Sequence record: NC_052657.1
Origin: Escherichia phage muut
Strand: one strand, 5' to 3'
DNA: 64,000 nt
The position numbers and the translations under genes were made by a program. Positions 1-64,000 of the stretch are shown here, in pieces (positions within the stretch are counted from its first letter, which is position 1; every line of letters begins with the position of its first letter). The notes beneath the pieces are model-generated. The model worked only from the letters and a program-made list of their open reading frames with translations. It searched no databases and had not been told where the DNA came from.

Positions 1-1109
1 AACATTTTTACTCTCTTGCATGATAATCTCCTCTCATCGTTAGTCATCTTTCATGGCAATCATCAATCACCAACATCATACGATCAATCTTAGGGAATTA
101 CAATCGAATTATCATAGGGGATTCCTATCAATTATTCTATATATACCTATTATTTTTAACACACCCCTTTGTACATAATATAGACAAATAAATATCTATG
201 CCACAAAAATTTTCTGGTATACCCGATTTATTTCGACACACCCCCTTTTCATAAGCGTAAAGTCAATAATATCAATAACTTGCCGCAAAATACTGCTCGC
301 TTGCGAGAGGTGCTTAACGCGATTTTCAGCGCCCCGCGATTTTTCCCGACCGTCCCCCTCAAATATCAATGAGAATAATTATCATTTGCATTATCATTCA
401 ATGACTTATAAGACTTTTGATTATTTTCTGAGCAAGAAAGGTACTACTCACAACAAAACAGATAAATTCTAAGTAAATCAATGGCTTGGCAAGTCTAAAC
501 ATCTATATACACCTTGCCAAATGAAATGATCTGGCGTGAAATAGTGCTACCCGTGGAAGATAGCTGATAATGATTATCATTTGCATATTTTCTATACTAT
601 AAAACGCACTAAAAATCAAGATAATTCTGATTTATTGCGCTTTTAAGAAAGTAGGCTCAACAAATAGGCTATAACTATGCTCAACAAATAACAATAATAG
701 TATGAAAAATCATTTATTCAGATATAAATAATTTTGCGCAATAGTAGTAATATTTTTCTTGACAAGAAAGATTTCTTTGTGTTCACATAGCGCCCCCTGG
801 AAGGTGGCGCATTATGATCATCAATGTCATTATTCACCATGTTTATTATTGCATAGCTTATTATTTAGCTTATATTATAGCCAATGTTCTAAACACTAGC
901 TAATAATAACGCACCGCAACAATGTAAGGGATACAATATACCATGTATATTGTTGCGCTTGCAATTGTTGCAAGCTACATAAGCACAAATAATAACTATC
1001 GGTGATGGTTATTATGTGGGGTGTGTAGTTGCGTTATTATTAGCCGCCTATGTGTCCGGCATAGGCTGCTAATGATACGCTTGCGAATTATATTTCTTGT
1101 TATAGTTAT

Positions 1110-1173
1110 TGTATGAAATGATTACCACATGAAATGGTTACTGTATGCAATGATTACTGTATGAAATGATTAG
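1110..1173. repeat. Four tandem ~16-bp direct repeats, (t)gtatgaaatgattac(t)
   Basis: Read directly: tgtatgaaatgattacc / catgaaatggttactg / tatgcaatgattactg / tatgaaatgattag in a non-coding AT-rich region. Confidence 0.6.
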
Positions 1174-1195
1174 TTAGGTAATAAATAGGAAGGTA

Positions 1196-1455
1196 AAGGT
1201 TAGATCATAAATAGATAGGATATGAATTATTTAGTAATGTTACTAACGATTTAATAGTTACTTTGTGCAATAATTCGATAGATTATAGTTATAGTTTTAA
1301 AGGTTAGATAGATTATATTTAGCTTAGTAATGATTTATATTAGTTATTGTTGTTTAATATAAGGTTATCAATGAGATAGTAACAGTAAGTTATAAATAAA
1401 GGTTAGATAATTAGTTTTAATTTAGTTAGATAACTTATTATTTTATAGGTTAGAT
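1196..1455. repeat. Iteron-like dispersed repeat AGGTTAGAT, 4 copies (about 1196, 1301, 1400, 1447)
   Basis: Read directly; spacing about 100, 100 and 47 bp in an AT-rich ORF-free region. Confidence 0.5.
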
Positions 1456-1744
1456 GGTCATAAGTTAAGAATGATTATCATTATTGCATTATGCAGCTTA
1501 TTGCATAAATAATCAGCTATAAATAAGAATGATTATCATTTAAGAGGAAAGACAAGAAAAAGGCTGTTTTTGCCAGATAGTTGCATGAAGAAATTAAAAA
1601 TAAGCGGTCTAAAACACGTTGTAAGCGCCTTATGATCTTCATGGTATGGTTGTTCATCTGCTCCTTGATTAGCTCGATACCGCGATCTATTCACTTTTTT
1701 CGGTGAACGTTTTTGATAGGTAAAAGCTATCATCTTTATTTAGG

Positions 1745-1772
1745 TAAAAAGAAAGGGCGCAATAAGCGCCCT
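1745..1772 (-). terminator. Rho-independent terminator, hairpin GGGCGC-aataa-GCGCCC
   Basis: Perfect 6-bp GC stem followed on the minus strand by TTTCTTTTT, just downstream of the stop of the minus-strand gene ending at 1788. Same stem recurs at 2908 and 7116. Confidence 0.6.
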
Positions 1773-1787
1773 TGTTTGAAATGTTAT

Positions 1788-2171
1788 TTACTGATAAGCA
1801 GGATCGTTTGTTATATCAATCCAATGAGCTAAATTAATTTTATTTTTTGCTTTCATTTTCTCGATCAAACGTTCGGCTAATGTCTCGGAACGAATATAAA
1901 CATAATCGCTAAAATCTTGCCCCGTTTCTTCGTCGATCATTTCCCTATATTCAACCTTGCCGATAAACGCATGATTCAGCGCATAAGTTTTACCCGTGTA
2001 CCAGTTGTGTAAATGAATCTCGCATTTATAATCGTCGCTATAACCTTCGGTTGTTCTAACTTCAACCAAGTCACCTTTAAACACTGATAAGCACCACATA
2101 GGATCATGATCTACAGCGCCGTTAAAATCTTTACCGTTTACAGTCGCTGCCAGGTTGATGATATTGCTCAT
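1788..2171 (-). CDS. Hypothetical early protein (127 aa)
   Basis: ORF with GAGGAA ribosome-binding site upstream of the ATG; terminator immediately downstream. Confidence 0.55.
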   Translation of the reverse strand: MSNIINLAATVNGKDFNGAVDHDPMWCLSVFKGDLVEVRTTEGYSDDYKCEIHLHNWYTGKTYALNHAFIGKVEYREMIDEETGQDFSDYVYIRSETLAERLIEKMKAKNKINLAHWIDITNDPAYQ

Positions 2172-2246
2172 GGTGATTCCTCGTTTACCGTTTAAAATTG
2201 TTTGCCCTACACGATAACTATAAATTAACAGAGGCTATAAAGCAAG

Positions 2247-2477
2247 TTATTTTTCATAGAATTTTTCTACTGTGATATTCTTCCCAGTGGGATTAGCTAC
2301 TTTCAAAATTTTATCATGTACTGGACGCCCAAAAGAATAAGATCCGTATACAGTAAACCAATAATCGCCGTCAGGCTGTACTATTACCGCCGCATATGGT
2401 ACGCCTTTTTCGTTATTGCTGACAGAATAGATCACATTGCCGTTCAGAGCCACAGCGCGTTTAATTTGTTCGATCAT
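2247..2477 (-). CDS. Hypothetical small early protein (start trimmed to internal Met, about 76 aa)
   Basis: The track ORF 2247..2555 runs through the conserved 5-prime hairpin; the Met at 2477 lies just downstream of the hairpin with an AGGAA ribosome-binding site. Confidence 0.45.
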   Translation of the reverse strand: MIEQIKRAVALNGNVIYSVSNNEKGVPYAAVIVQPDGDYWFTVYGSYSFGRPVHDKILKVANPTGKNITVEKFYEK

Positions 2478-2496
2478 GATATGATTCCTATATTGA

Positions 2497-2555
2497 GCGG
2501 GAAACCACTTCCCGCCTACGTGATACATCTTAGTATAAGGGCGATCCGGTGTCAA
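2497..2555 (-). promoter_or_regulatory. Early promoter plus 5-prime stem-loop cassette (-35 TTGACA at 2550-2555, -10 TAAGAT, hairpin GCGGGAA/TTCCCGC at 2497-2515)
   Basis: Minus-strand reading: TTGACA-N17-TAAGAT, then transcript start, then an inverted repeat ahead of the ribosome-binding site. Confidence 0.55.
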
Positions 2556-2900
2556 TAGGTGAGATTGTAAAGATTTGATAGTTTATTTCTTTAATGTTTT
2601 GTTGTTTGATAGGTGGAAGCTATCAATATATAATAAGATCGTCCGGTGATTATCTTCCCCTGCTCCCAGGTGCCGCCCGTTCCATAATAATAATCAAAAG
2701 CAGGATAAAAGGCAAGATAAAAAGCAAATTATTTCCTATGTGCTTTAAACGCTCTAAATAGTTTTATAACAGCTTTTTCATCCTGGCAAGGTGATTAGTC
2801 ATTGTTACCTTGTTTAAGCGGTTATAATCGGTTTTAGGCTGTTTTACGCCACCTTTTACGTTTATTCTTTACGTGTTACTTCCATCGTGAAAAAAGAATA

Positions 2901-2934
2901 CAAAAAAGGGCGCTTAGTGCGCCCCTTTCTTTTA
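2901..2934 (-). terminator. Rho-independent terminator, hairpin GGGCGC-ttagt-GCGCCC
   Basis: GC stem flanked by an A-run and a T-run; downstream of the minus-strand gene ending at 2942. Confidence 0.6.
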
Positions 2935-2941
2935 CCGTGTA

Positions 2942-3331
2942 TTAATATTCGTTATAATACATTGCTAACTTTTCATCAAAAGCCGATTGACGATCTGCAT
3001 ACTCCCAAAACATTTCCTGATCCTGTTGTTCGTCATCGTCCATCATATTAAATTGCGCAACCTCCTGGTAAGTGATCGCCATATTATAACGATAGGTGAT
3101 CTCTTCTGCGATGTTTTCCGGTAAAGATGATTCTACACTGTCTAACAGCATATTTAACATCATTTCAGCCGCTTTTTCATCATTATCAAAGCAGTAAGCA
3201 GACCATGCCGCATGATGTTTATTTTTCATCTTTGCAATCAAGCCGTTGACTAAAAAAGGCGCTACGTTGTTAACGATACCCTGTAAAGATTGAAATTTTT
3301 CAACGTTAGAAACAGAAACCAGGTTGCGCAT
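2942..3331 (-). CDS. Hypothetical early protein (129 aa, start trimmed)
   Basis: The Met at 3331 follows the promoter/hairpin cassette with ribosome-binding site AAAAAGGTAAA; the track start at 3367 lies inside the hairpin. Confidence 0.5.
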   Translation of the reverse strand: MRNLVSVSNVEKFQSLQGIVNNVAPFLVNGLIAKMKNKHHAAWSAYCFDNDEKAAEMMLNMLLDSVESSLPENIAEEITYRYNMAITYQEVAQFNMMDDDEQQDQEMFWEYADRQSAFDEKLAMYYNEY

Positions 3332-3355
3332 AGTATTTACCTTTTTGATTACCTG

Positions 3356-3413
3356 GCGGGAAACCATTTCCCGCCTACGTGGTAAATAGTACCATATTGG
3401 GGATCGGTGTCAA
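3356..3413 (-). promoter_or_regulatory. Early promoter plus 5-prime stem-loop cassette (hairpin GGCGGGAAA-cca-TTTCCCGCC at 3356-3375; -35 TTGACA at 3408-3413)
   Basis: Perfect 9-bp inverted repeat; TTGACA about 17 nt upstream of a -10-like hexamer on the minus strand. Confidence 0.55.
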
Positions 3414-3419
3414 TACTTT

Positions 3420-3806
3420 TTATTCAATATAAATCAAATTATCTTCACCAATGTAAGCATGCACCGATGGCATTAATTTAGCTGCATTTGTTAGGCGGTT
3501 GGCGGTGTTAGTAGTGTATATTTCAGGGCGATCCCAAAAGCCTACGCCGTGACCGTTACGGGTGAAATGTAAGTCATTCCCGATCTGGTTTGCTGTTGCG
3601 CCGTCGCTCATTGCCTCAGAGATAGCAGCATCATTGGCATCACAATAAGCCGCTACGTCATGAATGATCCGCTGATGGGCTTGATCTGAAAAATCATAAT
3701 CGTCTAAGTTATCAATAAAATTACCTTCATGATCCCTAGCTGATTCAGCAAAAATAAAGGCTTCTTTATAACCGTTGATGATTTCAATAATGATTTCTGT
3801 TTTCAT
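3420..3806 (-). CDS. Hypothetical protein (128 aa)
   Basis: ORF; its start overlaps the stop of the upstream gene (ATGA overlap), suggesting translational coupling. Confidence 0.55.
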   Translation of the reverse strand: MKTEIIIEIINGYKEAFIFAESARDHEGNFIDNLDDYDFSDQAHQRIIHDVAAYCDANDAAISEAMSDGATANQIGNDLHFTRNGHGVGFWDRPEIYTTNTANRLTNAAKLMPSVHAYIGEDNLIYIE

Positions 3807-4036
3807 GCTGTACGCTCGACAATAATAATGGTTTGCGGTATCTCGTTTTCTACTACTAACAAGGCTTTTTTCTGTGTGATAGATATTTTAACACGTTGTA
3901 AAGTAGCGGTAAAATCTTTCATTTCATTATGCGCGGATTTAGTGCAATGCCAGATCTCAGGCTTACCTATTTGCAAGCCGCGTAAAAATTCTGTTTTACC
4001 TGTCTTATTCGTGATCATTTGATTCACCTTATCCAA
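3803..4036 (-). CDS. Hypothetical protein (77 aa)
   Basis: ORF in an operon-like arrangement with 3420..3806. Confidence 0.45.
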   Translation of the reverse strand: MDKVNQMITNKTGKTEFLRGLQIGKPEIWHCTKSAHNEMKDFTATLQRVKISITQKKALLVVENEIPQTIIIVERTA

Positions 4037-4151
4037 TACCGTGGGAAGATAGGATCATGTTAGCCATAGTTGCAACCAATCCAACCGACAACGCCAGGCC
4101 AACTATTACAACCGTGAAAATTTTCTCTAACATGATTCTACCCTCATTAAT

Positions 4152-4213
4152 GGGCGTTGCCTTATTGCCCCGCCCTATGTCGTACACTTTACCAGATAAC
4201 CGCGTATTGTCAA
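4152..4213 (-). promoter_or_regulatory. Early promoter (-35 TTGACA at 4208-4213) plus imperfect GC-rich hairpin
   Basis: aaaatagTTTGACA motif shared with the other early promoters; GC-rich inverted repeat gggcg...cgccc. Confidence 0.4.
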
Positions 4214-4214
4214 A

Positions 4215-4409
4215 CTATTTTTTATAAGGGATCAGTAAACTTCTTGCTACCGCTTCACGTAAACCTTCCCTTTTTATCAGGTCTATTGTTGCAGGGTGGC
4301 AAGTAAAAGCCTTTGACCATTTTTGATCACCTGGTTTACGGGCGAAAATGTAAACTTCTCCGTCGATTTCATCCCAACGAGTATTGCTTGTTAGTTTTTT
4401 AAGCGCCAT
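4215..4409 (-). CDS. Hypothetical small early protein (64 aa, start trimmed)
   Basis: The Met at 4409 lies downstream of the hairpin at 4431-4450. Confidence 0.45.
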   Translation of the reverse strand: MALKKLTSNTRWDEIDGEVYIFARKPGDQKWSKAFTCHPATIDLIKREGLREAVARSLLIPYKK

Positions 4410-4430
4410 GCTGATTTCTCTTTTAGTTGT

Positions 4431-4488
4431 GAGCGGCACTATTGCCGCCCTACGAAATACATTCTACCCGATTTATAATTGTTGTCAA
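4431..4488 (-). promoter_or_regulatory. Early promoter plus 5-prime stem-loop cassette (-35 TTGACA 4483-4488, -10 TAGAAT, hairpin GGGCGGCA-atag-TGCCGCTC)
   Basis: Minus-strand TTGACA-N17-TAGAAT followed by an inverted repeat. Confidence 0.55.
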
Positions 4489-4489
4489 A

Positions 4490-4759
4490 CTATTTTTTCA
4501 AGCTCGACCAGTCAAAACACGGGGCGATCTCGTTAAAACTTGTACCCTGTAAAGCACATAATTTTTTAGCAATAGCCGCCGTAACCTGGCGTTGTACGCG
4601 CGGATCTGCTACTGATTGGAGAAAATAGGCGGTTTTATATGTGATCATGCTTTCGCCTGTTTCCTTGTTAACGTGGTGCACGGTTTTAGCCTTATCATCT
4701 TTTACCAGGGTGTAACCGGATTCGATGGCCTTGATTGCAACGTCCAAAGATATTTTCAT
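4490..4759 (-). CDS. Hypothetical early protein (89 aa)
   Basis: ORF with ribosome-binding site AAAGAGGTAAAT; 5-prime hairpin GGCGGGGGA-gtatt-CCCCGCC (plus-strand 4779-4799) upstream. Confidence 0.55.
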   Translation of the reverse strand: MKISLDVAIKAIESGYTLVKDDKAKTVHHVNKETGESMITYKTAYFLQSVADPRVQRQVTAAIAKKLCALQGTSFNEIAPCFDWSSLKK

Positions 4760-4806
4760 GATTTACCTCTTTATTGACGGCGGGGAATACTCCCCCGCCT
4801 TATTAA

Positions 4807-4977
4807 TTACTCTTCATCGTCGCCGTTATAGTATTCAATGCCGTTTTCATCGGTTACGGTGATGTTAACGCCACCAATAGCAACACGATCACGGGCAAAC
4901 GTCATGGCTTCATTTAAATCTTCAGACCAAAAAATATTGTGACCTTTGCGCGATACATAAAACATAGTTGGGATCAT
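4807..4977 (-). CDS. Hypothetical small early protein (56 aa, start trimmed)
   Basis: Internal Met downstream of the hairpin at 4999-5018. Confidence 0.45.
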   Translation of the reverse strand: MIPTMFYVSRKGHNIFWSEDLNEAMTFARDRVAIGGVNITVTDENGIEYYNGDDEE

Positions 4978-4998
4978 GATTTGTTTCTCTTCTGTTAT

Positions 4999-5057
4999 GA
5001 GCGGCACTATTGCCGCCCTATGTGATAAACTTTACTACGTTGTTTGCCTAGTGTCAA
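4999..5057 (-). promoter_or_regulatory. Early promoter plus 5-prime stem-loop cassette (-35 TTGACA 5052-5057)
   Basis: Same hairpin sequence as the 4431 cassette (gagcggcactattgccgcc); TTGACA upstream on the minus strand. Confidence 0.5.
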
Positions 5058-5058
5058 A

Positions 5059-5343
5059 TTATTTTTTAATGTTTTGCCCTACAAAATTAATCACTTCCTT
5101 AAGCTGTTTCTCAGTCATGATCGTGCCTGGCAATTCTTCTTTGATTTCTTCCGGTAGATAGATATTACCGCGCCAGGTTAATAAACAACCGTTTTGATCT
5201 TCGCAGATAGAATAAGAGAAGATCCACTCATTATCATTCTCAAGCTCCCAAAAGCACAAAAAATCTTCTTTCCCCAGGTTTTCAACGGTTAAACATAAGC
5301 CGCGACGTGCTGCATAGTTGGAAAGTGCTTTTGTGATCTTCAT
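5059..5343 (-). CDS. Hypothetical early protein (94 aa)
   Basis: ORF preceded by cassette (hairpin 5363-5384, -35 at 5420-5425, -10 TATATT). Confidence 0.55.
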   Translation of the reverse strand: MKITKALSNYAARRGLCLTVENLGKEDFLCFWELENDNEWIFSYSICEDQNGCLLTWRGNIYLPEEIKEELPGTIMTEKQLKEVINFVGQNIKK

Positions 5344-5362
5344 AGCTTATCTCTTCTTTTAA

Positions 5363-5425
5363 GGCGGGGAAACCATTTCCCCGCTCTATGAGATACAATA
5401 TACTACCCGTTCGGTGTGCTGTCAA
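5363..5425 (-). promoter_or_regulatory. Early promoter plus 5-prime stem-loop cassette
   Basis: GGCGGGGAAA-cca-TTTCCCCGC inverted repeat; TTGACA-N17-TATATT on the minus strand. Confidence 0.55.
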
Positions 5426-5749
5426 TCAATAATCTTCAATATTTTCTACATTGACAAAAGCATGTTTATTTTCTAAGTTTTCGCCGTACCATTGCCCCAT
5501 GTTGATTTCTGCGGTGCGCAACCAGGACATGCCGCGCTCTATCTTTTTACTTGCAATCTCGATCCGGCTTTTGCATAGTGCTTTCGCTTGCAATGTAAAA
5601 ACACTATTGCCCTGTAATGCTTCCAGGTCATCATGTGCAAGGCGATACTCTTTAAAGCCTGATTCTATCATTTCAATCGCATCAAGGAAACGAGCGCGAT
5701 GATAGAAAAAATCAGAGTTATCCAAATAAACACCGATCACAGATTTCAT
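5426..5749 (-). CDS. Hypothetical early protein (107 aa, start trimmed)
   Basis: ORF; internal Met chosen. Confidence 0.45.
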   Translation of the reverse strand: MKSVIGVYLDNSDFFYHRARFLDAIEMIESGFKEYRLAHDDLEALQGNSVFTLQAKALCKSRIEIASKKIERGMSWLRTAEINMGQWYGENLENKHAFVNVENIEDY

Positions 5750-6078
5750 AATTTTACCCTTTTGTTTGCGGCCTTTGCCGTTTTCAAGATATAGTTTAAA
5801 GCATAACAAAAAATTGTCAAGCCTTTAAAGCGTACAACTATAAAACCTATTAAAACACAATGCATAACAACATGGCTATAGTAGCAATACAACATAAAGC
5901 CATGCTTGTTTTCCTTCCTTCCTCGTATGCTGGATTTATTACGCTATATTGTACGGGAATAATTTTCATGCTGTTTCCTTAATGTCTTAAAACGTGGTTT
6001 ACAATAGAAACAAGTATACAGAAGAAAAAAGATCCTGACAATAAGATCCCGAAAAATAAATGTAAATAGGGCATGGTT

Positions 6079-6381
6079 TTACTCCTTAAAAAAATCATTG
6101 ACAATTAAACTGATAACGCCCAGCACCAGATCACCAGGTAGCGCCGCGCTTTCGTTGTTGCTTGTTTGCACTTCCTCACTAGTACCAGCATGATAGATTG
6201 CATGGTAAGCAATAGTACAATAACCTTTCGTTATTTCTTTAAGATTAATGATTAGCACGTTATTTGTTTCATCTTGAAACAATTTAGCGGTGATAGTATT
6301 GTTTTCTTTTACACTATCGACTTTTATTGATGGATCATTTACACCAGAAAAAAGAAAAAACGTTTTAGCTATGCCGTTCAT
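6079..6381 (-). CDS. Hypothetical protein (100 aa)
   Basis: ORF; hydrophobic N-terminus. Confidence 0.45.
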   Translation of the reverse strand: MNGIAKTFFLFSGVNDPSIKVDSVKENNTITAKLFQDETNNVLIINLKEITKGYCTIAYHAIYHAGTSEEVQTSNNESAALPGDLVLGVISLIVNDFFKE

Positions 6382-6428
6382 GTAGTTCTCCTTTGTTGTG
6401 TGTATCTTATAACGTGCTTTCTATGTTG

Positions 6429-6842
6429 TCAATCTTTTATCTCGGTGCATTTTGCTAGGGTATACGTTGCAAGTGCTGACACTAGTTTTTCATTGCTACG
6501 ATCTGCGGCTGTACTGTGTACTTTTTGAATACTTTTTAACCACGGCGTAAAATTTTGAGTAGTCAGCACACTGGTAATAATTTCACATGGCACATCTTCA
6601 TTTAAGCCGTTAACAATAGACTTATCTATTTTTGCCGTTAGTTGTGTAACAGCACCATAAGCGATCATGTGTGAATCCTCCATGATTTCATCGGGGATCG
6701 CATTATTAATAAGCATGACGTTTTCCATTGCATCAACGGCGCTTAATTCTGCTACTGTGGAGGATATCGCCGCGCTAGATGTTCCAACCATGCCAAAATA
6801 GATTAAACCAGCGATCAATAAGTTTTTCATTTCTTGCCTCAT
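6429..6842 (-). CDS. Hypothetical secreted/periplasmic protein (signal-peptide-like N-terminus)
   Basis: N-terminus MKNLLIAGLIYFGMVGTSSA resembles a Sec signal peptide. Confidence 0.55.
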   Translation of the reverse strand: MRQEMKNLLIAGLIYFGMVGTSSAAISSTVAELSAVDAMENVMLINNAIPDEIMEDSHMIAYGAVTQLTAKIDKSIVNGLNEDVPCEIITSVLTTQNFTPWLKSIQKVHSTAADRSNEKLVSALATYTLAKCTEIKD

Positions 6843-7021
6843 ATATGTTTTATTGAGATTATATTGTCACTATATACAACGTTTTTCAACGTGTCAATAA
6901 AAATCTTATTGCCTTCAATCCCCAGGATCACGCCGCTAGTTATGAAGCCATATTGATCACGATATCGGGCGCATAACCTTTGCCCCTGGGCTAGTGCCTT
7001 GCTTATTTCGTCTAATTTCAT
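6839..7021 (-). CDS. Hypothetical small protein (60 aa)
   Basis: ORF overlapping the start of 6429..6842 by 4 nt. Confidence 0.45.
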   Translation of the reverse strand: MKLDEISKALAQGQRLCARYRDQYGFITSGVILGIEGNKIFIDTLKNVVYSDNIISIKHI

Positions 7022-7111
7022 TTTTAAAGCTCCTGTAAAGCTGTCTAACGTGGTTTATAGGCTTATCCTGGCGTTACCATTGCCTATGGGTAACAAGCCT
7101 CTATATAAGCT

Positions 7112-7139
7112 AAAAGGGCGCTTATTGCGCCCTTTTTTG
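7112..7139. terminator. Bidirectional rho-independent terminator, hairpin GGGCGC-ttatt-GCGCCC
   Basis: GC stem flanked by AAAA and TTTTTT. Confidence 0.6.
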
Positions 7140-7140
7140 T

Positions 7141-7278
7141 TATTCGTTCCAGTATCTTTTTGTGCTGCGATCTCTTTTTGTTTTGTTCCGCTTATCGCCT
7201 TTTTTGGTGATCTCTTCGTTCCAATTTTTACGCGCCTTGCTGCGGTTGAATTTTTCGATCTGCTGTGATGCGTTCATG
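7141..7278 (-). CDS. Possible small basic protein (45 aa)
   Basis: Hand-translated MNASQQIEKFNRSKARKNWNEEITKKGDKRNKTKRDRSTKRYWNE; ribosome-binding site AAAGGAAAA; terminator just downstream. Below the ORF-track cutoff. Confidence 0.3.
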
Positions 7279-7292
7279 TTTTTTCCTTTTAA

Positions 7293-7652
7293 TCACGCCA
7301 CGTTATGCTGTTTTGCCAGGGTTACGATCATGCTTGCAATATATAACCAATAATTTTCCCGCTCACGGGTAACGGTTGTTTCTCTGCTTGTTTCTTTTAT
7401 GTACTTCCATTCAATTAACAAGTGATCGATCTCGTTATAATCAAAAGCAATATTGATTTCTGACGGTAAACCTTGTAACCAGGAGGCTATCGCCTTGATC
7501 ATGTTATGATTGTAACGTTTTTGATTATCGGGATACCAGTATTCAGAATTAAAACGGCGCATCAGTTCGGTGATTTTTTCTTTTTCGGTTGTAGTACCAT
7601 CAAAAGAAATAGCCGACAAAATGTAAGTTTTAATTGCTTTTGCTGATTTCAT
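7293..7652 (-). CDS. Hypothetical early protein (119 aa)
   Basis: ORF preceded by hairpin 7673-7693 and -35 TTGACA at 7726-7731. Confidence 0.55.
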   Translation of the reverse strand: MKSAKAIKTYILSAISFDGTTTEKEKITELMRRFNSEYWYPDNQKRYNHNMIKAIASWLQGLPSEINIAFDYNEIDHLLIEWKYIKETSRETTVTRERENYWLYIASMIVTLAKQHNVA

Positions 7653-7672
7653 AATCTTATCTCTTTATTGAT

Positions 7673-7731
7673 GGCGGGAAACCATTTCCCGCCGTTGTTG
7701 TTACTTTACTTATAAATGATGCTACTGTCAA
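7673..7731 (-). promoter_or_regulatory. Early promoter plus 5-prime stem-loop cassette
   Basis: GGCGGGAAA-cca-TTTCCCGCC perfect inverted repeat with TTGACA upstream. Confidence 0.55.
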
Positions 7732-7738
7732 GCGAATA

Positions 7739-7909
7739 TTATTTATTTTTTAACGTTAATGTTCCCAGCTTATCAGCGTGACGCAGACCAGGAAAGATCC
7801 ATTTTCCTGATTCATCTTTCACCGGGGCTTTAAGCGTAGCGCCCAGGTTGGCGGCGTTAACTTTACGTGCAACGTTGCGAGCGGCTTCACGGGTGGCGAA
7901 AGTGATCAT
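7739..7909 (-). CDS. Possible small protein (56 aa)
   Basis: Hand-translated ORF with ribosome-binding site AGAGGAAAC, downstream of hairpin 7933-7954. Below the track cutoff. Confidence 0.3.
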   Translation of the reverse strand: MITFATREAARNVARKVNAANLGATLKAPVKDESGKWIFPGLRHADKLGTLTLKNK

Positions 7910-7932
7910 GATGTTTCCTCTTCTCTTTGTTA

Positions 7933-7993
7933 GGCGGTGGGCTATTCCACCGCCTTAATGAATATAGTTTACTGATTTTAGTTATCTTGTCAA
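7933..7993 (-). promoter_or_regulatory. Early promoter plus 5-prime stem-loop cassette
   Basis: Hairpin GGCGGTGG-aatagc-CCACCGCC; TTGACA at 7988-7993. Confidence 0.5.
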
Positions 7994-8001
7994 GATTATT
8001 T

Positions 8002-8229
8002 TTAGTTTAATCCATCCAGGCACAACAAGCGATCAACGTTTAGATCGGTTAGGCTAATCGTTGGCACCTGGTAGGATTCGATGTACTCAACGCTCGACCA
8101 TTGCCCAAAGTTAGCGACCGCCCAGCTATTCAAGGAGGAGTGAAGATCATCCCCTTTCTTCTCTGTGATAACTGCTACTACCTGAGAGATTCCAACCGTA
8201 CCGGATACGCGAACAATAACGATAGCCAT
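8002..8229 (-). CDS. Hypothetical small early protein (75 aa)
   Basis: ORF preceded by cassette 8252-8312. Confidence 0.5.
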   Translation of the reverse strand: MAIVIVRVSGTVGISQVVAVITEKKGDDLHSSLNSWAVANFGQWSSVEYIESYQVPTISLTDLNVDRLLCLDGLN

Positions 8230-8251
8230 AATGATAACCTTTCTTTGATTT

Positions 8252-8312
8252 GGCGGGAAACCATTTCCCCGCCTTATGTGATAAACTATACCAGATTAAA
8301 AAACGTTGTCAA
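8252..8312 (-). promoter_or_regulatory. Early promoter plus 5-prime stem-loop cassette
   Basis: GGCGGGGAAA-tgg-TTTCCCGCC; TTGACA at 8307-8312. Confidence 0.5.
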
Positions 8313-8321
8313 CTGCTTTTA

Positions 8322-8561
8322 TTACATTCCTACCATAGCGGCGCGGATACTGGTTTTACTGAATTTATAGCCATCTGGCGTAGTATTTTCGCCCATTTCG
8401 TTAAGTAGTGACATCATTTCACGCGCGGCGTTATCTTTATTGTTGTTCACGGCTATAAATTCTTTTGCCATATTATAAAAACCTGGATCGTTATTAATCC
8501 AAAGGCTTACATTCCAATGAGTTTTATTTTTGTGACCGTTGTACATTTTAGATTTAGCCAT
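8322..8561 (-). CDS. Hypothetical small early protein (79 aa)
   Basis: ORF preceded by cassette 8586-8644. Confidence 0.5.
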   Translation of the reverse strand: MAKSKMYNGHKNKTHWNVSLWINNDPGFYNMAKEFIAVNNNKDNAAREMMSLLNEMGENTTPDGYKFSKTSIRAAMVGM

Positions 8562-8585
8562 GATGTTAATCTCTTTTTCAGTGAG

Positions 8586-8644
8586 GCGGGAACTATTCCC
8601 GCTCTCGATGTAAACTATTATACAGTACTAAGATACTTTGTCAA
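8586..8644 (-). promoter_or_regulatory. Early promoter plus 5-prime stem-loop cassette
   Basis: GCGGGAA-tag-TTCCCGC; TTGACA at 8639-8644. Confidence 0.5.
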
Positions 8645-8647
8645 TAC

Positions 8648-8923
8648 TTAAGTATTGTAAATGTCGTGAATAGTGATAAAGTTTTTACGACCGTAAACAT
8701 GTAAATCAGTATCAATGTAGTGCTTATCAAGTACATCCTCGACGCTTAACGCGGTGTCGTGAATATCTTCGTAGAATTGAGGATCTACAATCTTACTTAA
8801 ATCATCCGGCGTTAACTTATCATTAAGCCATTGAACCGCCTGGATATCTGCTTCACGTTTCCAGTCTTCCAGGTTAGTAGTCAGTACTTGTTCGATTTCG
8901 TTAGCTGTCAGTAGAATCCGCAT
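8648..8923 (-). CDS. Hypothetical early protein (91 aa)
   Basis: ORF preceded by a consensus promoter. Confidence 0.55.
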   Translation of the reverse strand: MRILLTANEIEQVLTTNLEDWKREADIQAVQWLNDKLTPDDLSKIVDPQFYEDIHDTALSVEDVLDKHYIDTDLHVYGRKNFITIHDIYNT

Positions 8924-8956
8924 TTTAATGTTTCCTTATCAGTGGTTGATGTAAGT

Positions 8957-8984
8957 ATTATACTCGTTTACTTTCTATTGTCAA
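8957..8984 (-). promoter_or_regulatory. Consensus sigma70-type promoter (TTGACA-N16-TATAAT)
   Basis: Minus-strand TTGACAatagaaagtaaacgagTATAAT read directly. Confidence 0.6.
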
Positions 8985-9106
8985 ACTATTTTATCAGGGG
9001 GAGTTTTTCGTGTGCCTTACTCCTGGGCTACTTAACGGGGTGTTACTTCGTTCCCCCGTCCTGATATGAAACATTTTACGCTTTTTATTCGTGCTGTCAA
9101 TGCTTT

Positions 9107-9472
9107 TTATAAATCTTTTTTACGTTTAACATCGCTTGCATGGCTGTATACAGCGATCCCATTGTCACGGCAAAAACGGGAAAGATACGCGCCGCGTGAA
9201 AACTCTTTACCTTCCAGGTTGATAACCTTGCTAAACTCTTCTAGGGCAACGGTATCAAAATGATCCCCGTATCCATATTGGAACGGCACGTTTACCACTT
9301 CGATCAGTTTACCGCCGATCTCAACGTCAACCATCAAAGAGAAATAAGTATTACCATAAGACTTTTGAAACCAGCGACGGGCGCTAATATGCACCGCTTC
9401 AATGCTGGATAGTTCAATTTTAGCCGTGTTAGCCAGGGTAGCATAAGCGGAAACATTAATATTTTTAGCCAT
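9107..9472 (-). CDS. Hypothetical protein (121 aa)
   Basis: ORF. Confidence 0.5.
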   Translation of the reverse strand: MAKNINVSAYATLANTAKIELSSIEAVHISARRWFQKSYGNTYFSLMVDVEIGGKLIEVVNVPFQYGYGDHFDTVALEEFSKVINLEGKEFSRGAYLSRFCRDNGIAVYSHASDVKRKKDL

Positions 9473-9618
9473 GATTTTATTCCTTAGTAACGCTTCAATT
9501 TATATAAGCATTATAGCTTACTGATTTCAGTTGTCAAGTGATTTTTTATTTCACCTTTGAGGGGGTTGCCCCGCTCTATGTGGTACATATTACGGGGCTT
9601 GTTTGCATATGTCAAGCC

Positions 9619-10173
9619 TTACACAATGCAATTTTCATAATTTTTTAAGGCTTGTATTTTTTCCTCTTCTGTCGGCCTATATGGCTGGATCTCTTCCTCT
9701 TCCAGGGTGGGCATGATTTCTTCCTCTTCCTCCTGGTCGTCCTGGTCTTCCTCTTGCGCTATGGTAACAAGTTTATTGATCTTCTCCTGGGCTTTAATCA
9801 ATTTTGCATCTAGCACCATTTTAGCGGTGTTGTATACAGTCCATGCCATGCGCTTTTCTTCGTATGCCTTATCTAGTGCGGCTAATTTAGCGGGATACTC
9901 TTCTAACACCTTAAAAGCCGGATCAATGCTATATAAGGGATTATTTTTAGCATCATCGCTTGGATCTGCGGCGCTTGCAATGTCAGCGTTACCATTTGCC
10001 AGCCAACCAGGGCGAACGGATCGCGCCTTTGTGTTGCCGTTGCTCTTTGCCGCTCGATTTCCTATCTGCTCCCCGCTATACCCTACCATGTGATCGATCA
10101 TTTCATCTGGTATTATGCGCGGATCATTAGCGTCATGCTTTACCCATGACTGGATCACATATTCACGCCCCAT
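9619..10173 (-). CDS. Hypothetical protein with acidic C-terminal tail (184 aa)
   Basis: ORF; C-terminus rich in Glu/Asp (EEDQDDQEEEEE). Confidence 0.55.
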   Translation of the reverse strand: MGREYVIQSWVKHDANDPRIIPDEMIDHMVGYSGEQIGNRAAKSNGNTKARSVRPGWLANGNADIASAADPSDDAKNNPLYSIDPAFKVLEEYPAKLAALDKAYEEKRMAWTVYNTAKMVLDAKLIKAQEKINKLVTIAQEEDQDDQEEEEEIMPTLEEEEIQPYRPTEEEKIQALKNYENCIV

Positions 10174-10435
10174 GTTCGTTCGCCTCTTCTGTTAGTAGTT
10201 TACATACCTTAAACATGCTTGCCGCATCTTTTGACGGTAGCCAGCCTATCCGATACACTCCAGGATCTGGATTAGTTATATCAGTTAGTTGCGCGTTGCG
10301 ATGATTAAAAATAGTGTAACCGCCGCCAGCACGGGGATAAACATTATCTTTAAACCTGATAGCGTATCTCGCCAGGTCGAACGTTGTAGCATGTTCAAAA
10401 GCGATCACATTATCAAAAACTTTTAGAAAAAACAA
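10163..10435 (-). CDS. Hypothetical protein (90 aa)
   Basis: ORF overlapping the start of 9619..10173 by 11 nt. Confidence 0.45.
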   Translation of the reverse strand: MFFLKVFDNVIAFEHATTFDLARYAIRFKDNVYPRAGGGYTIFNHRNAQLTDITNPDPGVYRIGWLPSKDAASMFKVCKLLTEEANEHGA

Positions 10436-10437
10436 GA

Positions 10438-10584
10438 TTATCCTCCCCAGCGTTTAAAGCCCGTTGCACGGTTGTTTTTTAGCTCTCGTTTTAGTCTCTT
10501 GCAACGGTTTACAAGTGCAAACCGTGCCGGAGTCGTAACAGTAGCGCCGTTTTTGGTGTGAATACTCATTACATATTGTTTCAT
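10438..10584 (-). CDS. Possible small basic protein (48 aa)
   Basis: Hand-translated ORF downstream of hairpin GCGGGAA-tag-TTCCCGC at 10604-10620. Below the track cutoff. Confidence 0.3.
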   Translation of the reverse strand: MKQYVMSIHTKNGATVTTPARFALVNRCKRLKRELKNNRATGFKRWGG

Positions 10585-10766
10585 AAAGTTTTATCCTATG
10601 TAAGCGGGAACTATTCCCGCTTTAAGATAGCTTATCAGGTTTTAGTGCAACGTCAACCGTTTTTTTAATCTTTTTTCATTTCTTTTTTGCTTGCTATCTA
10701 TAAAGGAAACGGCTATTATCTTTCTACCGCGCCAACCAGGGCGCACATCAAAGAAAGGGCGATACC

Positions 10767-11033
10767 ATGACAAATACCCCTTTACATCTCATGCACTCAT
10801 TGGGCTGGCAAGGCGGCACGGTGCACCAGGTAGCAAGCGCAACGGGCTTAAAGGTTGAAACCGTTCTCAACCTGGGCGATCATAAGGTGGAAGAAATAGA
10901 TCATTTTGATACGTTCGCAAATGGTTATCTATGGGCTTGCAGTGGCGGCGGGGAAAGCAAGATCCCGCCAGGGGCGCGGGGCGACATGTATTTTTGGTTA
11001 GGTGTCCTATCCTGGCAAGAAAACAAAAAATAA
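10767..11033 (+). CDS. Hypothetical protein (88 aa), the only plus-strand ORF in the early block
   Basis: ORF with ribosome-binding site AAAGAAAGGG. Confidence 0.35.
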   Translation: MTNTPLHLMHSLGWQGGTVHQVASATGLKVETVLNLGDHKVEEIDHFDTFANGYLWACSGGGESKIPPGARGDMYFWLGVLSWQENKK

Positions 11034-11035
11034 TC

Positions 11036-11064
11036 TTGACAAGCCCAGGGATCGGGCTTATACT
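11036..11064 (+). promoter_or_regulatory. Strong sigma70-type promoter (TTGACA-N17-TATACT) driving a non-coding region
   Basis: Read directly; the downstream ~100 nt carry GC-rich inverted repeats and no ORF. Confidence 0.45.
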
Positions 11065-11296
11065 GTTTTACATACAGAAGAGGAAGCGCCACCCCCACGG
11101 CGTAAAGGCGGGGCTAACATACCAGGGCACTACTGGTTGGAAGGTTGATCGCCGGTAGCTCGTCTAAAATAAATTTGTAAAGAAATGTAAAGATAAAAAT
11201 AATCGCTTGCTTTTGTTGTTGGTTATGCTATTCTTATTGTATGGCGAGGGGATACGGGAGCGCGAGACAAACACCACCCCTGCGCGTTATTCTCTA

Positions 11297-11408
11297 AATG
11301 AGAAAATTCTTATTTGGTAATGATTCTCATTCTCTTACTGAGAATGATTATCACTTACATAATTAAATGATAATGATTCTCATTTACAAATGAGAATGAT
11401 TATCATCC
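11297..11408. repeat. Cluster of five Fur-box-like palindromic motifs (AATGAT[TA]NTCAT)
   Basis: Read directly: taatgattctcattctc, gagaatgattatcacttac, gataatgattctcatttac, gagaatgattatcatccg and one degenerate copy. Confidence 0.5.
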
Positions 11409-11430
11409 GCACACCCATAAAAACACGAAA

Positions 11431-11628
11431 TTGAACTTTTCATTTTTGATTTTTCTACGGAAAAAGGCAAAAAAACTTTAAATAAACTGGGGAATTTTTA
11501 AAAAATTGAAGTTTTCATTTTCAAAATCTGGACAGAAATACATACAAAAACTTTAAATAATTTTGACCAAACTTGAACTTTTCATTTTCAAAATTTGTAG
11601 CCAAAAATCTGTAAAAACTTTAAATAAT
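11431..11628. repeat. Three direct repeats of about 56 bp (TTGAAsTTTTCATTTT...AAAAACTTTAAATAA)
   Basis: Units at about 11431-11486, 11506-11561 and 11573-11628, read directly; ORF-free and AT-rich. Confidence 0.55.
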
Positions 11629-11845
11629 TTTATCCTTTTTATAAAAATGATTTTACTGTTCTGTTATAAATAGTAGTTAAGAGATAATGTGTCTTTTAAA
11701 AGCCAGATAGCATAGTCCAACAAACAAATTAAATAATTTATTAACAGAGTACAGAATAATATTTACTCTGGATATATTATTCAGAGGGTGGATTTCCGTA
11801 CATGAAACCCACACCCCTTTTATAAAAATAAAAATTTTCAAAATA

Positions 11846-12397
11846 TCAGGAAATATCAGATTGTGTTTTTAGATAAACAGCAAGGTCTGTATGCCATTTT
11901 CCTAAAAGATTTTGTCCTTTCCAACAATCCTTGTTTTCAACATTACGATCCCACATCCCCATTTTGATACCATAAATAGAATCATAAGGGCTTGCCTCTA
12001 CGAACTCCTTATCTGCGTAAGCAATAAGTTTATTTTTGAGATCTTCATTTTGTGTGTATTTAAGATACAAACCACGTTCGACAATCTTCTCCCGTAAAGA
12101 AGTCCAGGTATCTTCATCATAATCCTTAACTAATCTACCTAGTCGCTTATAATATGCTTGTTCTTTTTCTCCTGTATATCTTAGATCTCCGGTTAAAATA
12201 GAAGATGCAATATTGTAATCATAAAACAAACATGCTTTTCTCCACATCATATATTGTTCCACACAAGTAAATTCAACATAACTTGTAATAGAATTATTAT
12301 ACTTGGGAGCTAAAGGTTCAATAAAAGATGATAGATACCAGTTGCTAAATTCATCTTTTGCCGAAAAGAAGAACACATACTTATCAGTAATCCGCAT
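11846..12397 (-). CDS. NADAR/YbiA-like (DUF1768) domain protein
   Basis: Motifs FFFSAKDEFSNWYLSSF, ASPYDSIYGIKMG and GQNLLGKWHTDL resemble the YbiA/NADAR family pattern (FF..SNF.., SP.D..WG.G, G.N.LG). Confidence 0.5.
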   Translation of the reverse strand: MRITDKYVFFFSAKDEFSNWYLSSFIEPLAPKYNNSITSYVEFTCVEQYMMWRKACLFYDYNIASSILTGDLRYTGEKEQAYYKRLGRLVKDYDEDTWTSLREKIVERGLYLKYTQNEDLKNKLIAYADKEFVEASPYDSIYGIKMGMWDRNVENKDCWKGQNLLGKWHTDLAVYLKTQSDIS

Positions 12398-13588
12398 TTA
12401 CACCTCCTTACTGTATACTAATTTGCCACCATATTGTGTAATAATTTTTTGAAGATTTTCCAAATCAGAAACACTTACTGTTTCTGTATAACCATCTTTC
12501 AACTCTCTTTTCGTTAAAATACCAGTTTTTAATTTTTTCTTTATAGCTCTTTCAGCAGCCTTACATTGTTTCACTGTGCTAAAATCATATAAACAAATAC
12601 GCTCCATAAAAAACAGATTACGGCTATTTTGAATGTTTAATCGCCTATCACTATCTTTAGCTATACCAAACTTAAGAGCAACTATAATATTATCATCCTT
12701 AACAATATTAATATATAACTGCTGCTGACTATGACCAGCACACATAGGACAACCTCGACAGCGGCTTAATAAATTATGAGCACTCCCTATCTGCTCACCA
12801 TGCACAAGACAAAGATATTTAAACTTACCTATAGAAGAGGGTTTGGTAATCCAATCTACCCAGACATACCCTTTCCCTTCTACTTCCTTTTTTACCCTAT
12901 AGGTGATCTGGTCTTCTGTATACTGATAGTTCCCACAACGACACGGAATGTACCCTCGTTTAAGGTTATTTCCTTCAGAGTAAAATTTACCATCACAAAC
13001 ACCTGCTTGAACATATTCATCATGAGAGCAAACAGGACATTCAACCATCCAGATACTATGCCTGCGTCCTTTACTCCGTGTTCCTGTGTTAGTGAAGATA
13101 GTGCCTTCCTTAAATTTCCCTGTAGAAAAGAAATCTGCAATATGTTGATCGTCGGGCATTGTTAGTGCCTTCCTTGTATTCTCCCCCCTACATTGTGGAC
13201 AACCTCGACCGCCTTTAAATTGATGAATTGCTGTACTTTGCCATCTATTCCCACAATGGCACAACAAATCAAGTTTTGTTTTATTCCCTTTCCATTCTCC
13301 AACGTACCCTAACACCTGATACCCCTTCTTCTGTGCTATCTCTTCCAAGATCGGCAATTCTGTTTCCCATGTTAACGGCTTCTTACCAGAACAGATAGGA
13401 CAACTGTTGCCGCGCTTGAAATTACTAATACTACAAGTCTTCCATTCATGTTCCTGCCTACAGCGTAGAATCATTTTCGTATCACAACCTATAAACGGTT
13501 CAACATATCCTAGGATCTCAATCCCTTTATTATTCGCAATAGGTTGACACTCTTCTTTATATTGTTCCCATGATTTTGGTGCTGCCAT
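12398..13588 (-). CDS. Zinc-ribbon repeat protein with C-terminal T5orf172 (GIY-YIG-like) domain
   Basis: Several CxxC...CxxC pairs (CPICSG, CPQCRG, CPVCSH, CRGCPMCAGH); C-terminal KFGIAKDSDRRLNIQ...DGYTETVSV matches the T5orf172 pattern (KIGxT..RR...). Confidence 0.6.
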   Translation of the reverse strand: MAAPKSWEQYKEECQPIANNKGIEILGYVEPFIGCDTKMILRCRQEHEWKTCSISNFKRGNSCPICSGKKPLTWETELPILEEIAQKKGYQVLGYVGEWKGNKTKLDLLCHCGNRWQSTAIHQFKGGRGCPQCRGENTRKALTMPDDQHIADFFSTGKFKEGTIFTNTGTRSKGRRHSIWMVECPVCSHDEYVQAGVCDGKFYSEGNNLKRGYIPCRCGNYQYTEDQITYRVKKEVEGKGYVWVDWITKPSSIGKFKYLCLVHGEQIGSAHNLLSRCRGCPMCAGHSQQQLYINIVKDDNIIVALKFGIAKDSDRRLNIQNSRNLFFMERICLYDFSTVKQCKAAERAIKKKLKTGILTKRELKDGYTETVSVSDLENLQKIITQYGGKLVYSKEV

Positions 13589-13662
13589 CTACTACTCCTC
13601 TTATTAAATCTGGCATTAATGCAAGAAAACCCGCCGAAGCGGGTTTTTATTTGCTGGCTTAC

Positions 13663-14790
13663 TTAAAACACACTTGCCAAAGTTGCACCATTGGTGATAG
13701 TTGGTTCCAGAACAATACGGAAAGAATCTTCTGGATCATCACTAAACACAACGATTTTACCGCCTGTAATAAGATCTGCTTTCATTTTTGTCGCATTCAA
13801 TGGAATTCGAGCATCGCCTTCATCATCAAAAACCACGTAAGAGCTATTAGCAAGGGCTTCTTTAGAATCTGCATCACTTGGAGATGACAAGTACACGTCC
13901 AGTGTGCACGAACCACCTAAAAAGATTGCAGGTGTGAAGTTATGCCAACTAGATACCCAGCTAACTTTCTGAAGTTTCCCATTAATAACAACACTGCTGA
14001 TATCCCATTTATTACCACCACCTAAAGAAACACCCATCATAGAGATGCATTCTTTAAAGGATAAATCAGGGTAGAAATTAAGTTCTTCTACTATACCTTG
14101 GATCACATCAAAGGACAACTCTAAACTTACATCCCAAAGTCTTTGGAAATTATCAAAGTGTGCTTTGTTATCCAGGTTTTTATCTAAATAGTCCATCATA
14201 GTTTCTAGTGAGATTTTATCATAATTAAAATTATAAAACACACGACTAGGACGATTTAAAAAGAATTCAGAGATAAAGCCACTGTTTTTAGTCAGAATAA
14301 ACAGTTTATTACCACTGCCAGTACCATCTAACAAAGTGAGAAGTGCTTCTTGATCTTGTTTCTTCTCATATACTTTATCAAATTCATCAAAAATAATCAC
14401 TGCTTTGTCTGTGATCTTGCTAATAAGTTCAATGAAATTAGCATCACTGTAGGCTTGAGTAACCATAATAGTTGGAATACCTTCTTCTACAAGGTCACGA
14501 CTAATGAGTTTGGCTAACATAGTTTTACCACTGCCCTTAGTGCCTGTCAGGAGCAAACCTGTATTTTTACCTTGTGCACTCCGGCGATGGAATGTACGAA
14601 TAACGTGATTTGCTCGTTTTTCTGTTTCACCATACAGAACATCCGGTACACCTGTTAGATTACCACGGCTTAAAAAGTAATTGCCAAGGGGATCACGACT
14701 AACAGTATAGAATCCAGGTGGAAGATAGTTAGATTCCACGCCCATATCTTTATTTACACTTACAATATCACCATAAATCGTGTATTTCAT
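13663..14790 (-). CDS. AAA+ ATPase, paralog A
   Basis: Walker A GTKGSGKT, Walker B IIFDEFDK, sensor LTKN, NRPSR; about 45% identical in the ATPase core to 30498..31658. Confidence 0.65.
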   Translation of the reverse strand: MKYTIYGDIVSVNKDMGVESNYLPPGFYTVSRDPLGNYFLSRGNLTGVPDVLYGETEKRANHVIRTFHRRSAQGKNTGLLLTGTKGSGKTMLAKLISRDLVEEGIPTIMVTQAYSDANFIELISKITDKAVIIFDEFDKVYEKKQDQEALLTLLDGTGSGNKLFILTKNSGFISEFFLNRPSRVFYNFNYDKISLETMMDYLDKNLDNKAHFDNFQRLWDVSLELSFDVIQGIVEELNFYPDLSFKECISMMGVSLGGGNKWDISSVVINGKLQKVSWVSSWHNFTPAIFLGGSCTLDVYLSSPSDADSKEALANSSYVVFDDEGDARIPLNATKMKADLITGGKIVVFSDDPEDSFRIVLEPTITNGATLASVF

Positions 14791-14801
14791 TTTAACCCCT
14801 T

Positions 14802-15239
14802 TTATTTTTGTTGAGATGAACGAATTAAATCAGCAGCAAATTCAATCAGATACACTTTTGGTGCAATAATGATTTTTAGCCAATCAAAATTCGAAAAGAA
14901 AATAACAAATCCTAAAAAGAAAAAGAAAGCACAGACAACAAGACCAACAATAGGTAAAGCAGATACTTCACCATAGCGATCTCGTGACCACAGGCATTCT
15001 TTATCTTTAATTGCTTTTACGAGGTTCCGTACAGCAATAAAAGTAATAAACATAAAGCAAATACTAAAAAGTTGCCATAAACCTGCGGATACTGCTTTCC
15101 ACACTAATAATTGATGAATTACTTCTGGAATTTGTTGTTTTCCAAACTCTACAACATCACTCATTGTTTGAATAGTGACGTTAACCATGTTCAGAAGTAC
15201 ATCAGTTGCTTTATCTGCGATTGCGTTTGTTTTACTCAT
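14802..15239 (-). CDS. Hypothetical membrane protein (about 2 TM segments)
   Basis: Hydrophobic stretches LWQLFSICFMFITFIAV and IVGLVVCAFFFFLGFVIFF. Confidence 0.5.
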   Translation of the reverse strand: MSKTNAIADKATDVLLNMVNVTIQTMSDVVEFGKQQIPEVIHQLLVWKAVSAGLWQLFSICFMFITFIAVRNLVKAIKDKECLWSRDRYGEVSALPIVGLVVCAFFFFLGFVIFFSNFDWLKIIIAPKVYLIEFAADLIRSSQQK

Positions 15240-15253
15240 TCTTTATTCCTCAC

Positions 15254-15427
15254 TTACCTTTTAAGGAAACCAATCATAATGAAGAACCACATCCAGGCAG
15301 GAGAGATAATAAAGCCAAAGAAACCGCAAATAACCGCTTTCTTAATCTCTTCCAGACAACCCACCAGGAAAAGAACGAGTGAGACTACAATCCAGATAGC
15401 CATAAATACTGTAACAAAGAAACTCAT
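15254..15427 (-). CDS. Possible small membrane protein (57 aa)
   Basis: Hand-translated MSFFVTVFMAIWIVVSLVLFLVGCLEE...; ribosome-binding site GGGAGAAAGG. Below the track cutoff. Confidence 0.35.
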   Translation of the reverse strand: MSFFVTVFMAIWIVVSLVLFLVGCLEEIKKAVICGFFGFIISPAWMWFFIMIGFLKR

Positions 15428-15447
15428 ACCTTTCTCCCATCTGTATT

Positions 15448-15699
15448 TTAAAATTCAACCACTACTTTATCGAGATGCTCTGCTTCAACTTGATCTAAGG
15501 TTAACACCTCAACTAAACCTTTGTCAATACCTAATTTAATAACATCAACATATTGTCCAAACAGATCCTGAATAGATATCTTGTGTTCGACAACAACCAC
15601 CACTTCATTTCCTTTTGTGAATTCTCTCCATACACGTCCACATTTGAAAATAAAGTCTGCTTCGTCTTCTGTTATCATTTTAGGTTTGATACTTAACAT
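15448..15699 (-). CDS. Hypothetical protein (83 aa)
   Basis: ORF; stop overlaps the start of the downstream gene. Confidence 0.45.
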   Translation of the reverse strand: MLSIKPKMITEDEADFIFKCGRVWREFTKGNEVVVVVEHKISIQDLFGQYVDVIKLGIDKGLVEVLTLDQVEAEHLDKVVVEF

Positions 15700-16250
15700 T
15701 ATAAAACTCCGTACTCCGGCTCAAAATCATATTTTTCACAAATCATATCCCAGCGTTCGTTGCCGAAGCTGCGACCACAAATTGCATCGTAAGCGTAATG
15801 CTCTGCTAACCATTTTACAACAGTGTCTACATCGTTATCAAGTGGTAATCTGAATTCTTTGCCATATCGCATACGAAGAACAAATTCATCCCCTTCTTCA
15901 AACAAGTGCATATGGCTTTTTGCATAAGAAGCCAGGTTGAAAAAAGATACCTCTTCCCAGCATTCTTTTTCCACTGCAATCCCGTGATCAACAACTAAAG
16001 CACCGATAACGCGATACATAATAGGGCTAAACAGTGCGCTTGGGCTAGGCTGCTCTTCAACTATAGACCAACCTGTTCCCTGCCAAATTTCATTTTTGAA
16101 CCATTGTTGCATGTCATTCCCTTTTTCATCTACAATGGATCGGTTACGCATTTCAAACCATTCTCCTTCGCAAAAGTATTTATGTTTAACGCGCTTGCCT
16201 TTTAACATTGCTTCTTTGGCTTCTATCCAAGTCAGATCGGTGTTTTGCAT
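15699..16250 (-). CDS. Hypothetical protein (start trimmed to Met with GAGGAGA ribosome-binding site)
   Basis: N-terminus MQNTDLTWIEAKEAMLKGKRVKH resembles a common small phage domain (DUF2829-like F.EAl.al..GkkvrR); family assignment by recollection only. Confidence 0.5.
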   Translation of the reverse strand: MQNTDLTWIEAKEAMLKGKRVKHKYFCEGEWFEMRNRSIVDEKGNDMQQWFKNEIWQGTGWSIVEEQPSPSALFSPIMYRVIGALVVDHGIAVEKECWEEVSFFNLASYAKSHMHLFEEGDEFVLRMRYGKEFRLPLDNDVDTVVKWLAEHYAYDAICGRSFGNERWDMICEKYDFEPEYGVL

Positions 16251-16369
16251 TCGTTTATCTCCTCTCATTTGTGTATGCATTAAGATTAGCACAATAAAAC
16301 AGTATGTCAATACTTGATCTGAAATTAATTTCTGGTACTCTGTGTGTATCGTAACAAAAGAGGTTAGAT

Positions 16370-16660
16370 ATGAACATCACACTAGCAACTAAGAATATTA
16401 CAGAAACTTTTGATGGTTTTGGCATTATTATTGCTGTTCATGGGCATAACGAAAAATGGTTAGCCTCTTTTGAAGAGGACAAAGAACGCAATGTACGTTT
16501 GAATGCACCAATCAAAGTTTTACACCAGGTAGGTGAGAATAAGAAACAATGGAGATCATACAAAGAGTGGAACATTACGAACGAGTTAATACACAAACTT
16601 GACAAAGTGATAAACATGTTCGACAATGCACCAAGCAGTGCAAAACGTGTTTTACTATAA
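16370..16660 (+). CDS. Hypothetical protein (96 aa); first gene of the plus-strand block
   Basis: ORF with ribosome-binding site AAGAGG; divergent from the minus-strand cassette. Confidence 0.5.
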   Translation: MNITLATKNITETFDGFGIIIAVHGHNEKWLASFEEDKERNVRLNAPIKVLHQVGENKKQWRSYKEWNITNELIHKLDKVINMFDNAPSSAKRVLL

Positions 16661-16671
16661 AGGAGAGTGAT

Positions 16672-17025
16672 ATGAAAATTGTACACGATGAAATTCAATT
16701 TGAAGAGAGTGATCTTCTTGATCTAGATGTGACACTAAGTAAACTGATCTACAATGCACTTTCTGCATATCGTGCAAAAGTGATAGCCACAAACAATGTT
16801 AAAATTCCTAGTGGGTTACTTCGTCGGATGTACCCACACACTAAAGGTGACTATCTACCTTATATGGAAGAACGAGCAGCAGAACACTGGTTAGAAATTC
16901 TTGAAAAAATGGAGTCTTCTTTTAAGGACTCAACTCCACCAGAAGAAGTTAATGAAAAACAGCGGCAAGATCGTTTAGAAGGTCGTATTTTGTTTGCTAA
17001 GTATTTCCATAATCTGTGGATGTAA
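16672..17025 (+). CDS. Hypothetical protein (117 aa)
   Basis: ORF with ribosome-binding site AAGGAGAG. Confidence 0.55.
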   Translation: MKIVHDEIQFEESDLLDLDVTLSKLIYNALSAYRAKVIATNNVKIPSGLLRRMYPHTKGDYLPYMEERAAEHWLEILEKMESSFKDSTPPEEVNEKQRQDRLEGRILFAKYFHNLWM

Positions 17026-17038
17026 TAAGGAGAAAACT

Positions 17039-17206
17039 ATGAGCGAAACCAAGAAACCAATTCCGCGCACTTACCTACACGTTGACCCTGAAATCTTCAA
17101 GGTTTTATTTGCTGAAGCCAAGAAAAGGCAAATTATGGTCAGTGATTTGATGTTAGAAATCATTACTGAAGCAGCAGAGAACATCAAACAAAAAAAGGGT
17201 AAGTGA
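17039..17206 (+). CDS. Hypothetical small protein (55 aa)
   Basis: ATG preceded by TAAGGAGAAAA; the track ORF begins at an upstream TTG. Confidence 0.45.
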   Translation: MSETKKPIPRTYLHVDPEIFKVLFAEAKKRQIMVSDLMLEIITEAAENIKQKKGK

Positions 17207-17257
17207 TCCTCATTCACTTTAGTAGCGCATTAAGCGTGATTTATAAGGAGATTTTTA

Positions 17258-18256
17258 ATGATTAAACATACAAAACCTTTTTTAGGAATAGATTATGACT
17301 TACTAGCAATCACTTCCCTGGTGATTAACGGCAAAACAAAAGAAGTAAAACTACACCATAAGATCATTTATTCTTATTTGTTAAGTTTATCTGGCACATA
17401 CCAAAAGGTAACACCATCTTTGAAAGGTATTGGTGAGCGGTTAGGAGTAGGTACAGATCAGACGGTACGCCGTCATATCAAAGATCTTGTTTCTTTTGGA
17501 TGGTTGAAGATTGAGGAAAGGGCAGGTAGCACAAATGCTTATATTGTCCTTCCTTATGAACAAGAAGCCCAGACACAACAAGAAGCTACTGTTAAAGCTG
17601 TTCCTGATCAGCTTCCCCCTACAGAATGGAAAATGTTTAAAAAATGGTATTCACCATCTGGTAATGAATACACCGCTACACTGCCAGCCGTTGAAATCTA
17701 TAGCTATATAGCTGGATTCAATGAACAAGGGCAAGAATGTTACGCTACTCAAAAAACATTAGCTAATATTGGAATGGTTAGTGATCGTCAGGTACGCAAT
17801 ATTATAAATATGTTTGTTGATATGGGAGTTCTTTCTGTAGAGACACGCCACGGTCAAACATCACTCTATAAAGCATTACCCTTTACAGAGATGAATGTTA
17901 AAAAGCAAAAAAGAGTAAAAGAAATTCCGTACACCGAAAACCAACAATCAAATTGGTGTTTTTATATACAAAAATTGGTTTCTCCGTTTTATACCTGCTT
18001 GAAAGCAGGGATTACGGTAGATATTGATCGTAGAATCAAAGAGCAAAGTAAAAACAGCATGTTTAAGCATTATCTACTTGACAGTTTCAGTGGAGATTAT
18101 GCTACTATTTTCGCTTTGGAGAAAGAAGTTAAAAAATGTTTTAACCGCTCTTTATGCTTAAAAGAGTGGCTACCGGATGGATATACAGAAACATATAATC
18201 TAGAAGATTATGAAAATATAAAAAATTTTGTTAGTGAAAAATTGATTAAGGAGTAA
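17258..18256 (+). CDS. T5orf172 (GIY-YIG-like) domain protein with N-terminal winged-helix-like region
   Basis: C-terminal FYTCLKAGITVDIDRRIKEQ...DGYTETYNLEDYENI parallels the C-terminus of 12398..13588; N-terminus LGVGTDQTVRRHIKDLVSFGWL looks HTH-like. Confidence 0.6.
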   Translation: MIKHTKPFLGIDYDLLAITSLVINGKTKEVKLHHKIIYSYLLSLSGTYQKVTPSLKGIGERLGVGTDQTVRRHIKDLVSFGWLKIEERAGSTNAYIVLPYEQEAQTQQEATVKAVPDQLPPTEWKMFKKWYSPSGNEYTATLPAVEIYSYIAGFNEQGQECYATQKTLANIGMVSDRQVRNIINMFVDMGVLSVETRHGQTSLYKALPFTEMNVKKQKRVKEIPYTENQQSNWCFYIQKLVSPFYTCLKAGITVDIDRRIKEQSKNSMFKHYLLDSFSGDYATIFALEKEVKKCFNRSLCLKEWLPDGYTETYNLEDYENIKNFVSEKLIKE

Positions 18257-18258
18257 AC

Positions 18259-18408
18259 ATGGTTATCTACAAAAATAAGTTCACTGGCTGTCTGCGTAAA
18301 TTTATTGACAAAAAAGGGTATGTTTCTGTTGACAATGGTGTTACGTGGGTACAAAATGGCACTTCAGAACAACTGATCAAGGCTTTACCTTACTATGAGG
18401 AGGTTTAA
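18259..18408 (+). CDS. Possible small protein (49 aa)
   Basis: Hand-translated; ribosome-binding site TAAGGAG. Below the track cutoff. Confidence 0.3.
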   Translation: MVIYKNKFTGCLRKFIDKKGYVSVDNGVTWVQNGTSEQLIKALPYYEEV

Positions 18409-18732
18409 ATGTCCAACAATCTGTTTAGCGTGTCAATTGCACCGCGTGTTAATATTCGCTGTCAGTTTGTTAACTTACCAGGTGTGACACATATCACTTT
18501 AGAGTATGATCCTCGTTCACAAGAGAACCCAATTACAGGCAAGATTGATTCAGCCTACGGCGACTTTCTGATGGATCACCAAGCAATCTTATGTTGTGTG
18601 CAACGCTTACAAGCAGGGTCTTTATACATCTTCAAGAAATCTGTGTTCCAGGAGATTGCTCAAGCGGTTGAGAGTGGTATGGAAACACTTAACAACATGA
18701 TCGAAGCCGCTAACAAAAAGGAGGTTTTATGA
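18409..18732 (+). CDS. Hypothetical protein (107 aa)
   Basis: ORF with ribosome-binding site GAGGAGG. Confidence 0.55.
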   Translation: MSNNLFSVSIAPRVNIRCQFVNLPGVTHITLEYDPRSQENPITGKIDSAYGDFLMDHQAILCCVQRLQAGSLYIFKKSVFQEIAQAVESGMETLNNMIEAANKKEVL

Positions 18733-18986
18733 CACTTTATCATGTAACTACCGAAGGTGATTGCGAAGGTCGTACCACAAAAGATTTAGGGTATGTCGAA
18801 GCAGATTCGCCTGAACATGCAATTAAGTATCTGCACTCTATTGGTAAGTATGCTTATTATGAATATTATATCCATGAAATTGAGGAAAATCCTATACAAG
18901 TAGCAACACCTATGGTAGAGTTGGAACATCTTAAAGCAAAAGTTAAAACTGGCAGCACATCTGGATTTAAGGGGGTAGTACAATGA
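18729..18986 (+). CDS. Hypothetical protein (85 aa)
   Basis: ORF; ATGA overlap with the previous gene. Confidence 0.5.
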   Translation: MTLYHVTTEGDCEGRTTKDLGYVEADSPEHAIKYLHSIGKYAYYEYYIHEIEENPIQVATPMVELEHLKAKVKTGSTSGFKGVVQ

Positions 18987-19252
18987 AAATTCGTGATAAT
19001 ATTGCAGACTACATTGTAACTTGTGAAGATGGTACAGACGTTTTGCTTCCGCAACCAATTGTTTGGGAGGATGGTGAAATGTACCGTATAGCTACGGAAC
19101 ATTATAAAGGTATTGACATTAAAGCTCTTTGTGCTATGCTTGTCGAAGATCAAGAATCTGATCTCTCAGTTGTAACATATCAAGATGTGTATGAAATCTG
19201 TGAAACTTTACTACAAATGCATGAAGATGGACAAGAGGTGTTTCCAAAATGA
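18983..19252 (+). CDS. Hypothetical protein (89 aa)
   Basis: ORF; ATGA overlap with the previous gene. Confidence 0.5.
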   Translation: MKIRDNIADYIVTCEDGTDVLLPQPIVWEDGEMYRIATEHYKGIDIKALCAMLVEDQESDLSVVTYQDVYEICETLLQMHEDGQEVFPK

Positions 19253-19449
19253 CAGAATGGGTAAAAGTAGAAGACCCATACGATATCCCACTAGGTGAGT
19301 ATGTGGTGGTAATGGAAGATGGTGGAAAAGGGTATTGTGAAGTGCATAAAAGTATGTCTGGTAAGATTATTGTGGTGAACCATCATTTTCACTTTGATTA
19401 CCCTCCTATTGTGGCATATATGCCTTTACCTAAATATGAAGGGGATTAA
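19249..19449 (+). CDS. Hypothetical protein (66 aa)
   Basis: ORF; ATGA overlap with the previous gene. Confidence 0.5.
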   Translation: MTEWVKVEDPYDIPLGEYVVVMEDGGKGYCEVHKSMSGKIIVVNHHFHFDYPPIVAYMPLPKYEGD

Positions 19450-19596
19450 ATGTTATTCTTTAGACTTAATATTGCTTTTTGTTTGTTTGCAAACATTGCA
19501 TTCTGGGTATTGGGTAGTGTAAAATTAGGCTACTTCTTTATTGTACTACAAGCTATTTGTTTAGCTGGTCAAATAATCACTAAGGGGCGAGTATGA
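19450..19596 (+). CDS. Possible small membrane peptide (48 aa)
   Basis: Hand-translated MLFFRLNIAFCLFANIAFWVLGSVKLGYFFIVLQAICLAG...; fills the gap between tightly packed genes. Confidence 0.3.
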   Translation: MLFFRLNIAFCLFANIAFWVLGSVKLGYFFIVLQAICLAGQIITKGRV

Positions 19597-20021
19597 CACA
19601 ACAAATCCAAGATAAATTTAATGAACTCTATCCAGCAAGCGAAAGCGGCACTCATAACGTGCGTAAATCGCTCTATAACGTCTTTAAAGCAGGATGGGAG
19701 GCTTGCCTTCAGGCTCAAGAAAAACCAGTGTCAGGGACGCGTAACGGCTTTTATATCCCGATTGTTGAAAGTGAGGAAGGATGGGGTAGCAAACATGATG
19801 GTTATATGGTAGGATTCACCATAGAAGATCTTGAAGAACGCCGTAAAGTCTTTGAGGCAGCTAATACAGAAAAGTATGGCTACTATTATGAACGACCTGT
19901 TCGTTACATTCCTGTTGTGCTTAGTCCTAAAGCTGTTGAAACAATGTCTGCAACAGAAAAAGAAAGGACTCGCCATTGTGTATGGTTTGATGATATTGAC
20001 GATTTTCGATTTGGAGAATAA
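19593..20021 (+). CDS. Hypothetical protein (142 aa)
   Basis: ORF. Confidence 0.55.
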   Translation: MTQQIQDKFNELYPASESGTHNVRKSLYNVFKAGWEACLQAQEKPVSGTRNGFYIPIVESEEGWGSKHDGYMVGFTIEDLEERRKVFEAANTEKYGYYYERPVRYIPVVLSPKAVETMSATEKERTRHCVWFDDIDDFRFGE

Positions 20022-20024
20022 TTT

Positions 20025-20297
20025 ATGAAAAATAAACACCCTTACTATCAACTATTGCATGTACTGCGCCGATTGCGCAATAAGCAGATTGAAGATTTCC
20101 GTCACTTCAAGCGTGATCGTGTGAATCGTCAATGGATGGATCATCGTTTCTTCTCTTTAACTGTACGTAAGTTCCGTGAAGAGATTAAGAAGACAGACCA
20201 GGTAATTGCAGGTGCTAAACGTGCAATCTCTATGTCAAAAATCACAGGTGTAAATCATATGTACGACTTCAAAACAGATTCTGTTGTACCTATGTAA
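20025..20297 (+). CDS. Hypothetical basic protein (90 aa)
   Basis: ORF. Confidence 0.5.
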   Translation: MKNKHPYYQLLHVLRRLRNKQIEDFRHFKRDRVNRQWMDHRFFSLTVRKFREEIKKTDQVIAGAKRAISMSKITGVNHMYDFKTDSVVPM

Positions 20298-20461
20298 AAG
20301 TATTTTGTAAAGTTTTGTGGAGAGTATTGACTTTTTCAGAAAAACATGCTACCCTAAACCTGAAAGGTGACGAGCGAAGCGAGTTAGTATTCTCTATAGA
20401 TATTGTTCCTGTCACTCATGGAGGGGCAGGAACAGAGTATATTACTGTATAGGAGAATACT

Positions 20462-20728
20462 ATGGATGTTACTACACTAAGGTTTATACTTCTCTTCTTA
20501 CTTATAGTTATAGGTTTAATTGTTATACCATATCTATATGTCTACATGTTATCTCGTAAGTATGGTTATGATCGTATACCATTTTACTATTTAATACCTG
20601 TCTTAGTTATCTATCTATTTCTCTTTTGTAGATATTGTCCTGAACTAGTTCCTGAACACTGGAAGTTAGAACCTGTTGAAGTTTACCATTGTGAATGGAA
20701 GACAGAATACAGATCTAACAGTAATTAG
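20462..20728 (+). CDS. Hypothetical membrane protein (88 aa)
   Basis: Hydrophobic segments LRFILLFLLIVIGLIVIPYLYVYML and LIPVLVIYLFLF. Confidence 0.5.
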   Translation: MDVTTLRFILLFLLIVIGLIVIPYLYVYMLSRKYGYDRIPFYYLIPVLVIYLFLFCRYCPELVPEHWKLEPVEVYHCEWKTEYRSNSN

Positions 20729-20788
20729 TTATTGACTCTATCTACTAAATAATCTAGACTCTATGTAAAATTTACTAAGGAGACTACT

Positions 20789-20953
20789 ATGCAAAACATT
20801 TCTATCACTAAAACAAAAAGATCTGTACCTAAACTTACTCACTCTACATATCCTGTTATCATCCGTAAAGGAAAAGAATGGATTAAAGATGATCATGGTG
20901 GTTATGTAGAAGTGTCAAAGCTGAAAGAAGCAGAAGTTAACTTTGTACGCTAA
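20789..20953 (+). CDS. Possible small protein (54 aa)
   Basis: Hand-translated; ribosome-binding site AAGGAGA. Below the track cutoff. Confidence 0.35.
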   Translation: MQNISITKTKRSVPKLTHSTYPVIIRKGKEWIKDDHGGYVEVSKLKEAEVNFVR

Positions 20954-20963
20954 GGAGTAGATT

Positions 20964-21245
20964 ATGACCGAAGAATTTAAGCAATGGTTTGATAAAACCT
21001 TCCCACCACATATGTGGCCTAACGAAGAAGAACGTCAAGAAGTGATGATCTACACTTGGCTTGCTTGGCGGGATGGTATCCGTAGCAAAGAAGCCCAGGA
21101 AGAGGAACCTATTGCTTACATCTTTAAACATCCAGCAGGTAAGTTGTTTTGGGCTTTAACAGATGAAAGTAATAAAGATCACAATGATGTTATTCCTGTG
21201 TATGCCAAGAACAATGTAAAGGATCAATCAGATGATAATGTATAG
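20964..21245 (+). CDS. Hypothetical protein (93 aa)
   Basis: ORF with ribosome-binding site AAGGAG. Confidence 0.55.
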   Translation: MTEEFKQWFDKTFPPHMWPNEEERQEVMIYTWLAWRDGIRSKEAQEEEPIAYIFKHPAGKLFWALTDESNKDHNDVIPVYAKNNVKDQSDDNV

Positions 21246-21564
21246 CATATGGGGTAGAATGGGCGAAGACCATGATTACTATTGTTTGAAAAGTAATGTT
21301 GAACAGACAGATGTTGATAAAATCATAAAGCACTACCTGAAAACATGGCGTGAAGTGGAGTTTAGAGAGTTTGCTATCCTCCATAGTCAAGAAGGAGAAA
21401 AGGAGATAGACATGAGTACACTAACTAAAGCAGTACAAACGCATAAAGAATATGAGGAAGCAGTTAAAGATGAAGTAAACCACGAGGATCAACTATACAA
21501 AGATATAAAGAGTGGTTGTGGGAACAAATTCGTTGTGGTAAAATCACTCTTGAGGGTTTGTTAG
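21232..21564 (+). CDS. Hypothetical protein (110 aa)
   Basis: ORF. Confidence 0.45.
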   Translation: MIMYSIWGRMGEDHDYYCLKSNVEQTDVDKIIKHYLKTWREVEFREFAILHSQEGEKEIDMSTLTKAVQTHKEYEEAVKDEVNHEDQLYKDIKSGCGNKFVVVKSLLRVC

Positions 21565-21734
21565 AATTAGAAGGGAAAGACTTAGTTTGCTTCTGCGCAC
21601 CTCAACCTTGTCATGGTGATGTGTTGGTAGCAGCGGTTGCTTGGGCTAGAACAGAGTGGGATAAAAGGCATCCTACTTACACAGATGATTATTGGATTTG
21701 GGAGGATATTTATGAAGACTACACAAGAAATTAA
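21516..21734 (+). CDS. Hypothetical Cys/His-containing protein (72 aa); track start is a TTG
   Basis: Overlaps the previous ORF by 49 nt in another frame; contains CFCAPQPCHGD. Confidence 0.35.
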   Translation: MWEQIRCGKITLEGLLELEGKDLVCFCAPQPCHGDVLVAAVAWARTEWDKRHPTYTDDYWIWEDIYEDYTRN

Positions 21735-22077
21735 CGTATTTGATCTGTCAGGTTTAGATATGGAAAAAGCAACCCTGTATCATCACGATAAAGATAACAT
21801 TACGTACATCTACATCGGAGCAGATAAATATAACATTCCTGAAAACTCCTTGGCAGTAGCGAAGAAAGGGAATATGCCTTTGCAAGAGAAGATGATTGGT
21901 TTTTCCTTTCGTCAAGATGTTAAGCTGGATGGCGTTATTGCTATCTTCCAGGTGGACGAGTTTTATATGGTTACTTTTGTCACACCAAATTTCACCAATA
22001 TCAATGGGGAAGAGGCAGCAAACGATGTTATTGTTCTAAATTTGGGTAATGCCTTAAAAGATTTAGAAAACGTTTAA
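21712..22077 (+). CDS. Hypothetical protein (121 aa, start trimmed)
   Basis: ATG preceded by GGAGGA. Confidence 0.45.
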   Translation: MKTTQEINVFDLSGLDMEKATLYHHDKDNITYIYIGADKYNIPENSLAVAKKGNMPLQEKMIGFSFRQDVKLDGVIAIFQVDEFYMVTFVTPNFTNINGEEAANDVIVLNLGNALKDLENV

Positions 22078-22098
22078 TAAACCAATAAGGAAAATATA

Positions 22099-22614
22099 AT
22101 GTTTTTTGATGCTCAATCTCCACTTGTTGACTCTGTAAGCAGAGCGGTAATATACCCAGACTTTGATGAAAGAGAAATATGGCTTAAGGAACACCACTAT
22201 GATCCAGAAAATGTCAACTGGTGTAATCTGGATGTTGGTAAGTATCCGCGAGATAAGGGCATCTTGAAATATTATGCTTGCTACACGGTGGATAACATCT
22301 ATGAATACTACGTGTTTCGTAGTTTGATTATCCATCTAAATAAATTGGGTGCTCTAACAGGGGATTCTCAATTCACTCTAGGCCACTATAAACCATTTAA
22401 AAAAGGTGGAGAGCACTTTCCAAGCAATTGGATTATACAAACATTAAAAGATAATTCTCGTGCTAGTGATGTTATACCGGACAAAAAAGAAAAGTGGACA
22501 TGGCATGAGCAAATGGAGTATATTATACAACATATGCCACAACGTGTATTGTACGAGGAAAAGTTGGTCAACCGTTGTGCCGAGTTAATACAAATTGTTA
22601 AGGGGTTTTACTAG
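22099..22614 (+). CDS. Hypothetical protein (171 aa)
   Basis: ORF with ribosome-binding site AAGGAAAA. Confidence 0.55.
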   Translation: MFFDAQSPLVDSVSRAVIYPDFDEREIWLKEHHYDPENVNWCNLDVGKYPRDKGILKYYACYTVDNIYEYYVFRSLIIHLNKLGALTGDSQFTLGHYKPFKKGGEHFPSNWIIQTLKDNSRASDVIPDKKEKWTWHEQMEYIIQHMPQRVLYEEKLVNRCAELIQIVKGFY

Positions 22615-22622
22615 GGGGAAAT

Positions 22623-23099
22623 ATGTCTAAACGTTTTGGTCGTAATCAAAAAAGAAAGTTAAGTGCTCAACTAGCAGCTTTGCAAAAAGAGGTTAACACT
22701 TTACAAAAAAGTGTTTGTGAACTTAAGGAACAAAACCAACTTGAAAAAGAGTGTATCCAGCTTACACAGGAAGTTATTGGTGAGTATTTTCCTTCACTAG
22801 TTCCTAAGAAGGTGGCTCTTAGGGAAAATCTACCTTTTACCTTGTCCTTGATGCAAGCAAATAATAGATTCCAAACTGAAACTGATGATTTGATGTTTGC
22901 AATGCATCAATTACATGGTTTAGAATATACAGCACAAGTGGATAAACTTCGTAACATGTTATATGTGCGGGTAGAAACACCTAAAGGTGAGACAGTAGCT
23001 TTTAATTATAATTTCCAACAGCTACCTGATCATATTATTGAACAAATTTTAAAACGAGATTTTGTTCCTATGCTTGTTAAACAAATTAAGAGAGGTTGA
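22623..23099 (+). CDS. Hypothetical coiled-coil protein (158 aa)
   Basis: ORF with heptad-like N-terminus. Confidence 0.5.
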   Translation: MSKRFGRNQKRKLSAQLAALQKEVNTLQKSVCELKEQNQLEKECIQLTQEVIGEYFPSLVPKKVALRENLPFTLSLMQANNRFQTETDDLMFAMHQLHGLEYTAQVDKLRNMLYVRVETPKGETVAFNYNFQQLPDHIIEQILKRDFVPMLVKQIKRG

Positions 23100-23100
23100 A

Positions 23101-25875
23101 ATGGCTAAGAAAGAGTTGAGCTTCACTCCAACAGAAGAGCAAACAGCTATTAAGGAGGCTTTTCCAGACCATCGCTTTTTAACTATCCAAGCTAAATCTG
23201 GATCAGGCAAAACGTCAACACTTTATTTGCTGGCTAACAGTACAGAAGATCGCATTCTTTACTTAGCTTTCAATAAAAGCATGGCAGAAGAAGCACGACG
23301 TAAGATGCCACCAAATGTAGAATGCCGTACATTGCATTCTATTTGCTATCAATTCCTGGATCATCGTTTACGTGCAAAACTGTCACGACCAGAAGGACAG
23401 TATGTTAACGTTGCAGGTACAGGTAGTGAGATAGCAAAGAAATTTAAGATTAATAATCTTATTGATAAACGAGGGAAAACACTTTTAACTCGTGCCATGA
23501 TTGGTTTAATGATCAAGCAAACAGTAGGTAAGTTTGAATTTTCGGATGATCCTTTTATCAGCCGTAAACATTTTCCTAGTGTACATCTTGCAGATATTAA
23601 AAGAAAAGGTATTAACGAACACAAACTAATTACAGAAGTAGTTAAGTATGCAAAACAATTGTGGCGAGAGCGCATTGATCCTAATACAGATACTTTGATG
23701 ACGCATGACACCTATGTAAAATTGTTTGAATTGTCTGGTGCTGATCTTGGTTATGATATTATTTTTGGTGATGAATTCCAGGATGTTAACCCTGCATTCT
23801 TGTCTATTTTGCGAAATGCTAAATCTGCAAAACAAATTGTGGTAGTTGGCGATGAATTCCAATGTGTGTCAGAAAACACGGTACTTAATACCGAGAATGG
23901 TCAGGTTACAATGAAAGACCTGCAAATCGGTGATAAGGTAGAGTCTTATTCTAATGGTAAAGTTACATTTAGAAAAGTAACAAATAAAACTTTATCTACA
24001 CGTACAAAAGGTAGGAATATTATTACTACTAAAGGTAAAACTTTAGATATGACACATAATCATCGTATTTGGGCTTCACCTTATGTTCTGAAAGATGATC
24101 AAATGGTGGTATATCTAATGTGGAGGAAAGATTTAGGTTTCCGAGTAGGAATTACTAACAAATTCGATGATAAAGAAGGTTTTTCTAAACTGGGGCAACG
24201 TACACGTTCTGAAAAAGCACAGAAATTATGGGTGTTGGATATTGTTGAAAATCGCGAAGCTGCTATGGAAAAAGAAATGGCATACAGTTTACAATATGGC
24301 ATTCCTACTTGTGTATTTGAAGCAAGTTCACGCGGCATTAATCAAGAAAGGATCAATAACATCTTTGAACAATTCGGACAAAATGGTTTTAAACTTTTAG
24401 AGGATAAAGATTATCATTTTGCTTATCCACACTGGCACAGCATCAATTGTGCAGTAGATGAAAGAAAAATGCTAACAGTGACTTTGCGAGCACAAGGTTG
24501 TAAAGGAACACAAGTTAGTTTTGAGTGGACAGAAAGTGAAATGCCGATCTATTCTTCACTGATTAAAGCAGGTGTAAGCGTAAGTGCTGCTAAATTGGAA
24601 GGTCGTTACCGTGTACGTAAATATTTCAATTCTTATCGTGAAGCATTGAGTTTTGCACAAAAGATCCTTGAAATAGTTCCGTTTGCATCTTTAAAAGAAT
24701 GCATGTCCTCTGTGAACAGTGCCAAATATAACTTAATTCCGGCAGCGGGTTTGTTTAAAGGCATGTCTGTGTTGGTAAAAGATGGTGATACTGTAACGGC
24801 AGAAGAGATTGTGGACATTGTAGATAGTGAGGGTATCTATTATGATATTGAAGTAGAGGATACTGCTAACTTCTTTGGCAATGAAATTCTTAGCCACAAC
24901 TGCATTTATCAATTTAGAGGTAGCTCTAATATGATGATTGAAACAGCTAAGTATGGGGCAGAACTTCCATTAACTGCTTGCTTCCGTTTTGGCCCCAAAG
25001 TGGCAAACATTGCCAATATGATTTTAAGCGATAAAGAACCTTTGCGTCATCCTTTGGTTGGTAAAGGCTTTGATACTGTAGTAGGTAGCTACAAATCAGA
25101 TGTTGTAGACTATACAAAACCTTACACTATCATCTTTCGCAAGAATTTAACCTTGCTTATGGAGGCAATGGATCGTATTGCAGATGGGGAAGAAATTATT
25201 ATTAACGTAGATACCAGGGATTTTATCTCTATGGTAGATAGTGTTAATGCTCTTCGGAGAGGAGATATTGAGAAAGTAAAACATGAAACTGTATTACCTT
25301 ACGCAGACTGGGATGAATTTGTTGAGTGTGCAGAGGCTGATCCAGATGCTAAACGCTTGTTAAACATCGTAGTTTCTGGTAAGGCGAACACTATAGCACA
25401 TACACTTAGAACGCATAGAAATTCTCCTACAGCAAAAGTCACACTTACTACAGCACACAAGTCTAAAGGTTTGGAGTGGGATCAGGTTATTGTTGCTAAT
25501 GATTTTCCTTCCAACTATGATAAAAAGACTGGTGAATGGGTAGGACTGGAAGAGGCAGAGCGAAACCTACTGTATGTAGCGCATACCCGTTGTGTTAAAT
25601 GCTTACAATGGAACACAACCGTACAGGAGATTATAGATATCAATCGTGTTGCAACAGAGAAAGTACCAACAAGCACCACTTTACCGATCAATGGTATTAA
25701 ACTTGGTGTATTTGGCGCTGGCACATCTCGAAAAACTGTAGAAAAATTTGTTGCAGATTCTTTTGATGGTAACTATAATCATGCACAAGCATATGAGAGT
25801 TGGCTAGAGGAAGGTGAAGGTGATTTCTTAGGTGAAATAAATCTTTTACCAGACATAAATAAACTGGTAAACTAA
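23101..25875 (+). CDS. UvrD/PcrA-like SF1 DNA helicase precursor interrupted by an intein
   Basis: Walker A AKSGSGKT, motif II FGDEFQDVN, motif III split as GDEFQ | intein | CIYQFRG, C-terminal TLTTAHKSKGLEWDQVIV. Start trimmed to MAKKEL (ribosome-binding site AAGAGAGG). Confidence 0.75.
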   Translation: MAKKELSFTPTEEQTAIKEAFPDHRFLTIQAKSGSGKTSTLYLLANSTEDRILYLAFNKSMAEEARRKMPPNVECRTLHSICYQFLDHRLRAKLSRPEGQYVNVAGTGSEIAKKFKINNLIDKRGKTLLTRAMIGLMIKQTVGKFEFSDDPFISRKHFPSVHLADIKRKGINEHKLITEVVKYAKQLWRERIDPNTDTLMTHDTYVKLFELSGADLGYDIIFGDEFQDVNPAFLSILRNAKSAKQIVVVGDEFQCVSENTVLNTENGQVTMKDLQIGDKVESYSNGKVTFRKVTNKTLSTRTKGRNIITTKGKTLDMTHNHRIWASPYVLKDDQMVVYLMWRKDLGFRVGITNKFDDKEGFSKLGQRTRSEKAQKLWVLDIVENREAAMEKEMAYSLQYGIPTCVFEASSRGINQERINNIFEQFGQNGFKLLEDKDYHFAYPHWHSINCAVDERKMLTVTLRAQGCKGTQVSFEWTESEMPIYSSLIKAGVSVSAAKLEGRYRVRKYFNSYREALSFAQKILEIVPFASLKECMSSVNSAKYNLIPAAGLFKGMSVLVKDGDTVTAEEIVDIVDSEGIYYDIEVEDTANFFGNEILSHNCIYQFRGSSNMMIETAKYGAELPLTACFRFGPKVANIANMILSDKEPLRHPLVGKGFDTVVGSYKSDVVDYTKPYTIIFRKNLTLLMEAMDRIADGEEIIINVDTRDFISMVDSVNALRRGDIEKVKHETVLPYADWDEFVECAEADPDAKRLLNIVVSGKANTIAHTLRTHRNSPTAKVTLTTAHKSKGLEWDQVIVANDFPSNYDKKTGEWVGLEEAERNLLYVAHTRCVKCLQWNTTVQEIIDINRVATEKVPTSTTLPINGIKLGVFGAGTSRKTVEKFVADSFDGNYNHAQAYESWLEEGEGDFLGEINLLPDINKLVN
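23863..24900 (+). mobile_element. Intein (about 346 aa) inserted in helicase motif III
   Basis: Begins with Cys (CVSENTVLNT), has a block-B-like T-x-x-H (MTHNH), ends in SHN followed by extein Cys+1; excision restores GDEFQ-CIYQFRG. No LAGLIDADG recognised by eye. Confidence 0.6.
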
Positions 25876-25885
25876 GGGGGTTAAA

Positions 25886-26137
25886 GTGGCAGGGTATCAT
25901 CTGAAGGAGATTAGCAAAGAGGAATATGGTTCTGTTGCTAAGATTCAAGAAGAGCTTTATGAACTTCAGGATGCTATTGATCAAGATTGCAAGCTGATGC
26001 AACTTATTGAGTTATCAGATATTGTAGGCGCTGTTGAAGGTGTTCTTGAACAGCATTTTCCTGATATGACGCTTCAAGATTTGATCACTATGTCGAACAT
26101 TACTAAACGTGCATTCCGCAATGGAGGTCGCTCATGA
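25886..26137 (+). CDS. MazG-like nucleotide pyrophosphohydrolase (small all-alpha type)
   Basis: EExxE...ExxD arrangement (QEELYELQD ... IELSDIVGAVEGV). Confidence 0.45.
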   Translation: MAGYHLKEISKEEYGSVAKIQEELYELQDAIDQDCKLMQLIELSDIVGAVEGVLEQHFPDMTLQDLITMSNITKRAFRNGGRS

Positions 26138-26706
26138 ATGTTGAAGTAATAGCTCAAGCTATTGATTACTATGGTCGGTTTGCACAAATGTTGGAAGTTC
26201 CATATCTCGTGGATGCTGATATACTGGCGTACACACTACCAGAAAATAAAGAGGATCGCCCATTAGGGCATCCTAACGGTAAATATTATGTAGCCAGTGC
26301 AGAACAATCTTTCCTGCAAATGGAGAAGGATGGTTTTGAATTTGCAGCAGGTAATCCTTATATGGCACTAACACCATGTTACCGTACAGAAGAAAATTTA
26401 GATGATACTCATTTTAATATTTTCTTGAAATTGGAGTTGATTGAGTTCTATCCTGATGCTACAATTGAAGAGTATGCTAACTCTATGCGCTGTTTCTTCT
26501 CTACTTACTATGGAGTTAAAACATATTTAGTACCCACTAATATTGGGGTTGACGTAGAAGATGAATATGGTTTAGAATTAGGTTCATTCGGTATAAGGGA
26601 GTCTCCAAAAGGTCATCCTTATATCTATGCAACAGGTATTGCGGAGCCTAGGGCTTCACTGGCAATAAACCGTGTTGTAAATAAGATTCAAAGCATTAGC
26701 AAATAA
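26134..26706 (+). CDS. Hypothetical protein (190 aa)
   Basis: ORF; ATGA overlap with the previous gene. Confidence 0.5.
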   Translation: MNVEVIAQAIDYYGRFAQMLEVPYLVDADILAYTLPENKEDRPLGHPNGKYYVASAEQSFLQMEKDGFEFAAGNPYMALTPCYRTEENLDDTHFNIFLKLELIEFYPDATIEEYANSMRCFFSTYYGVKTYLVPTNIGVDVEDEYGLELGSFGIRESPKGHPYIYATGIAEPRASLAINRVVNKIQSISK

Positions 26707-26718
26707 GAGGAGAATAGA

Positions 26719-27153
26719 ATGTCTATTGTGACACAAATGAAAGCAGATCGTATCTTAGCACGTACAACCGATAAGGGTGCTTTTGCTTTGTTAACTAATA
26801 TTATTGGTGAGTTTGACCTTGCTCGTACTCAAAAGGCAAATCTAAATAAATCAGAAGATGATATTATGATTAACATTGTTAAGATTGGTATTGCACACGC
26901 TAAAGAGGAACTAGACTCGCTTAAGAAAGTTAATGCCTCCATTAGCAAATGTGAGCGAGCTATGCGTGATATCACCATTCTGGAAAAATATTTGCCAGAA
27001 ATGCTATCTGAAGATGATCTTCGAGCTATTGCTGAAGAATTTGCCTTGACAGGCAAGAAAATGCCAGATATGATGAAACACCTTAAAGCAGAGTATCCGA
27101 ATCAATATGATGGAAAACTTGCTTCTACCATTGCAAAAGAAATTTTAAACTAA
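26719..27153 (+). CDS. Hypothetical protein (144 aa)
   Basis: ORF with ribosome-binding site GAGGAGAA. Confidence 0.5.
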   Translation: MSIVTQMKADRILARTTDKGAFALLTNIIGEFDLARTQKANLNKSEDDIMINIVKIGIAHAKEELDSLKKVNASISKCERAMRDITILEKYLPEMLSEDDLRAIAEEFALTGKKMPDMMKHLKAEYPNQYDGKLASTIAKEILN

Positions 27154-27170
27154 TTTAGAAGGAGAACATA

Positions 27171-28121
27171 ATGATTGCATTTTACGCTAATAAACTGGAA
27201 GTTAAAAAAGCAGCAGAAGAGATGGGTATCCTGCATATTCTTAACGAAGCAATTCACAAGAGTTTTGGTTACACAACTGAAGCAGAAATCAATGATCTGA
27301 TTCACAGTGTTAATGATTTGTTCTTCTACCCTAACTTTCTACAGCAGTTAGATGGTTGTGGATTTGAATATATGGAGCTTCATCCTGAATATACATTTAT
27401 GGAAGTAACACCTGAAGGTTTTCTGGAGATTATTCGTACTGAATATCTTGCTAAAGAGGATAAAGAAAAAGATATGGCTGAAAAAGTACAACTGACTGTG
27501 CATAATACGTGTTTCCTGGATACTGAGGCCACGGAAGAAAATATTAATTATCTGCTTTCCGTTTGTAATCCTCGTTGTCCACAACCACATTGGAAAAATG
27601 CAGATCATTATCTAATGTATTCAACTGAAGAAAACATTACTTTCTTCGATGAAAACAGTGGTATTAATGGTGCACATAAGAATTCTCCATATAGGAAAGA
27701 TCGGTTTGTAGTTGATGTAAAAACATTTACTAAACTGTTTGAGGAGTATTATTCAAAAAATGAAAGTAAGACTGAATCTTCACCAAAACCACGTTTTCGC
27801 CGACCGCGTAAACCTGTGCCTACTCGTTCTGTAAGTTATGTTCGTATCATTTACACTACGCAGCAGGTATATACTCTTAAGAACGTAAGCACTCTTACTG
27901 TACAAGAAGATGTAATTAATATTGTGCGTAATAATGTTATTACAGAGGGTATTGAGGAAAAGATTATGTCTGTTATCGATCCTAAACTTGTTATGGCAAT
28001 CATTATTAATGAACCAAAAGGTGTAACAACATTGTTCCGAAATATTCATGGTACTTGGGAAACTCAAGTTGACGGTTTGACTTCTGACGGTTGTACACGT
28101 ATTACCAAAAACCTTGACTAA
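27171..28121 (+). CDS. Hypothetical protein (316 aa)
   Basis: ORF with ribosome-binding site GAAGGAGAA. Confidence 0.55.
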   Translation: MIAFYANKLEVKKAAEEMGILHILNEAIHKSFGYTTEAEINDLIHSVNDLFFYPNFLQQLDGCGFEYMELHPEYTFMEVTPEGFLEIIRTEYLAKEDKEKDMAEKVQLTVHNTCFLDTEATEENINYLLSVCNPRCPQPHWKNADHYLMYSTEENITFFDENSGINGAHKNSPYRKDRFVVDVKTFTKLFEEYYSKNESKTESSPKPRFRRPRKPVPTRSVSYVRIIYTTQQVYTLKNVSTLTVQEDVINIVRNNVITEGIEEKIMSVIDPKLVMAIIINEPKGVTTLFRNIHGTWETQVDGLTSDGCTRITKNLD

Positions 28122-28168
28122 GATCAAGGACAATCTTACGAAAAAGATTTAAAATAAAGATCCACCCT

Positions 28169-28198
28169 AAAGCCAGCTTAATGCTGGCTTTTATTTTC
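28169..28198 (+). terminator. Rho-independent terminator (AAGCCAGC-ttaa-TGCTGGCTT + T-run)
   Basis: Perfect stem followed by TTTATTTT. Confidence 0.6.
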
Positions 28199-28210
28199 CA
28201 CGGAGGATTA

Positions 28211-30010
28211 ATGACCCAAAAACTATATGAGGATGTAATCGGATTCCTCGAACAAACATCCGAAGAATTTACTCGTGAAAATGCAAACAAACCTGCAATG
28301 ATTGTTAATACTCACCGAGACTTACTAGCAGGTATCCTAAGCAAGCACATGGCAATGACCCATATTTTACCGGAAGATCTAGCAGAATGGCATAAAAGTG
28401 GGTATGGTCACATTCACGATTTAGATTATTTACTCTCACCTCTAACTAATTGTTGCCTGGTAAATTACCAAGATATGCTTGAGAACGGTTTCCGTATTGG
28501 TAATGCACATATTGAAAAACCAAAATCTATTGGCGTAGCAACTACTGTCCTAACTCAAATTATTCAAGCAGTAGCTTCTAGCCAATATGGTGGACAAACT
28601 TGTGCACATATTGATACTGGGCTTAGTCAATACGTTAAAGCAAGTTTTAACAAAATATATGCCGATGTTGGCGATTATGATATTGCTATGCGTATGGTAG
28701 ATAAACAGGTTTACGATGCAATGCAAACTTTAATCTACCAGGTGAACACCCTAATGAGTGTAAATGGTCAGTCACCTTTTATAACAATTAGTTTAGGTTT
28801 GGATACCTCTGCTTTTGGTAGAATGATCACTAAAAACTACCTAATGGTGCACAAACAAGGATTAGGAAAAGATAGGGTAACTCCTGTGTTTCCTAAAGTT
28901 ATCTTCTTCTTGGAAGATGGTGTTAACATGAAAGCTGGCGATCCAAACTATGATTTGAAGCAACTGGCAATGGAGTGTTGTGCTGAACGCATTTATCCTG
29001 ATTTTATCTCTGTACCTTTAAACAAAGAAGTTACAGGATCTTCAGATGGTCGCGTCACAAGCATGGGTTGCCGTAGTTTCTTGTCATACTATGCAACAGA
29101 GCAAGGTGAAAAATATGATGGTCGTTTCAATTTAGGCGTAGTTTCTTTAAACTTACCTATCATTGCAGCAGAGTCCCGTGAAAAGGGCATCTTATTTACT
29201 GAACTGTTGGAACAACATATGGAGATGGCGTATAAGGCACATATGCTACGTGTTAACCGTATTAGACATACCAAAGCATCTCAAAACCCTACATTGTTTA
29301 TGGAAGGGGCTTTAGCTCGACTAGAAGCTAATGAAGAGATTGGTAAACTATTCGAAGGTGGTTATGCCTCTATTAGTATCGGTTATGTAGGTTTAGCAGA
29401 AGCTATGGAGATTTTATACCCAGGTAACACCAATCCAAAAGCAATGGGTAAAAACATCCTTCAATATATGAAGGATATCTGTGGCACATTTAAAGAACGT
29501 TCTGGTTTAGCTTTTAGTTTGTATGGAACACCAGCAGAATCCTTGTGCTATAAATTTGCCAAAGCATTAAATGATCGCTATCCTGGTTCTATTGATCGTG
29601 ACTACTTGACAAACTCTTTCCATCAACCTGTGTGGATGCACACTACCCCGTTCCAAAAGTGGGATTATGAGGAAGGTTTTGCACAAATCAGTAATGGTGG
29701 GAACATAGGTTATGTAGAAACACCAAACCTTAAAAATAACTTGCAAGCACTGGAAACTCTTGTAGATTATGCCTACAACAAAATTCCTTATTTTGGCGTG
29801 AACCAACCTGTAGATCAGTGTTTCAAATGTGGTTTTCATGGTGAATTTAAGGCAACAGCTAAAGGCTTCGAGTGTCCAAGTTGTGGCAATCATGAGGAAG
29901 AATCTATATCTGTAATCAGAAGAGTGTCAGGATATCTTTCTGCCCCTAACTCTCGCCCTTATAATAAAGGTAAAATGCAAGAGGTATTAGAAAGGGAGAA
30001 ACATTTTTGA
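28211..30010 (+). CDS. nrdD: Anaerobic ribonucleoside-triphosphate reductase (class III)
   Basis: C-terminal glycyl-radical motif RVSGYLS and zinc ribbon CFKCGF...CPSCG; size consistent; followed by nrdG. Confidence 0.8.
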   Translation: MTQKLYEDVIGFLEQTSEEFTRENANKPAMIVNTHRDLLAGILSKHMAMTHILPEDLAEWHKSGYGHIHDLDYLLSPLTNCCLVNYQDMLENGFRIGNAHIEKPKSIGVATTVLTQIIQAVASSQYGGQTCAHIDTGLSQYVKASFNKIYADVGDYDIAMRMVDKQVYDAMQTLIYQVNTLMSVNGQSPFITISLGLDTSAFGRMITKNYLMVHKQGLGKDRVTPVFPKVIFFLEDGVNMKAGDPNYDLKQLAMECCAERIYPDFISVPLNKEVTGSSDGRVTSMGCRSFLSYYATEQGEKYDGRFNLGVVSLNLPIIAAESREKGILFTELLEQHMEMAYKAHMLRVNRIRHTKASQNPTLFMEGALARLEANEEIGKLFEGGYASISIGYVGLAEAMEILYPGNTNPKAMGKNILQYMKDICGTFKERSGLAFSLYGTPAESLCYKFAKALNDRYPGSIDRDYLTNSFHQPVWMHTTPFQKWDYEEGFAQISNGGNIGYVETPNLKNNLQALETLVDYAYNKIPYFGVNQPVDQCFKCGFHGEFKATAKGFECPSCGNHEEESISVIRRVSGYLSAPNSRPYNKGKMQEVLEREKHF

Positions 30011-30477
30011 ATTACGCCGGATATGAACCTGTTGACATGCTCAACGGTGACGGTGTAAGATGCTCTTTGTGGGTGAGCGGTTGTAGCCACGGTTGCCGTG
30101 GCTGCTTTAACCAGAAAGCCTGGTCGTATAACTACGGACAAGAGTTCACTACTGAAACATTAGATCTTATCTTGAAAGATTTATCTCGACCTTTCATTAA
30201 AGGATTAACAGTTTTAGGTGGTGAACCTCTTGACAAAGAGAACATTGACACTGTAGCGTATGTTCTTGAGAAGGTAAGAGATTGTTTTGGAAACAAAAAA
30301 GATATTGTCTTATACACAGGATATCTTTTTGAAGAAATTCCAGAGAAAATTAAAAAACTGGTTGACATAGTGATAGATGGTAAGTATGATATGAATCAAC
30401 CAACAACGAAACGTTATAGAGGCTCAGATAATCAACGAATGTGGGTTAAGAAAGACAACATTTGGGAATCTGACTAA
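30007..30477 (+). CDS. nrdG: Anaerobic ribonucleotide reductase activating protein (radical SAM)
   Basis: N-terminus (M)NYAGYEPVDMLNGDGVRCSLWVSGCSHGCRGCFN closely parallels E. coli NrdG; TTG start overlaps the nrdD stop. Confidence 0.8.
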   Translation: MNYAGYEPVDMLNGDGVRCSLWVSGCSHGCRGCFNQKAWSYNYGQEFTTETLDLILKDLSRPFIKGLTVLGGEPLDKENIDTVAYVLEKVRDCFGNKKDIVLYTGYLFEEIPEKIKKLVDIVIDGKYDMNQPTTKRYRGSDNQRMWVKKDNIWESD

Positions 30478-30497
30478 ATTAAATAGAGGAGAAAACT

Positions 30498-31658
30498 ATG
30501 TTTACAGTATTCGGCAATCAAATCTTCCTGCGTCAGAAATCTGGTACAGATATTGAAGAAATTCCAGCAGGAACTTTTGGTGTAGGTGTTACTCAAAGTG
30601 GTGAGTTCTTCCTGTATCCTAAAAACGATATGGAAGTGCCTTCAGTAACATACGGTGATACTGATGATAAATCAGAACGTATTATCAAAACGTTCCTTAG
30701 CCGCAAAGGTAAAAACACAGGTGTTCTCCTTGAGGGTACGAAAGGTAGCGGTAAAACTTTGCAAGCTAAAATGCTGTCTTCTGCTCTTCGTGAAATGGGT
30801 ATTCCTACTATTTCTATCGGCAGTGCTTTTAATGGCGAAGGTTTTATCAATTTTATGTCTAAAATCACACAACCTGTGATGATTATGATCGATGAATTTG
30901 ATAAACTGTATGCTGAAAAAGATGCACAAGATGGTTTGCTTACCCTGTTGGATGGTGTTGGTGGCTACGACAAACTGTTTGTATTGACTAAAAATGATGG
31001 TTATGTATCAGAATTTTTGCGTAATCGTCCTAGCCGTATTTTCTACAGTTTTAGCTATAAGAAACTACCTAAAGCTACTATGGATGATTATCTGGCTAAA
31101 AATCTGGAGAACAAAGCCTTCTTACCAGATTTTGAAACGCTTTATAATCTCTCCGTGGATTTGAACTTTGATATTGTTCAGTCATTAGTAGAAGAACTTA
31201 ACCGTTACCCTAATGACAAATTCTCTGATGCACTTGCATTGATGGGTATCAGTATTACTGAACACCGCTATGCTGCAAAAGAGGTTAAACTTCTGAAAGT
31301 TAACGGTGTAGATCGTACAGGAGATGTTTCGTCAGATACCGATATTGACGGTATGACAGCACAAGGTTTGTTTAGCGGTAATCGTTATGTTGTAGCTGTA
31401 GACCATAAACTAGGTGAAGAGCATCTTCCTGAAATGGAAGGGATTGTTACCGTAGAAGATAAAGATGAAGAAGGTGACTACTACTGGGGTGTAGACCGTA
31501 TCTTGCTAACGTATGATGAAAAACACATTCGTACAATGGGTGGTGACGGTTATCACTTTATGTTCACCGATGATAAAGGTAACAACATTGAAGTTGTTAT
31601 TAAAAACAAAGAACGTAAAAACTACACAGAGTATGTGTTTGGTGGTCGTTCTTACTAA
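30498..31658 (+). CDS. AAA+ ATPase, paralog B
   Basis: GTKGSGKT, IMIDEFDK, LTKN, NRPSR; paralog of 13663..14790 with a divergent C-terminal domain. Confidence 0.65.
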   Translation: MFTVFGNQIFLRQKSGTDIEEIPAGTFGVGVTQSGEFFLYPKNDMEVPSVTYGDTDDKSERIIKTFLSRKGKNTGVLLEGTKGSGKTLQAKMLSSALREMGIPTISIGSAFNGEGFINFMSKITQPVMIMIDEFDKLYAEKDAQDGLLTLLDGVGGYDKLFVLTKNDGYVSEFLRNRPSRIFYSFSYKKLPKATMDDYLAKNLENKAFLPDFETLYNLSVDLNFDIVQSLVEELNRYPNDKFSDALALMGISITEHRYAAKEVKLLKVNGVDRTGDVSSDTDIDGMTAQGLFSGNRYVVAVDHKLGEEHLPEMEGIVTVEDKDEEGDYYWGVDRILLTYDEKHIRTMGGDGYHFMFTDDKGNNIEVVIKNKERKNYTEYVFGGRSY

Positions 31659-31663
31659 GTGAT

Positions 31664-31690
31664 AAAAGGAGGCGAAAGCCTCCTTTATTT
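31664..31690 (+). terminator. Rho-independent terminator (AAAGGAGGC-gaaa-GCCTCCTTT)
   Basis: Perfect stem followed by ATTT. Confidence 0.5.
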
Positions 31691-31692
31691 AT

Positions 31693-31896
31693 ATGGAGGG
31701 TATTATGGATCATTATTTTGTTTTTAAAGATAAAGTTGATACCGCAGGTGGTCACGTTGCTAAAAATGATCGTGACATTAAAGAAGTATTAGGAGATCTG
31801 ATTAACATTTTAGAACAAAAAGAGTTGCTTTTAGATAAGGATATTGCTAGACTTCTGGGTGTGGGGATAAGTGACATACAAAGATTACCATTCTAA
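31693..31896 (+). CDS. Hypothetical small protein (67 aa)
   Basis: ORF. Confidence 0.4.
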   Translation: MEGIMDHYFVFKDKVDTAGGHVAKNDRDIKEVLGDLINILEQKELLLDKDIARLLGVGISDIQRLPF

Positions 31897-31907
31897 AGGG
31901 GAAGAAA

Positions 31908-32063
31908 ATGCTTACAGATGATGAATATAAAGCTATCCAGGAAAAACTAACGGAGCTTGAAATTCTTGCTGTCAATATTAAAGATCAATCACATGCTGGA
32001 AAGTTACTACAGCAAGAGATCAATAAAATTAAGCAGATGATATTCTTTTGGACGGAGGATTAA
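31908..32063 (+). CDS. Possible small coiled-coil protein (51 aa)
   Basis: Hand-translated; ribosome-binding site GGGGAAGAAA. Below the track cutoff. Confidence 0.3.
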   Translation: MLTDDEYKAIQEKLTELEILAVNIKDQSHAGKLLQQEINKIKQMIFFWTED

Positions 32064-32065
32064 AA

Positions 32066-32722
32066 ATGACTGTTAAGCATATTTCTTTTGATGTATGGAA
32101 TACTCTTATTACTGCTAATCCTTTGTATGCAGAAGAACGCAACAAGGTTATTGCCGAGTATGCCTCTTGTTCTGAGGTAGAAGCAGCTACCGTATATAAA
32201 GAGGTAAAAACTCTCCTGGATTTAAAAGCAGAAAAAGGTATTTGTGGAACATCTAGGCATGCTTGGGAAACACTTTCTGCTCATTTGAACATTGATCTTG
32301 ATAAGGTGGATGGGTTAAAAAGAGACTGTTTAGCAATGTTTATAAAACATCCTCCAACATTAAACCCTGAACTTTGCAAGAAGTTGGAAGAGCTAAGTTC
32401 AACCTATTCTTTGAGTATTAAAAGCAATACTAATTTTGTACCTGGTAGTTTTTTAGCTGTATATTCTGGCTTGACAAAATTACCATTCGACTTTATGCAT
32501 TTTTCTGACGAGTTTTGCTTGTGTAAACCAGATCCTAGGTTTTTTAAACTCTCTTTTGATGAAATGGTAACGTTTGATCTCGCACCAGAGGAGATCTTAC
32601 ACGTTGGAGATAGTTTGATCTATGATGGAAAAGCTGTTGACATAGGGATGAAGTTCTGTCATATTATTAATCCAGAAGACTTGTTGGCTAAACTTAAAAA
32701 AGAGGAACTTATTAATGCGTAA
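32066..32722 (+). CDS. HAD-superfamily hydrolase/phosphatase-like protein
   Basis: N-terminal SFDVWNTLI (motif I-like) and C-terminal HVGDSLIYDGK (motif IV-like); start trimmed to MTVKH. Confidence 0.5.
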   Translation: MTVKHISFDVWNTLITANPLYAEERNKVIAEYASCSEVEAATVYKEVKTLLDLKAEKGICGTSRHAWETLSAHLNIDLDKVDGLKRDCLAMFIKHPPTLNPELCKKLEELSSTYSLSIKSNTNFVPGSFLAVYSGLTKLPFDFMHFSDEFCLCKPDPRFFKLSFDEMVTFDLAPEEILHVGDSLIYDGKAVDIGMKFCHIINPEDLLAKLKKEELINA

Positions 32723-33572
32723 TCAAATTCAACATTTTGCTAATACTTTTACTAACCTGAAGGAAGCAAAATTTAACATTGCAGATTATTCCAAGCTAAA
32801 GTTTGGTAGTAACCAGGCAGCAAAAAGAATGGGGCGCATTCTGGCTGAAAGTTTCTTTTCCAAGTATGAAGAACGACTGGTAAATGAAAGTTTTGTTGTT
32901 ATTCCATCTCCATATAACTATGTGAAAAATGCAGCTACAGTGTTATCTGAACATTTTGTAGATCACCTCAACTACCTAATCTCTATCAAAGGAGGTAAAG
33001 CAGTGGAGTGGGATATCGTTCATCGTAAAGTGAGCTATATCAATGATTATGGATTTCTTAGCAAAGAAGATCGTAAGGCTTTGATCGATGGTGACACTTT
33101 CTCTATCAATCGTGATTTCTGGGGTAATAAAACTCTGATTTTCATTGATGATGTTAATATTACAGGAACGCACGAAGAAAAACTTATTGAAATTTTAGAC
33201 AAAGAAGGTGTTGAAAACGATACGTTTTTCCTGTACTTTGCAAAGTATGAAGGTACAGAAGCCAATACCGAAGCTGCACTTAACTTCAACTATATCAATA
33301 ACCTGGCAGCTTTTATTAAAATGATTAAACAAGAAACTGATGCTAAATGTTTGGTTCGTCCTATTAAGTATCTAATGAGTCAAAGCGAAGTTGATTTTAA
33401 AATTGCACTTTCACAGCTTCCTTTGTATTATGTAGAACAACTGTTCTTTGGTTGCCTTGCAGAAGGCTACAATAACATTGAAAAATATAAAGAGAACTTT
33501 GATTTCCTACGTCAATTTTTTGAAAGCAACATTATCAACAAATCTAATGTTAAAGGGGATTATTATGTCTAA
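32715..33572 (+). CDS. Phosphoribosyltransferase (type I PRTase)-like protein
   Basis: PRPP-binding-like motif LIFIDDVNITGTH (compare VLIVDD.ITTGTT). Confidence 0.55.
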   Translation: MRNQIQHFANTFTNLKEAKFNIADYSKLKFGSNQAAKRMGRILAESFFSKYEERLVNESFVVIPSPYNYVKNAATVLSEHFVDHLNYLISIKGGKAVEWDIVHRKVSYINDYGFLSKEDRKALIDGDTFSINRDFWGNKTLIFIDDVNITGTHEEKLIEILDKEGVENDTFFLYFAKYEGTEANTEAALNFNYINNLAAFIKMIKQETDAKCLVRPIKYLMSQSEVDFKIALSQLPLYYVEQLFFGCLAEGYNNIEKYKENFDFLRQFFESNIINKSNVKGDYYV

Positions 33573-34281
33573 TAAAGTAATGACTTTCGGAGATCCTATC
33601 ACCAATATTACAGAAAAAGATTTTGGGCGTGTAGCAACAGATAAAGATGGTGTCTTAAGAATTCGTGTACAAGGTATTACAGCACAGGATGAATATGCTG
33701 TGTATGTTTCAGGTCTTAACTATATTGATGATCGCATTACACAAAACTTTGCACTGATCGGTGGTGTAGAGAAAATGTATTGGGAAGATGAAATTGTAAC
33801 AAGTTATCCGGCAGGTATCATTGAGGTATACGGTGATCTTTTAGCAGCAGCCGAGAGAGGCGATATAGACGCTATAGCACACTGCTGTAACTGTTTTTGC
33901 ACTATGGGTAGTGGTATTGCACCAAAAATTAAAAGCAAGTGGCCTGGTGCGTTTAAAGCAGATTGTGCCACTAAACGTGGTGATTATAAAAAATTAGGTA
34001 CGTTTACCAAATATATAGAAAACAATTTGACAATTTATAATTTATATGGACAATATGGTTATAGTCGTCGTGAGGAAGGTAAGCGTGACCTGAATTATGA
34101 AGCTATCTACAATGCGTTAGATAGTATGGGAGACGATGTTGTATCTTCAGGCGGTAAAATTGTAGGTTTACCAATGCTTGGTTGTGGTTTGGCTGGAGGT
34201 TCTTGGAGTATTGTAAAACTTATGATCGAAGAAACTCTAGTAAACAAAGGTTTAAATGTAATTGTTTACAAACTGAAATAA
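33565..34281 (+). CDS. Macro-domain (ADP-ribose binding/hydrolase, OARD1/TARG1-like) protein
   Basis: AIAHCCNCFCTMGSGIAPKIKSKWPG resembles the OARD1-type macro motif (LAHCISEDCRMGAGIA); start trimmed to MSNKV. Confidence 0.55.
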   Translation: MSNKVMTFGDPITNITEKDFGRVATDKDGVLRIRVQGITAQDEYAVYVSGLNYIDDRITQNFALIGGVEKMYWEDEIVTSYPAGIIEVYGDLLAAAERGDIDAIAHCCNCFCTMGSGIAPKIKSKWPGAFKADCATKRGDYKKLGTFTKYIENNLTIYNLYGQYGYSRREEGKRDLNYEAIYNALDSMGDDVVSSGGKIVGLPMLGCGLAGGSWSIVKLMIEETLVNKGLNVIVYKLK

Positions 34282-34290
34282 GGAGAAAGT

Positions 34291-34497
34291 ATGGCAGGTG
34301 TTTTAGCAGTATTAGGTTGTTTTATTGTTGTGTTTTTGATTGTGTTAATCCCTAGTTGGCTACTGCTTTTAGCATACAACTATATGATTGACATTATCGG
34401 CTTAGACTGGCATCATGTTCCTGTAACGTTTTGGAGTGTAGTCTGTGTGACGTTCATTCTTGCGGTACTTCGTGGTATCTTTCAATCTAACAAATAA
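34291..34497 (+). CDS. Hypothetical small membrane protein (68 aa)
   Basis: Two hydrophobic segments. Confidence 0.45.
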   Translation: MAGVLAVLGCFIVVFLIVLIPSWLLLLAYNYMIDIIGLDWHHVPVTFWSVVCVTFILAVLRGIFQSNK

Positions 34498-34511
34498 GAG
34501 AGGATTTTTAT

Positions 34512-34760
34512 ATGCGTAAAGTAAATGTTGAAGTGCTTGAAAAATTTAGAAACACTCGTGATTGTACTATCGGCAAGGTTTACGAGGCTATTCTCCTTGA
34601 AGATGGAGATCAAGTTCCTGCCCCGTATCACGCCTTTAATGGTCAAATCAGCAAAGTGGAAGGTGGTCTTGCTATTTGCTTTATTGATGACGTAGGTGAT
34701 GCTGTAGCTTTCCCTGTCATTAACAAAGAAGATAAACTTAAAATTACAGAACTGAACTAG
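34512..34760 (+). CDS. Hypothetical protein (82 aa)
   Basis: ORF with ribosome-binding site AAGAGAGGA. Confidence 0.5.
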   Translation: MRKVNVEVLEKFRNTRDCTIGKVYEAILLEDGDQVPAPYHAFNGQISKVEGGLAICFIDDVGDAVAFPVINKEDKLKITELN

Positions 34761-34819
34761 TTGACTTTCTTTAAAAACAGTTTATAGTATAAGACATAGA
34801 GCGGAGGATTGTCCTCCGC
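34761..34819 (+). promoter_or_regulatory. Promoter (TTGACT-N16-TATAGT) plus 5-prime stem-loop (GCGGAGGA-ttgt-CCTCCGC) ahead of the TerC-like gene
   Basis: Read directly; same promoter-then-hairpin architecture as the early cassettes but on the plus strand. Confidence 0.5.
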
Positions 34820-34837
34820 ATTAAAGAGGAGAAAAGA

Positions 34838-35815
34838 ATGCAACTGGGTTTCCCAATTATTGATGTGGTTGTTTTAGTGGGTATTTTAGTCTTGTCGATT
34901 TGTATTGACTTCTTTGGACACAGAGAAAACAAAGAAATTTCATTTAAATCTGCAATTGGCTGGTCAATTTTCTGGATTGGGGTATCATTAGCCTACTATG
35001 GTTTTGTATACTTCCAACACGGTGCTGATTTTGCGAGCTTGTTCTTGAGTGGGTATGTGTTGGAGAAATCTCTTTCTGTAGATAACTTAGTAGTATTTGT
35101 AGCAGTATTCGCAAGTTTTGGTATTAAAAGCACACACTTGCAGCACAAGATTCTACTTTGGGGTATTGCAGGTGCGATTGTCTTCCGAGGTGTGTTTGTA
35201 GCAGTAGGCACTTACTTGTTGAGTTTGGGCTGGTATGTTAATATCTTCTTCGGTGCTGTCATCCTTTTCTGTGCGGCTAAAATGGTATTCGCTGGAGATA
35301 ATGATGCAGAAGTTGATTACTCTAAACACTGGGCTACTCGCATTGTTCGTAAGCTGTTCCCTGTATCTGATCAGATGGATGGTGAGAAGTTCTTCACAAT
35401 CAAAAATGGTGTTCGTGTAGCAACTCCGGCTCTGGTTTGTGTGTTTGTAATGGAAATGGTTGACGTAATCTTTGCAGTAGACTCTGTTCCAGCAGTAATT
35501 GCAGTGACACAAGAACCTCTGCTTGTATTTTCTTCAATGCTGTGTGCAATTTTAGGTCTACGTGCTCTGTTCTTTGTACTTAGTGTTGCACTGAAATATT
35601 TGGTTCATCTGGAGAAAGCAGTTATCGTAGTCCTGGTGTTTGTGGGTGTAAAACTGATGTATCATCCGTTTGCAGAAACTCTGCACGCAAAAGTGAGTTT
35701 CCTACCAGCACACATTGATCCGACGATCAGTATGTATATTGTGTTAGGTACTCTTGGGTTGGGTGTTATTGCAAGTTTAATCTTCCCTGAAAAAGAAGAC
35801 CAGACTGTTGCTTAA
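34838..35815 (+). CDS. TerC-family integral membrane protein
   Basis: Multi-pass hydrophobic profile with TerC-like motifs DNLVVFVAVF and VDVIFAVDSVPAVIAVT. Confidence 0.6.
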   Translation: MQLGFPIIDVVVLVGILVLSICIDFFGHRENKEISFKSAIGWSIFWIGVSLAYYGFVYFQHGADFASLFLSGYVLEKSLSVDNLVVFVAVFASFGIKSTHLQHKILLWGIAGAIVFRGVFVAVGTYLLSLGWYVNIFFGAVILFCAAKMVFAGDNDAEVDYSKHWATRIVRKLFPVSDQMDGEKFFTIKNGVRVATPALVCVFVMEMVDVIFAVDSVPAVIAVTQEPLLVFSSMLCAILGLRALFFVLSVALKYLVHLEKAVIVVLVFVGVKLMYHPFAETLHAKVSFLPAHIDPTISMYIVLGTLGLGVIASLIFPEKEDQTVA

Positions 35816-35819
35816 TTCA

Positions 35820-35843
35820 TTAAGCCCCTTCGGGGGCTTTGTT
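35820..35843 (+). terminator. Rho-independent terminator (AAGCCCC-ttcg-GGGGCTT)
   Basis: Perfect stem followed by TGTT. Confidence 0.5.
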
Positions 35844-35854
35844 GAGGTGATCTG

Positions 35855-36061
35855 ATGGTGGTTTTACGTGTTCTTTGGATTCTGTTTGAAAATATTTGTT
35901 TTGCTCTAGGGTTGTTTTGTTTGATTTTTATCTTGACAACATATATTGATAACCATACAATTACTATCAACAGGAACGGAGAACAGATGTATTGTTTCTC
36001 TAGGGATTTTAAAAATTGTGTTGAGACTTTAAATGAGAGGGTTACAAATGAAAAACATTAA
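35855..36061 (+). CDS. Hypothetical small membrane protein (68 aa)
   Basis: Hydrophobic N-terminus. Confidence 0.35.
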   Translation: MVVLRVLWILFENICFALGLFCLIFILTTYIDNHTITINRNGEQMYCFSRDFKNCVETLNERVTNEKH

Positions 36062-36638
36062 ATCTTTTATTGTTGCAGTTGTTTTAGGTAGTGTATTGCT
36101 GGTAGGTTGTGATGATTCTGAAAATGTACAAAATCAACGTTACCAGCAAACACCAAATCAGATGGTAGATGAGCAATATGTAAATCAACCTGCACCTCAA
36201 GTTGTTCAAGCAGCACCTGCACAACCTTCAACAGTTGTTGTTCAAGGAGGCGGCAGTGGTTCTTCTGGCGTAGGTGAGTTCGCTACAGGTATGCTTCTTG
36301 GTCATATGTTGAGTGGTAATAGTGGCGGTGGTGGTTATAGAGATGGCGGTAGCAATACAACAATTATCAATAACAACGCTGCTCCTACAACTAATAGTAA
36401 AGCATATACAACACAAAAGCATAGTTTTTATGATAAACAAGGAAATACATATACAACCACTAAACAAAACACAATTAAGCAGCAAAGTGTACAAACGTAT
36501 TCACGCCCATCAACAACAAAAGTGAATAGTAATTACTCTGCTCGTAAGTCTTACTCAAGCCCTATTAGCTCTTATAGTAAGTCTTCGAAAAGTTATTCTT
36601 CGTCGAAACGTAGTTTTAGTAGCTCACGTCGTCGTTAA
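36048..36638 (+). CDS. Putative lipoprotein with low-complexity Ser/Thr/Gly-rich and basic tail
   Basis: Signal peptide with lipobox MKNIKSFIVAVVLGSVLLVGC; C-terminus KSYSSPISSYSKSSKSYSSSKRSFSSSRRR. Confidence 0.5.
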   Translation: MKNIKSFIVAVVLGSVLLVGCDDSENVQNQRYQQTPNQMVDEQYVNQPAPQVVQAAPAQPSTVVVQGGGSGSSGVGEFATGMLLGHMLSGNSGGGGYRDGGSNTTIINNNAAPTTNSKAYTTQKHSFYDKQGNTYTTTKQNTIKQQSVQTYSRPSTTKVNSNYSARKSYSSPISSYSKSSKSYSSSKRSFSSSRRR

Positions 36639-36673
36639 TAATTTAATACAGATTAAATAAGAAGGAGAAACAG

Positions 36674-37525
36674 ATGAAACTAGAAGTTGGTAAAGTATAT
36701 CGCCTGGAAGGTTGGATCTTTAATCAAGAAATTCTTGAGAAGAATAAAGATGGTTTTGAGTTTGTTGGTACTACCAAGGAAAGTATGCACAATGACGAAT
36801 ACTGTAAATTCGTTGGTAAAAATACAGGTCAAGAACAATTTTGCTTTAAGAGCGCAATCGGTGATTATGCTTCTGTAATGCCAACACCAGAAAAAACTCC
36901 GAAGCAATATACTGTCTTTGGTGTAAAACTTGAAGAACTTGTAGAACACCCACGTTTTGAAGAGTTCAAGGTTGCTGCAATGCGCAAGCATTCTGAAATT
37001 AAAATACATAATTTGTTTGATTTAGAAGATCGGTTTGATATCTTTATGTATGATCGCAGGGAAAAGCATTTTGATGCAACGACTTCAAAATTTGCTGCAA
37101 CAGAGGATATTAAAATCCTTGATGTTGATACCTTTCTTCACAATGTATCGTTTGTATTCATTCCTAAATACAAAAAACGTAGTGATCATAAACGTGTGAA
37201 AGGAACTCCTCGTAAAAAACGTACTGTAAACAAAGCAACTTTGCACTTCACTTCTGGTGATAAGTATACTCTCAAAGGGTTTGAAAGTGTTTTGTATGAT
37301 GCTGGAACGGGTAATATCAAGTTTATCATTAAGGCAACCTACAAAGGTACGGTATTGCACGAAGAGGCTGTTACACTACCTGTATTCGATATCTCTCGTG
37401 TTGAGGTACGGGGTGTTAAAGAGTCCTTCGATCTGGATTTCTTAACCACTAATGCTACTGGTTATGTTAATCTGGAAGCAGATGGAGCCTTTATTACTAC
37501 AAATTATTTAGATATGTTTGTTTAA
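36674..37525 (+). CDS. Hypothetical protein (283 aa)
   Basis: ORF with ribosome-binding site AAGGAGAAA. Confidence 0.55.
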   Translation: MKLEVGKVYRLEGWIFNQEILEKNKDGFEFVGTTKESMHNDEYCKFVGKNTGQEQFCFKSAIGDYASVMPTPEKTPKQYTVFGVKLEELVEHPRFEEFKVAAMRKHSEIKIHNLFDLEDRFDIFMYDRREKHFDATTSKFAATEDIKILDVDTFLHNVSFVFIPKYKKRSDHKRVKGTPRKKRTVNKATLHFTSGDKYTLKGFESVLYDAGTGNIKFIIKATYKGTVLHEEAVTLPVFDISRVEVRGVKESFDLDFLTTNATGYVNLEADGAFITTNYLDMFV

Positions 37526-37593
37526 TACTTAATTTGTGTTATGATGGTGGTACAGAGGTATCACCATCTACTAAAGAATATGGAGGAAATTGA

Positions 37594-38697
37594 ATGTCCA
37601 GTCCTTTTATCAGTGCCGTAAAAAGCAAACCGTCTGAAATGAGTGTATTCACGGCAACAACAGAAAAAAGTAAGTCTTTGTTTGCTCCAAGTGCTATGGA
37701 TGCAAGCCCTGTATATGCCCCTGCTGTTGCACGACCTGTACAAATGCTGCCTCCAATGTCTCGTGAAGAGATTGAACAAGTTGGTGCTGATGCAGGACTT
37801 ACTCTTCGTAACCTTAATGCTGAAGTGCTTAAACACCAGCGTTCATCTCAGGGGGATGAAATGAGTGAACGTTTAACTGCACTTATTAAGCAAGCAAAGC
37901 AACTTGATCCTAACTCTATTAAACAATCTAAAGGCTTAGGTAAACTAGTTAAGAAAGTATTAGGTATGAAAGAAGATTTGTTTGGTGAATTTGACACCAT
38001 CAATAATCGTATTGAAGGTTTGGTAAAGACACTACAAACAGACTTGAAAAAAGAAGAAGATTCTTTACGATATCTGCAACGTTTAGAAGAGGCTATTGCA
38101 AAATATGCTCTTAGCTTAAACAGGGATATAGAGCTTCTAACAGCTACTTATGAAAAAGAAGAAGTTCGCCTTAATACACTACCTGAAAATGAAGTAGAAG
38201 AGCGTCAACGTACTCGTGATACTATGGATCTGCTTGAAATTCGTATTGCAGACCTGAAAGCCTTGCGTTTACTGTGTGTTCAGATGGGGCCACGTGTACA
38301 AAGTATGCAGAAAGTATCTGCAAGTTTGATGCGATCAGCCCGTAATATTGTGAATAATGTTATCCCTGCTTACTCTGCAAACTTTTCTATGTATATTGAA
38401 AGTCTACGCCAGAAGAAAGCAGCCGATACACAGAACAATGTGCTGAATGAATTTAATGCTGCTATTGCAATGGGTAGTGATCTGGCTGCACAAAACCAAA
38501 TTGAAGCTACACAACTTGCTAATCGTCAAGTATTGGATATTGAAACATTACGTCGCGATCAAGAAAACTTAGTTAAAATGTTGGAAGAAACTAACCGAAT
38601 CAACACTGAAGCCCGTGCTGCGCGTATTGATTACATTCAAGAAGTGCAATCTCTTGAAGATGGTATGATTCAAACTGTTAAACGTGGTCTACTTTAA
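37594..38697 (+). CDS. TelA-like (toxic anion resistance / KlaB-like) coiled-coil protein
   Basis: Size and coiled-coil layout; central GLGKLVKKVLGMKEDLFGEFDTINNRIEGL...EKEE parallels the TelA family by eye. Confidence 0.45.
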   Translation: MSSPFISAVKSKPSEMSVFTATTEKSKSLFAPSAMDASPVYAPAVARPVQMLPPMSREEIEQVGADAGLTLRNLNAEVLKHQRSSQGDEMSERLTALIKQAKQLDPNSIKQSKGLGKLVKKVLGMKEDLFGEFDTINNRIEGLVKTLQTDLKKEEDSLRYLQRLEEAIAKYALSLNRDIELLTATYEKEEVRLNTLPENEVEERQRTRDTMDLLEIRIADLKALRLLCVQMGPRVQSMQKVSASLMRSARNIVNNVIPAYSANFSMYIESLRQKKAADTQNNVLNEFNAAIAMGSDLAAQNQIEATQLANRQVLDIETLRRDQENLVKMLEETNRINTEARAARIDYIQEVQSLEDGMIQTVKRGLL

Positions 38698-38710
38698 GGA
38701 GAAATATATT

Positions 38711-38917
38711 ATGAATATTAAAATTTACAAACTGTCTGGTTCTATGATTGCTGTTCAGTATGACAATGAAGATCGTTATGTTCTCCTCCAGGATGCTTGG
38801 TTAGATGATCCTAATGTATTCACTGTCCTGCGAGAACTACGCTCTGTCTATACCTATTCTTCTAAAGATGGTTTTGATAGTTCAACGATGGAATTGGTAA
38901 AAGAGGAGAATGTGTAA
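38711..38917 (+). CDS. Hypothetical small protein (68 aa, start trimmed)
   Basis: ATG preceded by TAAGGAGAAA. Confidence 0.45.
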   Translation: MNIKIYKLSGSMIAVQYDNEDRYVLLQDAWLDDPNVFTVLRELRSVYTYSSKDGFDSSTMELVKEENV

Positions 38918-39117
38918 TGAGTAAAGATATTCACTTAACTCGTGAAGAATTGCAAACCATTATGGAAGATGCTTTCATTGATGGTTGGAAACAAGGTCAA
39001 GAATCAGATTGGTATGATGCCGAAGATTTTTTGTATTATCATATGACTGCACCTGTAGACGAGCAAACACACTCTGAAACAACTTTGGCTTTAATTGATC
39101 TTAAGGCTGGTGTATAA
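38917..39117 (+). CDS. Hypothetical small acidic protein (66 aa)
   Basis: ORF, translationally coupled. Confidence 0.45.
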   Translation: MSKDIHLTREELQTIMEDAFIDGWKQGQESDWYDAEDFLYYHMTAPVDEQTHSETTLALIDLKAGV

Positions 39118-39680
39118 TGGGGTGTTTTAGTTTCTTGTGCAAAGAGTCTGGTAATGCTGCTCTTTCTACCTCTTTCGATGGCTCTCCTTGCTACCTATTT
39201 CTTTTGAAAGGTGGTAAGGTTGTCGAAGAGATGTATGGGAATTATGATAGCTATGGTAGTGTTTTCTCTAACGAAGAAGATAAACATGGCAATCGTAAAA
39301 GATTCAAGTGGTCTATGCCTTGGGAAGAAGTTTGTAATTTGATGTTCTCTTCCGATCTTGGAGATGGGATTGCTCTGGTATTAGAAGAACACTTTACAGG
39401 TGAGATCCCAACAGAAAGATCTGAAGAAGACCCTAACCAGGGTTGGGGTGATGGAGAAGAAGATCCAGATTGCTTCTTCAGCACTGAAAATAATAAATTT
39501 AAACGTGTTGACAATCCTTACCACAAAGTGCATAATACTTGCATTGAGACAGAAGAAGACTCAAAGCTAGAAATTGAAGATGATTTAGTTGTAACTATCT
39601 CTTTAAACGATTTGCAAAAAATCACTAGAGAGGCTTTCTATTTAGGCTTGAGAGCAGGTAAAGGAGAAGACAGTGCTTAA
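39117..39680 (+). CDS. Hypothetical acidic protein (187 aa)
   Basis: ORF. Confidence 0.5.
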   Translation: MGCFSFLCKESGNAALSTSFDGSPCYLFLLKGGKVVEEMYGNYDSYGSVFSNEEDKHGNRKRFKWSMPWEEVCNLMFSSDLGDGIALVLEEHFTGEIPTERSEEDPNQGWGDGEEDPDCFFSTENNKFKRVDNPYHKVHNTCIETEEDSKLEIEDDLVVTISLNDLQKITREAFYLGLRAGKGEDSA

Positions 39681-39942
39681 ATTTAATATCAAAGACGACA
39701 AATCAGATGAACCTAAATGTTTTGGAGAACTTGACACAGGTGATACATTCGTATATTATGTTGCCTATCGAGATGCTGGTTTAGATACGTTCAGAAACTT
39801 AGTGTTTATTAAGGTTAATACAAACCAAGCAATGTGTCTTAACGGTTCACAAAGAGGTCAACTTAACTGTATTTTATATGATACAGAAGTGGTAGAAGTG
39901 GATTTAGAAGTTACTAACATTACAGTCAGAAAGGAGAAATAA
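39673..39942 (+). CDS. Hypothetical protein (89 aa)
   Basis: ORF. Confidence 0.45.
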   Translation: MLKFNIKDDKSDEPKCFGELDTGDTFVYYVAYRDAGLDTFRNLVFIKVNTNQAMCLNGSQRGQLNCILYDTEVVEVDLEVTNITVRKEK

Positions 39943-39943
39943 T

Positions 39944-40738
39944 ATGTCCAATAAAATCAGTCTTAAAAAACGTCAAGAAACTCTTACTGTATCCCTGCGT
40001 AAGAAAAAGATTAACGATGTTGTTCTTCGTGTAGGTAGCGCCTTAGATATTTCGGGTAGTATGTGTGAGCTGTATCGTGATGGCACTGTTAGCGATTTTG
40101 TAGGTAAACTGCTGCCGTTTGGTATGAAGTTTGATGATAATGCACAGATTGACATGTGGGCTTTCAATAGTTCTTCTTTTGAACTGCCTCCTGCAACGGC
40201 TGATGTGTATGATGATTATGTCGGCTCTTGCATGTCTAATGTTTGCATCAACGGTGGTACTGCTTATGCTCCAGTAATGCAAGAGATCTATGATACATAC
40301 TTCGGTAGTGTACCTATGAAAAATATTACACGCGAAGTCGTTGAGTATGAAGAAGTTCCGGCTAAAGGTTTCCTTGCTAAACTAACTGGTAAAAAAGAAC
40401 TTGTAGAAGTAACACGTACTGTTGTAGAACAGGTTGTAGATACTGATGCACAAGTTGATCGTACTCCTGCAATGATTTTCTTCCAAACTGACGGGGAGAA
40501 CATGGATACTTCAGCAGTACGTAGCTTACTGAACAAACACCGCAATACGCCTGTTTACTGGTTTATGGTTGGTGTAGGTAATGCAAACTTTAAATTCCTG
40601 AAAGACTTGGCAAAAGAATACGATAATGTTGATTTTATCGGTATTGCAGATTTGTCCTTGTCTGACGAAGAACTTTACGATAAACTGCTATCTGAAGAGT
40701 TTGGTGAGTGGGTTAAAAAATTTGGAGCAAAAGCGTAA
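39944..40738 (+). CDS. von Willebrand factor A (vWA) domain protein, TerY-like
   Basis: MIDAS-like motif VGSALDISGSM; N-terminus (ISLKKRQETLTVSL) resembles the start of the adjacent TerD protein. Confidence 0.55.
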   Translation: MSNKISLKKRQETLTVSLRKKKINDVVLRVGSALDISGSMCELYRDGTVSDFVGKLLPFGMKFDDNAQIDMWAFNSSSFELPPATADVYDDYVGSCMSNVCINGGTAYAPVMQEIYDTYFGSVPMKNITREVVEYEEVPAKGFLAKLTGKKELVEVTRTVVEQVVDTDAQVDRTPAMIFFQTDGENMDTSAVRSLLNKHRNTPVYWFMVGVGNANFKFLKDLAKEYDNVDFIGIADLSLSDEELYDKLLSEEFGEWVKKFGAKA

Positions 40739-40810
40739 AAAACGCTTGACTTTGTAGAAAAGATTAGTAAAATAGACAACGTAAATTAACAACAAAGGAG
40801 ATAATAAATT

Positions 40811-41407
40811 ATGACTCAGAAAATTTCCCTGAAAAAAGGTTCTAGCGAAAAAGTTTCTCTGAAAAAGATTGCACCAGCACTGAAACGCATTCGTCTGGAA
40901 TTCTCTTGGAAATCTAACGAAAAACTGGATCTGGATGTTAGTGCTCTGATTTGCCGACACAATGCATCTGGTCTGCCGGAACTGTTGTCTCCTCGTCACC
41001 TGGTGTGCTACGCGCAGAAATTTGATCCTGAACGTTCTACTTTTGCAGGTGAAGATGTTCGTGATGGTGTAGGACAGATGGAGCAGATTGATGTTACACT
41101 GGATAATATCTCTGCTGAAGCACAGGAAATTGCATTCGTAATTACTATTGATGACGAAACGGGTAAGAAACGCCTTGGTCACGCTACCGAAGGTTTCCTT
41201 AAAATCTTCGATGATGAACGTAATGTTGAACTGCTGGACTTTGACTTCTTGGCTCCAGAACTTGCAGGTAACACCATTTGCCACGTTGCCTCCCTGGTGC
41301 GAGAAGATAGCGAATGGAAACTGAAAGCATATGGTGTGGGTAAAGCTGGGCTTGACATTTACGATGTAGTTAAAGCGTTTGGCGCTGGCGACGATTGGTT
41401 CGAGTAA
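40811..41407 (+). CDS. TerD-domain protein (TerD/TerE/TerZ family)
   Basis: ISLKKGSSEKVSLKK...LDLDVSALI...DGVGQMEQIDVTLDNI...WKLKAYGVG matches the TerD pattern (ISL.KG..V.L...DLD.S...GDDE.I.....W...A.G.G). Confidence 0.65.
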   Translation: MTQKISLKKGSSEKVSLKKIAPALKRIRLEFSWKSNEKLDLDVSALICRHNASGLPELLSPRHLVCYAQKFDPERSTFAGEDVRDGVGQMEQIDVTLDNISAEAQEIAFVITIDDETGKKRLGHATEGFLKIFDDERNVELLDFDFLAPELAGNTICHVASLVREDSEWKLKAYGVGKAGLDIYDVVKAFGAGDDWFE

Positions 41408-41414
41408 TAAATCA

Positions 41415-41440
41415 TAGCGCCCTTCGGGGCGCATATTTTA
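41415..41440 (+). terminator. Rho-independent terminator (GCGCCC-ttcg-GGGCGC)
   Basis: Perfect GC stem followed by an AT-rich tract. Confidence 0.45.
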
Positions 41441-41459
41441 AATAAAAGAGGAGAAAACA

Positions 41460-42062
41460 ATGGGTATTACTTTAGAAGGTCAAAAACTTATTCGTAGCGG
41501 CAATTTTCTTGTGGATGTTGACAACAATCAAGATTATGCTGTAGAAGTTAGTGATGTACTGTTTGATGCTTTGCAGTCTGGTTTCAATTTTGAAGTTTAT
41601 GAAGTAATCCGTGGAACTAAACTCAGAGAAACCCTTGGATCAACTAGTGATGTTTATTCTGCGATCTGGCAATATTTCGGGTTAATGGATGGTAAGACAT
41701 ACCTTACTGATAGTTATTCTGAAGATGTTGTTTATCTTGATATGGAAGAGTTTCGTCGTCTGTTCAAAAGTGAAGAAAATGAAGAAGAGGGTGAACTTTT
41801 TGAAGGAATTATTCTCGAAGGTAATGTTGAAATTGTGTACAAAGCAGGAAAAACATTCCACCTACGCGAAAACGGTAAAGCGAAAGTTGATTTTGTAAAC
41901 AAGACAGTGACAACCGAACATAATTATCTTAAAGATGGTCAACCAGCTTTTGAACGTGTAAAAATTAAATTTAAAGTGTTGTCTGCACTAGTTACGGATC
42001 AAGAACGTATTGATTTTGTAGAAGATGGTGTAGTAACTCATACGAAGGTTTACAATATCTAA
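41460..42062 (+). CDS. Hypothetical protein (200 aa)
   Basis: ORF with ribosome-binding site AAGAGGAGAAAA. Confidence 0.55.
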   Translation: MGITLEGQKLIRSGNFLVDVDNNQDYAVEVSDVLFDALQSGFNFEVYEVIRGTKLRETLGSTSDVYSAIWQYFGLMDGKTYLTDSYSEDVVYLDMEEFRRLFKSEENEEEGELFEGIILEGNVEIVYKAGKTFHLRENGKAKVDFVNKTVTTEHNYLKDGQPAFERVKIKFKVLSALVTDQERIDFVEDGVVTHTKVYNI

Positions 42063-42154
42063 CAGAGTGTAAGAGGGGGATAATCCTCCTCCACTTGCAA
42101 AACAGCCTCTTCTGTGTTACAATAAAAGTTCGTTTAACAAAATAGGAGGCAAGT

Positions 42155-42664
42155 TTGTCAATAAAAACCTTTGTCGCAATTGCGTTACTATCCTTAACTG
42201 CTTTTACATTTACACCTGTTGTGGCGCAAGCCGAAGCTGCAAACGTAAAAACTGCTAAAGTAGTTCACAAGTGTACAAAGCGTGATAGTAAAGAAAATCT
42301 ATTAGCTTGTGCAATCTATGCAGAAAGTCGTAATCAAGGAAAGCGCGGTATGTCTGCTGTTGGTAATGTAGTATTGAATAGGGCTAGAGATTCATATTTC
42401 CCTGATACTATAAAAGAAGTTTTGTTTCAAAAAGGACAATTCTCTTACACAAAGACATTCAACGTTATGGAACGTGATAAGTGGAAGGAAGCTAAGGCTA
42501 TAGCAGAACGTCTACTTTATCTCGATACGCATTTTCCAGAATTACGAATTGCATTAGATATTACAAAAGGAGCATTATACTTTAAAAAATCTACAATAAG
42601 AGCACACTGGGAAAAAGATATGGTTCTAGTGTACCGCTACAAAGAACATCAATTCTATCGCTAA
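42155..42664 (+). CDS. Secreted SleB/CwlJ-like cell-wall hydrolase (candidate endolysin)
   Basis: Signal peptide (SIKTFVAIALLSLTAFTFTPVVAQA) then ACAIYAESRNQ...GNVVLNRA...QFSY, which resembles the Hydrolase_2 family; TTG start after GGAGG. Confidence 0.55.
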   Translation: MSIKTFVAIALLSLTAFTFTPVVAQAEAANVKTAKVVHKCTKRDSKENLLACAIYAESRNQGKRGMSAVGNVVLNRARDSYFPDTIKEVLFQKGQFSYTKTFNVMERDKWKEAKAIAERLLYLDTHFPELRIALDITKGALYFKKSTIRAHWEKDMVLVYRYKEHQFYR

Positions 42665-42674
42665 GGAGATATAG

Positions 42675-42953
42675 ATGAAAGATGGCGTTATCGTTGCAAG
42701 TTATCTTGTTATTGGTCTTACAGAAGAGGATGTACATTACATTAGGAAACATTTAGAACAGTTTGCAATGATGTTCATCGAAGACGAAGACAATGTGGAT
42801 GTTTATTCAATTGAAATGATCAATGATAACGTCTATCCTTGTATAGCTTTACGAGTCGATGAAGATGTTTGGGAACGTTTTTCACGTAGTCACGATAATG
42901 TTGAATGTTCTATGGTTATGTCACAAAGCAACATACTGGGAGTGTTACACTGA
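42675..42953 (+). CDS. Hypothetical protein (92 aa)
   Basis: ORF. Confidence 0.45.
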   Translation: MKDGVIVASYLVIGLTEEDVHYIRKHLEQFAMMFIEDEDNVDVYSIEMINDNVYPCIALRVDEDVWERFSRSHDNVECSMVMSQSNILGVLH

Positions 42954-43183
42954 TGGCTGATGTTATTGAAGTTAACTTTAAAACAAAAAAGAAAGTTGAT
43001 AAGTATACAATCTTAAAAAATATTTGCGTTGTGTGCTTCAATTCTGTAATATATGACTCACGTAAGGGCGAAAATGAAAATGAACCTTACATCCAGATTT
43101 CTAAAGGTAAAGGGCAGTGTATCTGCAAAAACTGTGCTGTAGCAATTAAGGAGGTTGTAGATGAAAACCATTGGGATCAATGA
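42953..43183 (+). CDS. Hypothetical zinc-ribbon protein (76 aa, start trimmed)
   Basis: CVVCFNS...CICKNCAV. Confidence 0.45.
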   Translation: MADVIEVNFKTKKKVDKYTILKNICVVCFNSVIYDSRKGENENEPYIQISKGKGQCICKNCAVAIKEVVDENHWDQ

Positions 43184-43355
43184 TACTGGTGAAGTTGTAA
43201 AATCTTGGGATGATCTTAGTGGTATCCCTACAGATAAACTGATTAAACTGCGTGATGTTTGTCGTGATCATCTTAATGAAACATATAAAGAGTATATGGA
43301 AGCACGAGATCACAGTTTAGCTATCCAAATGGAACTCGCAAAACGTAATCAATAG
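43161..43355 (+). CDS. Hypothetical small protein (64 aa)
   Basis: ORF. Confidence 0.4.
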   Translation: MKTIGINDTGEVVKSWDDLSGIPTDKLIKLRDVCRDHLNETYKEYMEARDHSLAIQMELAKRNQ

Positions 43356-43412
43356 GTAAAACCATTTGGACTTTTTAGTCTAAAAATGCTAAAGTAATAA
43401 TACGGAGGGAGT

Positions 43413-43976
43413 ATGATATTTCACATAACTCCCTATCTTTCTGGAGATATTGGAAAAGGTATCAATGACACAATAAGTGTCTTACCAGAAGATAGTTGGA
43501 TTTGCCTAAGAGACATTGATACAATGTTTCTTCTTCCAGAACAACCTGCTTGGCTGGAATCAATTGTCCGTTCAAATCCTGATTTTGATGTTCTTGGTGC
43601 ATCTTGTAACAGATTGGGATCAACATATCAATTATTTAATAATGAAAGAAGTGAAGATCCGAATATATTACACCACATTGAGATTGCAAAAAGAGCACAT
43701 CTAGAATGGGGAAACTCAATAGAGGAAGTACCTACAGATGCTATCTTAGCAGGATTCTTTCTTCTCTTTCGTAAGAGTCTGTGGAATGAAATTCCTTTTG
43801 AGGAAAGATCAATACAGTTTGATATAATTTTCTCTAAAGCATTGCACGCTAACAATAAAAGGCTAGGTTTACTACGTGGGTTATATTTATTTCACACATA
43901 CCGTTTAGGTAATGATGATCCTAGAAAAGCTGTTTCACACCTTTTACATTGTCAAGACATGAATAAAATTATTTAA
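43413..43976 (+). CDS. Hypothetical protein, possibly glycosyltransferase-like (187 aa)
   Basis: ORF; weak resemblance only. Confidence 0.4.
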   Translation: MIFHITPYLSGDIGKGINDTISVLPEDSWICLRDIDTMFLLPEQPAWLESIVRSNPDFDVLGASCNRLGSTYQLFNNERSEDPNILHHIEIAKRAHLEWGNSIEEVPTDAILAGFFLLFRKSLWNEIPFEERSIQFDIIFSKALHANNKRLGLLRGLYLFHTYRLGNDDPRKAVSHLLHCQDMNKII

Positions 43977-43985
43977 GGAGTTATT

Positions 43986-44672
43986 TTGGAAAATACAAAA
44001 ATTGGTGTTGGTGTTATTACTGTAGGTAAGCGTCCTCTTAAAGATTATCTTGTGACTGATCCTAGTGCTACTTTTGTTGTACAGTATGATCGGGAACGAA
44101 AAGGTGTTGCATATGCTCGTAATGAACTGATGAAAAAGTTTTATGATGAAGGATATGATTACTGGTTTATTTTTGATGATGATTGCTATCCTGTTGTTCA
44201 AGGTTGGGAAACATATTTTGTAAAACAGGCGAAGGAAAATGGTTGGGATTTCTTTGGTATGCCTGAATACTTTAAAGATAAAGTAAAAGGTATTGAAGGG
44301 GAAGTGGTTATTTGGGAGCTAGGAATGTGCCAGTTTGGTATGTATTCCCGTGCAGTTATTGAGAAAGCTGGCTATTTCCGCTCATACACCCACGGCTATG
44401 GGTATGAAGATGCAGAGTGGATTCATCGCGTCCCACTGGCAGGTTTGAACCGAGGTATTCAAGGCGTACCATGTCCTATTCGAATTATGGCGTTTATCCA
44501 TCCTGATGATGTATTTGGAGACAATCCTTTACCTTTTGCGAATCTGTCAAAAGAAGAGAAAGAACAGGGGATTGGTGTAAACTGGGAACAATATAAACAA
44601 TCCCTGGAGGATCTTCGCAATGGTAAAACTTTTATCTCTTATGAGGAGGCTCAAAAATATGGTAAATCCTAA
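43986..44672 (+). CDS. Glycosyltransferase-like protein (GT-A-like DxD motif)
   Basis: WFIFDDDCYP acidic motif; TTG start. Confidence 0.45.
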   Translation: MENTKIGVGVITVGKRPLKDYLVTDPSATFVVQYDRERKGVAYARNELMKKFYDEGYDYWFIFDDDCYPVVQGWETYFVKQAKENGWDFFGMPEYFKDKVKGIEGEVVIWELGMCQFGMYSRAVIEKAGYFRSYTHGYGYEDAEWIHRVPLAGLNRGIQGVPCPIRIMAFIHPDDVFGDNPLPFANLSKEEKEQGIGVNWEQYKQSLEDLRNGKTFISYEEAQKYGKS

Positions 44673-45633
44673 TACTCCTGTACTTAAGTGTGATAATAAG
44701 TTAGGCAGTGGTTGTGATTACCATCGTATTGTAATGCCATTTGCTGGAAATACGTTTAAACCTAAGAAAGACGTTTTAGTTTTTAATAGAGTGTATTCTC
44801 GTGGATCAGACGAAGTTAAACGCCTGAAGGCACAAGGTGTTAAGATTATTGTTGATTTAGATGATTTTTATTCGCTTAATCCTGAACATTATATGGCTGG
44901 CGTATTTACTAATCACTCAAAGACTATTGTAGAGATGATTAAGTTAGCAGATGTGGTTACTGTAACAACAGAATACCTAGCTTACAAAATTCGTCATTTA
45001 AATCGTAATGTTGTCGTTATTAGAAACGCACTACCTTACGACGAAGGTCAATTTACTTTGACAAAAGACCGTTATTCTGACACGCCTATTATTTGGGCGG
45101 GAGGAGCAAGCCATGAACCTGATTTATCTCTTGTAGCTAATACATTTGATGATACGCTATTGACAATTGCAGGGTATGAAGTGTATCCTTCTGCACCTGT
45201 TGGAAATAATAGTCAGTATCTAACTACTGCGGAGTGGGTTAAAGTAAAACGTAAAATTCCAAATGCACAGTATAAACCAGCTATTAAAAATTTAGGTGAG
45301 TATATGTCTGTGTATGACGGTCACAGTATTGCAATTGCTCCTCTGGTAGATAATGACTTCAACAACTGTAAAAGCAATTTGAAGATTTTGGAAGCAGGTG
45401 CAAAGGGTCTTCCTATTATCTGTTCTCCTGTGCTGCCGTACTTCAATCCGGTAGATGCAAAGGCTGTTATCTATGCAGACTCTAAAGCATCTTGGCATTA
45501 TGAAGTTGTCAAGCTAATGAGGAACCCTAGATACACAGAAGATCGTGGTATGATGCTTGCAGAACACGTTCGTCTTAATTATAATCTTGCAGATGCTAAT
45601 GAACTGCGTCGTCAAGTTATTGAAAGTCTTTAA
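44659..45633 (+). CDS. Glycosyltransferase-like protein, tandem paralog 1
   Basis: Shares LTKDRYSDTPIIWAGGASHEPDL and NNCKSNLKILEAGAKGLPIICSP with the next gene; start trimmed to Met after GAGGAGG. Confidence 0.55.
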   Translation: MVNPNTPVLKCDNKLGSGCDYHRIVMPFAGNTFKPKKDVLVFNRVYSRGSDEVKRLKAQGVKIIVDLDDFYSLNPEHYMAGVFTNHSKTIVEMIKLADVVTVTTEYLAYKIRHLNRNVVVIRNALPYDEGQFTLTKDRYSDTPIIWAGGASHEPDLSLVANTFDDTLLTIAGYEVYPSAPVGNNSQYLTTAEWVKVKRKIPNAQYKPAIKNLGEYMSVYDGHSIAIAPLVDNDFNNCKSNLKILEAGAKGLPIICSPVLPYFNPVDAKAVIYADSKASWHYEVVKLMRNPRYTEDRGMMLAEHVRLNYNLADANELRRQVIESL

Positions 45634-45644
45634 TAAGGAGCTAT

Positions 45645-46589
45645 ATGCCTAATATTATTCTTGACACACGCGGAAATGAAAAGTATAGTGTATGTGATTT
45701 TCATAGAATCATTTTGCCATATAAACGCAAACTGACCATTAATCCTAAGCATAATATTTTTGTGTTCAATGGAGTACCAACACGTGGAAAGCCAGGTTTC
45801 CTGGCTCTTAAACAACTTGGGTTTAAATTGGTAATGGATCTGGATGATTCTTTAATTATTCCTGAAGGGCATATGCTTGAAGGATTATTTGAAAATCAAA
45901 TCCGAGATGACCTAAAATGGTTCCTTGAAAGAAGTGATCTTGTAACTACAACAACTCCGGCATTAAAGGTTGAATTAAGCCAATACAATGATAATGTACA
46001 TATTGTGCCTAACGGACTACCTTTTGATGAAGGACAGTTTGTTCTTACTAAAGATCGTTATTCTAAAAGTCCACTGGTTTGGGCGGGAAGTGAAACACAT
46101 AAACATGATTTAGCAATTCTTCCTGATTTTGGTAAAGATTTAACTTTATGTGGATTTCGTAGAGATCACGAAGAGTTGAGTAGTGCTCAATGGTTGCAAA
46201 TTAAAGAAGATATTCAACCAGATTGTGTTTATGAAGGTATTCGTCCTTATGAGTGTTATATGGAAGCATACGATGGTCATCAAATCTCCATAGCTCCGTT
46301 AGTAAATAATCATTTTAATAATGCCAAAAGTAATTTAAAAATTCTTGAAGCTGGTGCTAAAGGTTTGCCACTCGTTTGTTCACCACGAGAGAACTACTAT
46401 ACTGAAGAATTTAAAGATCTAATCTTCTTTGCTGATTCAGTTAAAGAGTGGAAAGATATTGTAGAATACTTAATCGAATCTCCTGATGTTTGTATTGAGA
46501 AAGGATTAGCTCTTGCTAAGTATGTAAGAGATAACTACAATATTGATGATTTAAATGAAACCCGCAGACTGCTTATCGAGGATTTATAA
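45645..46589 (+). CDS. Glycosyltransferase-like protein, tandem paralog 2
   Basis: LTKDRYSKSPLVWAGSETHKHDL and NNAKSNLKILEAGAKGLPLVCSP. Confidence 0.55.
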   Translation: MPNIILDTRGNEKYSVCDFHRIILPYKRKLTINPKHNIFVFNGVPTRGKPGFLALKQLGFKLVMDLDDSLIIPEGHMLEGLFENQIRDDLKWFLERSDLVTTTTPALKVELSQYNDNVHIVPNGLPFDEGQFVLTKDRYSKSPLVWAGSETHKHDLAILPDFGKDLTLCGFRRDHEELSSAQWLQIKEDIQPDCVYEGIRPYECYMEAYDGHQISIAPLVNNHFNNAKSNLKILEAGAKGLPLVCSPRENYYTEEFKDLIFFADSVKEWKDIVEYLIESPDVCIEKGLALAKYVRDNYNIDDLNETRRLLIEDL

Positions 46590-46858
46590 TGAACACTTTT
46601 GATTTTGAGTATAAACAAGATAATAAAGAACCTATTATTGTTGAAGTAGATTACTATTATGAAGAACCTAACCCTTTCTCACGAGAAAGTGATTGGGATT
46701 ATTATGGTGGTCTTATTGTTGATGGTATTAGATTTTATTCTGGTACAAAAGAACTTTTTGATATAGATATTTCCCCATCGGAAATTGTTTACCAATTTAA
46801 GAAACATATGGAAGATTTGGAAATGCAATATATTATGGAGACAAACGAATCATTTTAG
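46589..46858 (+). CDS. Hypothetical protein (89 aa)
   Basis: ORF, translationally coupled. Confidence 0.45.
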   Translation: MNTFDFEYKQDNKEPIIVEVDYYYEEPNPFSRESDWDYYGGLIVDGIRFYSGTKELFDIDISPSEIVYQFKKHMEDLEMQYIMETNESF

Positions 46859-46870
46859 TAGGAGAATCCT

Positions 46871-48643
46871 GTGTCTTATGTTGTAAATAAATATGGGTAT
46901 AACATTGATCTAAGTCAAGAAGGACATACTGGGTGTCCTCGTTGTATGAAAGGAGGGCGTGATCGATCACAAAACAATTTGATGGTATATGGCTTAGATG
47001 CCGATGAAGACCATCGAGGCGCACATTGTTTTTCTTGTGGCTTTACTATCCCTGATCAAAAATGGTTAAATGCGCACGGCGAAGAAATTGAAGAGGAGGA
47101 TATCTTGGGTAGTGAGTTTAATCCAGAAGTACATGATAAACTAAAAGCCAGCACTGGAACTAATCCAAAAGGTTATCGCGGTATTCGTGAAGATATCTCT
47201 AAGCCTTTCGGTGTACGCTATATGTACGATGAAGCTACTGGCGAAGTAATTTCAACACTATACCCTACAACTAAAGATTACAATATTGCTGGGTATAAAC
47301 AACGTATCGATCCAAAAGATTTCTCACATCCTATCGGTGAAACAGGAAAGGATTGTGATCTTTTTGGGGAGTTTAAATATCGTAACCACAGCGGTACTAT
47401 TCTAATCGTTGGTGGTGAACACGATATGCTGGCTGCAACACAGATGCTAAAAGATTATAACAAGGGTGGTAAATATCCTGTTCCTGCTGTAGTATCTGGT
47501 ACTTGTGGCGAAACATCTCTGCATAAGCAGCTTCAACATCGTTATAAATTCTTAGATCAATTTAAAAAGATTGTTCTATGTATGGATAATGATGAAGCTG
47601 GACGTGCAGCAGTTGAGAAATGTGTTAAAATCTTACCACGTAATAAAGTTTACGTGATGGAACTAACGGATGTTAAAGATCCTAACCAGGCACTAGTAGA
47701 AGGAAAAATTGATCATTTTATTGATCGCTTTTTCAAAGCTAAATTGTACACACCTGCTGGTGTTTACGCTTCTAACGTACTGTATGAAGCAGCCTTGGAA
47801 TGCCTGGAAGCTAAAATGATCACCCTTCCTCCATTCATGCGTGTTGCTTCTAATATGTTAGGTGGAGGCTTGGTAGAAGAAGAAATTACTGTTATACTTG
47901 CAAAAACAAGTATCGGTAAGACACTGTTGGTTAACGAGATTACAAAGCACATTATTCTTGCACATCCAGAACATACTCTTGGTATTTTATCTTTGGAGGC
48001 AACGTATAAGAAGTATTCTCGTAACTTACTGTCTTCATTCTTGCATATCCCTCTTCACCGTAAAACGAAAGAAGAGAAGGAAAAGATTTTAAAAGATAAT
48101 GAAGAAAAGATTCGTGATTTTTACGAACGAGAAGATGGAACACCACGTTTCTATGTTTGTGATGATCGTGGAGCTAACGTAGATGTGATTAAAGAGAAGG
48201 TTCTGGAAATGATTATTTATTTCGGAGTAACCATTCTTGTTATCGACCCTTATTCTGATTTGCTTTCTGGTATGGACGTGTCACAACAAGAGGAACTTGC
48301 GACGTGGCTGAAACGCATTATGAAAGAGTATGCAATAACCATTGTTGTAATTTCACACGTTAAAAAGTCTTCTAACAATAGTAATGAACATATTGTAGAA
48401 GATGATGCAATGGGTAGTAGCTTCCTTGCTAAAGGTGCTGGTATCACAATTGCGCTGGAGCGTGATAAACAAGCTGAAGATCCTATGGAACGTAACCGCA
48501 CATATTGCTACATTCTAAAGAACCGTGAGTTCTCAGAGACTGGTGCAGCAGGTAGTTTCTTCTATGAGATTAAAACAGCTACACTTCACGATTACGATCA
48601 ATACACAAGTAACCCAGAGAACATCTCTGCTGGTTCTTATTAA
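46871..48643 (+). CDS. DNA primase-helicase (T7 gp4-like: zinc-binding primase plus DnaB-like helicase)
   Basis: N-terminal CPRCMKGG...CFSCGF zinc finger; C-terminal P-loop AKTSIGKT; GTG start after GGAGAA. Confidence 0.7.
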   Translation: MSYVVNKYGYNIDLSQEGHTGCPRCMKGGRDRSQNNLMVYGLDADEDHRGAHCFSCGFTIPDQKWLNAHGEEIEEEDILGSEFNPEVHDKLKASTGTNPKGYRGIREDISKPFGVRYMYDEATGEVISTLYPTTKDYNIAGYKQRIDPKDFSHPIGETGKDCDLFGEFKYRNHSGTILIVGGEHDMLAATQMLKDYNKGGKYPVPAVVSGTCGETSLHKQLQHRYKFLDQFKKIVLCMDNDEAGRAAVEKCVKILPRNKVYVMELTDVKDPNQALVEGKIDHFIDRFFKAKLYTPAGVYASNVLYEAALECLEAKMITLPPFMRVASNMLGGGLVEEEITVILAKTSIGKTLLVNEITKHIILAHPEHTLGILSLEATYKKYSRNLLSSFLHIPLHRKTKEEKEKILKDNEEKIRDFYEREDGTPRFYVCDDRGANVDVIKEKVLEMIIYFGVTILVIDPYSDLLSGMDVSQQEELATWLKRIMKEYAITIVVISHVKKSSNNSNEHIVEDDAMGSSFLAKGAGITIALERDKQAEDPMERNRTYCYILKNREFSETGAAGSFFYEIKTATLHDYDQYTSNPENISAGSY

Positions 48644-48653
48644 GGAGAAAAAT

Positions 48654-49049
48654 ATGAAAGACAACGAAAACATCCTCTATGGGGTATGCCCTTCTGCTTT
48701 AGCGTATGATTATACGAAAACTATTGCTAAGTTTAAATTTCAAGACGGATCAGAATTAGAACCATACGGTTATGCTTATGGTGAACATTTGTGGTTTGAG
48801 GATGGTTGTCTATACCTTCTCATTCAAACTACCAGTGGTTTTGTGGGAGAGCTTGTAGATCGTATGTTGAAAAATGTCAGTGATAAAGTTATTCTTGATA
48901 TCACTAGTAAGGATGAAAACATTAATAACATTGTTTCCACTTTTAATGGTTTGACAGGCACTGTTAAAATTGAACGTGTAGGCTTGAGAAATACCAATGG
49001 TGTCCCTAATTGCCTTATTAAAGTACAACTAAGTGCTGACAATAAATAA
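48654..49049 (+). CDS. Hypothetical protein (131 aa, start trimmed)
   Basis: ATG after AAGGAGAAAAAT. Confidence 0.5.
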   Translation: MKDNENILYGVCPSALAYDYTKTIAKFKFQDGSELEPYGYAYGEHLWFEDGCLYLLIQTTSGFVGELVDRMLKNVSDKVILDITSKDENINNIVSTFNGLTGTVKIERVGLRNTNGVPNCLIKVQLSADNK

Positions 49050-49052
49050 CAA

Positions 49053-49073
49053 GAAGGGGCGAAAGCCCCTTTA
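49053..49073 (+). terminator. Hairpin/terminator (AGGGGC-gaaa-GCCCCT)
   Basis: Perfect stem with a weak T-run. Confidence 0.4.
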
Positions 49074-49139
49074 CAAAACAATTAATTTGTGGTACAGTAT
49101 TAACAAATTAAGACTTTAGAAATATTTTAAGGAGGGAGA

Positions 49140-51719
49140 ATGGGAGCTTTTACTTTCGACATTGAAAGTAACAACTTGCTTAATGACGAAAGTGTAGATT
49201 ACTTGGCAAGTCCATATCGTTTAAAAGATAGTTTTGCAATGCACTGTATTGTGTGCGAAAGTCATGATACTGGAGAGATTATTGCTTTCCATGATGGTGA
49301 TAAATATCTTTTCGATGGTCGTCCGTATGTTGAGACTGACGGAAAGTATGAATACCGACTGGAGGAATATGAGCATTTAGAATATACCCATTTCCCTCTT
49401 AAAGATTTTCCTGATTTTGTAAATGGAACAGGTAAATTTAAAGGTAATTCAAACTATAAAATTACCAAAGTAGTTGGACATAACATCATTAACTTTGACT
49501 TACTGGCAATTAAATTATTTTTTAAACTCAACTACAGTATTAAGTACAATACTTGGGGTAATAGTAACATTGAAATTTGTGATACTATGATCTTAAGCAA
49601 GACACTAAACCCTGATCGCTTCGGTGGTCATAGTCTGGCAGAGTTATCTAAGAAAGCTGGAGGGGATGTTAAAATTGATTTTAGAAAAAACATCCCTGAA
49701 ACTGAAAGATTTAAAACATTTGCAGCAGATATGCTGTATTACTGTATTTACGATAACAAAGCTAACACCGCAGTGTTCCGTTATTTGATGGAAGAGTGGG
49801 GTGATTATAATAAGTGGTCTGAACCATTTAACTTAGAACAACGTGTAGCTGATATTATTACACGTCAAGAGCACCGTGGCTTTGCTTTCAATATGAAACA
49901 AGCAGAAGATAATATTCGTGATCTGGATGCTCGAATGGAAGCATGTCGTTTAGAGGCAGAACCTGTGCTACCTCCTAAACCTGCTACCAAAGGTTATTTG
50001 AAATCATTCATTCCACCTAAACTACAGTTTAAAAAGAATGGTGAACCTTCAAGTAACATGATAAAGTTTGCAGAGAAACATTCTGGTGAACTTGTACAAA
50101 AAGAAGATGGTTGGTGGTTATTTGCACTAGGTAAAGAGTTTAAACTACCTATTCCAGCAGAAGAACCTATTTGTGATCCTACAGTACCTGCTACTTTAGA
50201 CGACACTACACATATTAAAAACTGGTTAGTTGGTTTAGGTTGGAGTCCATCTGAATATAAAGATAAAGATATCACTCTTAAATCTGGCACTAAGATTAAG
50301 AAAGATGAAGCACAAATGGAGAAAGCTATTCGTGACTATGTTGATCAAACGTTAGCATCTAATTTCTGCCAGGACAGATGTGATCATCTGGAGTGCACAC
50401 CAGAAACTTTGGAATGGAAACTAAGAGATCGTATTGCTAAAGCTAAAGGTCGTGGTGTTAAAGTGCTTACTAACCCTTCCTTTACAAAAGGGCAAGAGAA
50501 AGATATTTGTCCTAACTTGGAAGCACTAGGTGAAAAGTTTCCTTATGCTACGCAGATTGTGCAGTATCTTACGTATAAACACCGTAGGAACTCTATTCTA
50601 GGGGGTGGTGCTGATTGGGAAGAAGATGAAGAGGATTATGATAAAGGTTATCTGGCAGCAGTAAGGGCTGATGGTCGTATACCAACTCCTGCTGCAACGT
50701 GTGATGCAGCTACATCTCGTATGAAACATAGGTTAGTAGCAAATATCCCACGTGTAACATCTCTGTACGGATATGAAATGCGTAACTTATTTGGTGTAGA
50801 AGTTCCAAAATACTTCCAAATTGGTTATGACTTTGATTCTCTTGAGGCAAAAATAGAATCACACTACTGTTGGCGGTACGAGCAGGAACCACACGAATAT
50901 TGTAATGCTCTATTATTGGAAAAACCTAATGATGTTCATACAATGATGGCTCGACGTATTTCTGATACTATTGGGCGTAAGTTTGAACGAAGCCCTGCTA
51001 AATCTGTTAAGTATGGTATTACTTATGGTGCTCAAGCTGCAAAAGTAGCAAAAACTATAGGTAGTGATATGTATACAGGACAGCTTGTATACGATGCTTT
51101 CTGGGAAGCTGCAAAACCTCTTGCACTTCTTAAAGAACGTCTGCATGATTTTTGGGTTAAAACAGGTAAGAAATACATTCTTGGTATTGATGGTAGAAAA
51201 GTACCTACACGATCTGCACACGCAATACTTAACTCTCTGTTTCAGAGTGGTGGTGTTATTTGTGCAAAAAGAGCAATGGTTATCTACGACGATCTTATCG
51301 AAGAAGAAGGATTAGCTGTTGACTTTTTTGTTGATGACTGGAAAAATAAGTCATTCGTTCAACAAATGATTGCATATCACGATGAAGCACAGCTTGAAGT
51401 AACTCGTGATCTGGTGCATTTTAAATGGTTCTCTAAAGAATCTTTAGGTTGGACTCAAGTTGATGATCCAGATGAACAAAAGAAAATTGATAAAGAATGT
51501 TTGGATAAAGTTAATGCCTGGAAAGAAGAGGAAGAGAAACGTACTGGCAAGATTTGGGCTAACGTACATGAGTCTCCAAAAGGTGGTTGGTTTACAGCCT
51601 ACAGTCGTGCTGGAGAATTAGCATCTATCGCTGTTAATAAAGCTGGTGAGTATTACAATCTTAATGTACCTCTCACTGCTGGTTACGATGTTGGTAACTC
51701 ATGGGCCAGTTGTCACTAG
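49140..51719 (+). CDS. Family A DNA polymerase (Pol I / T7-like)
   Basis: Motif A-like YDFDSLEAKIESH, motif B KSVKYGITYGAQAAKVAK, motif C AYHDEAQLEV. Confidence 0.8.
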   Translation: MGAFTFDIESNNLLNDESVDYLASPYRLKDSFAMHCIVCESHDTGEIIAFHDGDKYLFDGRPYVETDGKYEYRLEEYEHLEYTHFPLKDFPDFVNGTGKFKGNSNYKITKVVGHNIINFDLLAIKLFFKLNYSIKYNTWGNSNIEICDTMILSKTLNPDRFGGHSLAELSKKAGGDVKIDFRKNIPETERFKTFAADMLYYCIYDNKANTAVFRYLMEEWGDYNKWSEPFNLEQRVADIITRQEHRGFAFNMKQAEDNIRDLDARMEACRLEAEPVLPPKPATKGYLKSFIPPKLQFKKNGEPSSNMIKFAEKHSGELVQKEDGWWLFALGKEFKLPIPAEEPICDPTVPATLDDTTHIKNWLVGLGWSPSEYKDKDITLKSGTKIKKDEAQMEKAIRDYVDQTLASNFCQDRCDHLECTPETLEWKLRDRIAKAKGRGVKVLTNPSFTKGQEKDICPNLEALGEKFPYATQIVQYLTYKHRRNSILGGGADWEEDEEDYDKGYLAAVRADGRIPTPAATCDAATSRMKHRLVANIPRVTSLYGYEMRNLFGVEVPKYFQIGYDFDSLEAKIESHYCWRYEQEPHEYCNALLLEKPNDVHTMMARRISDTIGRKFERSPAKSVKYGITYGAQAAKVAKTIGSDMYTGQLVYDAFWEAAKPLALLKERLHDFWVKTGKKYILGIDGRKVPTRSAHAILNSLFQSGGVICAKRAMVIYDDLIEEEGLAVDFFVDDWKNKSFVQQMIAYHDEAQLEVTRDLVHFKWFSKESLGWTQVDDPDEQKKIDKECLDKVNAWKEEEEKRTGKIWANVHESPKGGWFTAYSRAGELASIAVNKAGEYYNLNVPLTAGYDVGNSWASCH

Positions 51720-51855
51720 TATCTATTTGATTTTAAAGGAGTTTTATGTGGAACAATCTGTGATTGCCAAGGTTGTTCCGCACTTTTAAACCATTTCATA
51801 ATTAGATGTTTGAACATCTAGAATAACGCAAAGACCATAAGAGATAGGAGAAAAT

Positions 51856-52449
51856 ATGAATATTGAAGATCAAAAAGTACGAGCTTTAGAAGTATTACGT
51901 ATGTGCCAACTGGTAGATCCGTTTGCAATTGTAGCTGGCGGCGCTGTACGTGATTGGCGATTAGAGAAACCTGCGCAAGATATTGATATTTACTTGCGTA
52001 TGCCTAACCACAATACACTCGTACTAGTAGAGAAATTTTTGATGTTGGGTGTTGGTGCACGTAATGTTAAACAACTTACTAAGCAAACAGAACACACTTA
52101 TGCCGAACTACCACATTTGAAATGGGTATTTGAAGCATACTATAAAGATCTTAAGTTTAACTTTATGATCATGGAAGAAGGTGTACGCAGTGAAATCGTA
52201 TGGAACTTTGATGTAGCTATTTGCCTGTGTTACTGGGATGGTCAAAATTATGTATATCATCCAGATTTTGAATTTGCACTGAAAACTAATATTTGTACTA
52301 TTAATCACCGCTACACAGGTAAAGAAGCACACGTCCGTAAAATGGCAGAACGTTTCCCTATGTTCCGCTTTGTAAAAGACGTTTTCATTCCCAAAGAACC
52401 AGAAGTACGTACACTGGATTCATTTAACAACGAAGAATTTAAGATTTAA
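51856..52449 (+). CDS. Pol-beta-superfamily nucleotidyltransferase (CCA-adding/poly(A)-polymerase-head-like)
   Basis: VAGGAVRDWRLEKPAQDIDIYL matches the GGxVRD...DxD head motif of tRNA nucleotidyltransferases. Confidence 0.5.
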   Translation: MNIEDQKVRALEVLRMCQLVDPFAIVAGGAVRDWRLEKPAQDIDIYLRMPNHNTLVLVEKFLMLGVGARNVKQLTKQTEHTYAELPHLKWVFEAYYKDLKFNFMIMEEGVRSEIVWNFDVAICLCYWDGQNYVYHPDFEFALKTNICTINHRYTGKEAHVRKMAERFPMFRFVKDVFIPKEPEVRTLDSFNNEEFKI

Positions 52450-52492
52450 GTGTTGACAAACATTATAATTATGTGTTATTATGAGGACTTGA

Positions 52493-52891
52493 ATGACAGA
52501 TAATCGTTCTAAAATCTTAGTCGAGACGTTCTACAGTAGAGAAACTAATCGTCTTGAGCTAACTAAAAAAGATGTTGAACCTCAAGATAATACCTTTTTT
52601 ATTCAAATACTATGTCTCTTTGGTGGATACAATCGTTTAACAGTGAGAGTAGAAAACAAAGAGATATCTGAAACCACTATCACAAAACGTGAACTAATGC
52701 TACTACAGGATACAATACGAGATGTTTTGGATAATCCTGGAAAAGCAAAAGTAATTAACCTTGGTGGAGAAAAGATACAAATCCTCCATTTCGAAAGTGG
52801 TGAAATAGGATTTGGTATTGGTCTTGGTAAATACCTGTTGGAAGAAACTGACGCTACTCTTTTACGAGAGTTTTGTGTTAAAGTAATGTAA
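52493..52891 (+). CDS. Hypothetical protein (132 aa)
   Basis: ORF. Confidence 0.5.
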   Translation: MTDNRSKILVETFYSRETNRLELTKKDVEPQDNTFFIQILCLFGGYNRLTVRVENKEISETTITKRELMLLQDTIRDVLDNPGKAKVINLGGEKIQILHFESGEIGFGIGLGKYLLEETDATLLREFCVKVM

Positions 52892-52907
52892 TTATAGAGG
52901 AGAATTT

Positions 52908-53855
52908 ATGCCAGTAATTAATTCTGAAATCGACCGTCGTACTAAAAAAGAAGCATTCTGGGCTGAAGGTATCGTTGAATATGTCAAACTAGATAAGTTT
53001 GATGAAATGAAAGTCTCTTATATTAAGGTTGCAGGTCAGCCAGATAAGAAAATTGAATCAACTCACAAAGCATCCCTGCTTATTAAAGAGAAAGGTGCTG
53101 GTGCTGATGATAAAGGTGTTTGGGTTAGCCTAGGTGAAGTTAAACTGCACCCAGAACATGAAAACCTGCAAGTTAAAGATGGTGATAAGTGGATTACTAT
53201 CGAAAAAGGTGTAGAAGTAACTATGGATGTTAAACCTTCCGAATGGAATGGCAAAACATACTACAACTCCTCTAAAGGTAAAATCACTGTTCTTTCAACA
53301 GAAGGTGTTCAGCAAGCACAATCTTCTTCAAAAGGTGGAAATAAGCCATCTAATAACGAAGGTAGCAAGCCTAACTACAAAAAACGTGATACCGTAGGGA
53401 TTGAAACAGGACACGCTGTAAACGGCGCTCTGGAGCTTCTACGTGCTGGTGTGAAAGGTGATGCTTTCGACTTGGCTGGTGTGGTACAATCTGCAACTGT
53501 TACTCTGAAAGCAGAAATTGCTAAAGATCGTGGCGTTGATGTGACTGACTATGATCTTGGTGCTTCAGTTGGACACGCAATTCTTAACGCTTGTCGTGAT
53601 CATACAGGTAAAACTGTAACGGCAGAAGAGATTATTGAAGCTGCTCGTGAAGTTCTTGCTTTGTCTGATAAAGTAGCTGCTGCTATCCGTGGAATGTCTA
53701 CCCCAGTACAAGAAGTTAAGAAAGAAACTAAAAAAGTAGAGAAAAAAGAGCCAGCACCGAAAGAACCAGAACCTGTTGTTCAAGATTTCGATGATGATAT
53801 CCCATTTGCTCCTATTGGTTTGCAGTATGGTCGAAATTTCCTGCACTGTTTCTAA
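52908..53855 (+). CDS. Hypothetical protein (possible ssDNA-binding protein; 315 aa)
   Basis: Position among replication genes and an acidic C-terminal tail (QDFDDDIPF); no diagnostic motif. Confidence 0.4.
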   Translation: MPVINSEIDRRTKKEAFWAEGIVEYVKLDKFDEMKVSYIKVAGQPDKKIESTHKASLLIKEKGAGADDKGVWVSLGEVKLHPEHENLQVKDGDKWITIEKGVEVTMDVKPSEWNGKTYYNSSKGKITVLSTEGVQQAQSSSKGGNKPSNNEGSKPNYKKRDTVGIETGHAVNGALELLRAGVKGDAFDLAGVVQSATVTLKAEIAKDRGVDVTDYDLGASVGHAILNACRDHTGKTVTAEEIIEAAREVLALSDKVAAAIRGMSTPVQEVKKETKKVEKKEPAPKEPEPVVQDFDDDIPFAPIGLQYGRNFLHCF

Positions 53856-53875
53856 TAGTTAAATATTGTGTGAAT

Positions 53876-53903
53876 ATAAGGAGCCTAACGGCTCCTTTTC
53901 TTT
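53876..53903 (+). terminator. Rho-independent terminator (AAGGAGCC-taac-GGCTCCTT + T-run)
   Basis: Perfect stem followed by TTCTTTG. Confidence 0.55.
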
Positions 53904-53915
53904 GAAGGAGATATA

Positions 53916-54647
53916 ATGAGCGAATTTGTAAACAACACCGCATTAAACTACCTGCAAACCCTCGAAAGCAATAGTGTAGATTTGATTCTTACTGACCCAC
54001 CATATGCTATTTCTCGTGACACAAATTTTCAGTCTGGAGAGCCTACTGGAAAAGATACGGATAGATTCCGTGTATCTTACAACTTCGGTGATTGGGATGT
54101 TGTAGATATTCCTTACTTTAAAGAAGTATTCAAAGAAGCCTACAGGGTGCTTAGAAAAGGTGGTACTTGCATAGTTTGGTATGATATCTGGAAGATCCAG
54201 GAACTACGTGAAATCCTTGAACCGCTTGGTTTTCGTATGTTCCGTACCATCGAATGGATTAAAACAAACCCTGTACCCATCAACAGTGGTGTTAACTACC
54301 TTAGTAACGCTAAAGAGATGGCTATTGTTTGTGTTAAAGGTTCGAAACCAACCTTCAATGCTTCCTACCATAAGGGTGTGTTTGAGTATCCTATCTATCA
54401 AGGAGCAGATCGTTTTCATCCAACACAAAAACACTTGACTTTGTTTTGTGACCTTATTAATATACACACCAACGAAGGAGATGTAGTCTTAGACTTCTTC
54501 TCTGGAAGTGCAACAACACAAGTTGCGGCACTTTTAACAGGTAGAGAATACTTAGGCTGTGAAGCCGATGTAAATATTTTTAAGCAAGCGGAGGAACGAC
54601 TAAATGAGTACACTGAACAGCAAAATCACCCTGAAAGCACTGATTAA
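53916..54647 (+). CDS. DNA methyltransferase (N6-adenine or N4-cytosine, beta class)
   Basis: DPPY motif (LILTDPPYAI) upstream of the SAM-binding motif VLDFFSGSATT. Confidence 0.7.
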   Translation: MSEFVNNTALNYLQTLESNSVDLILTDPPYAISRDTNFQSGEPTGKDTDRFRVSYNFGDWDVVDIPYFKEVFKEAYRVLRKGGTCIVWYDIWKIQELREILEPLGFRMFRTIEWIKTNPVPINSGVNYLSNAKEMAIVCVKGSKPTFNASYHKGVFEYPIYQGADRFHPTQKHLTLFCDLINIHTNEGDVVLDFFSGSATTQVAALLTGREYLGCEADVNIFKQAEERLNEYTEQQNHPESTD

Positions 54648-55035
54648 CAATGGTATGAACCTGGACTCTGGTCTGTCTCCAAAGATTTCTATGGCACGAC
54701 TGGAACAAGTTACTGGTCTTCGTCAAGTAAGTAATGGCGGTAAGATTATTCGTGATGACGCTGTACCTTTTAATAAGTTTCAGATTGAACGTCATTACGA
54801 TCCTGTAACTGCAAGCCTCACTGGTGTAACTTTCTCAGGTTATCGTACTGCCGGATACCAGCGTAAAGTTGTAGCTGAACGTATTAAGAGTCGCAAACAG
54901 AAAATTGCGACATTGAAGAAACTGGTAGAGAAAGATGTTTCAGAACTTCTTAACCTGTATGAAACTCTTGAGACAAAAGGTGAAGATCATAAACTCTTCT
55001 CTAAAGAAGATGTAAGCGTAATTTTCACTGATTAA
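54604..55035 (+). CDS. Hypothetical protein (143 aa)
   Basis: ORF with GGAGGA ribosome-binding site; overlaps the methyltransferase 3-prime end by 44 nt. Confidence 0.45.
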   Translation: MSTLNSKITLKALINNGMNLDSGLSPKISMARLEQVTGLRQVSNGGKIIRDDAVPFNKFQIERHYDPVTASLTGVTFSGYRTAGYQRKVVAERIKSRKQKIATLKKLVEKDVSELLNLYETLETKGEDHKLFSKEDVSVIFTD

Positions 55036-55039
55036 GATA

Positions 55040-55072
55040 AAAGAAAAGGAGCCTAATGGCTCCTTTTTGTTT
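55040..55072. terminator. Bidirectional terminator between convergent gene blocks (AAGGAGCC-taat-GGCTCCTT)
   Basis: Perfect stem flanked by an A-run and a T-run; lies between the last plus-strand gene and the first minus-strand tail gene. Confidence 0.6.
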
Positions 55073-56957
55073 ATGTAACATTGACTGTAAATCTGACAAG
55101 AGGTGATAACACGTCATTATCAGCATCATAGTGTGCAACATCAAACACTGTTGTACCTGCTGCAAATCCATATTGTTCAACCTGATCTGCATAAGTAAAT
55201 GTGTAAGTGTTAGTATCCAGGGTTTGTTCTGTAAGAATTGCTGCTGTGAGGACGTTTACATTTCGGAAGTAATGTTTAGTATATCCTGCTGGTTCCCAAG
55301 AGACAATTGCATCTTGGTTAGCTTGTCTTACAGCGGCTCCTCCTGTTGGAACAGACATATCAACCCAAACAGGTGACGCTGATGTTAAGTCTGTACCGTC
55401 TGCTGCCGATTTAGCAAGTTTTGTAGCTGCTGTTTGATATACAGAAGAAATATAATGGATACGACCATCAATACCTTCTTCATAAACATAACCACTGTAA
55501 CGTTCAGCACCATCTACCCAAGAACCAATTATAACATCATCACGTGCTGTAGAGATGGTTCTTTGTACATTTCTGTACTTCTGCCAATCCACACCATTAA
55601 CTTCTACACCATATAAATAAGAACGTCCTAGGATCTGCCAAACAATTTTTGCTTGAGAAGCAGGAACTATTGTACGCATCTTATCAAAGATAGCTATCGT
55701 AGCATCATGGTAACGTGTAGTGTTACTGTACCTACCTGCAACAGTCGAAGATGCTGATACAGCATCATTTTCACCTTGTCCCCAAATAATTGCTTTAACC
55801 TTACTTGCATAAGGTGTGACTTTAGTGATAAAGTTAGTTAAGCATGGCCCATCTGCTGTGTTATCCAGATCATACCAGTAGTTGTCTGGTGTTCCTGTTC
55901 CGGCTTTATCATCTGCATATTTATCTGCTGCTGATGATCCAGAAGCTGCATTTAACGGAAGAACTTCAGCATTTGCTAAACCACGTTGCGTAGCATATGC
56001 ATTACGGGCTGTTGTGCTACTCATTGCTGCTTTATTTGCACCAGATAGTTCTGTAAAGTGTGCATTTACGTTATCTTGTCCAGCAAAGACAATAACTTCT
56101 TTAATGAATGAATCATCTGTAGCTATTGAGCTATTAAAGATAACGGCTGCTGCTTTGGTGCTCTTAACGCTAATTTTAAGGTATGTTGGAGCAAACCCAT
56201 AAAGAGGAATAGAGTCAGAGATATCAAAGTAGGCGTAAGTATTTGTGGTTGTTGTAGTCCACTGGACACTATTATCACTTAAATCTAATACTTCTACAGT
56301 ATAAGTATCACCATCTAGCGGATCAGTTACATCCCAAGCAACACGAACGTCTCCATAACTGTTTGCCACGGCTGTTACATTAGAAATAACAGGAATAGCA
56401 TTAACACCTAAATAAGAACTATCAGAGGCCACAACTGTTCCTTGATACGTTGCAGTACAACCTATACGGCAATTGCCATCTTTAAGAGCAGTTATTAATC
56501 CTGTAGGGCTTACAGTAGCTACTTCTGGATCTGTTGTGGTGTATGTAATTACCATATCTGGAAGGTCTTTAGCACCTTCTGGACTGATTGTAGCAACCAA
56601 CTGTTGAGTAGTGCCTACATCCATAGCCGATAGACTTTCAGTGTACACACTTAATTCTGAAGCATAACCACCAGATTGATCAGTTAAGACAGCACCTAAA
56701 TTATTTTTAGCTGTCATTATTGCATCAAAACCACCTTCGGCAACAAACTCCATCATACCACTATTATCTATAACCATTTTGGTATTATCTGAAGATGAAA
56801 AAGCTATATCAAATAACGCACCATCTTCGGGTGTAACTGTGTATGTCAGTTGTTTTTTACTACCAACTATGGCAATACCAATAGAGGAAGTAGTTATAGA
56901 TGTAGCTGTTACTACTGAAGCTGATGTTGTTGACATAAATAAAGGAATAGGATACAT
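55071..56957 (-). CDS. Tail fibre/tailspike protein with possible carbohydrate-esterase-like region
   Basis: 628 aa, Thr/Ser/Ala-rich beta-type sequence; VFAGQDNVNAHF and IWGQGENDA are reminiscent of SGNH/GDSL esterase blocks (weak). Confidence 0.5.
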   Translation of the reverse strand: MYPIPLFMSTTSASVVTATSITTSSIGIAIVGSKKQLTYTVTPEDGALFDIAFSSSDNTKMVIDNSGMMEFVAEGGFDAIMTAKNNLGAVLTDQSGGYASELSVYTESLSAMDVGTTQQLVATISPEGAKDLPDMVITYTTTDPEVATVSPTGLITALKDGNCRIGCTATYQGTVVASDSSYLGVNAIPVISNVTAVANSYGDVRVAWDVTDPLDGDTYTVEVLDLSDNSVQWTTTTTNTYAYFDISDSIPLYGFAPTYLKISVKSTKAAAVIFNSSIATDDSFIKEVIVFAGQDNVNAHFTELSGANKAAMSSTTARNAYATQRGLANAEVLPLNAASGSSAADKYADDKAGTGTPDNYWYDLDNTADGPCLTNFITKVTPYASKVKAIIWGQGENDAVSASSTVAGRYSNTTRYHDATIAIFDKMRTIVPASQAKIVWQILGRSYLYGVEVNGVDWQKYRNVQRTISTARDDVIIGSWVDGAERYSGYVYEEGIDGRIHYISSVYQTAATKLAKSAADGTDLTSASPVWVDMSVPTGGAAVRQANQDAIVSWEPAGYTKHYFRNVNVLTAAILTEQTLDTNTYTFTYADQVEQYGFAAGTTVFDVAHYDADNDVLSPLVRFTVNVT

Positions 56958-56996
56958 TTAATCTCCTTAAACAATAAGCCCCCGAAGGGGCTTTGA

Positions 56997-58958
56997 TTAT
57001 GTGCGTTTAGCAACAATAGCATCCACGTAATCACCAACACCACAATATGTTAGTTGTAGTATTGTTACTCCGTTAGGATCTGTATTAATATCACTAGAAC
57101 CAATTACTTTGTAAGATGGATCTAAAGTAACAGTACGACCCCCAGTGGCATCTTGGATAAGATAAACTATTGCAGAGAATGGTTTAGGTTTTGTGCTATC
57201 TTCGACACCAGGCCATGCTTTTATAGTAGAGTTACCAGTAAGATTCAACACATTCATGTTATGTGTTCCTGGAGGTGTCCAGTCCCCTGTAACAGATTTG
57301 TTGGTGTATGCTGTAACCTCTATAAAATTAGTTGTTACTTTTGTTGGAACTATATCTTGACCATCTACAGAACTAGTGAGTTCTTCCCATGCTCCATCTT
57401 TACGAGCATAGATTTTACCATCACTAGGTGCATCTGTGATGCTAGGTAGTGTACCTTGAGAAGTCCAGACAGTTGCAGATGTTTTTAAGAACACCTCGCC
57501 AGTGGAGATATTAAAGGCATAATCCCCTTGTTTACCATCACTAGAGATTGGATCTGTTGTTTTAACAATCCAAGTTGCACCATCCGTACCGTTAGTACCA
57601 GCGTCACCTTTCTCACCCTTATCACCTTTCAAGCTACCCATATCTACATATTCAGCAGTTTGAGTTTGTTCATCATAGGTGTAAATGTAAAGATGACCTG
57701 TATCTTCCGTCAGATAAGCATCACCGTAATTGGATGTAGGAGGAAGTGCACTTGCAGACGCAACGTGTCCTTTTGCAGTGATTGGAGTACCAGCTAAACG
57801 ACCAACATTTGTCCACTGTGTGGCTCCTTGCAACCAAACCCAAAGTTCATTATTGATCAGATAACCATCACCATCTTCTCCAGTTTGTGGTAGTTCAGAA
57901 GTGTCAGTCAGAATATCAATAATGGTCAACCCTGCACCAGTTGGCCCCGTCAAGCCTTGTATACCCTGCTCACCTTGATCACCCTTGTCTCCCTTATCAC
58001 CTTTTTCTCCTTTCAGAGAGGCAATATATTCGTCAATAGTACCAACGTTACCAGCGTTTAACCAGACTTGATAAGCTGAATCACCAGTGTTACCCTTATC
58101 TCCTTTGTCGCCTTTATCTCCTTTTGGCCCCACTATAGCGCCCATATTGATCCATTCTACACCGTTTGACACGTATAGATATGTACCAATACTCCATGCT
58201 TGAGATGTGTTTCCAGGAGATGCAGAAGGAAGATCTGAAACGGAATTAGCTGCACCTTGGTAATCAAAACCATTAGCATTGTTACCTGGCACACCTTGTG
58301 GCCCCTCTGGGCCAGGCTCCCCTTTATCACCTTTAATTGAAGCAAGATAATCTAGTTCTGTACCTTGGTTTCCTGCTGCAAGCCAAACTTGATAAGCTGA
58401 TTTACCTTCTGGCCCCTGTGAGTTTACTTTTCTCCAAGCAGTACCATCCCAAGCATACATATTCTCGCCTACAATCCATGCATCTCCTGCATTGTTTCCA
58501 GTTGTAGGTAATTGGTTGGTATTAGATAGCGTCCCTAGCAGCTTTAATGGAGCACCTGGATCACCTTTTAAAGAAGCCAACCAGTCTGTCTCAGTGCCTT
58601 GGAAACCATTGTCTACGGCAATCTGGTAAGCTGATTTACCAGCTTCTGGAATGGATTCTCTAAGATCTTCAATTTCAGCTTCAATAGCATCTAATTCTGA
58701 TTCTATTTGAGCAATGTCATCTGCATTACCCACATTTTTCCAAGCTGTATCTGAAATCCCTCCAGTAGATGTAGGAGTAGAGTTAGCAGGTACAACTTTA
58801 GGTAGAGAACCTTTCCACTGATAGTAGTTACCGTCAGTTTCAAAGAGCAATGCTTCACGAGCATCTCTTAAGGTAAAACCACTTGCAAAACTTCTACGCT
58901 TTCTATAGCGAGACTCTACCATGTCTGCAATGGCACTATTTGGACGTGTTAAAATCAC
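56997..58958 (-). CDS. Tail fibre protein with collagen-like Gly-X-Y repeats
   Basis: GDKGDKGDKGNTG, GEKGDKGDKGDQGEQGIQGLTGPTG and GDKGEPGPEGPQGVPG read directly. Confidence 0.65.
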   Translation of the reverse strand: MILTRPNSAIADMVESRYRKRRSFASGFTLRDAREALLFETDGNYYQWKGSLPKVVPANSTPTSTGGISDTAWKNVGNADDIAQIESELDAIEAEIEDLRESIPEAGKSAYQIAVDNGFQGTETDWLASLKGDPGAPLKLLGTLSNTNQLPTTGNNAGDAWIVGENMYAWDGTAWRKVNSQGPEGKSAYQVWLAAGNQGTELDYLASIKGDKGEPGPEGPQGVPGNNANGFDYQGAANSVSDLPSASPGNTSQAWSIGTYLYVSNGVEWINMGAIVGPKGDKGDKGDKGNTGDSAYQVWLNAGNVGTIDEYIASLKGEKGDKGDKGDQGEQGIQGLTGPTGAGLTIIDILTDTSELPQTGEDGDGYLINNELWVWLQGATQWTNVGRLAGTPITAKGHVASASALPPTSNYGDAYLTEDTGHLYIYTYDEQTQTAEYVDMGSLKGDKGEKGDAGTNGTDGATWIVKTTDPISSDGKQGDYAFNISTGEVFLKTSATVWTSQGTLPSITDAPSDGKIYARKDGAWEELTSSVDGQDIVPTKVTTNFIEVTAYTNKSVTGDWTPPGTHNMNVLNLTGNSTIKAWPGVEDSTKPKPFSAIVYLIQDATGGRTVTLDPSYKVIGSSDINTDPNGVTILQLTYCGVGDYVDAIVAKRT

Positions 58959-58976
58959 TTTACTACTCCTTTTATA

Positions 58977-58997
58977 AAGGGGCTTTCGCCCCTTTTT
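58977..58997 (-). terminator. Intergenic hairpin/attenuator between tail genes (AAAGGGGC-tttc-GCCCCTTT)
   Basis: Perfect stem followed on the minus strand by TTTATAAAAGGAG (T-run then ribosome-binding site). Confidence 0.45.
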
Positions 58998-58999
58998 AA

Positions 59000-61414
59000 T
59001 TAAGCATTATTGACAGTAACAAAAGTAACAGGGTTCAGAGCTTTAATTTGTGTATTCTCTGCTGTAGGTGTTACAATTGGATCTGCAATATCTATTGTGT
59101 ACAAACTATTTGTCACGTATGTAGCACGTGCTATAGTTGTCACAAGATCGCCGCCATTTGCACCTGCACCTGGAATAACAATCTTAGTACCTGCTGCTTT
59201 AGCGTAGCCATTACTAGCCCAGTTTAAAGCATTAGACTGTAGATAGGTTTGACCTGTAACAGTTGCTTTTATTTTCTCGTTGGCACTAAAGAAAGCACCA
59301 CCTACTGTAACAACATGTTTTTTACCGCTTGCACAATGAATAACTGTTCCAGTAGGGAATTCACGCCCACCTGGGAATTCATCATAAGCTGTAAAATATT
59401 GTTCAGAAATAGTAGTTAAAACTGGCCCACGATGACCTGTACCATCAACAGCAGTTGGAACACCAAAGTTATTTCCAACCTGATCGCAACGATCCGTGTA
59501 GATTTTAGCAAAAGAAACTGTTGTTTCATCTCCGCTAAGTGCTGTACATCCTACCCACTTCATATACGTGAATTGGCTGCGAGTATAGAAACCGCCACCA
59601 CTTCCTTCTCCGCTTCCATGTTGACCAATAAAGTCAATACTACGGCAACGAATATTATTAAAGGTAGAGCTAGATGGTAGTCCACGCCATTTAAAAACAT
59701 TACAATTGATATTACTAACAATTGTAGAGTTTTCCCAGGCATCTGATCCAGATGTTGCAATCTCAATTGAAGATTCTGGAATATCCAAATTCTTAATTGT
59801 AAAGTTAATTGGTGGCCCCGCATATCTGCCACTGTTAACACCCCAATCAATAAAGACCATGCGTGTTGAAACAGACGGATCATTAAGCAGATAACCAGTT
59901 AAACCATCAACTTCAAAATCTTGGCATCCGTATAATGCAACACCACAAGTAGTTAAACCTGTACCTGTTGAAACTGCTGTGTTAGGATAAACTTCATTAT
60001 CACGTATTGTGAAGTTTTTACCCATTTCAACGTGTAAACATTGACGGCAATTGTAAACCCTATTCCCAACGATACTGAAGTTACGTACATATTGTGAATC
60101 AGGAACATCAACACCATATGGGCCACTACCTGCTACACCAATACCAATACCCCAGTTTGCACCTTGTCCAGAAGCATCTACGTTAGCAATGTGGTTATTC
60201 TCGATAATCAAACCTTCAGTGTAGTGTTTTTGAACTACGTTAAGTTCAATAGCATCACCTTTGATATCGTGAATATAGTTGTTAGAGTAACGCCCGTAGG
60301 TCATTACTTCTCCAGTACCTTGTTGCAGGATCGCATATTTACAACCATACATTTCGTTGTAACTGAAGTCCAACGTACCTTCACTTGTCATTGCTTGCAT
60401 TAAGAATGCTGCTGTAGATGTTGCGTTGGAGAAGATATTACGATAGAATCGGCAATCACCACCTAACATCTTAACATAACATTTTTCAAAGCGAACGTTT
60501 TCCATCCAACAGGACACAGTAGAAATCATTGTTCCACCGTTACCAGTGAATGTACCTCCATACCAACGAATACCAGACATAGCAATTGAGCTTGTGAATC
60601 TATAATTCTTATCTGCACGTACTTGAATGTTATTCGTGTTAGCGAAAGTAATGGTTTTTAAAATTGCTTGAGTATCATCGGTAACTCCATCACCAATTGC
60701 ACCAAACTGCTCAGGCGTTACAAAGTATTGAGCTTGTAACAGGTTGCCTCCAGATGGAAGACCAACCATTGCTGCACCAGTGGTAGATGACAAAAGGTTT
60801 TTCTCTACGTAAGAAGTAGAGGCTGTTGTTTTACCAATAAAAGCAAACAATTTGTTAGGTAGACCAGTAGACGGATCTAAACCTAATGGTTCTGCCAGAA
60901 TAATTTTACTATCTTTGATAGTAAATGCTTCACCTTGAATCTGAATTACACCGTTAATGGTGACAATAGCATTATCAAAGATATAAGGAGGACTGATTTC
61001 TGTTTCGTATCCTGTAGCACCTTTAAAATACCAAGGATACACATCTGAAGCTAACTGTTCAGTTTTAAGAGCGTACAGAGTCCAGTTACTGTCTCCTACA
61101 GGTGTACCCTGCATAGGTACAGGGTTCGCAGTAGTGGCAGATGGGGCATAATAGTACCCACTCAAGATACCGTTTTCAAAATAACGTAACTGGTTAAATA
61201 CAGTTTCAGTTGATCCTGCTGACCAAGCAACAGGACTCTTAAAGAAGAAGTTATCAACAAGTGCTTTACGCAGTGTAGGTATTAAACCTGTTTCGGTTTC
61301 TACAGTTGCTGTAGCATCTCCATTAATAACATCATGCATCTGGTTAGACGAGAATATAACCAGATCAACACCTTGTTCTAGTGTCGTAGCAGGATATGTT
61401 GGAAAATTCGCCAT
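59000..61414 (-). CDS. Tailspike with pectate-lyase-like right-handed beta-helix (putative depolymerase)
   Basis: FGAIGDGVTDDTQAI motif typical of the pectate-lyase superfamily; 804 aa. Confidence 0.65.
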   Translation of the reverse strand: MANFPTYPATTLEQGVDLVIFSSNQMHDVINGDATATVETETGLIPTLRKALVDNFFFKSPVAWSAGSTETVFNQLRYFENGILSGYYYAPSATTANPVPMQGTPVGDSNWTLYALKTEQLASDVYPWYFKGATGYETEISPPYIFDNAIVTINGVIQIQGEAFTIKDSKIILAEPLGLDPSTGLPNKLFAFIGKTTASTSYVEKNLLSSTTGAAMVGLPSGGNLLQAQYFVTPEQFGAIGDGVTDDTQAILKTITFANTNNIQVRADKNYRFTSSIAMSGIRWYGGTFTGNGGTMISTVSCWMENVRFEKCYVKMLGGDCRFYRNIFSNATSTAAFLMQAMTSEGTLDFSYNEMYGCKYAILQQGTGEVMTYGRYSNNYIHDIKGDAIELNVVQKHYTEGLIIENNHIANVDASGQGANWGIGIGVAGSGPYGVDVPDSQYVRNFSIVGNRVYNCRQCLHVEMGKNFTIRDNEVYPNTAVSTGTGLTTCGVALYGCQDFEVDGLTGYLLNDPSVSTRMVFIDWGVNSGRYAGPPINFTIKNLDIPESSIEIATSGSDAWENSTIVSNINCNVFKWRGLPSSSTFNNIRCRSIDFIGQHGSGEGSGGGFYTRSQFTYMKWVGCTALSGDETTVSFAKIYTDRCDQVGNNFGVPTAVDGTGHRGPVLTTISEQYFTAYDEFPGGREFPTGTVIHCASGKKHVVTVGGAFFSANEKIKATVTGQTYLQSNALNWASNGYAKAAGTKIVIPGAGANGGDLVTTIARATYVTNSLYTIDIADPIVTPTAENTQIKALNPVTFVTVNNA

Positions 61415-61755
61415 TAATTTTTGTCCTTACTTTGTGTGCGCTTTGTAATCTCCTCTAGCATTAATTGAACAGGAGCATTTTTTAAATCCATTATTTTTTC
61501 AATCTTCTGTTCTAAGGCAGTATTATTTGCCATTAATGTAGAGTTGATCTGGTTAAGCATTTGAGCAAGTTCTGCTTTGGTAGCATAAGTGGATTCAACA
61601 AACACCAACTTCTTTTCTAGTTCGCGGTATTTGTCTTCCATTTTATCCAAATCACTTGCCATATCATCTATCTTCTGTTTGAAGACCACCCAGATTACGC
61701 CAATAAGAGGGATAATCGCCTCTTTAGCGATATCCCATACTTCTGTTAGCTCCAT
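61414..61755 (-). CDS. Hypothetical membrane/coiled-coil protein (113 aa)
   Basis: One hydrophobic segment (IIPLIGVIWVVF) followed by a charged coiled-coil. Confidence 0.45.
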   Translation of the reverse strand: MELTEVWDIAKEAIIPLIGVIWVVFKQKIDDMASDLDKMEDKYRELEKKLVFVESTYATKAELAQMLNQINSTLMANNTALEQKIEKIMDLKNAPVQLMLEEITKRTQSKDKN

Positions 61756-61764
61756 ACATTGCCC

Positions 61765-62316
61765 CTATTTCTTAGGTCTTGTAGGCCAAGTTATATTAGG
61801 TGCATCTTCAACGTTAATTTGAATTAATGTTGCACGATAGAGTTTAACTTTTCCTAACCAATCTTTTTGTTCTTCAGATAAACCTTGTAATTCCTCTAAA
61901 TCTTGAATCGCAGACACTTGATTCGTAGCCCAAGTTAGCTCCTTTTCTAACTTAAGAGTAGCATCTTCAATAGCAAGATTATTGTGAGGAACAAACTTAC
62001 CTTCAACATATTGCCAAGAGCCAATATTACTTTCATCTTCTATTTTATCTGGTACATTATATGTAACTAAAATAGATTGTCCGGCAGGGAAATAGGTAGT
62101 AACATCTTTAGTAGCACCACGTACAATATTATTATCATCTAAGGTAATAAAATAAGCATCTGGATATTCTACCATCAAAGTTTTTTGAAGCTGATACCAG
62201 TCGTTACCATCTTTGTCTTGCAAAAAACCACCACCAACAGAAAGATAAAGAATATTTTCTTCTGTTAATTCTGGTTCATACAATTCAAAACCTGTAAAAA
62301 TAACGTCTTTTTTCAT
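61765..62316 (-). CDS. Hypothetical tail-associated protein (possible tail fibre assembly protein)
   Basis: Position between tail fibre genes; no diagnostic motif. Confidence 0.45.
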   Translation of the reverse strand: MKKDVIFTGFELYEPELTEENILYLSVGGGFLQDKDGNDWYQLQKTLMVEYPDAYFITLDDNNIVRGATKDVTTYFPAGQSILVTYNVPDKIEDESNIGSWQYVEGKFVPHNNLAIEDATLKLEKELTWATNQVSAIQDLEELQGLSEEQKDWLGKVKLYRATLIQINVEDAPNITWPTRPKK

Positions 62317-62325
62317 AGACTCTCC

Positions 62326-63309
62326 TTACGAAACGTTGGTTACTGTTATCCAGCTACCATTAATATAATATTGTAGCGGAGCTGACCAATACCAAGCACC
62401 ACGAAGTTCTTTCTTGTCACCAAAACCCCAACCTGTGATCACGTGACCAGCATAGAAACGAGACTCAGACACACCAGCTTGGATACGTGTTCCAAGACGG
62501 ATAGCAGACACAACAGAAGAAACTCTATTGTTAATGCTATTAATTTGGCCTTGCAAGTTACTATTAACGTTGTTAATATTATTTTGCAGTGTGCTTTGCA
62601 ATGAGTTTAGTCTGGAGTTAAGATAGTCTAATCTTACAAGAGCATTACCATTACCAGTATCTTGACCAGAATTAGAACGAGGGTTGTCTATTAAAACATA
62701 ACCTGCATCATATAAACGGACTGCACAAGATGTTCCTCCAGTTGATGGGTTCATTCTATAAATATAGAGTTGACCACCTGCACCTGGTTCAGAGGACATA
62801 TTACCTACTGTTTGTCCGTTGTAGTTTCTAAAAAATAATGTTGCAGGATCTGTAGCACCTGTACCACAGGTATAAATATCGCCTGCATAGATAGCACCAC
62901 CATTATCACGCTTAACAAGGACATTCCCTACAACTTGGTTTGATGTTGCGTCTGTAATGTTAGCTGATAAGTGATTATGGCTGTTATCTACGACTTGAAT
63001 AGATAATGTTACAGCAGCATTACCATTCCATGTAACTTCACCTGTAGCATCACCTGCCATTGTAATTTTAGTACCGACTATAGGAAGATATGTAGTAGGC
63101 AATGTTGGGAAGAATTCATCTTGCATATAGCGAATCCAAGACCCAATATTGTTTAAGATCCAGTTCATTTCTTCACAAGTCATAATCTGACCAAAGTCCA
63201 TACCAACATTACGGATGGTTTCTTTTGGTCTAATCTTGTTTGTGTTTCCCGTTCCTGGGAGGGTTACTGTTTGTGTCGCCCAGTCAGGGTAGTATTGTGG
63301 CTTTGCCAT
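62326..63309 (-). CDS. Tail fibre protein (Gly/Asn/Thr-rich)
   Basis: Composition and context. Confidence 0.5.
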   Translation of the reverse strand: MAKPQYYPDWATQTVTLPGTGNTNKIRPKETIRNVGMDFGQIMTCEEMNWILNNIGSWIRYMQDEFFPTLPTTYLPIVGTKITMAGDATGEVTWNGNAAVTLSIQVVDNSHNHLSANITDATSNQVVGNVLVKRDNGGAIYAGDIYTCGTGATDPATLFFRNYNGQTVGNMSSEPGAGGQLYIYRMNPSTGGTSCAVRLYDAGYVLIDNPRSNSGQDTGNGNALVRLDYLNSRLNSLQSTLQNNINNVNSNLQGQINSINNRVSSVVSAIRLGTRIQAGVSESRFYAGHVITGWGFGDKKELRGAWYWSAPLQYYINGSWITVTNVS

Positions 63310-63322
63310 TAAGAGTAACTCC

Positions 63323-63952
63323 TTATTCTATTTGAGCTATCAGCATAGTCATTCGCCCTGTATCATCTCCTTCAGCCTCTGTGTAAAGAGAACCTAAACC
63401 ACCTATACCATGAGGTGGAGTTGTGGCATAATAGGAAGTGAAACCAAAGGCTGCACCCGCTTTCGCACCTAAGCGATAACTACTTAGGATCGGGAAAACG
63501 TTAAGTAACTGTGCTACTGCCTGATCGGATTGTAGACACAAATTATAAAAGAATACGTCGAATGTTTTATTTAATCCAACGTATGTATTAATCGTTTCTT
63601 TTTCTGTTCCTGTAAAACGAGCGAACATATCAATGATATCATCTCGCGTACCAGAAGACGCAACACGATAAGCCCTGATTTTTAATATTGTACGATACTC
63701 TTCATCTGTAGCACCATTTCTTTCCATCCCCATCTCTTCACCAATAAGATCTAAATACTTACCAGTTGCAGTAGAGATTAAGCGGTGTTTGGCAAGATAG
63801 ATCATTGCCTGATCTATCTTTTGTTTTTCGCTAGAAATGATATAGAGTAGTTTGACAATGTTCGGAGAAGATTTAAAATCTTCAATCAGTAGGTCTTTAA
63901 CATCTTCATTGATACTATCCCACGTTGTCACATGGTCAACACTCACTGCCAT
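63323..63952 (-). CDS. Hypothetical structural (baseplate/tail) protein
   Basis: Context only. Confidence 0.4.
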   Translation of the reverse strand: MAVSVDHVTTWDSINEDVKDLLIEDFKSSPNIVKLLYIISSEKQKIDQAMIYLAKHRLISTATGKYLDLIGEEMGMERNGATDEEYRTILKIRAYRVASSGTRDDIIDMFARFTGTEKETINTYVGLNKTFDVFFYNLCLQSDQAVAQLLNVFPILSSYRLGAKAGAAFGFTSYYATTPPHGIGGLGSLYTEAEGDDTGRMTMLIAQIE

Positions 63953-64000
63953 TTTTAGACTCCGTACTCGTAGGAAATATTATCAAGGTCAAAGGATGGT

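What the first reader, a model, noticed from the sequence alone, without database searches (positions are those of the whole stretch)
55071..61414. Three distinct receptor-binding or depolymerase-type tail proteins in tandem
The tail gene block has a protein with weak SGNH-esterase-like blocks (55071..56957), a collagen-repeat fibre (56997..58958) and a pectate-lyase-like beta-helix tailspike (59000..61414), separated by hairpins that look like attenuators. Multiple enzymatic tail proteins imply a complex or broad polysaccharide-targeting host range.
Basis: partly seen in the sequence, partly recalled or inferred. Interest (0 to 1): 0.4.

Follow-up and report, generated by a model that had tools for sequence, protein, structure and literature searches.

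The report
Known phi92-type phage tail receptor-binding genes
These three genes are the end of the tail gene block of a coliphage almost identical to sequenced phi92-like phages, whose multi-tool host-recognition apparatus was described in 2012, so the finding is real but already known; only one of the three proteins is a proven enzyme.

Summary
The three ORFs exist exactly as described, all on the minus strand. The window is a Justusliebigvirus (phi92-like myophage), 99.99% identical to Escherichia phage vB_EcoM_ZYD.

- **P3 (59000-61414)** is 99.6% identical to phi92 gp150. That protein is the colanic-acid-degrading tailspike, with a solved structure (6E0V) and published activity.
- **P2 (56997-58958)** is phi92 gp151. 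It is a non-enzymatic fibre with a tailspike-type N-terminal anchor and four short collagen-like Gly-X-Y runs.

P1 is modular. It is broken in phi92 itself, and it occurs as 628-aa and 939-aa forms in other members of the genus.

The intergenic hairpins are real. However, they belong to a genome-wide set of UUCG/GAAA tetraloop terminator-like hairpins and are not dedicated attenuators.

The multivalent "Swiss army knife" reading is correct in spirit and was published in 2012. "Three enzymatic proteins" is not supported. Overall: already known, low interest, with a modest open question about P1.

The parts
59000..61414 (-). P3, colanidase tailspike (ortholog of phi92 gp150), 804 aa
   Evidence: 99.6% identical to phi92 gp150 over 804 aa. 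PDB 6E0V matches at E=0. PHROG 6117 'colanic acid degradation' 5e-270. Annotated as colanidase in relatives.
60875..61414 (-). P3 N-terminal anchor module (aa 1-180)
   Evidence: aa 12-126 match the N-terminus of the phiTE long tail fibre (9cuy_g, 9.4e-18). That N-terminus is resolved in the phiTE baseplate (PMC11972413). This module is not part of the 6E0V crystal construct.
59306..60874 (-). P3 catalytic core (aa 181-703), pectin-lyase-type beta-helix by identity to 6E0V
   Evidence: 6E0V is listed among pectin-lyase-fold tailspikes in bioRxiv 10.1101/2020.07.20.212829. Pfam PF12708 is sub-threshold only.
59039..59305 (-). P3 C-terminal TSP_Ig-like domain (aa 704-792)
   Evidence: Pfam PF20745, 2e-14, 54 bits against a 27.9 cut-off.
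58976..58995 (-). Intergenic hairpin with GAAA tetraloop between P3 and P2, followed by the Shine-Dalgarno AGGAG of P2
   Evidence: (-14.5 kcal/mol, z -3.1). A hairpin sits at the equivalent spacer in phAPEC8.
56997..58958 (-). P2, fibre protein (ortholog of phi92 gp151), 653 aa from a GTG start
   Evidence: 97.9% identical to phi92 gp151. PHROG 15437 'tail fiber protein' matches full length.
58728..58928 (-). P2 N-terminal tailspike-type anchor domain (aa 11-77)
   Evidence: Pfam Tail_spike_N PF18668, 3.6e-21, 75.5 bits against a 25 cut-off. It matches the N-terminal domains of CBA120 TSP1/3/4 and other tailspikes in the PDB.
57573..58331 (-). P2 shaft. Four collagen-like Gly-X-Y runs (aa 210-227, 277-294, 317-343, 445-462) are interleaved with three 'SAYQ...GTE..(W/Y)(L/I)AS(L/I)KG' repeats that start at aa 109, 187 and 294 (the first lies upstream, nt ~58630).
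57000..57383 (-). P2 C-terminal tip domain (aa 526-653), shared with Vequintavirus-type fibres
   Evidence: PHROG 4549 C-terminus 6e-39. tblastn finds 43-56% identity to fibre tips of rV5-like, Salmonella and Proteus phages.
56976..56993 (-). Intergenic hairpin with UUCG tetraloop between P2 and P1
   Evidence: (-13.1 kcal/mol). An identical stem-loop lies at 35822-35839 on the plus strand.
55071..56957 (-). P1, modular Ig-like / SGNH-like tail protein, 628 aa (short form)
   Evidence: PHROG 32204 'tail protein' matches full length. The first 628 aa are 95% identical to the 939-aa form in phage Paula. It is annotated variously as tail protein, lateral tail fiber, tail carbohydrate esterase and non-contractile tail sheath.
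56397..56915 (-). P1, two Big_2 Ig-like domains (aa ~15-187)
   Evidence: Pfam Big_2 7.4e-13 with two stretches. The AlphaFold model has pLDDT 85-91 here.
56160..56390 (-). P1 beta-sandwich domain (aa ~190-266). FN3-like is inferred only. Most of this segment is deleted in phi92.
   Evidence: All-beta with pLDDT 74-81. The deletion is mapped.
55398..56105 (-). P1 SGNH/SASA-fold domain (aa ~285-520). Block I is FAGQ-D295-N at 56055-56090, block III is WGQGENDA at 55761-55787, and His501 lies within 55449-55469.
55074..55355 (-). P1 C-terminal FN3-like domain (aa 535-628). A mosaic boundary separates the short and long alleles here.
   Evidence: The family profile hits the FN3 of chitinase A1 (0.0033). 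Foldseek gives FN3 hits. DNA identity to the long form is only 77% here, against 98% in the flanks.
55044..55067 (.). Bidirectional intrinsic terminator. It closes the tail operon and also the convergent plus-strand gene that ends at 55035.
   Evidence: -17.4 kcal/mol, z -6.7. It is annotated as a terminator in phage Paula.
61414..63952 (-). Upstream context in the same operon, tightly packed (gaps of -1 to 13 nt). It holds a baseplate protein (63323-63952, phi92 gp146-like), a Mu-type short tail fibre (62326-63309, gp147-like), a tail fibre assembly chaperone (61765-62316, gp148-like) and a small membrane-anchored coiled-coil protein (61414-61755, gp149-like).

Best explanation
The region is the 3' end of the late tail/baseplate operon of a phi92-like myophage (genus Justusliebigvirus, essentially phage vB_EcoM_ZYD). 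It encodes three of the at least five or six host-recognition proteins of the published multivalent ('Swiss army knife') adsorption apparatus. P3 is the colanidase tailspike. An N-terminal anchor module mounts it on the baseplate/fibre network, and a beta-helix core cleaves the beta-1,4 Glc-Fuc bond of the colanic acid exopolysaccharide, so the virion can tunnel through that slime layer. This activity is shown for the 99.6%-identical phi92 protein. P2 is a non-enzymatic trimeric fibre (inferred). It has a tailspike-type N-terminal docking domain, a shaft built from three sequence repeats joined by short collagen-like triple-helix segments, and a C-terminal binding tip shared with rV5-like phages. 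Its receptor is unknown. P1 is a modular accessory tail protein with a conserved N-terminal peptide, two Ig-like domains, a beta-sandwich, an SGNH/SASA-fold domain and an FN3 domain. The SGNH/FN3 part is homologous to the core of the phage N4 sheath/receptor-binding protein gp65. Because the canonical nucleophile Ser is replaced by a conserved Asp, I think it most likely acts as a glycan-binding or holding module and not as a classical acetylesterase (inferred, about 50-60%). Transcription runs from the baseplate genes through P3, P2 and P1. Each of the last three genes is followed by a stable tetraloop hairpin with a weak U-tract, and a strong bidirectional terminator follows P1. These hairpins probably act as partial terminators or 3' mRNA stabilisers that grade the expression of the distal genes (inferred from sequence only).
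For: Identity of the lineage: 53 phage records are more than 95% identical over the 6.3 kb. The window is 99.986% identical to ZYD over 20.9 kb. Synteny and gene-by-gene correspondence to phi92 gp146-gp154 are seen. P3: with published activity (Xu et al. 2025, quoted in PMC13450770). P2. P1 fold. P1 family: 8 of 9 diverse relatives hit Pfam SASA, 6 of them above the curated cut-off. gp65 homology: E 5e-26 for the single sequence, 1e-132 for the profile, and TM 0.8. Ser-to-Asp. Multivalent apparatus and broad host range: PMC11984140, PMC8594841, PMC11990801 and PMC13450770. Hairpins: with positional conservation in phAPEC8 despite different stem sequences. Gene packing.
Against: The physical location of gp150 and gp151 on the virion is unsettled. 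The 2026 phi92 cryo-EM study could not fit either protein into the unassigned 'fibre II' density, and it noted that gp151 resembles a head spike of phage Pa223. P1 keeps block III (GQGEND) and the block V His501, so a non-canonical catalytic mechanism cannot be excluded. Several GenBank records call it a carbohydrate esterase. No transcript data were available, so the role of the hairpins is conjecture. I could not inspect model coordinates to check the geometry around Asp295 and His501.
Confidence: 0.85

Rival explanations
1. P1 is an active carbohydrate O-acetylesterase, as annotated in phages KMB37 and ALITA. On this reading it strips acetyl groups from a surface glycan (for example O-acetylated colanic acid, an O-antigen or the NGR glycan) and so cooperates with the neighbouring colanidase. 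This would resemble the esterase tailspike gp63.1 of phage G7C.
For: P1 has a true SGNH/SASA fold. Block III GQGEND and His501 are conserved. The Asp at the nucleophile position is itself invariant across relatives that are only 41-49% identical, which suggests selection on that residue. The gene lies next to the colanidase gene. From general knowledge, colanic acid is O-acetylated.
Against: The canonical block I Ser is missing, whereas 66 of 82 family domains have it. The candidate catalytic His is Gln in two close relatives, P0033 and P0034. P1 itself fails the Pfam SASA cut-off. The gene is disrupted in phi92, which remains a broad-host-range phage.
Confidence: 0.25
2. This is the first reader's reading: three distinct enzymatic depolymerase-type proteins, separated by regulatory attenuators, together give a broad polysaccharide-targeting host range.
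For: There are three different tail proteins in tandem. One is a proven depolymerase. The lineage really does have a broad host range.
Against: P2 has no catalytic domain. P1 lacks the nucleophile. The hairpins are a generic, genome-wide element with no Rfam match and no leader or alternative-structure features.
Confidence: 0.05
3. P2 (gp151) is not a tail fibre but a head- or neck-associated fibre or decoration.
Against: The N-terminal domain is the tailspike anchor domain found in CBA120 TSP1/3/4 and in many sipho- and podophage tailspikes. The C-terminal tip is shared with annotated tail fibres. The gene sits in the tail-fibre block between two tail proteins.
Confidence: 0.12
4. P1 is the determinant of the lineage's dependence on the N4 glycan receptor (NGR/NfrA), because it is the largest homolog of the N4 receptor-binding sheath protein gp65 in these phages.
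For: Homology to gp65 residues ~430-1280 is extensive. Both N4 and Justusliebigvirus phages depend on NGR.
Against: Comparative genomics and k-mer models assign NGR binding to a short GMSHY-containing domain in the gp142-type deacetylase fibre, which is present in all NGR-dependent myoviruses. GMSHY is absent from the whole window and present in the gp142 homolog of ZYD outside it. In Phapecoctavirus the SGNH-like module of P1 is replaced by RCC1-like repeats.
Confidence: 0.08

Closest known systems
Multivalent adsorption apparatus of phage phi92 (Schwarzer et al. 2012, J Virol 86:10384; genes gp140-gp153)
   Same: The gene order and the proteins are the same. P3 is 99.6% identical to gp150 and P2 is 97.9% identical to gp151. 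The upstream genes correspond to gp146-gp149 and the convergent downstream genes to gp154-gp161.
   Different: In phi92 the P1 ortholog is split by a ~218-nt deletion plus frameshifts into gp152 and gp153. Here it is one intact 628-aa ORF. The near-identical phage ZYD has no endosialidase (gp143) at the corresponding place, which lies outside the window.
Phage N4 non-contractile sheath / receptor-binding protein gp65 (PDB 9LC0, 9YF4)
   Same: P1 aa ~280-628 share the SGNH/SASA-like domain plus the FN3-like domain with gp65 (E 5e-26, TM 0.78-0.80). The family profile aligns to two tandem copies of that domain and to several FN3 repeats in gp65.
   Different: gp65 is 1382 aa with 10 domains, forms a sheath around a podovirus tail and binds NfrA. 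P1 is 628 aa with Ig-like N-terminal domains in a myovirus. The first SGNH-like copy of gp65 has Ser at the nucleophile position (FAGESQ) where P1 has Asp (FAGQDN). P1 lacks the GMSHY motif linked to NGR.
SGNH-hydrolase esterase tailspikes, e.g. phage G7C gp63.1 (Prokhorov et al. 2017, cited in PMC11990801), and SASA/CE6 esterases (1ZMB, 2APJ, NanS 3PT5)
   Different: The nucleophile Ser is replaced by Asp in P1 and its close relatives. No activity data exist.
Branched tailspike complex of phage CBA120 (TSP1-4)
   Same: P2 carries the same N-terminal Tail_spike_N domain, which in CBA120 docks tailspikes onto one another (Pfam PF18668; PDB hits 4OJ5, 5W6H and 5W6F). Both phages carry several different receptor-binding proteins on one virion.
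   Different: P2 continues as a collagen-like fibre and not as a beta-helix enzyme. The docking partner in phi92-like phages is unknown.
UUCG/GNRA tetraloop intercistronic hairpins of large lytic phages such as T4 (general knowledge: Tuerk et al. 1988)
   Same: They are short GC-rich stems closed by UUCG or GAAA loops on the transcribed strand, located between genes and recurring across the genome.
   Different: Function has not been tested here. Two of the three lack a good U-tract.

Membership tests
phi92 gp150-type colanidase tailspike | Close sequence identity to the biochemically and structurally characterised protein | tested here: met
   99.6% identity over 804 aa to phi92 gp150. PDB 6E0V matches at E=0 and 1430 bits over aa 180-804.
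phi92 gp150-type colanidase tailspike | Right-handed parallel beta-helix (pectin-lyase fold) catalytic core | tested here: inconclusive
   Pfam PF12708 (Pectate_lyase_3 / Pect-lyase_RHGA_epim) scores only 14.3 bits against a 27 cut-off. No model of P3 was made. The fold follows from near-identity to 6E0V, which the literature lists as a pectin-lyase-fold tailspike.
phi92 gp150-type colanidase tailspike | Hydrolysis of colanic acid | not testable with these tools
   Reported for phi92 gp150 (cleaves beta-1,4 Glc-Fuc) by Xu et al. 2025, as quoted in PMC13450770.
SGNH hydrolase superfamily, SASA family (PF03629) | Three-layer alpha/beta/alpha SGNH fold | tested here: met
SGNH hydrolase superfamily, SASA family (PF03629) | Score above Pfam's curated cut-off | tested here: not met
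   P1 scores 15.0 bits against 24.8. Membership rests on transitive homology: 6 of 9 diverse relatives pass the cut-off.
SGNH hydrolase superfamily, SASA family (PF03629) | Block I nucleophile Ser (GQSN / GDSL) | tested here: not met
   P1 has GQ-D295-N. Asp is invariant in its 41-97% identical relatives. Ser is present in 66 of 82 domain copies of the wider family.
SGNH hydrolase superfamily, SASA family (PF03629) | Block III Gly/Asn oxyanion residues and block V catalytic His | tested here: met
   WGQGENDA and RI-H501-Y are present. However, His501 is Gln in relatives P0033 and P0034.
SGNH hydrolase superfamily, SASA family (PF03629) | Esterase activity | not testable with these tools
   No experimental data were found for P1 or its orthologs.
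Collagen triple-helix repeat (PF01391) | Uninterrupted Gly-X-Y repeats scoring above the curated cut-off | tested here: met
   32.5 bits against 27.2. There are four runs of 6, 6, 9 and 6 triplets, far above shuffled expectation. They make up only 12% of the protein.
Tailspike N-terminal anchor domain (Tail_spike_N, PF18668) | Domain match above the curated cut-off at the N-terminus | tested here: met
   P2 aa 11-77, 75.5 bits against 25. The PDB matches are to tailspike N-termini.
N4 gp65-type sheath / NGR-NfrA receptor-binding protein | Homologous SGNH-like plus FN3 core | tested here: met
   E 5e-26, profile E 1e-132 and TM 0.78-0.80.
N4 gp65-type sheath / NGR-NfrA receptor-binding protein | Full 10-domain architecture (~1380 aa) and the NGR-associated GMSHY domain | tested here: not met
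   P1 is 628 aa with different N-terminal domains. GMSHY is absent from the window in all six frames.
Transcription attenuator / known regulatory RNA | Match to a curated RNA family, or leader with alternative structures | tested here: not met
   No Rfam match at E<=1 in 54500-64000. The spacers are 39 and 41 nt and each holds a single hairpin plus a Shine-Dalgarno site.
Intrinsic terminator | GC-rich hairpin followed by a U-tract | tested here: inconclusive
   The site at 55044-55067 meets it on both strands. The site at 56976-56993 passes the simple scan with a weak tail (AUUGUUU). The site at 58976-58995 is followed by UUUAUAAAA and is not called by the scan.

The most novel reading that the evidence does not exclude
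P1's SGNH/SASA-fold domain, with its lineage-conserved Ser-to-Asp change at the nucleophile position, is a pseudo-esterase or a mechanistically non-canonical enzyme that has been turned into a glycan-recognition module. It is shared with the core of the N4 receptor-binding sheath protein gp65. On this reading, the presence, loss or swapping of the module tunes host range. The observed states are: broken in phi92, a 628-aa form here, a 939-aa form with an extra distal module in other members of the genus, and an RCC1-like replacement in Phapecoctavirus. If so, phi92, the structural reference for the genus, would lack a component that most of its relatives carry.
Probability: 0.3. Interest if true: 0.4.

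Novelty: already known. Interest (0 to 1): 0.15.

Why it matters
The block itself adds nothing new. It is the published phi92-type multi-receptor adsorption machinery, in a genome that is already in GenBank. Its practical value is for annotation:

- GenBank labels for these genes are inconsistent. P2 appears as 'tail assembly protein', P1 as 'tail sheath', 'capsid and scaffold' or 'carbohydrate esterase', and the gp149 homolog as 'lipoprotein'.
- The 'esterase' label on P1 rests on fold alone, while the canonical nucleophile is missing.
- P1 is intact here but broken in phi92. Structural work on phi92 therefore cannot locate it, and a relative such as ZYD, Eryne or PaulScherrer would be the better model for completing the map of the adsorption apparatus.

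Tried and rejected
- The first full-length AlphaFold model of P1 (7-sequence alignment) was unusable in the catalytic domain, with pLDDT 30-60. I did not use it for fold search. A second model of aa 270-628 with 13 sequences was good.
- A word-indexed homolog search with the P1 C-terminal half returned only 2 hits. The exhaustive HMMER search was needed to see the family.
- The profile search of PDB sequences did not reach SGNH esterases significantly (2APJ E=0.77). Only structure comparison did.
- Schwarzer et al. 2012 is not held in the library, so virion proteomics for gp150-gp153 could not be checked.
- Pfam found nothing in the extra 311-aa module of the long P1 form.
- There were no Rfam hits in the region, no tRNAs in the window and no GMSHY motif.
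- I considered that P1 is the NGR-binding protein because of its gp65 homology. I rejected this as the leading idea, because published comparative genomics points to the gp142-type fibre.
- I considered that the short P1 is a recent truncation. I rejected this because its last ~330 nt are only 77% identical to the long allele, the stop abuts the same terminator, and the short form occurs in many isolates.

Full report
**Observation**

- P1 at 55071-56957, 628 aa.
- P2 at 56997-58958, 653 aa, with a GTG start 8 nt after an AGGAG.
- P3 at 59000-61414, 804 aa.

They end a tightly packed minus-strand block. Its upstream members are a baseplate protein (63323-63952), a short tail fibre (62326-63309), a tail-fibre assembly chaperone (61765-62316) and a small 113-aa protein (61414-61755). 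Gaps between the upstream genes are -1 to 13 nt. P3|P2 and P2|P1 are separated by 41 and 39 nt.

**Provenance**

- The 6.3-kb region is 100% identical to Escherichia phage vB_EcoM_ZYD and more than 95% identical to 53 phage records. These are nearly all Justusliebigvirus, the phi92-like myophages of subfamily Stephanstirmvirinae.
- Window 43071-64000 differs from ZYD by 3 bases in 20,930.
- The well-annotated relative Paula maps the genes one-to-one to phi92: gp146, gp147, gp148, gp149, gp150 (colanidase tailspike) and gp151 (potential tail fibre). A 'putative tail component protein' follows, and the convergent genes gp154-gp161 lie beyond it.

This lineage is the textbook case of a multivalent adsorption apparatus (Schwarzer et al. 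2012). Later work describes it as a 'Swiss army knife' of co-expressed tailspikes and fibres that gives a very broad host range (PMC11984140; PMC8594841; PMC11990801).

**P3**

- It is 99.6% identical to phi92 gp150.
- Residues 180-804 match the crystal-structure sequence 6E0V at E=0.
- gp150 has been expressed and shown to degrade colanic acid by cleaving the beta-1,4 Glc-Fuc linkage (Xu et al. 2025, quoted in PMC13450770).
- 6E0V is listed with the pectin-lyase-fold tailspikes.
The C-terminal TSP_Ig-like domain is significant.
- The N-terminal ~180 aa are not in the crystal construct. They match the baseplate-embedded N-terminus of the phiTE long tail fibre (9cuy_g, 9.4e-18), so this part is an anchor module.

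**P2**

- It is 97.9% identical to phi92 gp151.
- It has a significant Tail_spike_N domain at aa 11-77. This is the docking domain of the CBA120 tailspikes and of many other tailspikes.
- It has a significant Pfam Collagen hit and four uninterrupted Gly-X-Y runs (6, 6, 9 and 6 triplets; 81 of 653 aa, against 1.4 aa in shuffles). These are interleaved with three 'SAYQ...' repeats.
- Its C-terminal tip is shared with fibres of rV5-like and other phages.
- No enzymatic domain was detected in any library.
- Its location on the virion is unresolved. The 2026 phi92 cryo-EM paper could not fit gp150 or gp151 into the unassigned fibre II, and it noted a resemblance of gp151 to a head spike of phage Pa223.

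**P1**

P1 is the least characterised of the three and took most of the work.

Sequence searches:
- Two Big_2 Ig-like domains are significant.
- Pfam SASA is only sub-threshold on P1 itself.
- PDB sequence search hits the phage N4 'non-contractile tail sheath' gp65.
- An exhaustive HMMER search with aa 270-628 found a small family of 81 representatives among 1.84 billion proteins.
- Eight of nine diverse members hit Pfam SASA, six of them above the curated cut-off.

Structure:
- The first AlphaFold model was poor in this domain.
- A second model of aa 270-628 reached pLDDT 84 and pTM 0.82.
- Foldseek places it on N4 gp65 (TM 0.78-0.80) and then on SGNH carbohydrate esterases, with FN3 hits for the C-terminal ~95 aa.

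The catalytic motifs tell a different story:
- Block I reads FAGQ-D295-N. N4 gp65 has FAGE-S-Q at the same place, and 66 of 82 family domain copies have Ser.
- Asp295 is invariant in P1's relatives down to 41% identity.
- Block III (WGQGENDA) and His501 are kept, although His501 is Gln in two relatives.

I therefore do not file P1 as an esterase. The fold says 'works on or binds acetylated sugars', and the missing nucleophile says 'probably not a classical hydrolase'.

**P1 is modular and variable**

- In phi92 itself the ortholog is disrupted. P1 aa 1-198, 273-334 and 354-628 are found in three different frames at 98% identity, with ~218 nt deleted. They are annotated as gp152 and gp153.
- About 21 Justusliebigvirus records carry a 939-aa form with an extra 311-aa C-terminal module.
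- The window, ZYD, VEcB and Eryne carry the 628-aa form.
- The two alleles share the same terminator, but they are only 77% identical over the last ~330 nt, against 98% in the flanks. This marks a recombination boundary and not a recent truncation.
- In Phapecoctavirus (phAPEC8) the syntenic third gene keeps the Ig-like N-terminus and the distal module, but it has RCC1-like repeats in the middle.
- The BME3 paper had already noted that the 939-aa fibre is shared in the genus 'except for phage phi92'.

**Link to the N4 glycan receptor**

Justusliebigvirus phages, like N4, depend on the NGR glycan, and P1 is homologous to the N4 receptor-binding protein gp65. That made P1 a tempting candidate. 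However:
- A 2026 preprint maps NGR specificity to a 59-76-aa GMSHY-containing domain. It is shared between gp65 and the gp142-type deacetylase fibre.
- GMSHY is absent from all six frames of the window. It is present in the gp142 homolog of ZYD, about 2.8 kb beyond the window end.

I rank this idea low.

**Hairpins**

- Both spacers hold a stable GC-rich tetraloop hairpin on the transcribed strand. The loop is GAAA after P3 and UUCG after P2.
- A strong bidirectional terminator follows P1.
- These hairpins are not peculiar to the tail genes. Thirteen such hairpins occur in the window against 1.2 expected by chance.
- The same stems recur at 35822 (UUCG) and 49054 (GAAA) between unrelated plus-strand genes, again with the stable loop on the coding strand.
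- phAPEC8 has hairpins of different sequence in the equivalent spacers, one of them with a proper U-tract. This argues that they are functional.
- There is no Rfam match, and there is no room for a leader or for alternative structures.

The most economical reading is leaky terminators or 3' stabilisers that step down the expression of the distal genes. This is inference only.

**Verdict**

The feature is a known system in an already sequenced phage. One protein is a proven depolymerase, one is a plain fibre, and one has an esterase fold without the canonical nucleophile. The residual open point is what P1 does and where it sits. That point is modest, but it is testable, and it cannot be addressed in phi92 because the gene is broken there.

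Noticed in passing
window 55071-56957; L005 (phi92 NC_023693) 17321-18983: The type phage phi92 has this gene broken by a ~218-nt deletion plus frameshifts. The pieces are annotated as gp152 (202 aa) and gp153 (295 aa, 'no RBS, weak statistics'). The window has one intact 628-aa ORF.
   Followed up: yes
window 55071-55400; L002 (phage Paula) 8065-9327: Two alleles of P1 circulate in the genus: 628 aa, and 939 aa with an extra 311-aa distal module. That module also occurs in Phapecoctavirus and, at 26-28% identity, in Kagunavirus-like siphophage minor tail proteins. The last ~330 nt of the shared part are only 77% identical between alleles, against 98% in the flanks. Pfam finds nothing in the extra module.
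   Followed up: partly
window 61414-61755 (minus strand): This is the gp149 homolog, labelled 'lipoprotein' in PHROGs and in several GenBank records. It contains no cysteine at all, so it cannot be a lipoprotein. It has an N-terminal hydrophobic segment (IIPLIGVIWVVF) followed by a predicted coiled coil, gives weak Rz-like spanin hits, and overlaps the P3 start by 1 nt. Its role within a tail-fibre block is unknown.
   Followed up: partly
window 13626, 31665, 35822, 41417, 49054, 53878, 55044, 56976, 58976 and others: There is a genome-wide set of 13 GC-rich tetraloop hairpins (1.2 expected by chance), mostly with UUCG or GAAA loops on the transcribed strand. Identical stems are reused at distant intergenic sites.
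   Followed up: partly
window 4433-4448 and 5001-5016: The same 16-nt hairpin (GCGGCA-CUAU-UGCCGC) occurs twice, 568 nt apart. No tRNA genes were found anywhere in the window, so these are not tRNA stems.
   Followed up: no
window 49140-51719; L003 (phi92) 1336-4650: The DNA polymerase I of phi92 (1104 aa) carries an in-frame insert of about 244 aa at the position of residue 577 of the window's 859-aa polymerase. The flanks are 99-100% identical. This looks intein-like and is absent here.
   Followed up: partly
window 56997-58958: The ZYD record annotates P2 from a downstream ATG (641 aa) and calls it 'tail assembly protein'. The GTG at 58958, with an AGGAG 8 nt upstream, gives the 653-aa product that is annotated in phi92 and Paula. 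The Pfam anchor domain starts at residue 11.
   Followed up: partly
L004 (ZYD) 22629-24704, about 2.8 kb beyond the window end: The gp142-type deacetylase fibre carries the NGR-associated GMSHY motif. It lies just outside the window and is mislabelled 'capsid and scaffold' in the ZYD record. ZYD, like Paula, has no endosialidase (phi92 gp143) at that locus.
   Followed up: partly
window ~16000 and ~55050: Strand switches in gene orientation are matched by GC-skew sign changes: minus-strand genes before ~16 kb, plus-strand genes from 16 to 55 kb, and minus-strand tail genes after 55 kb.
   Followed up: no
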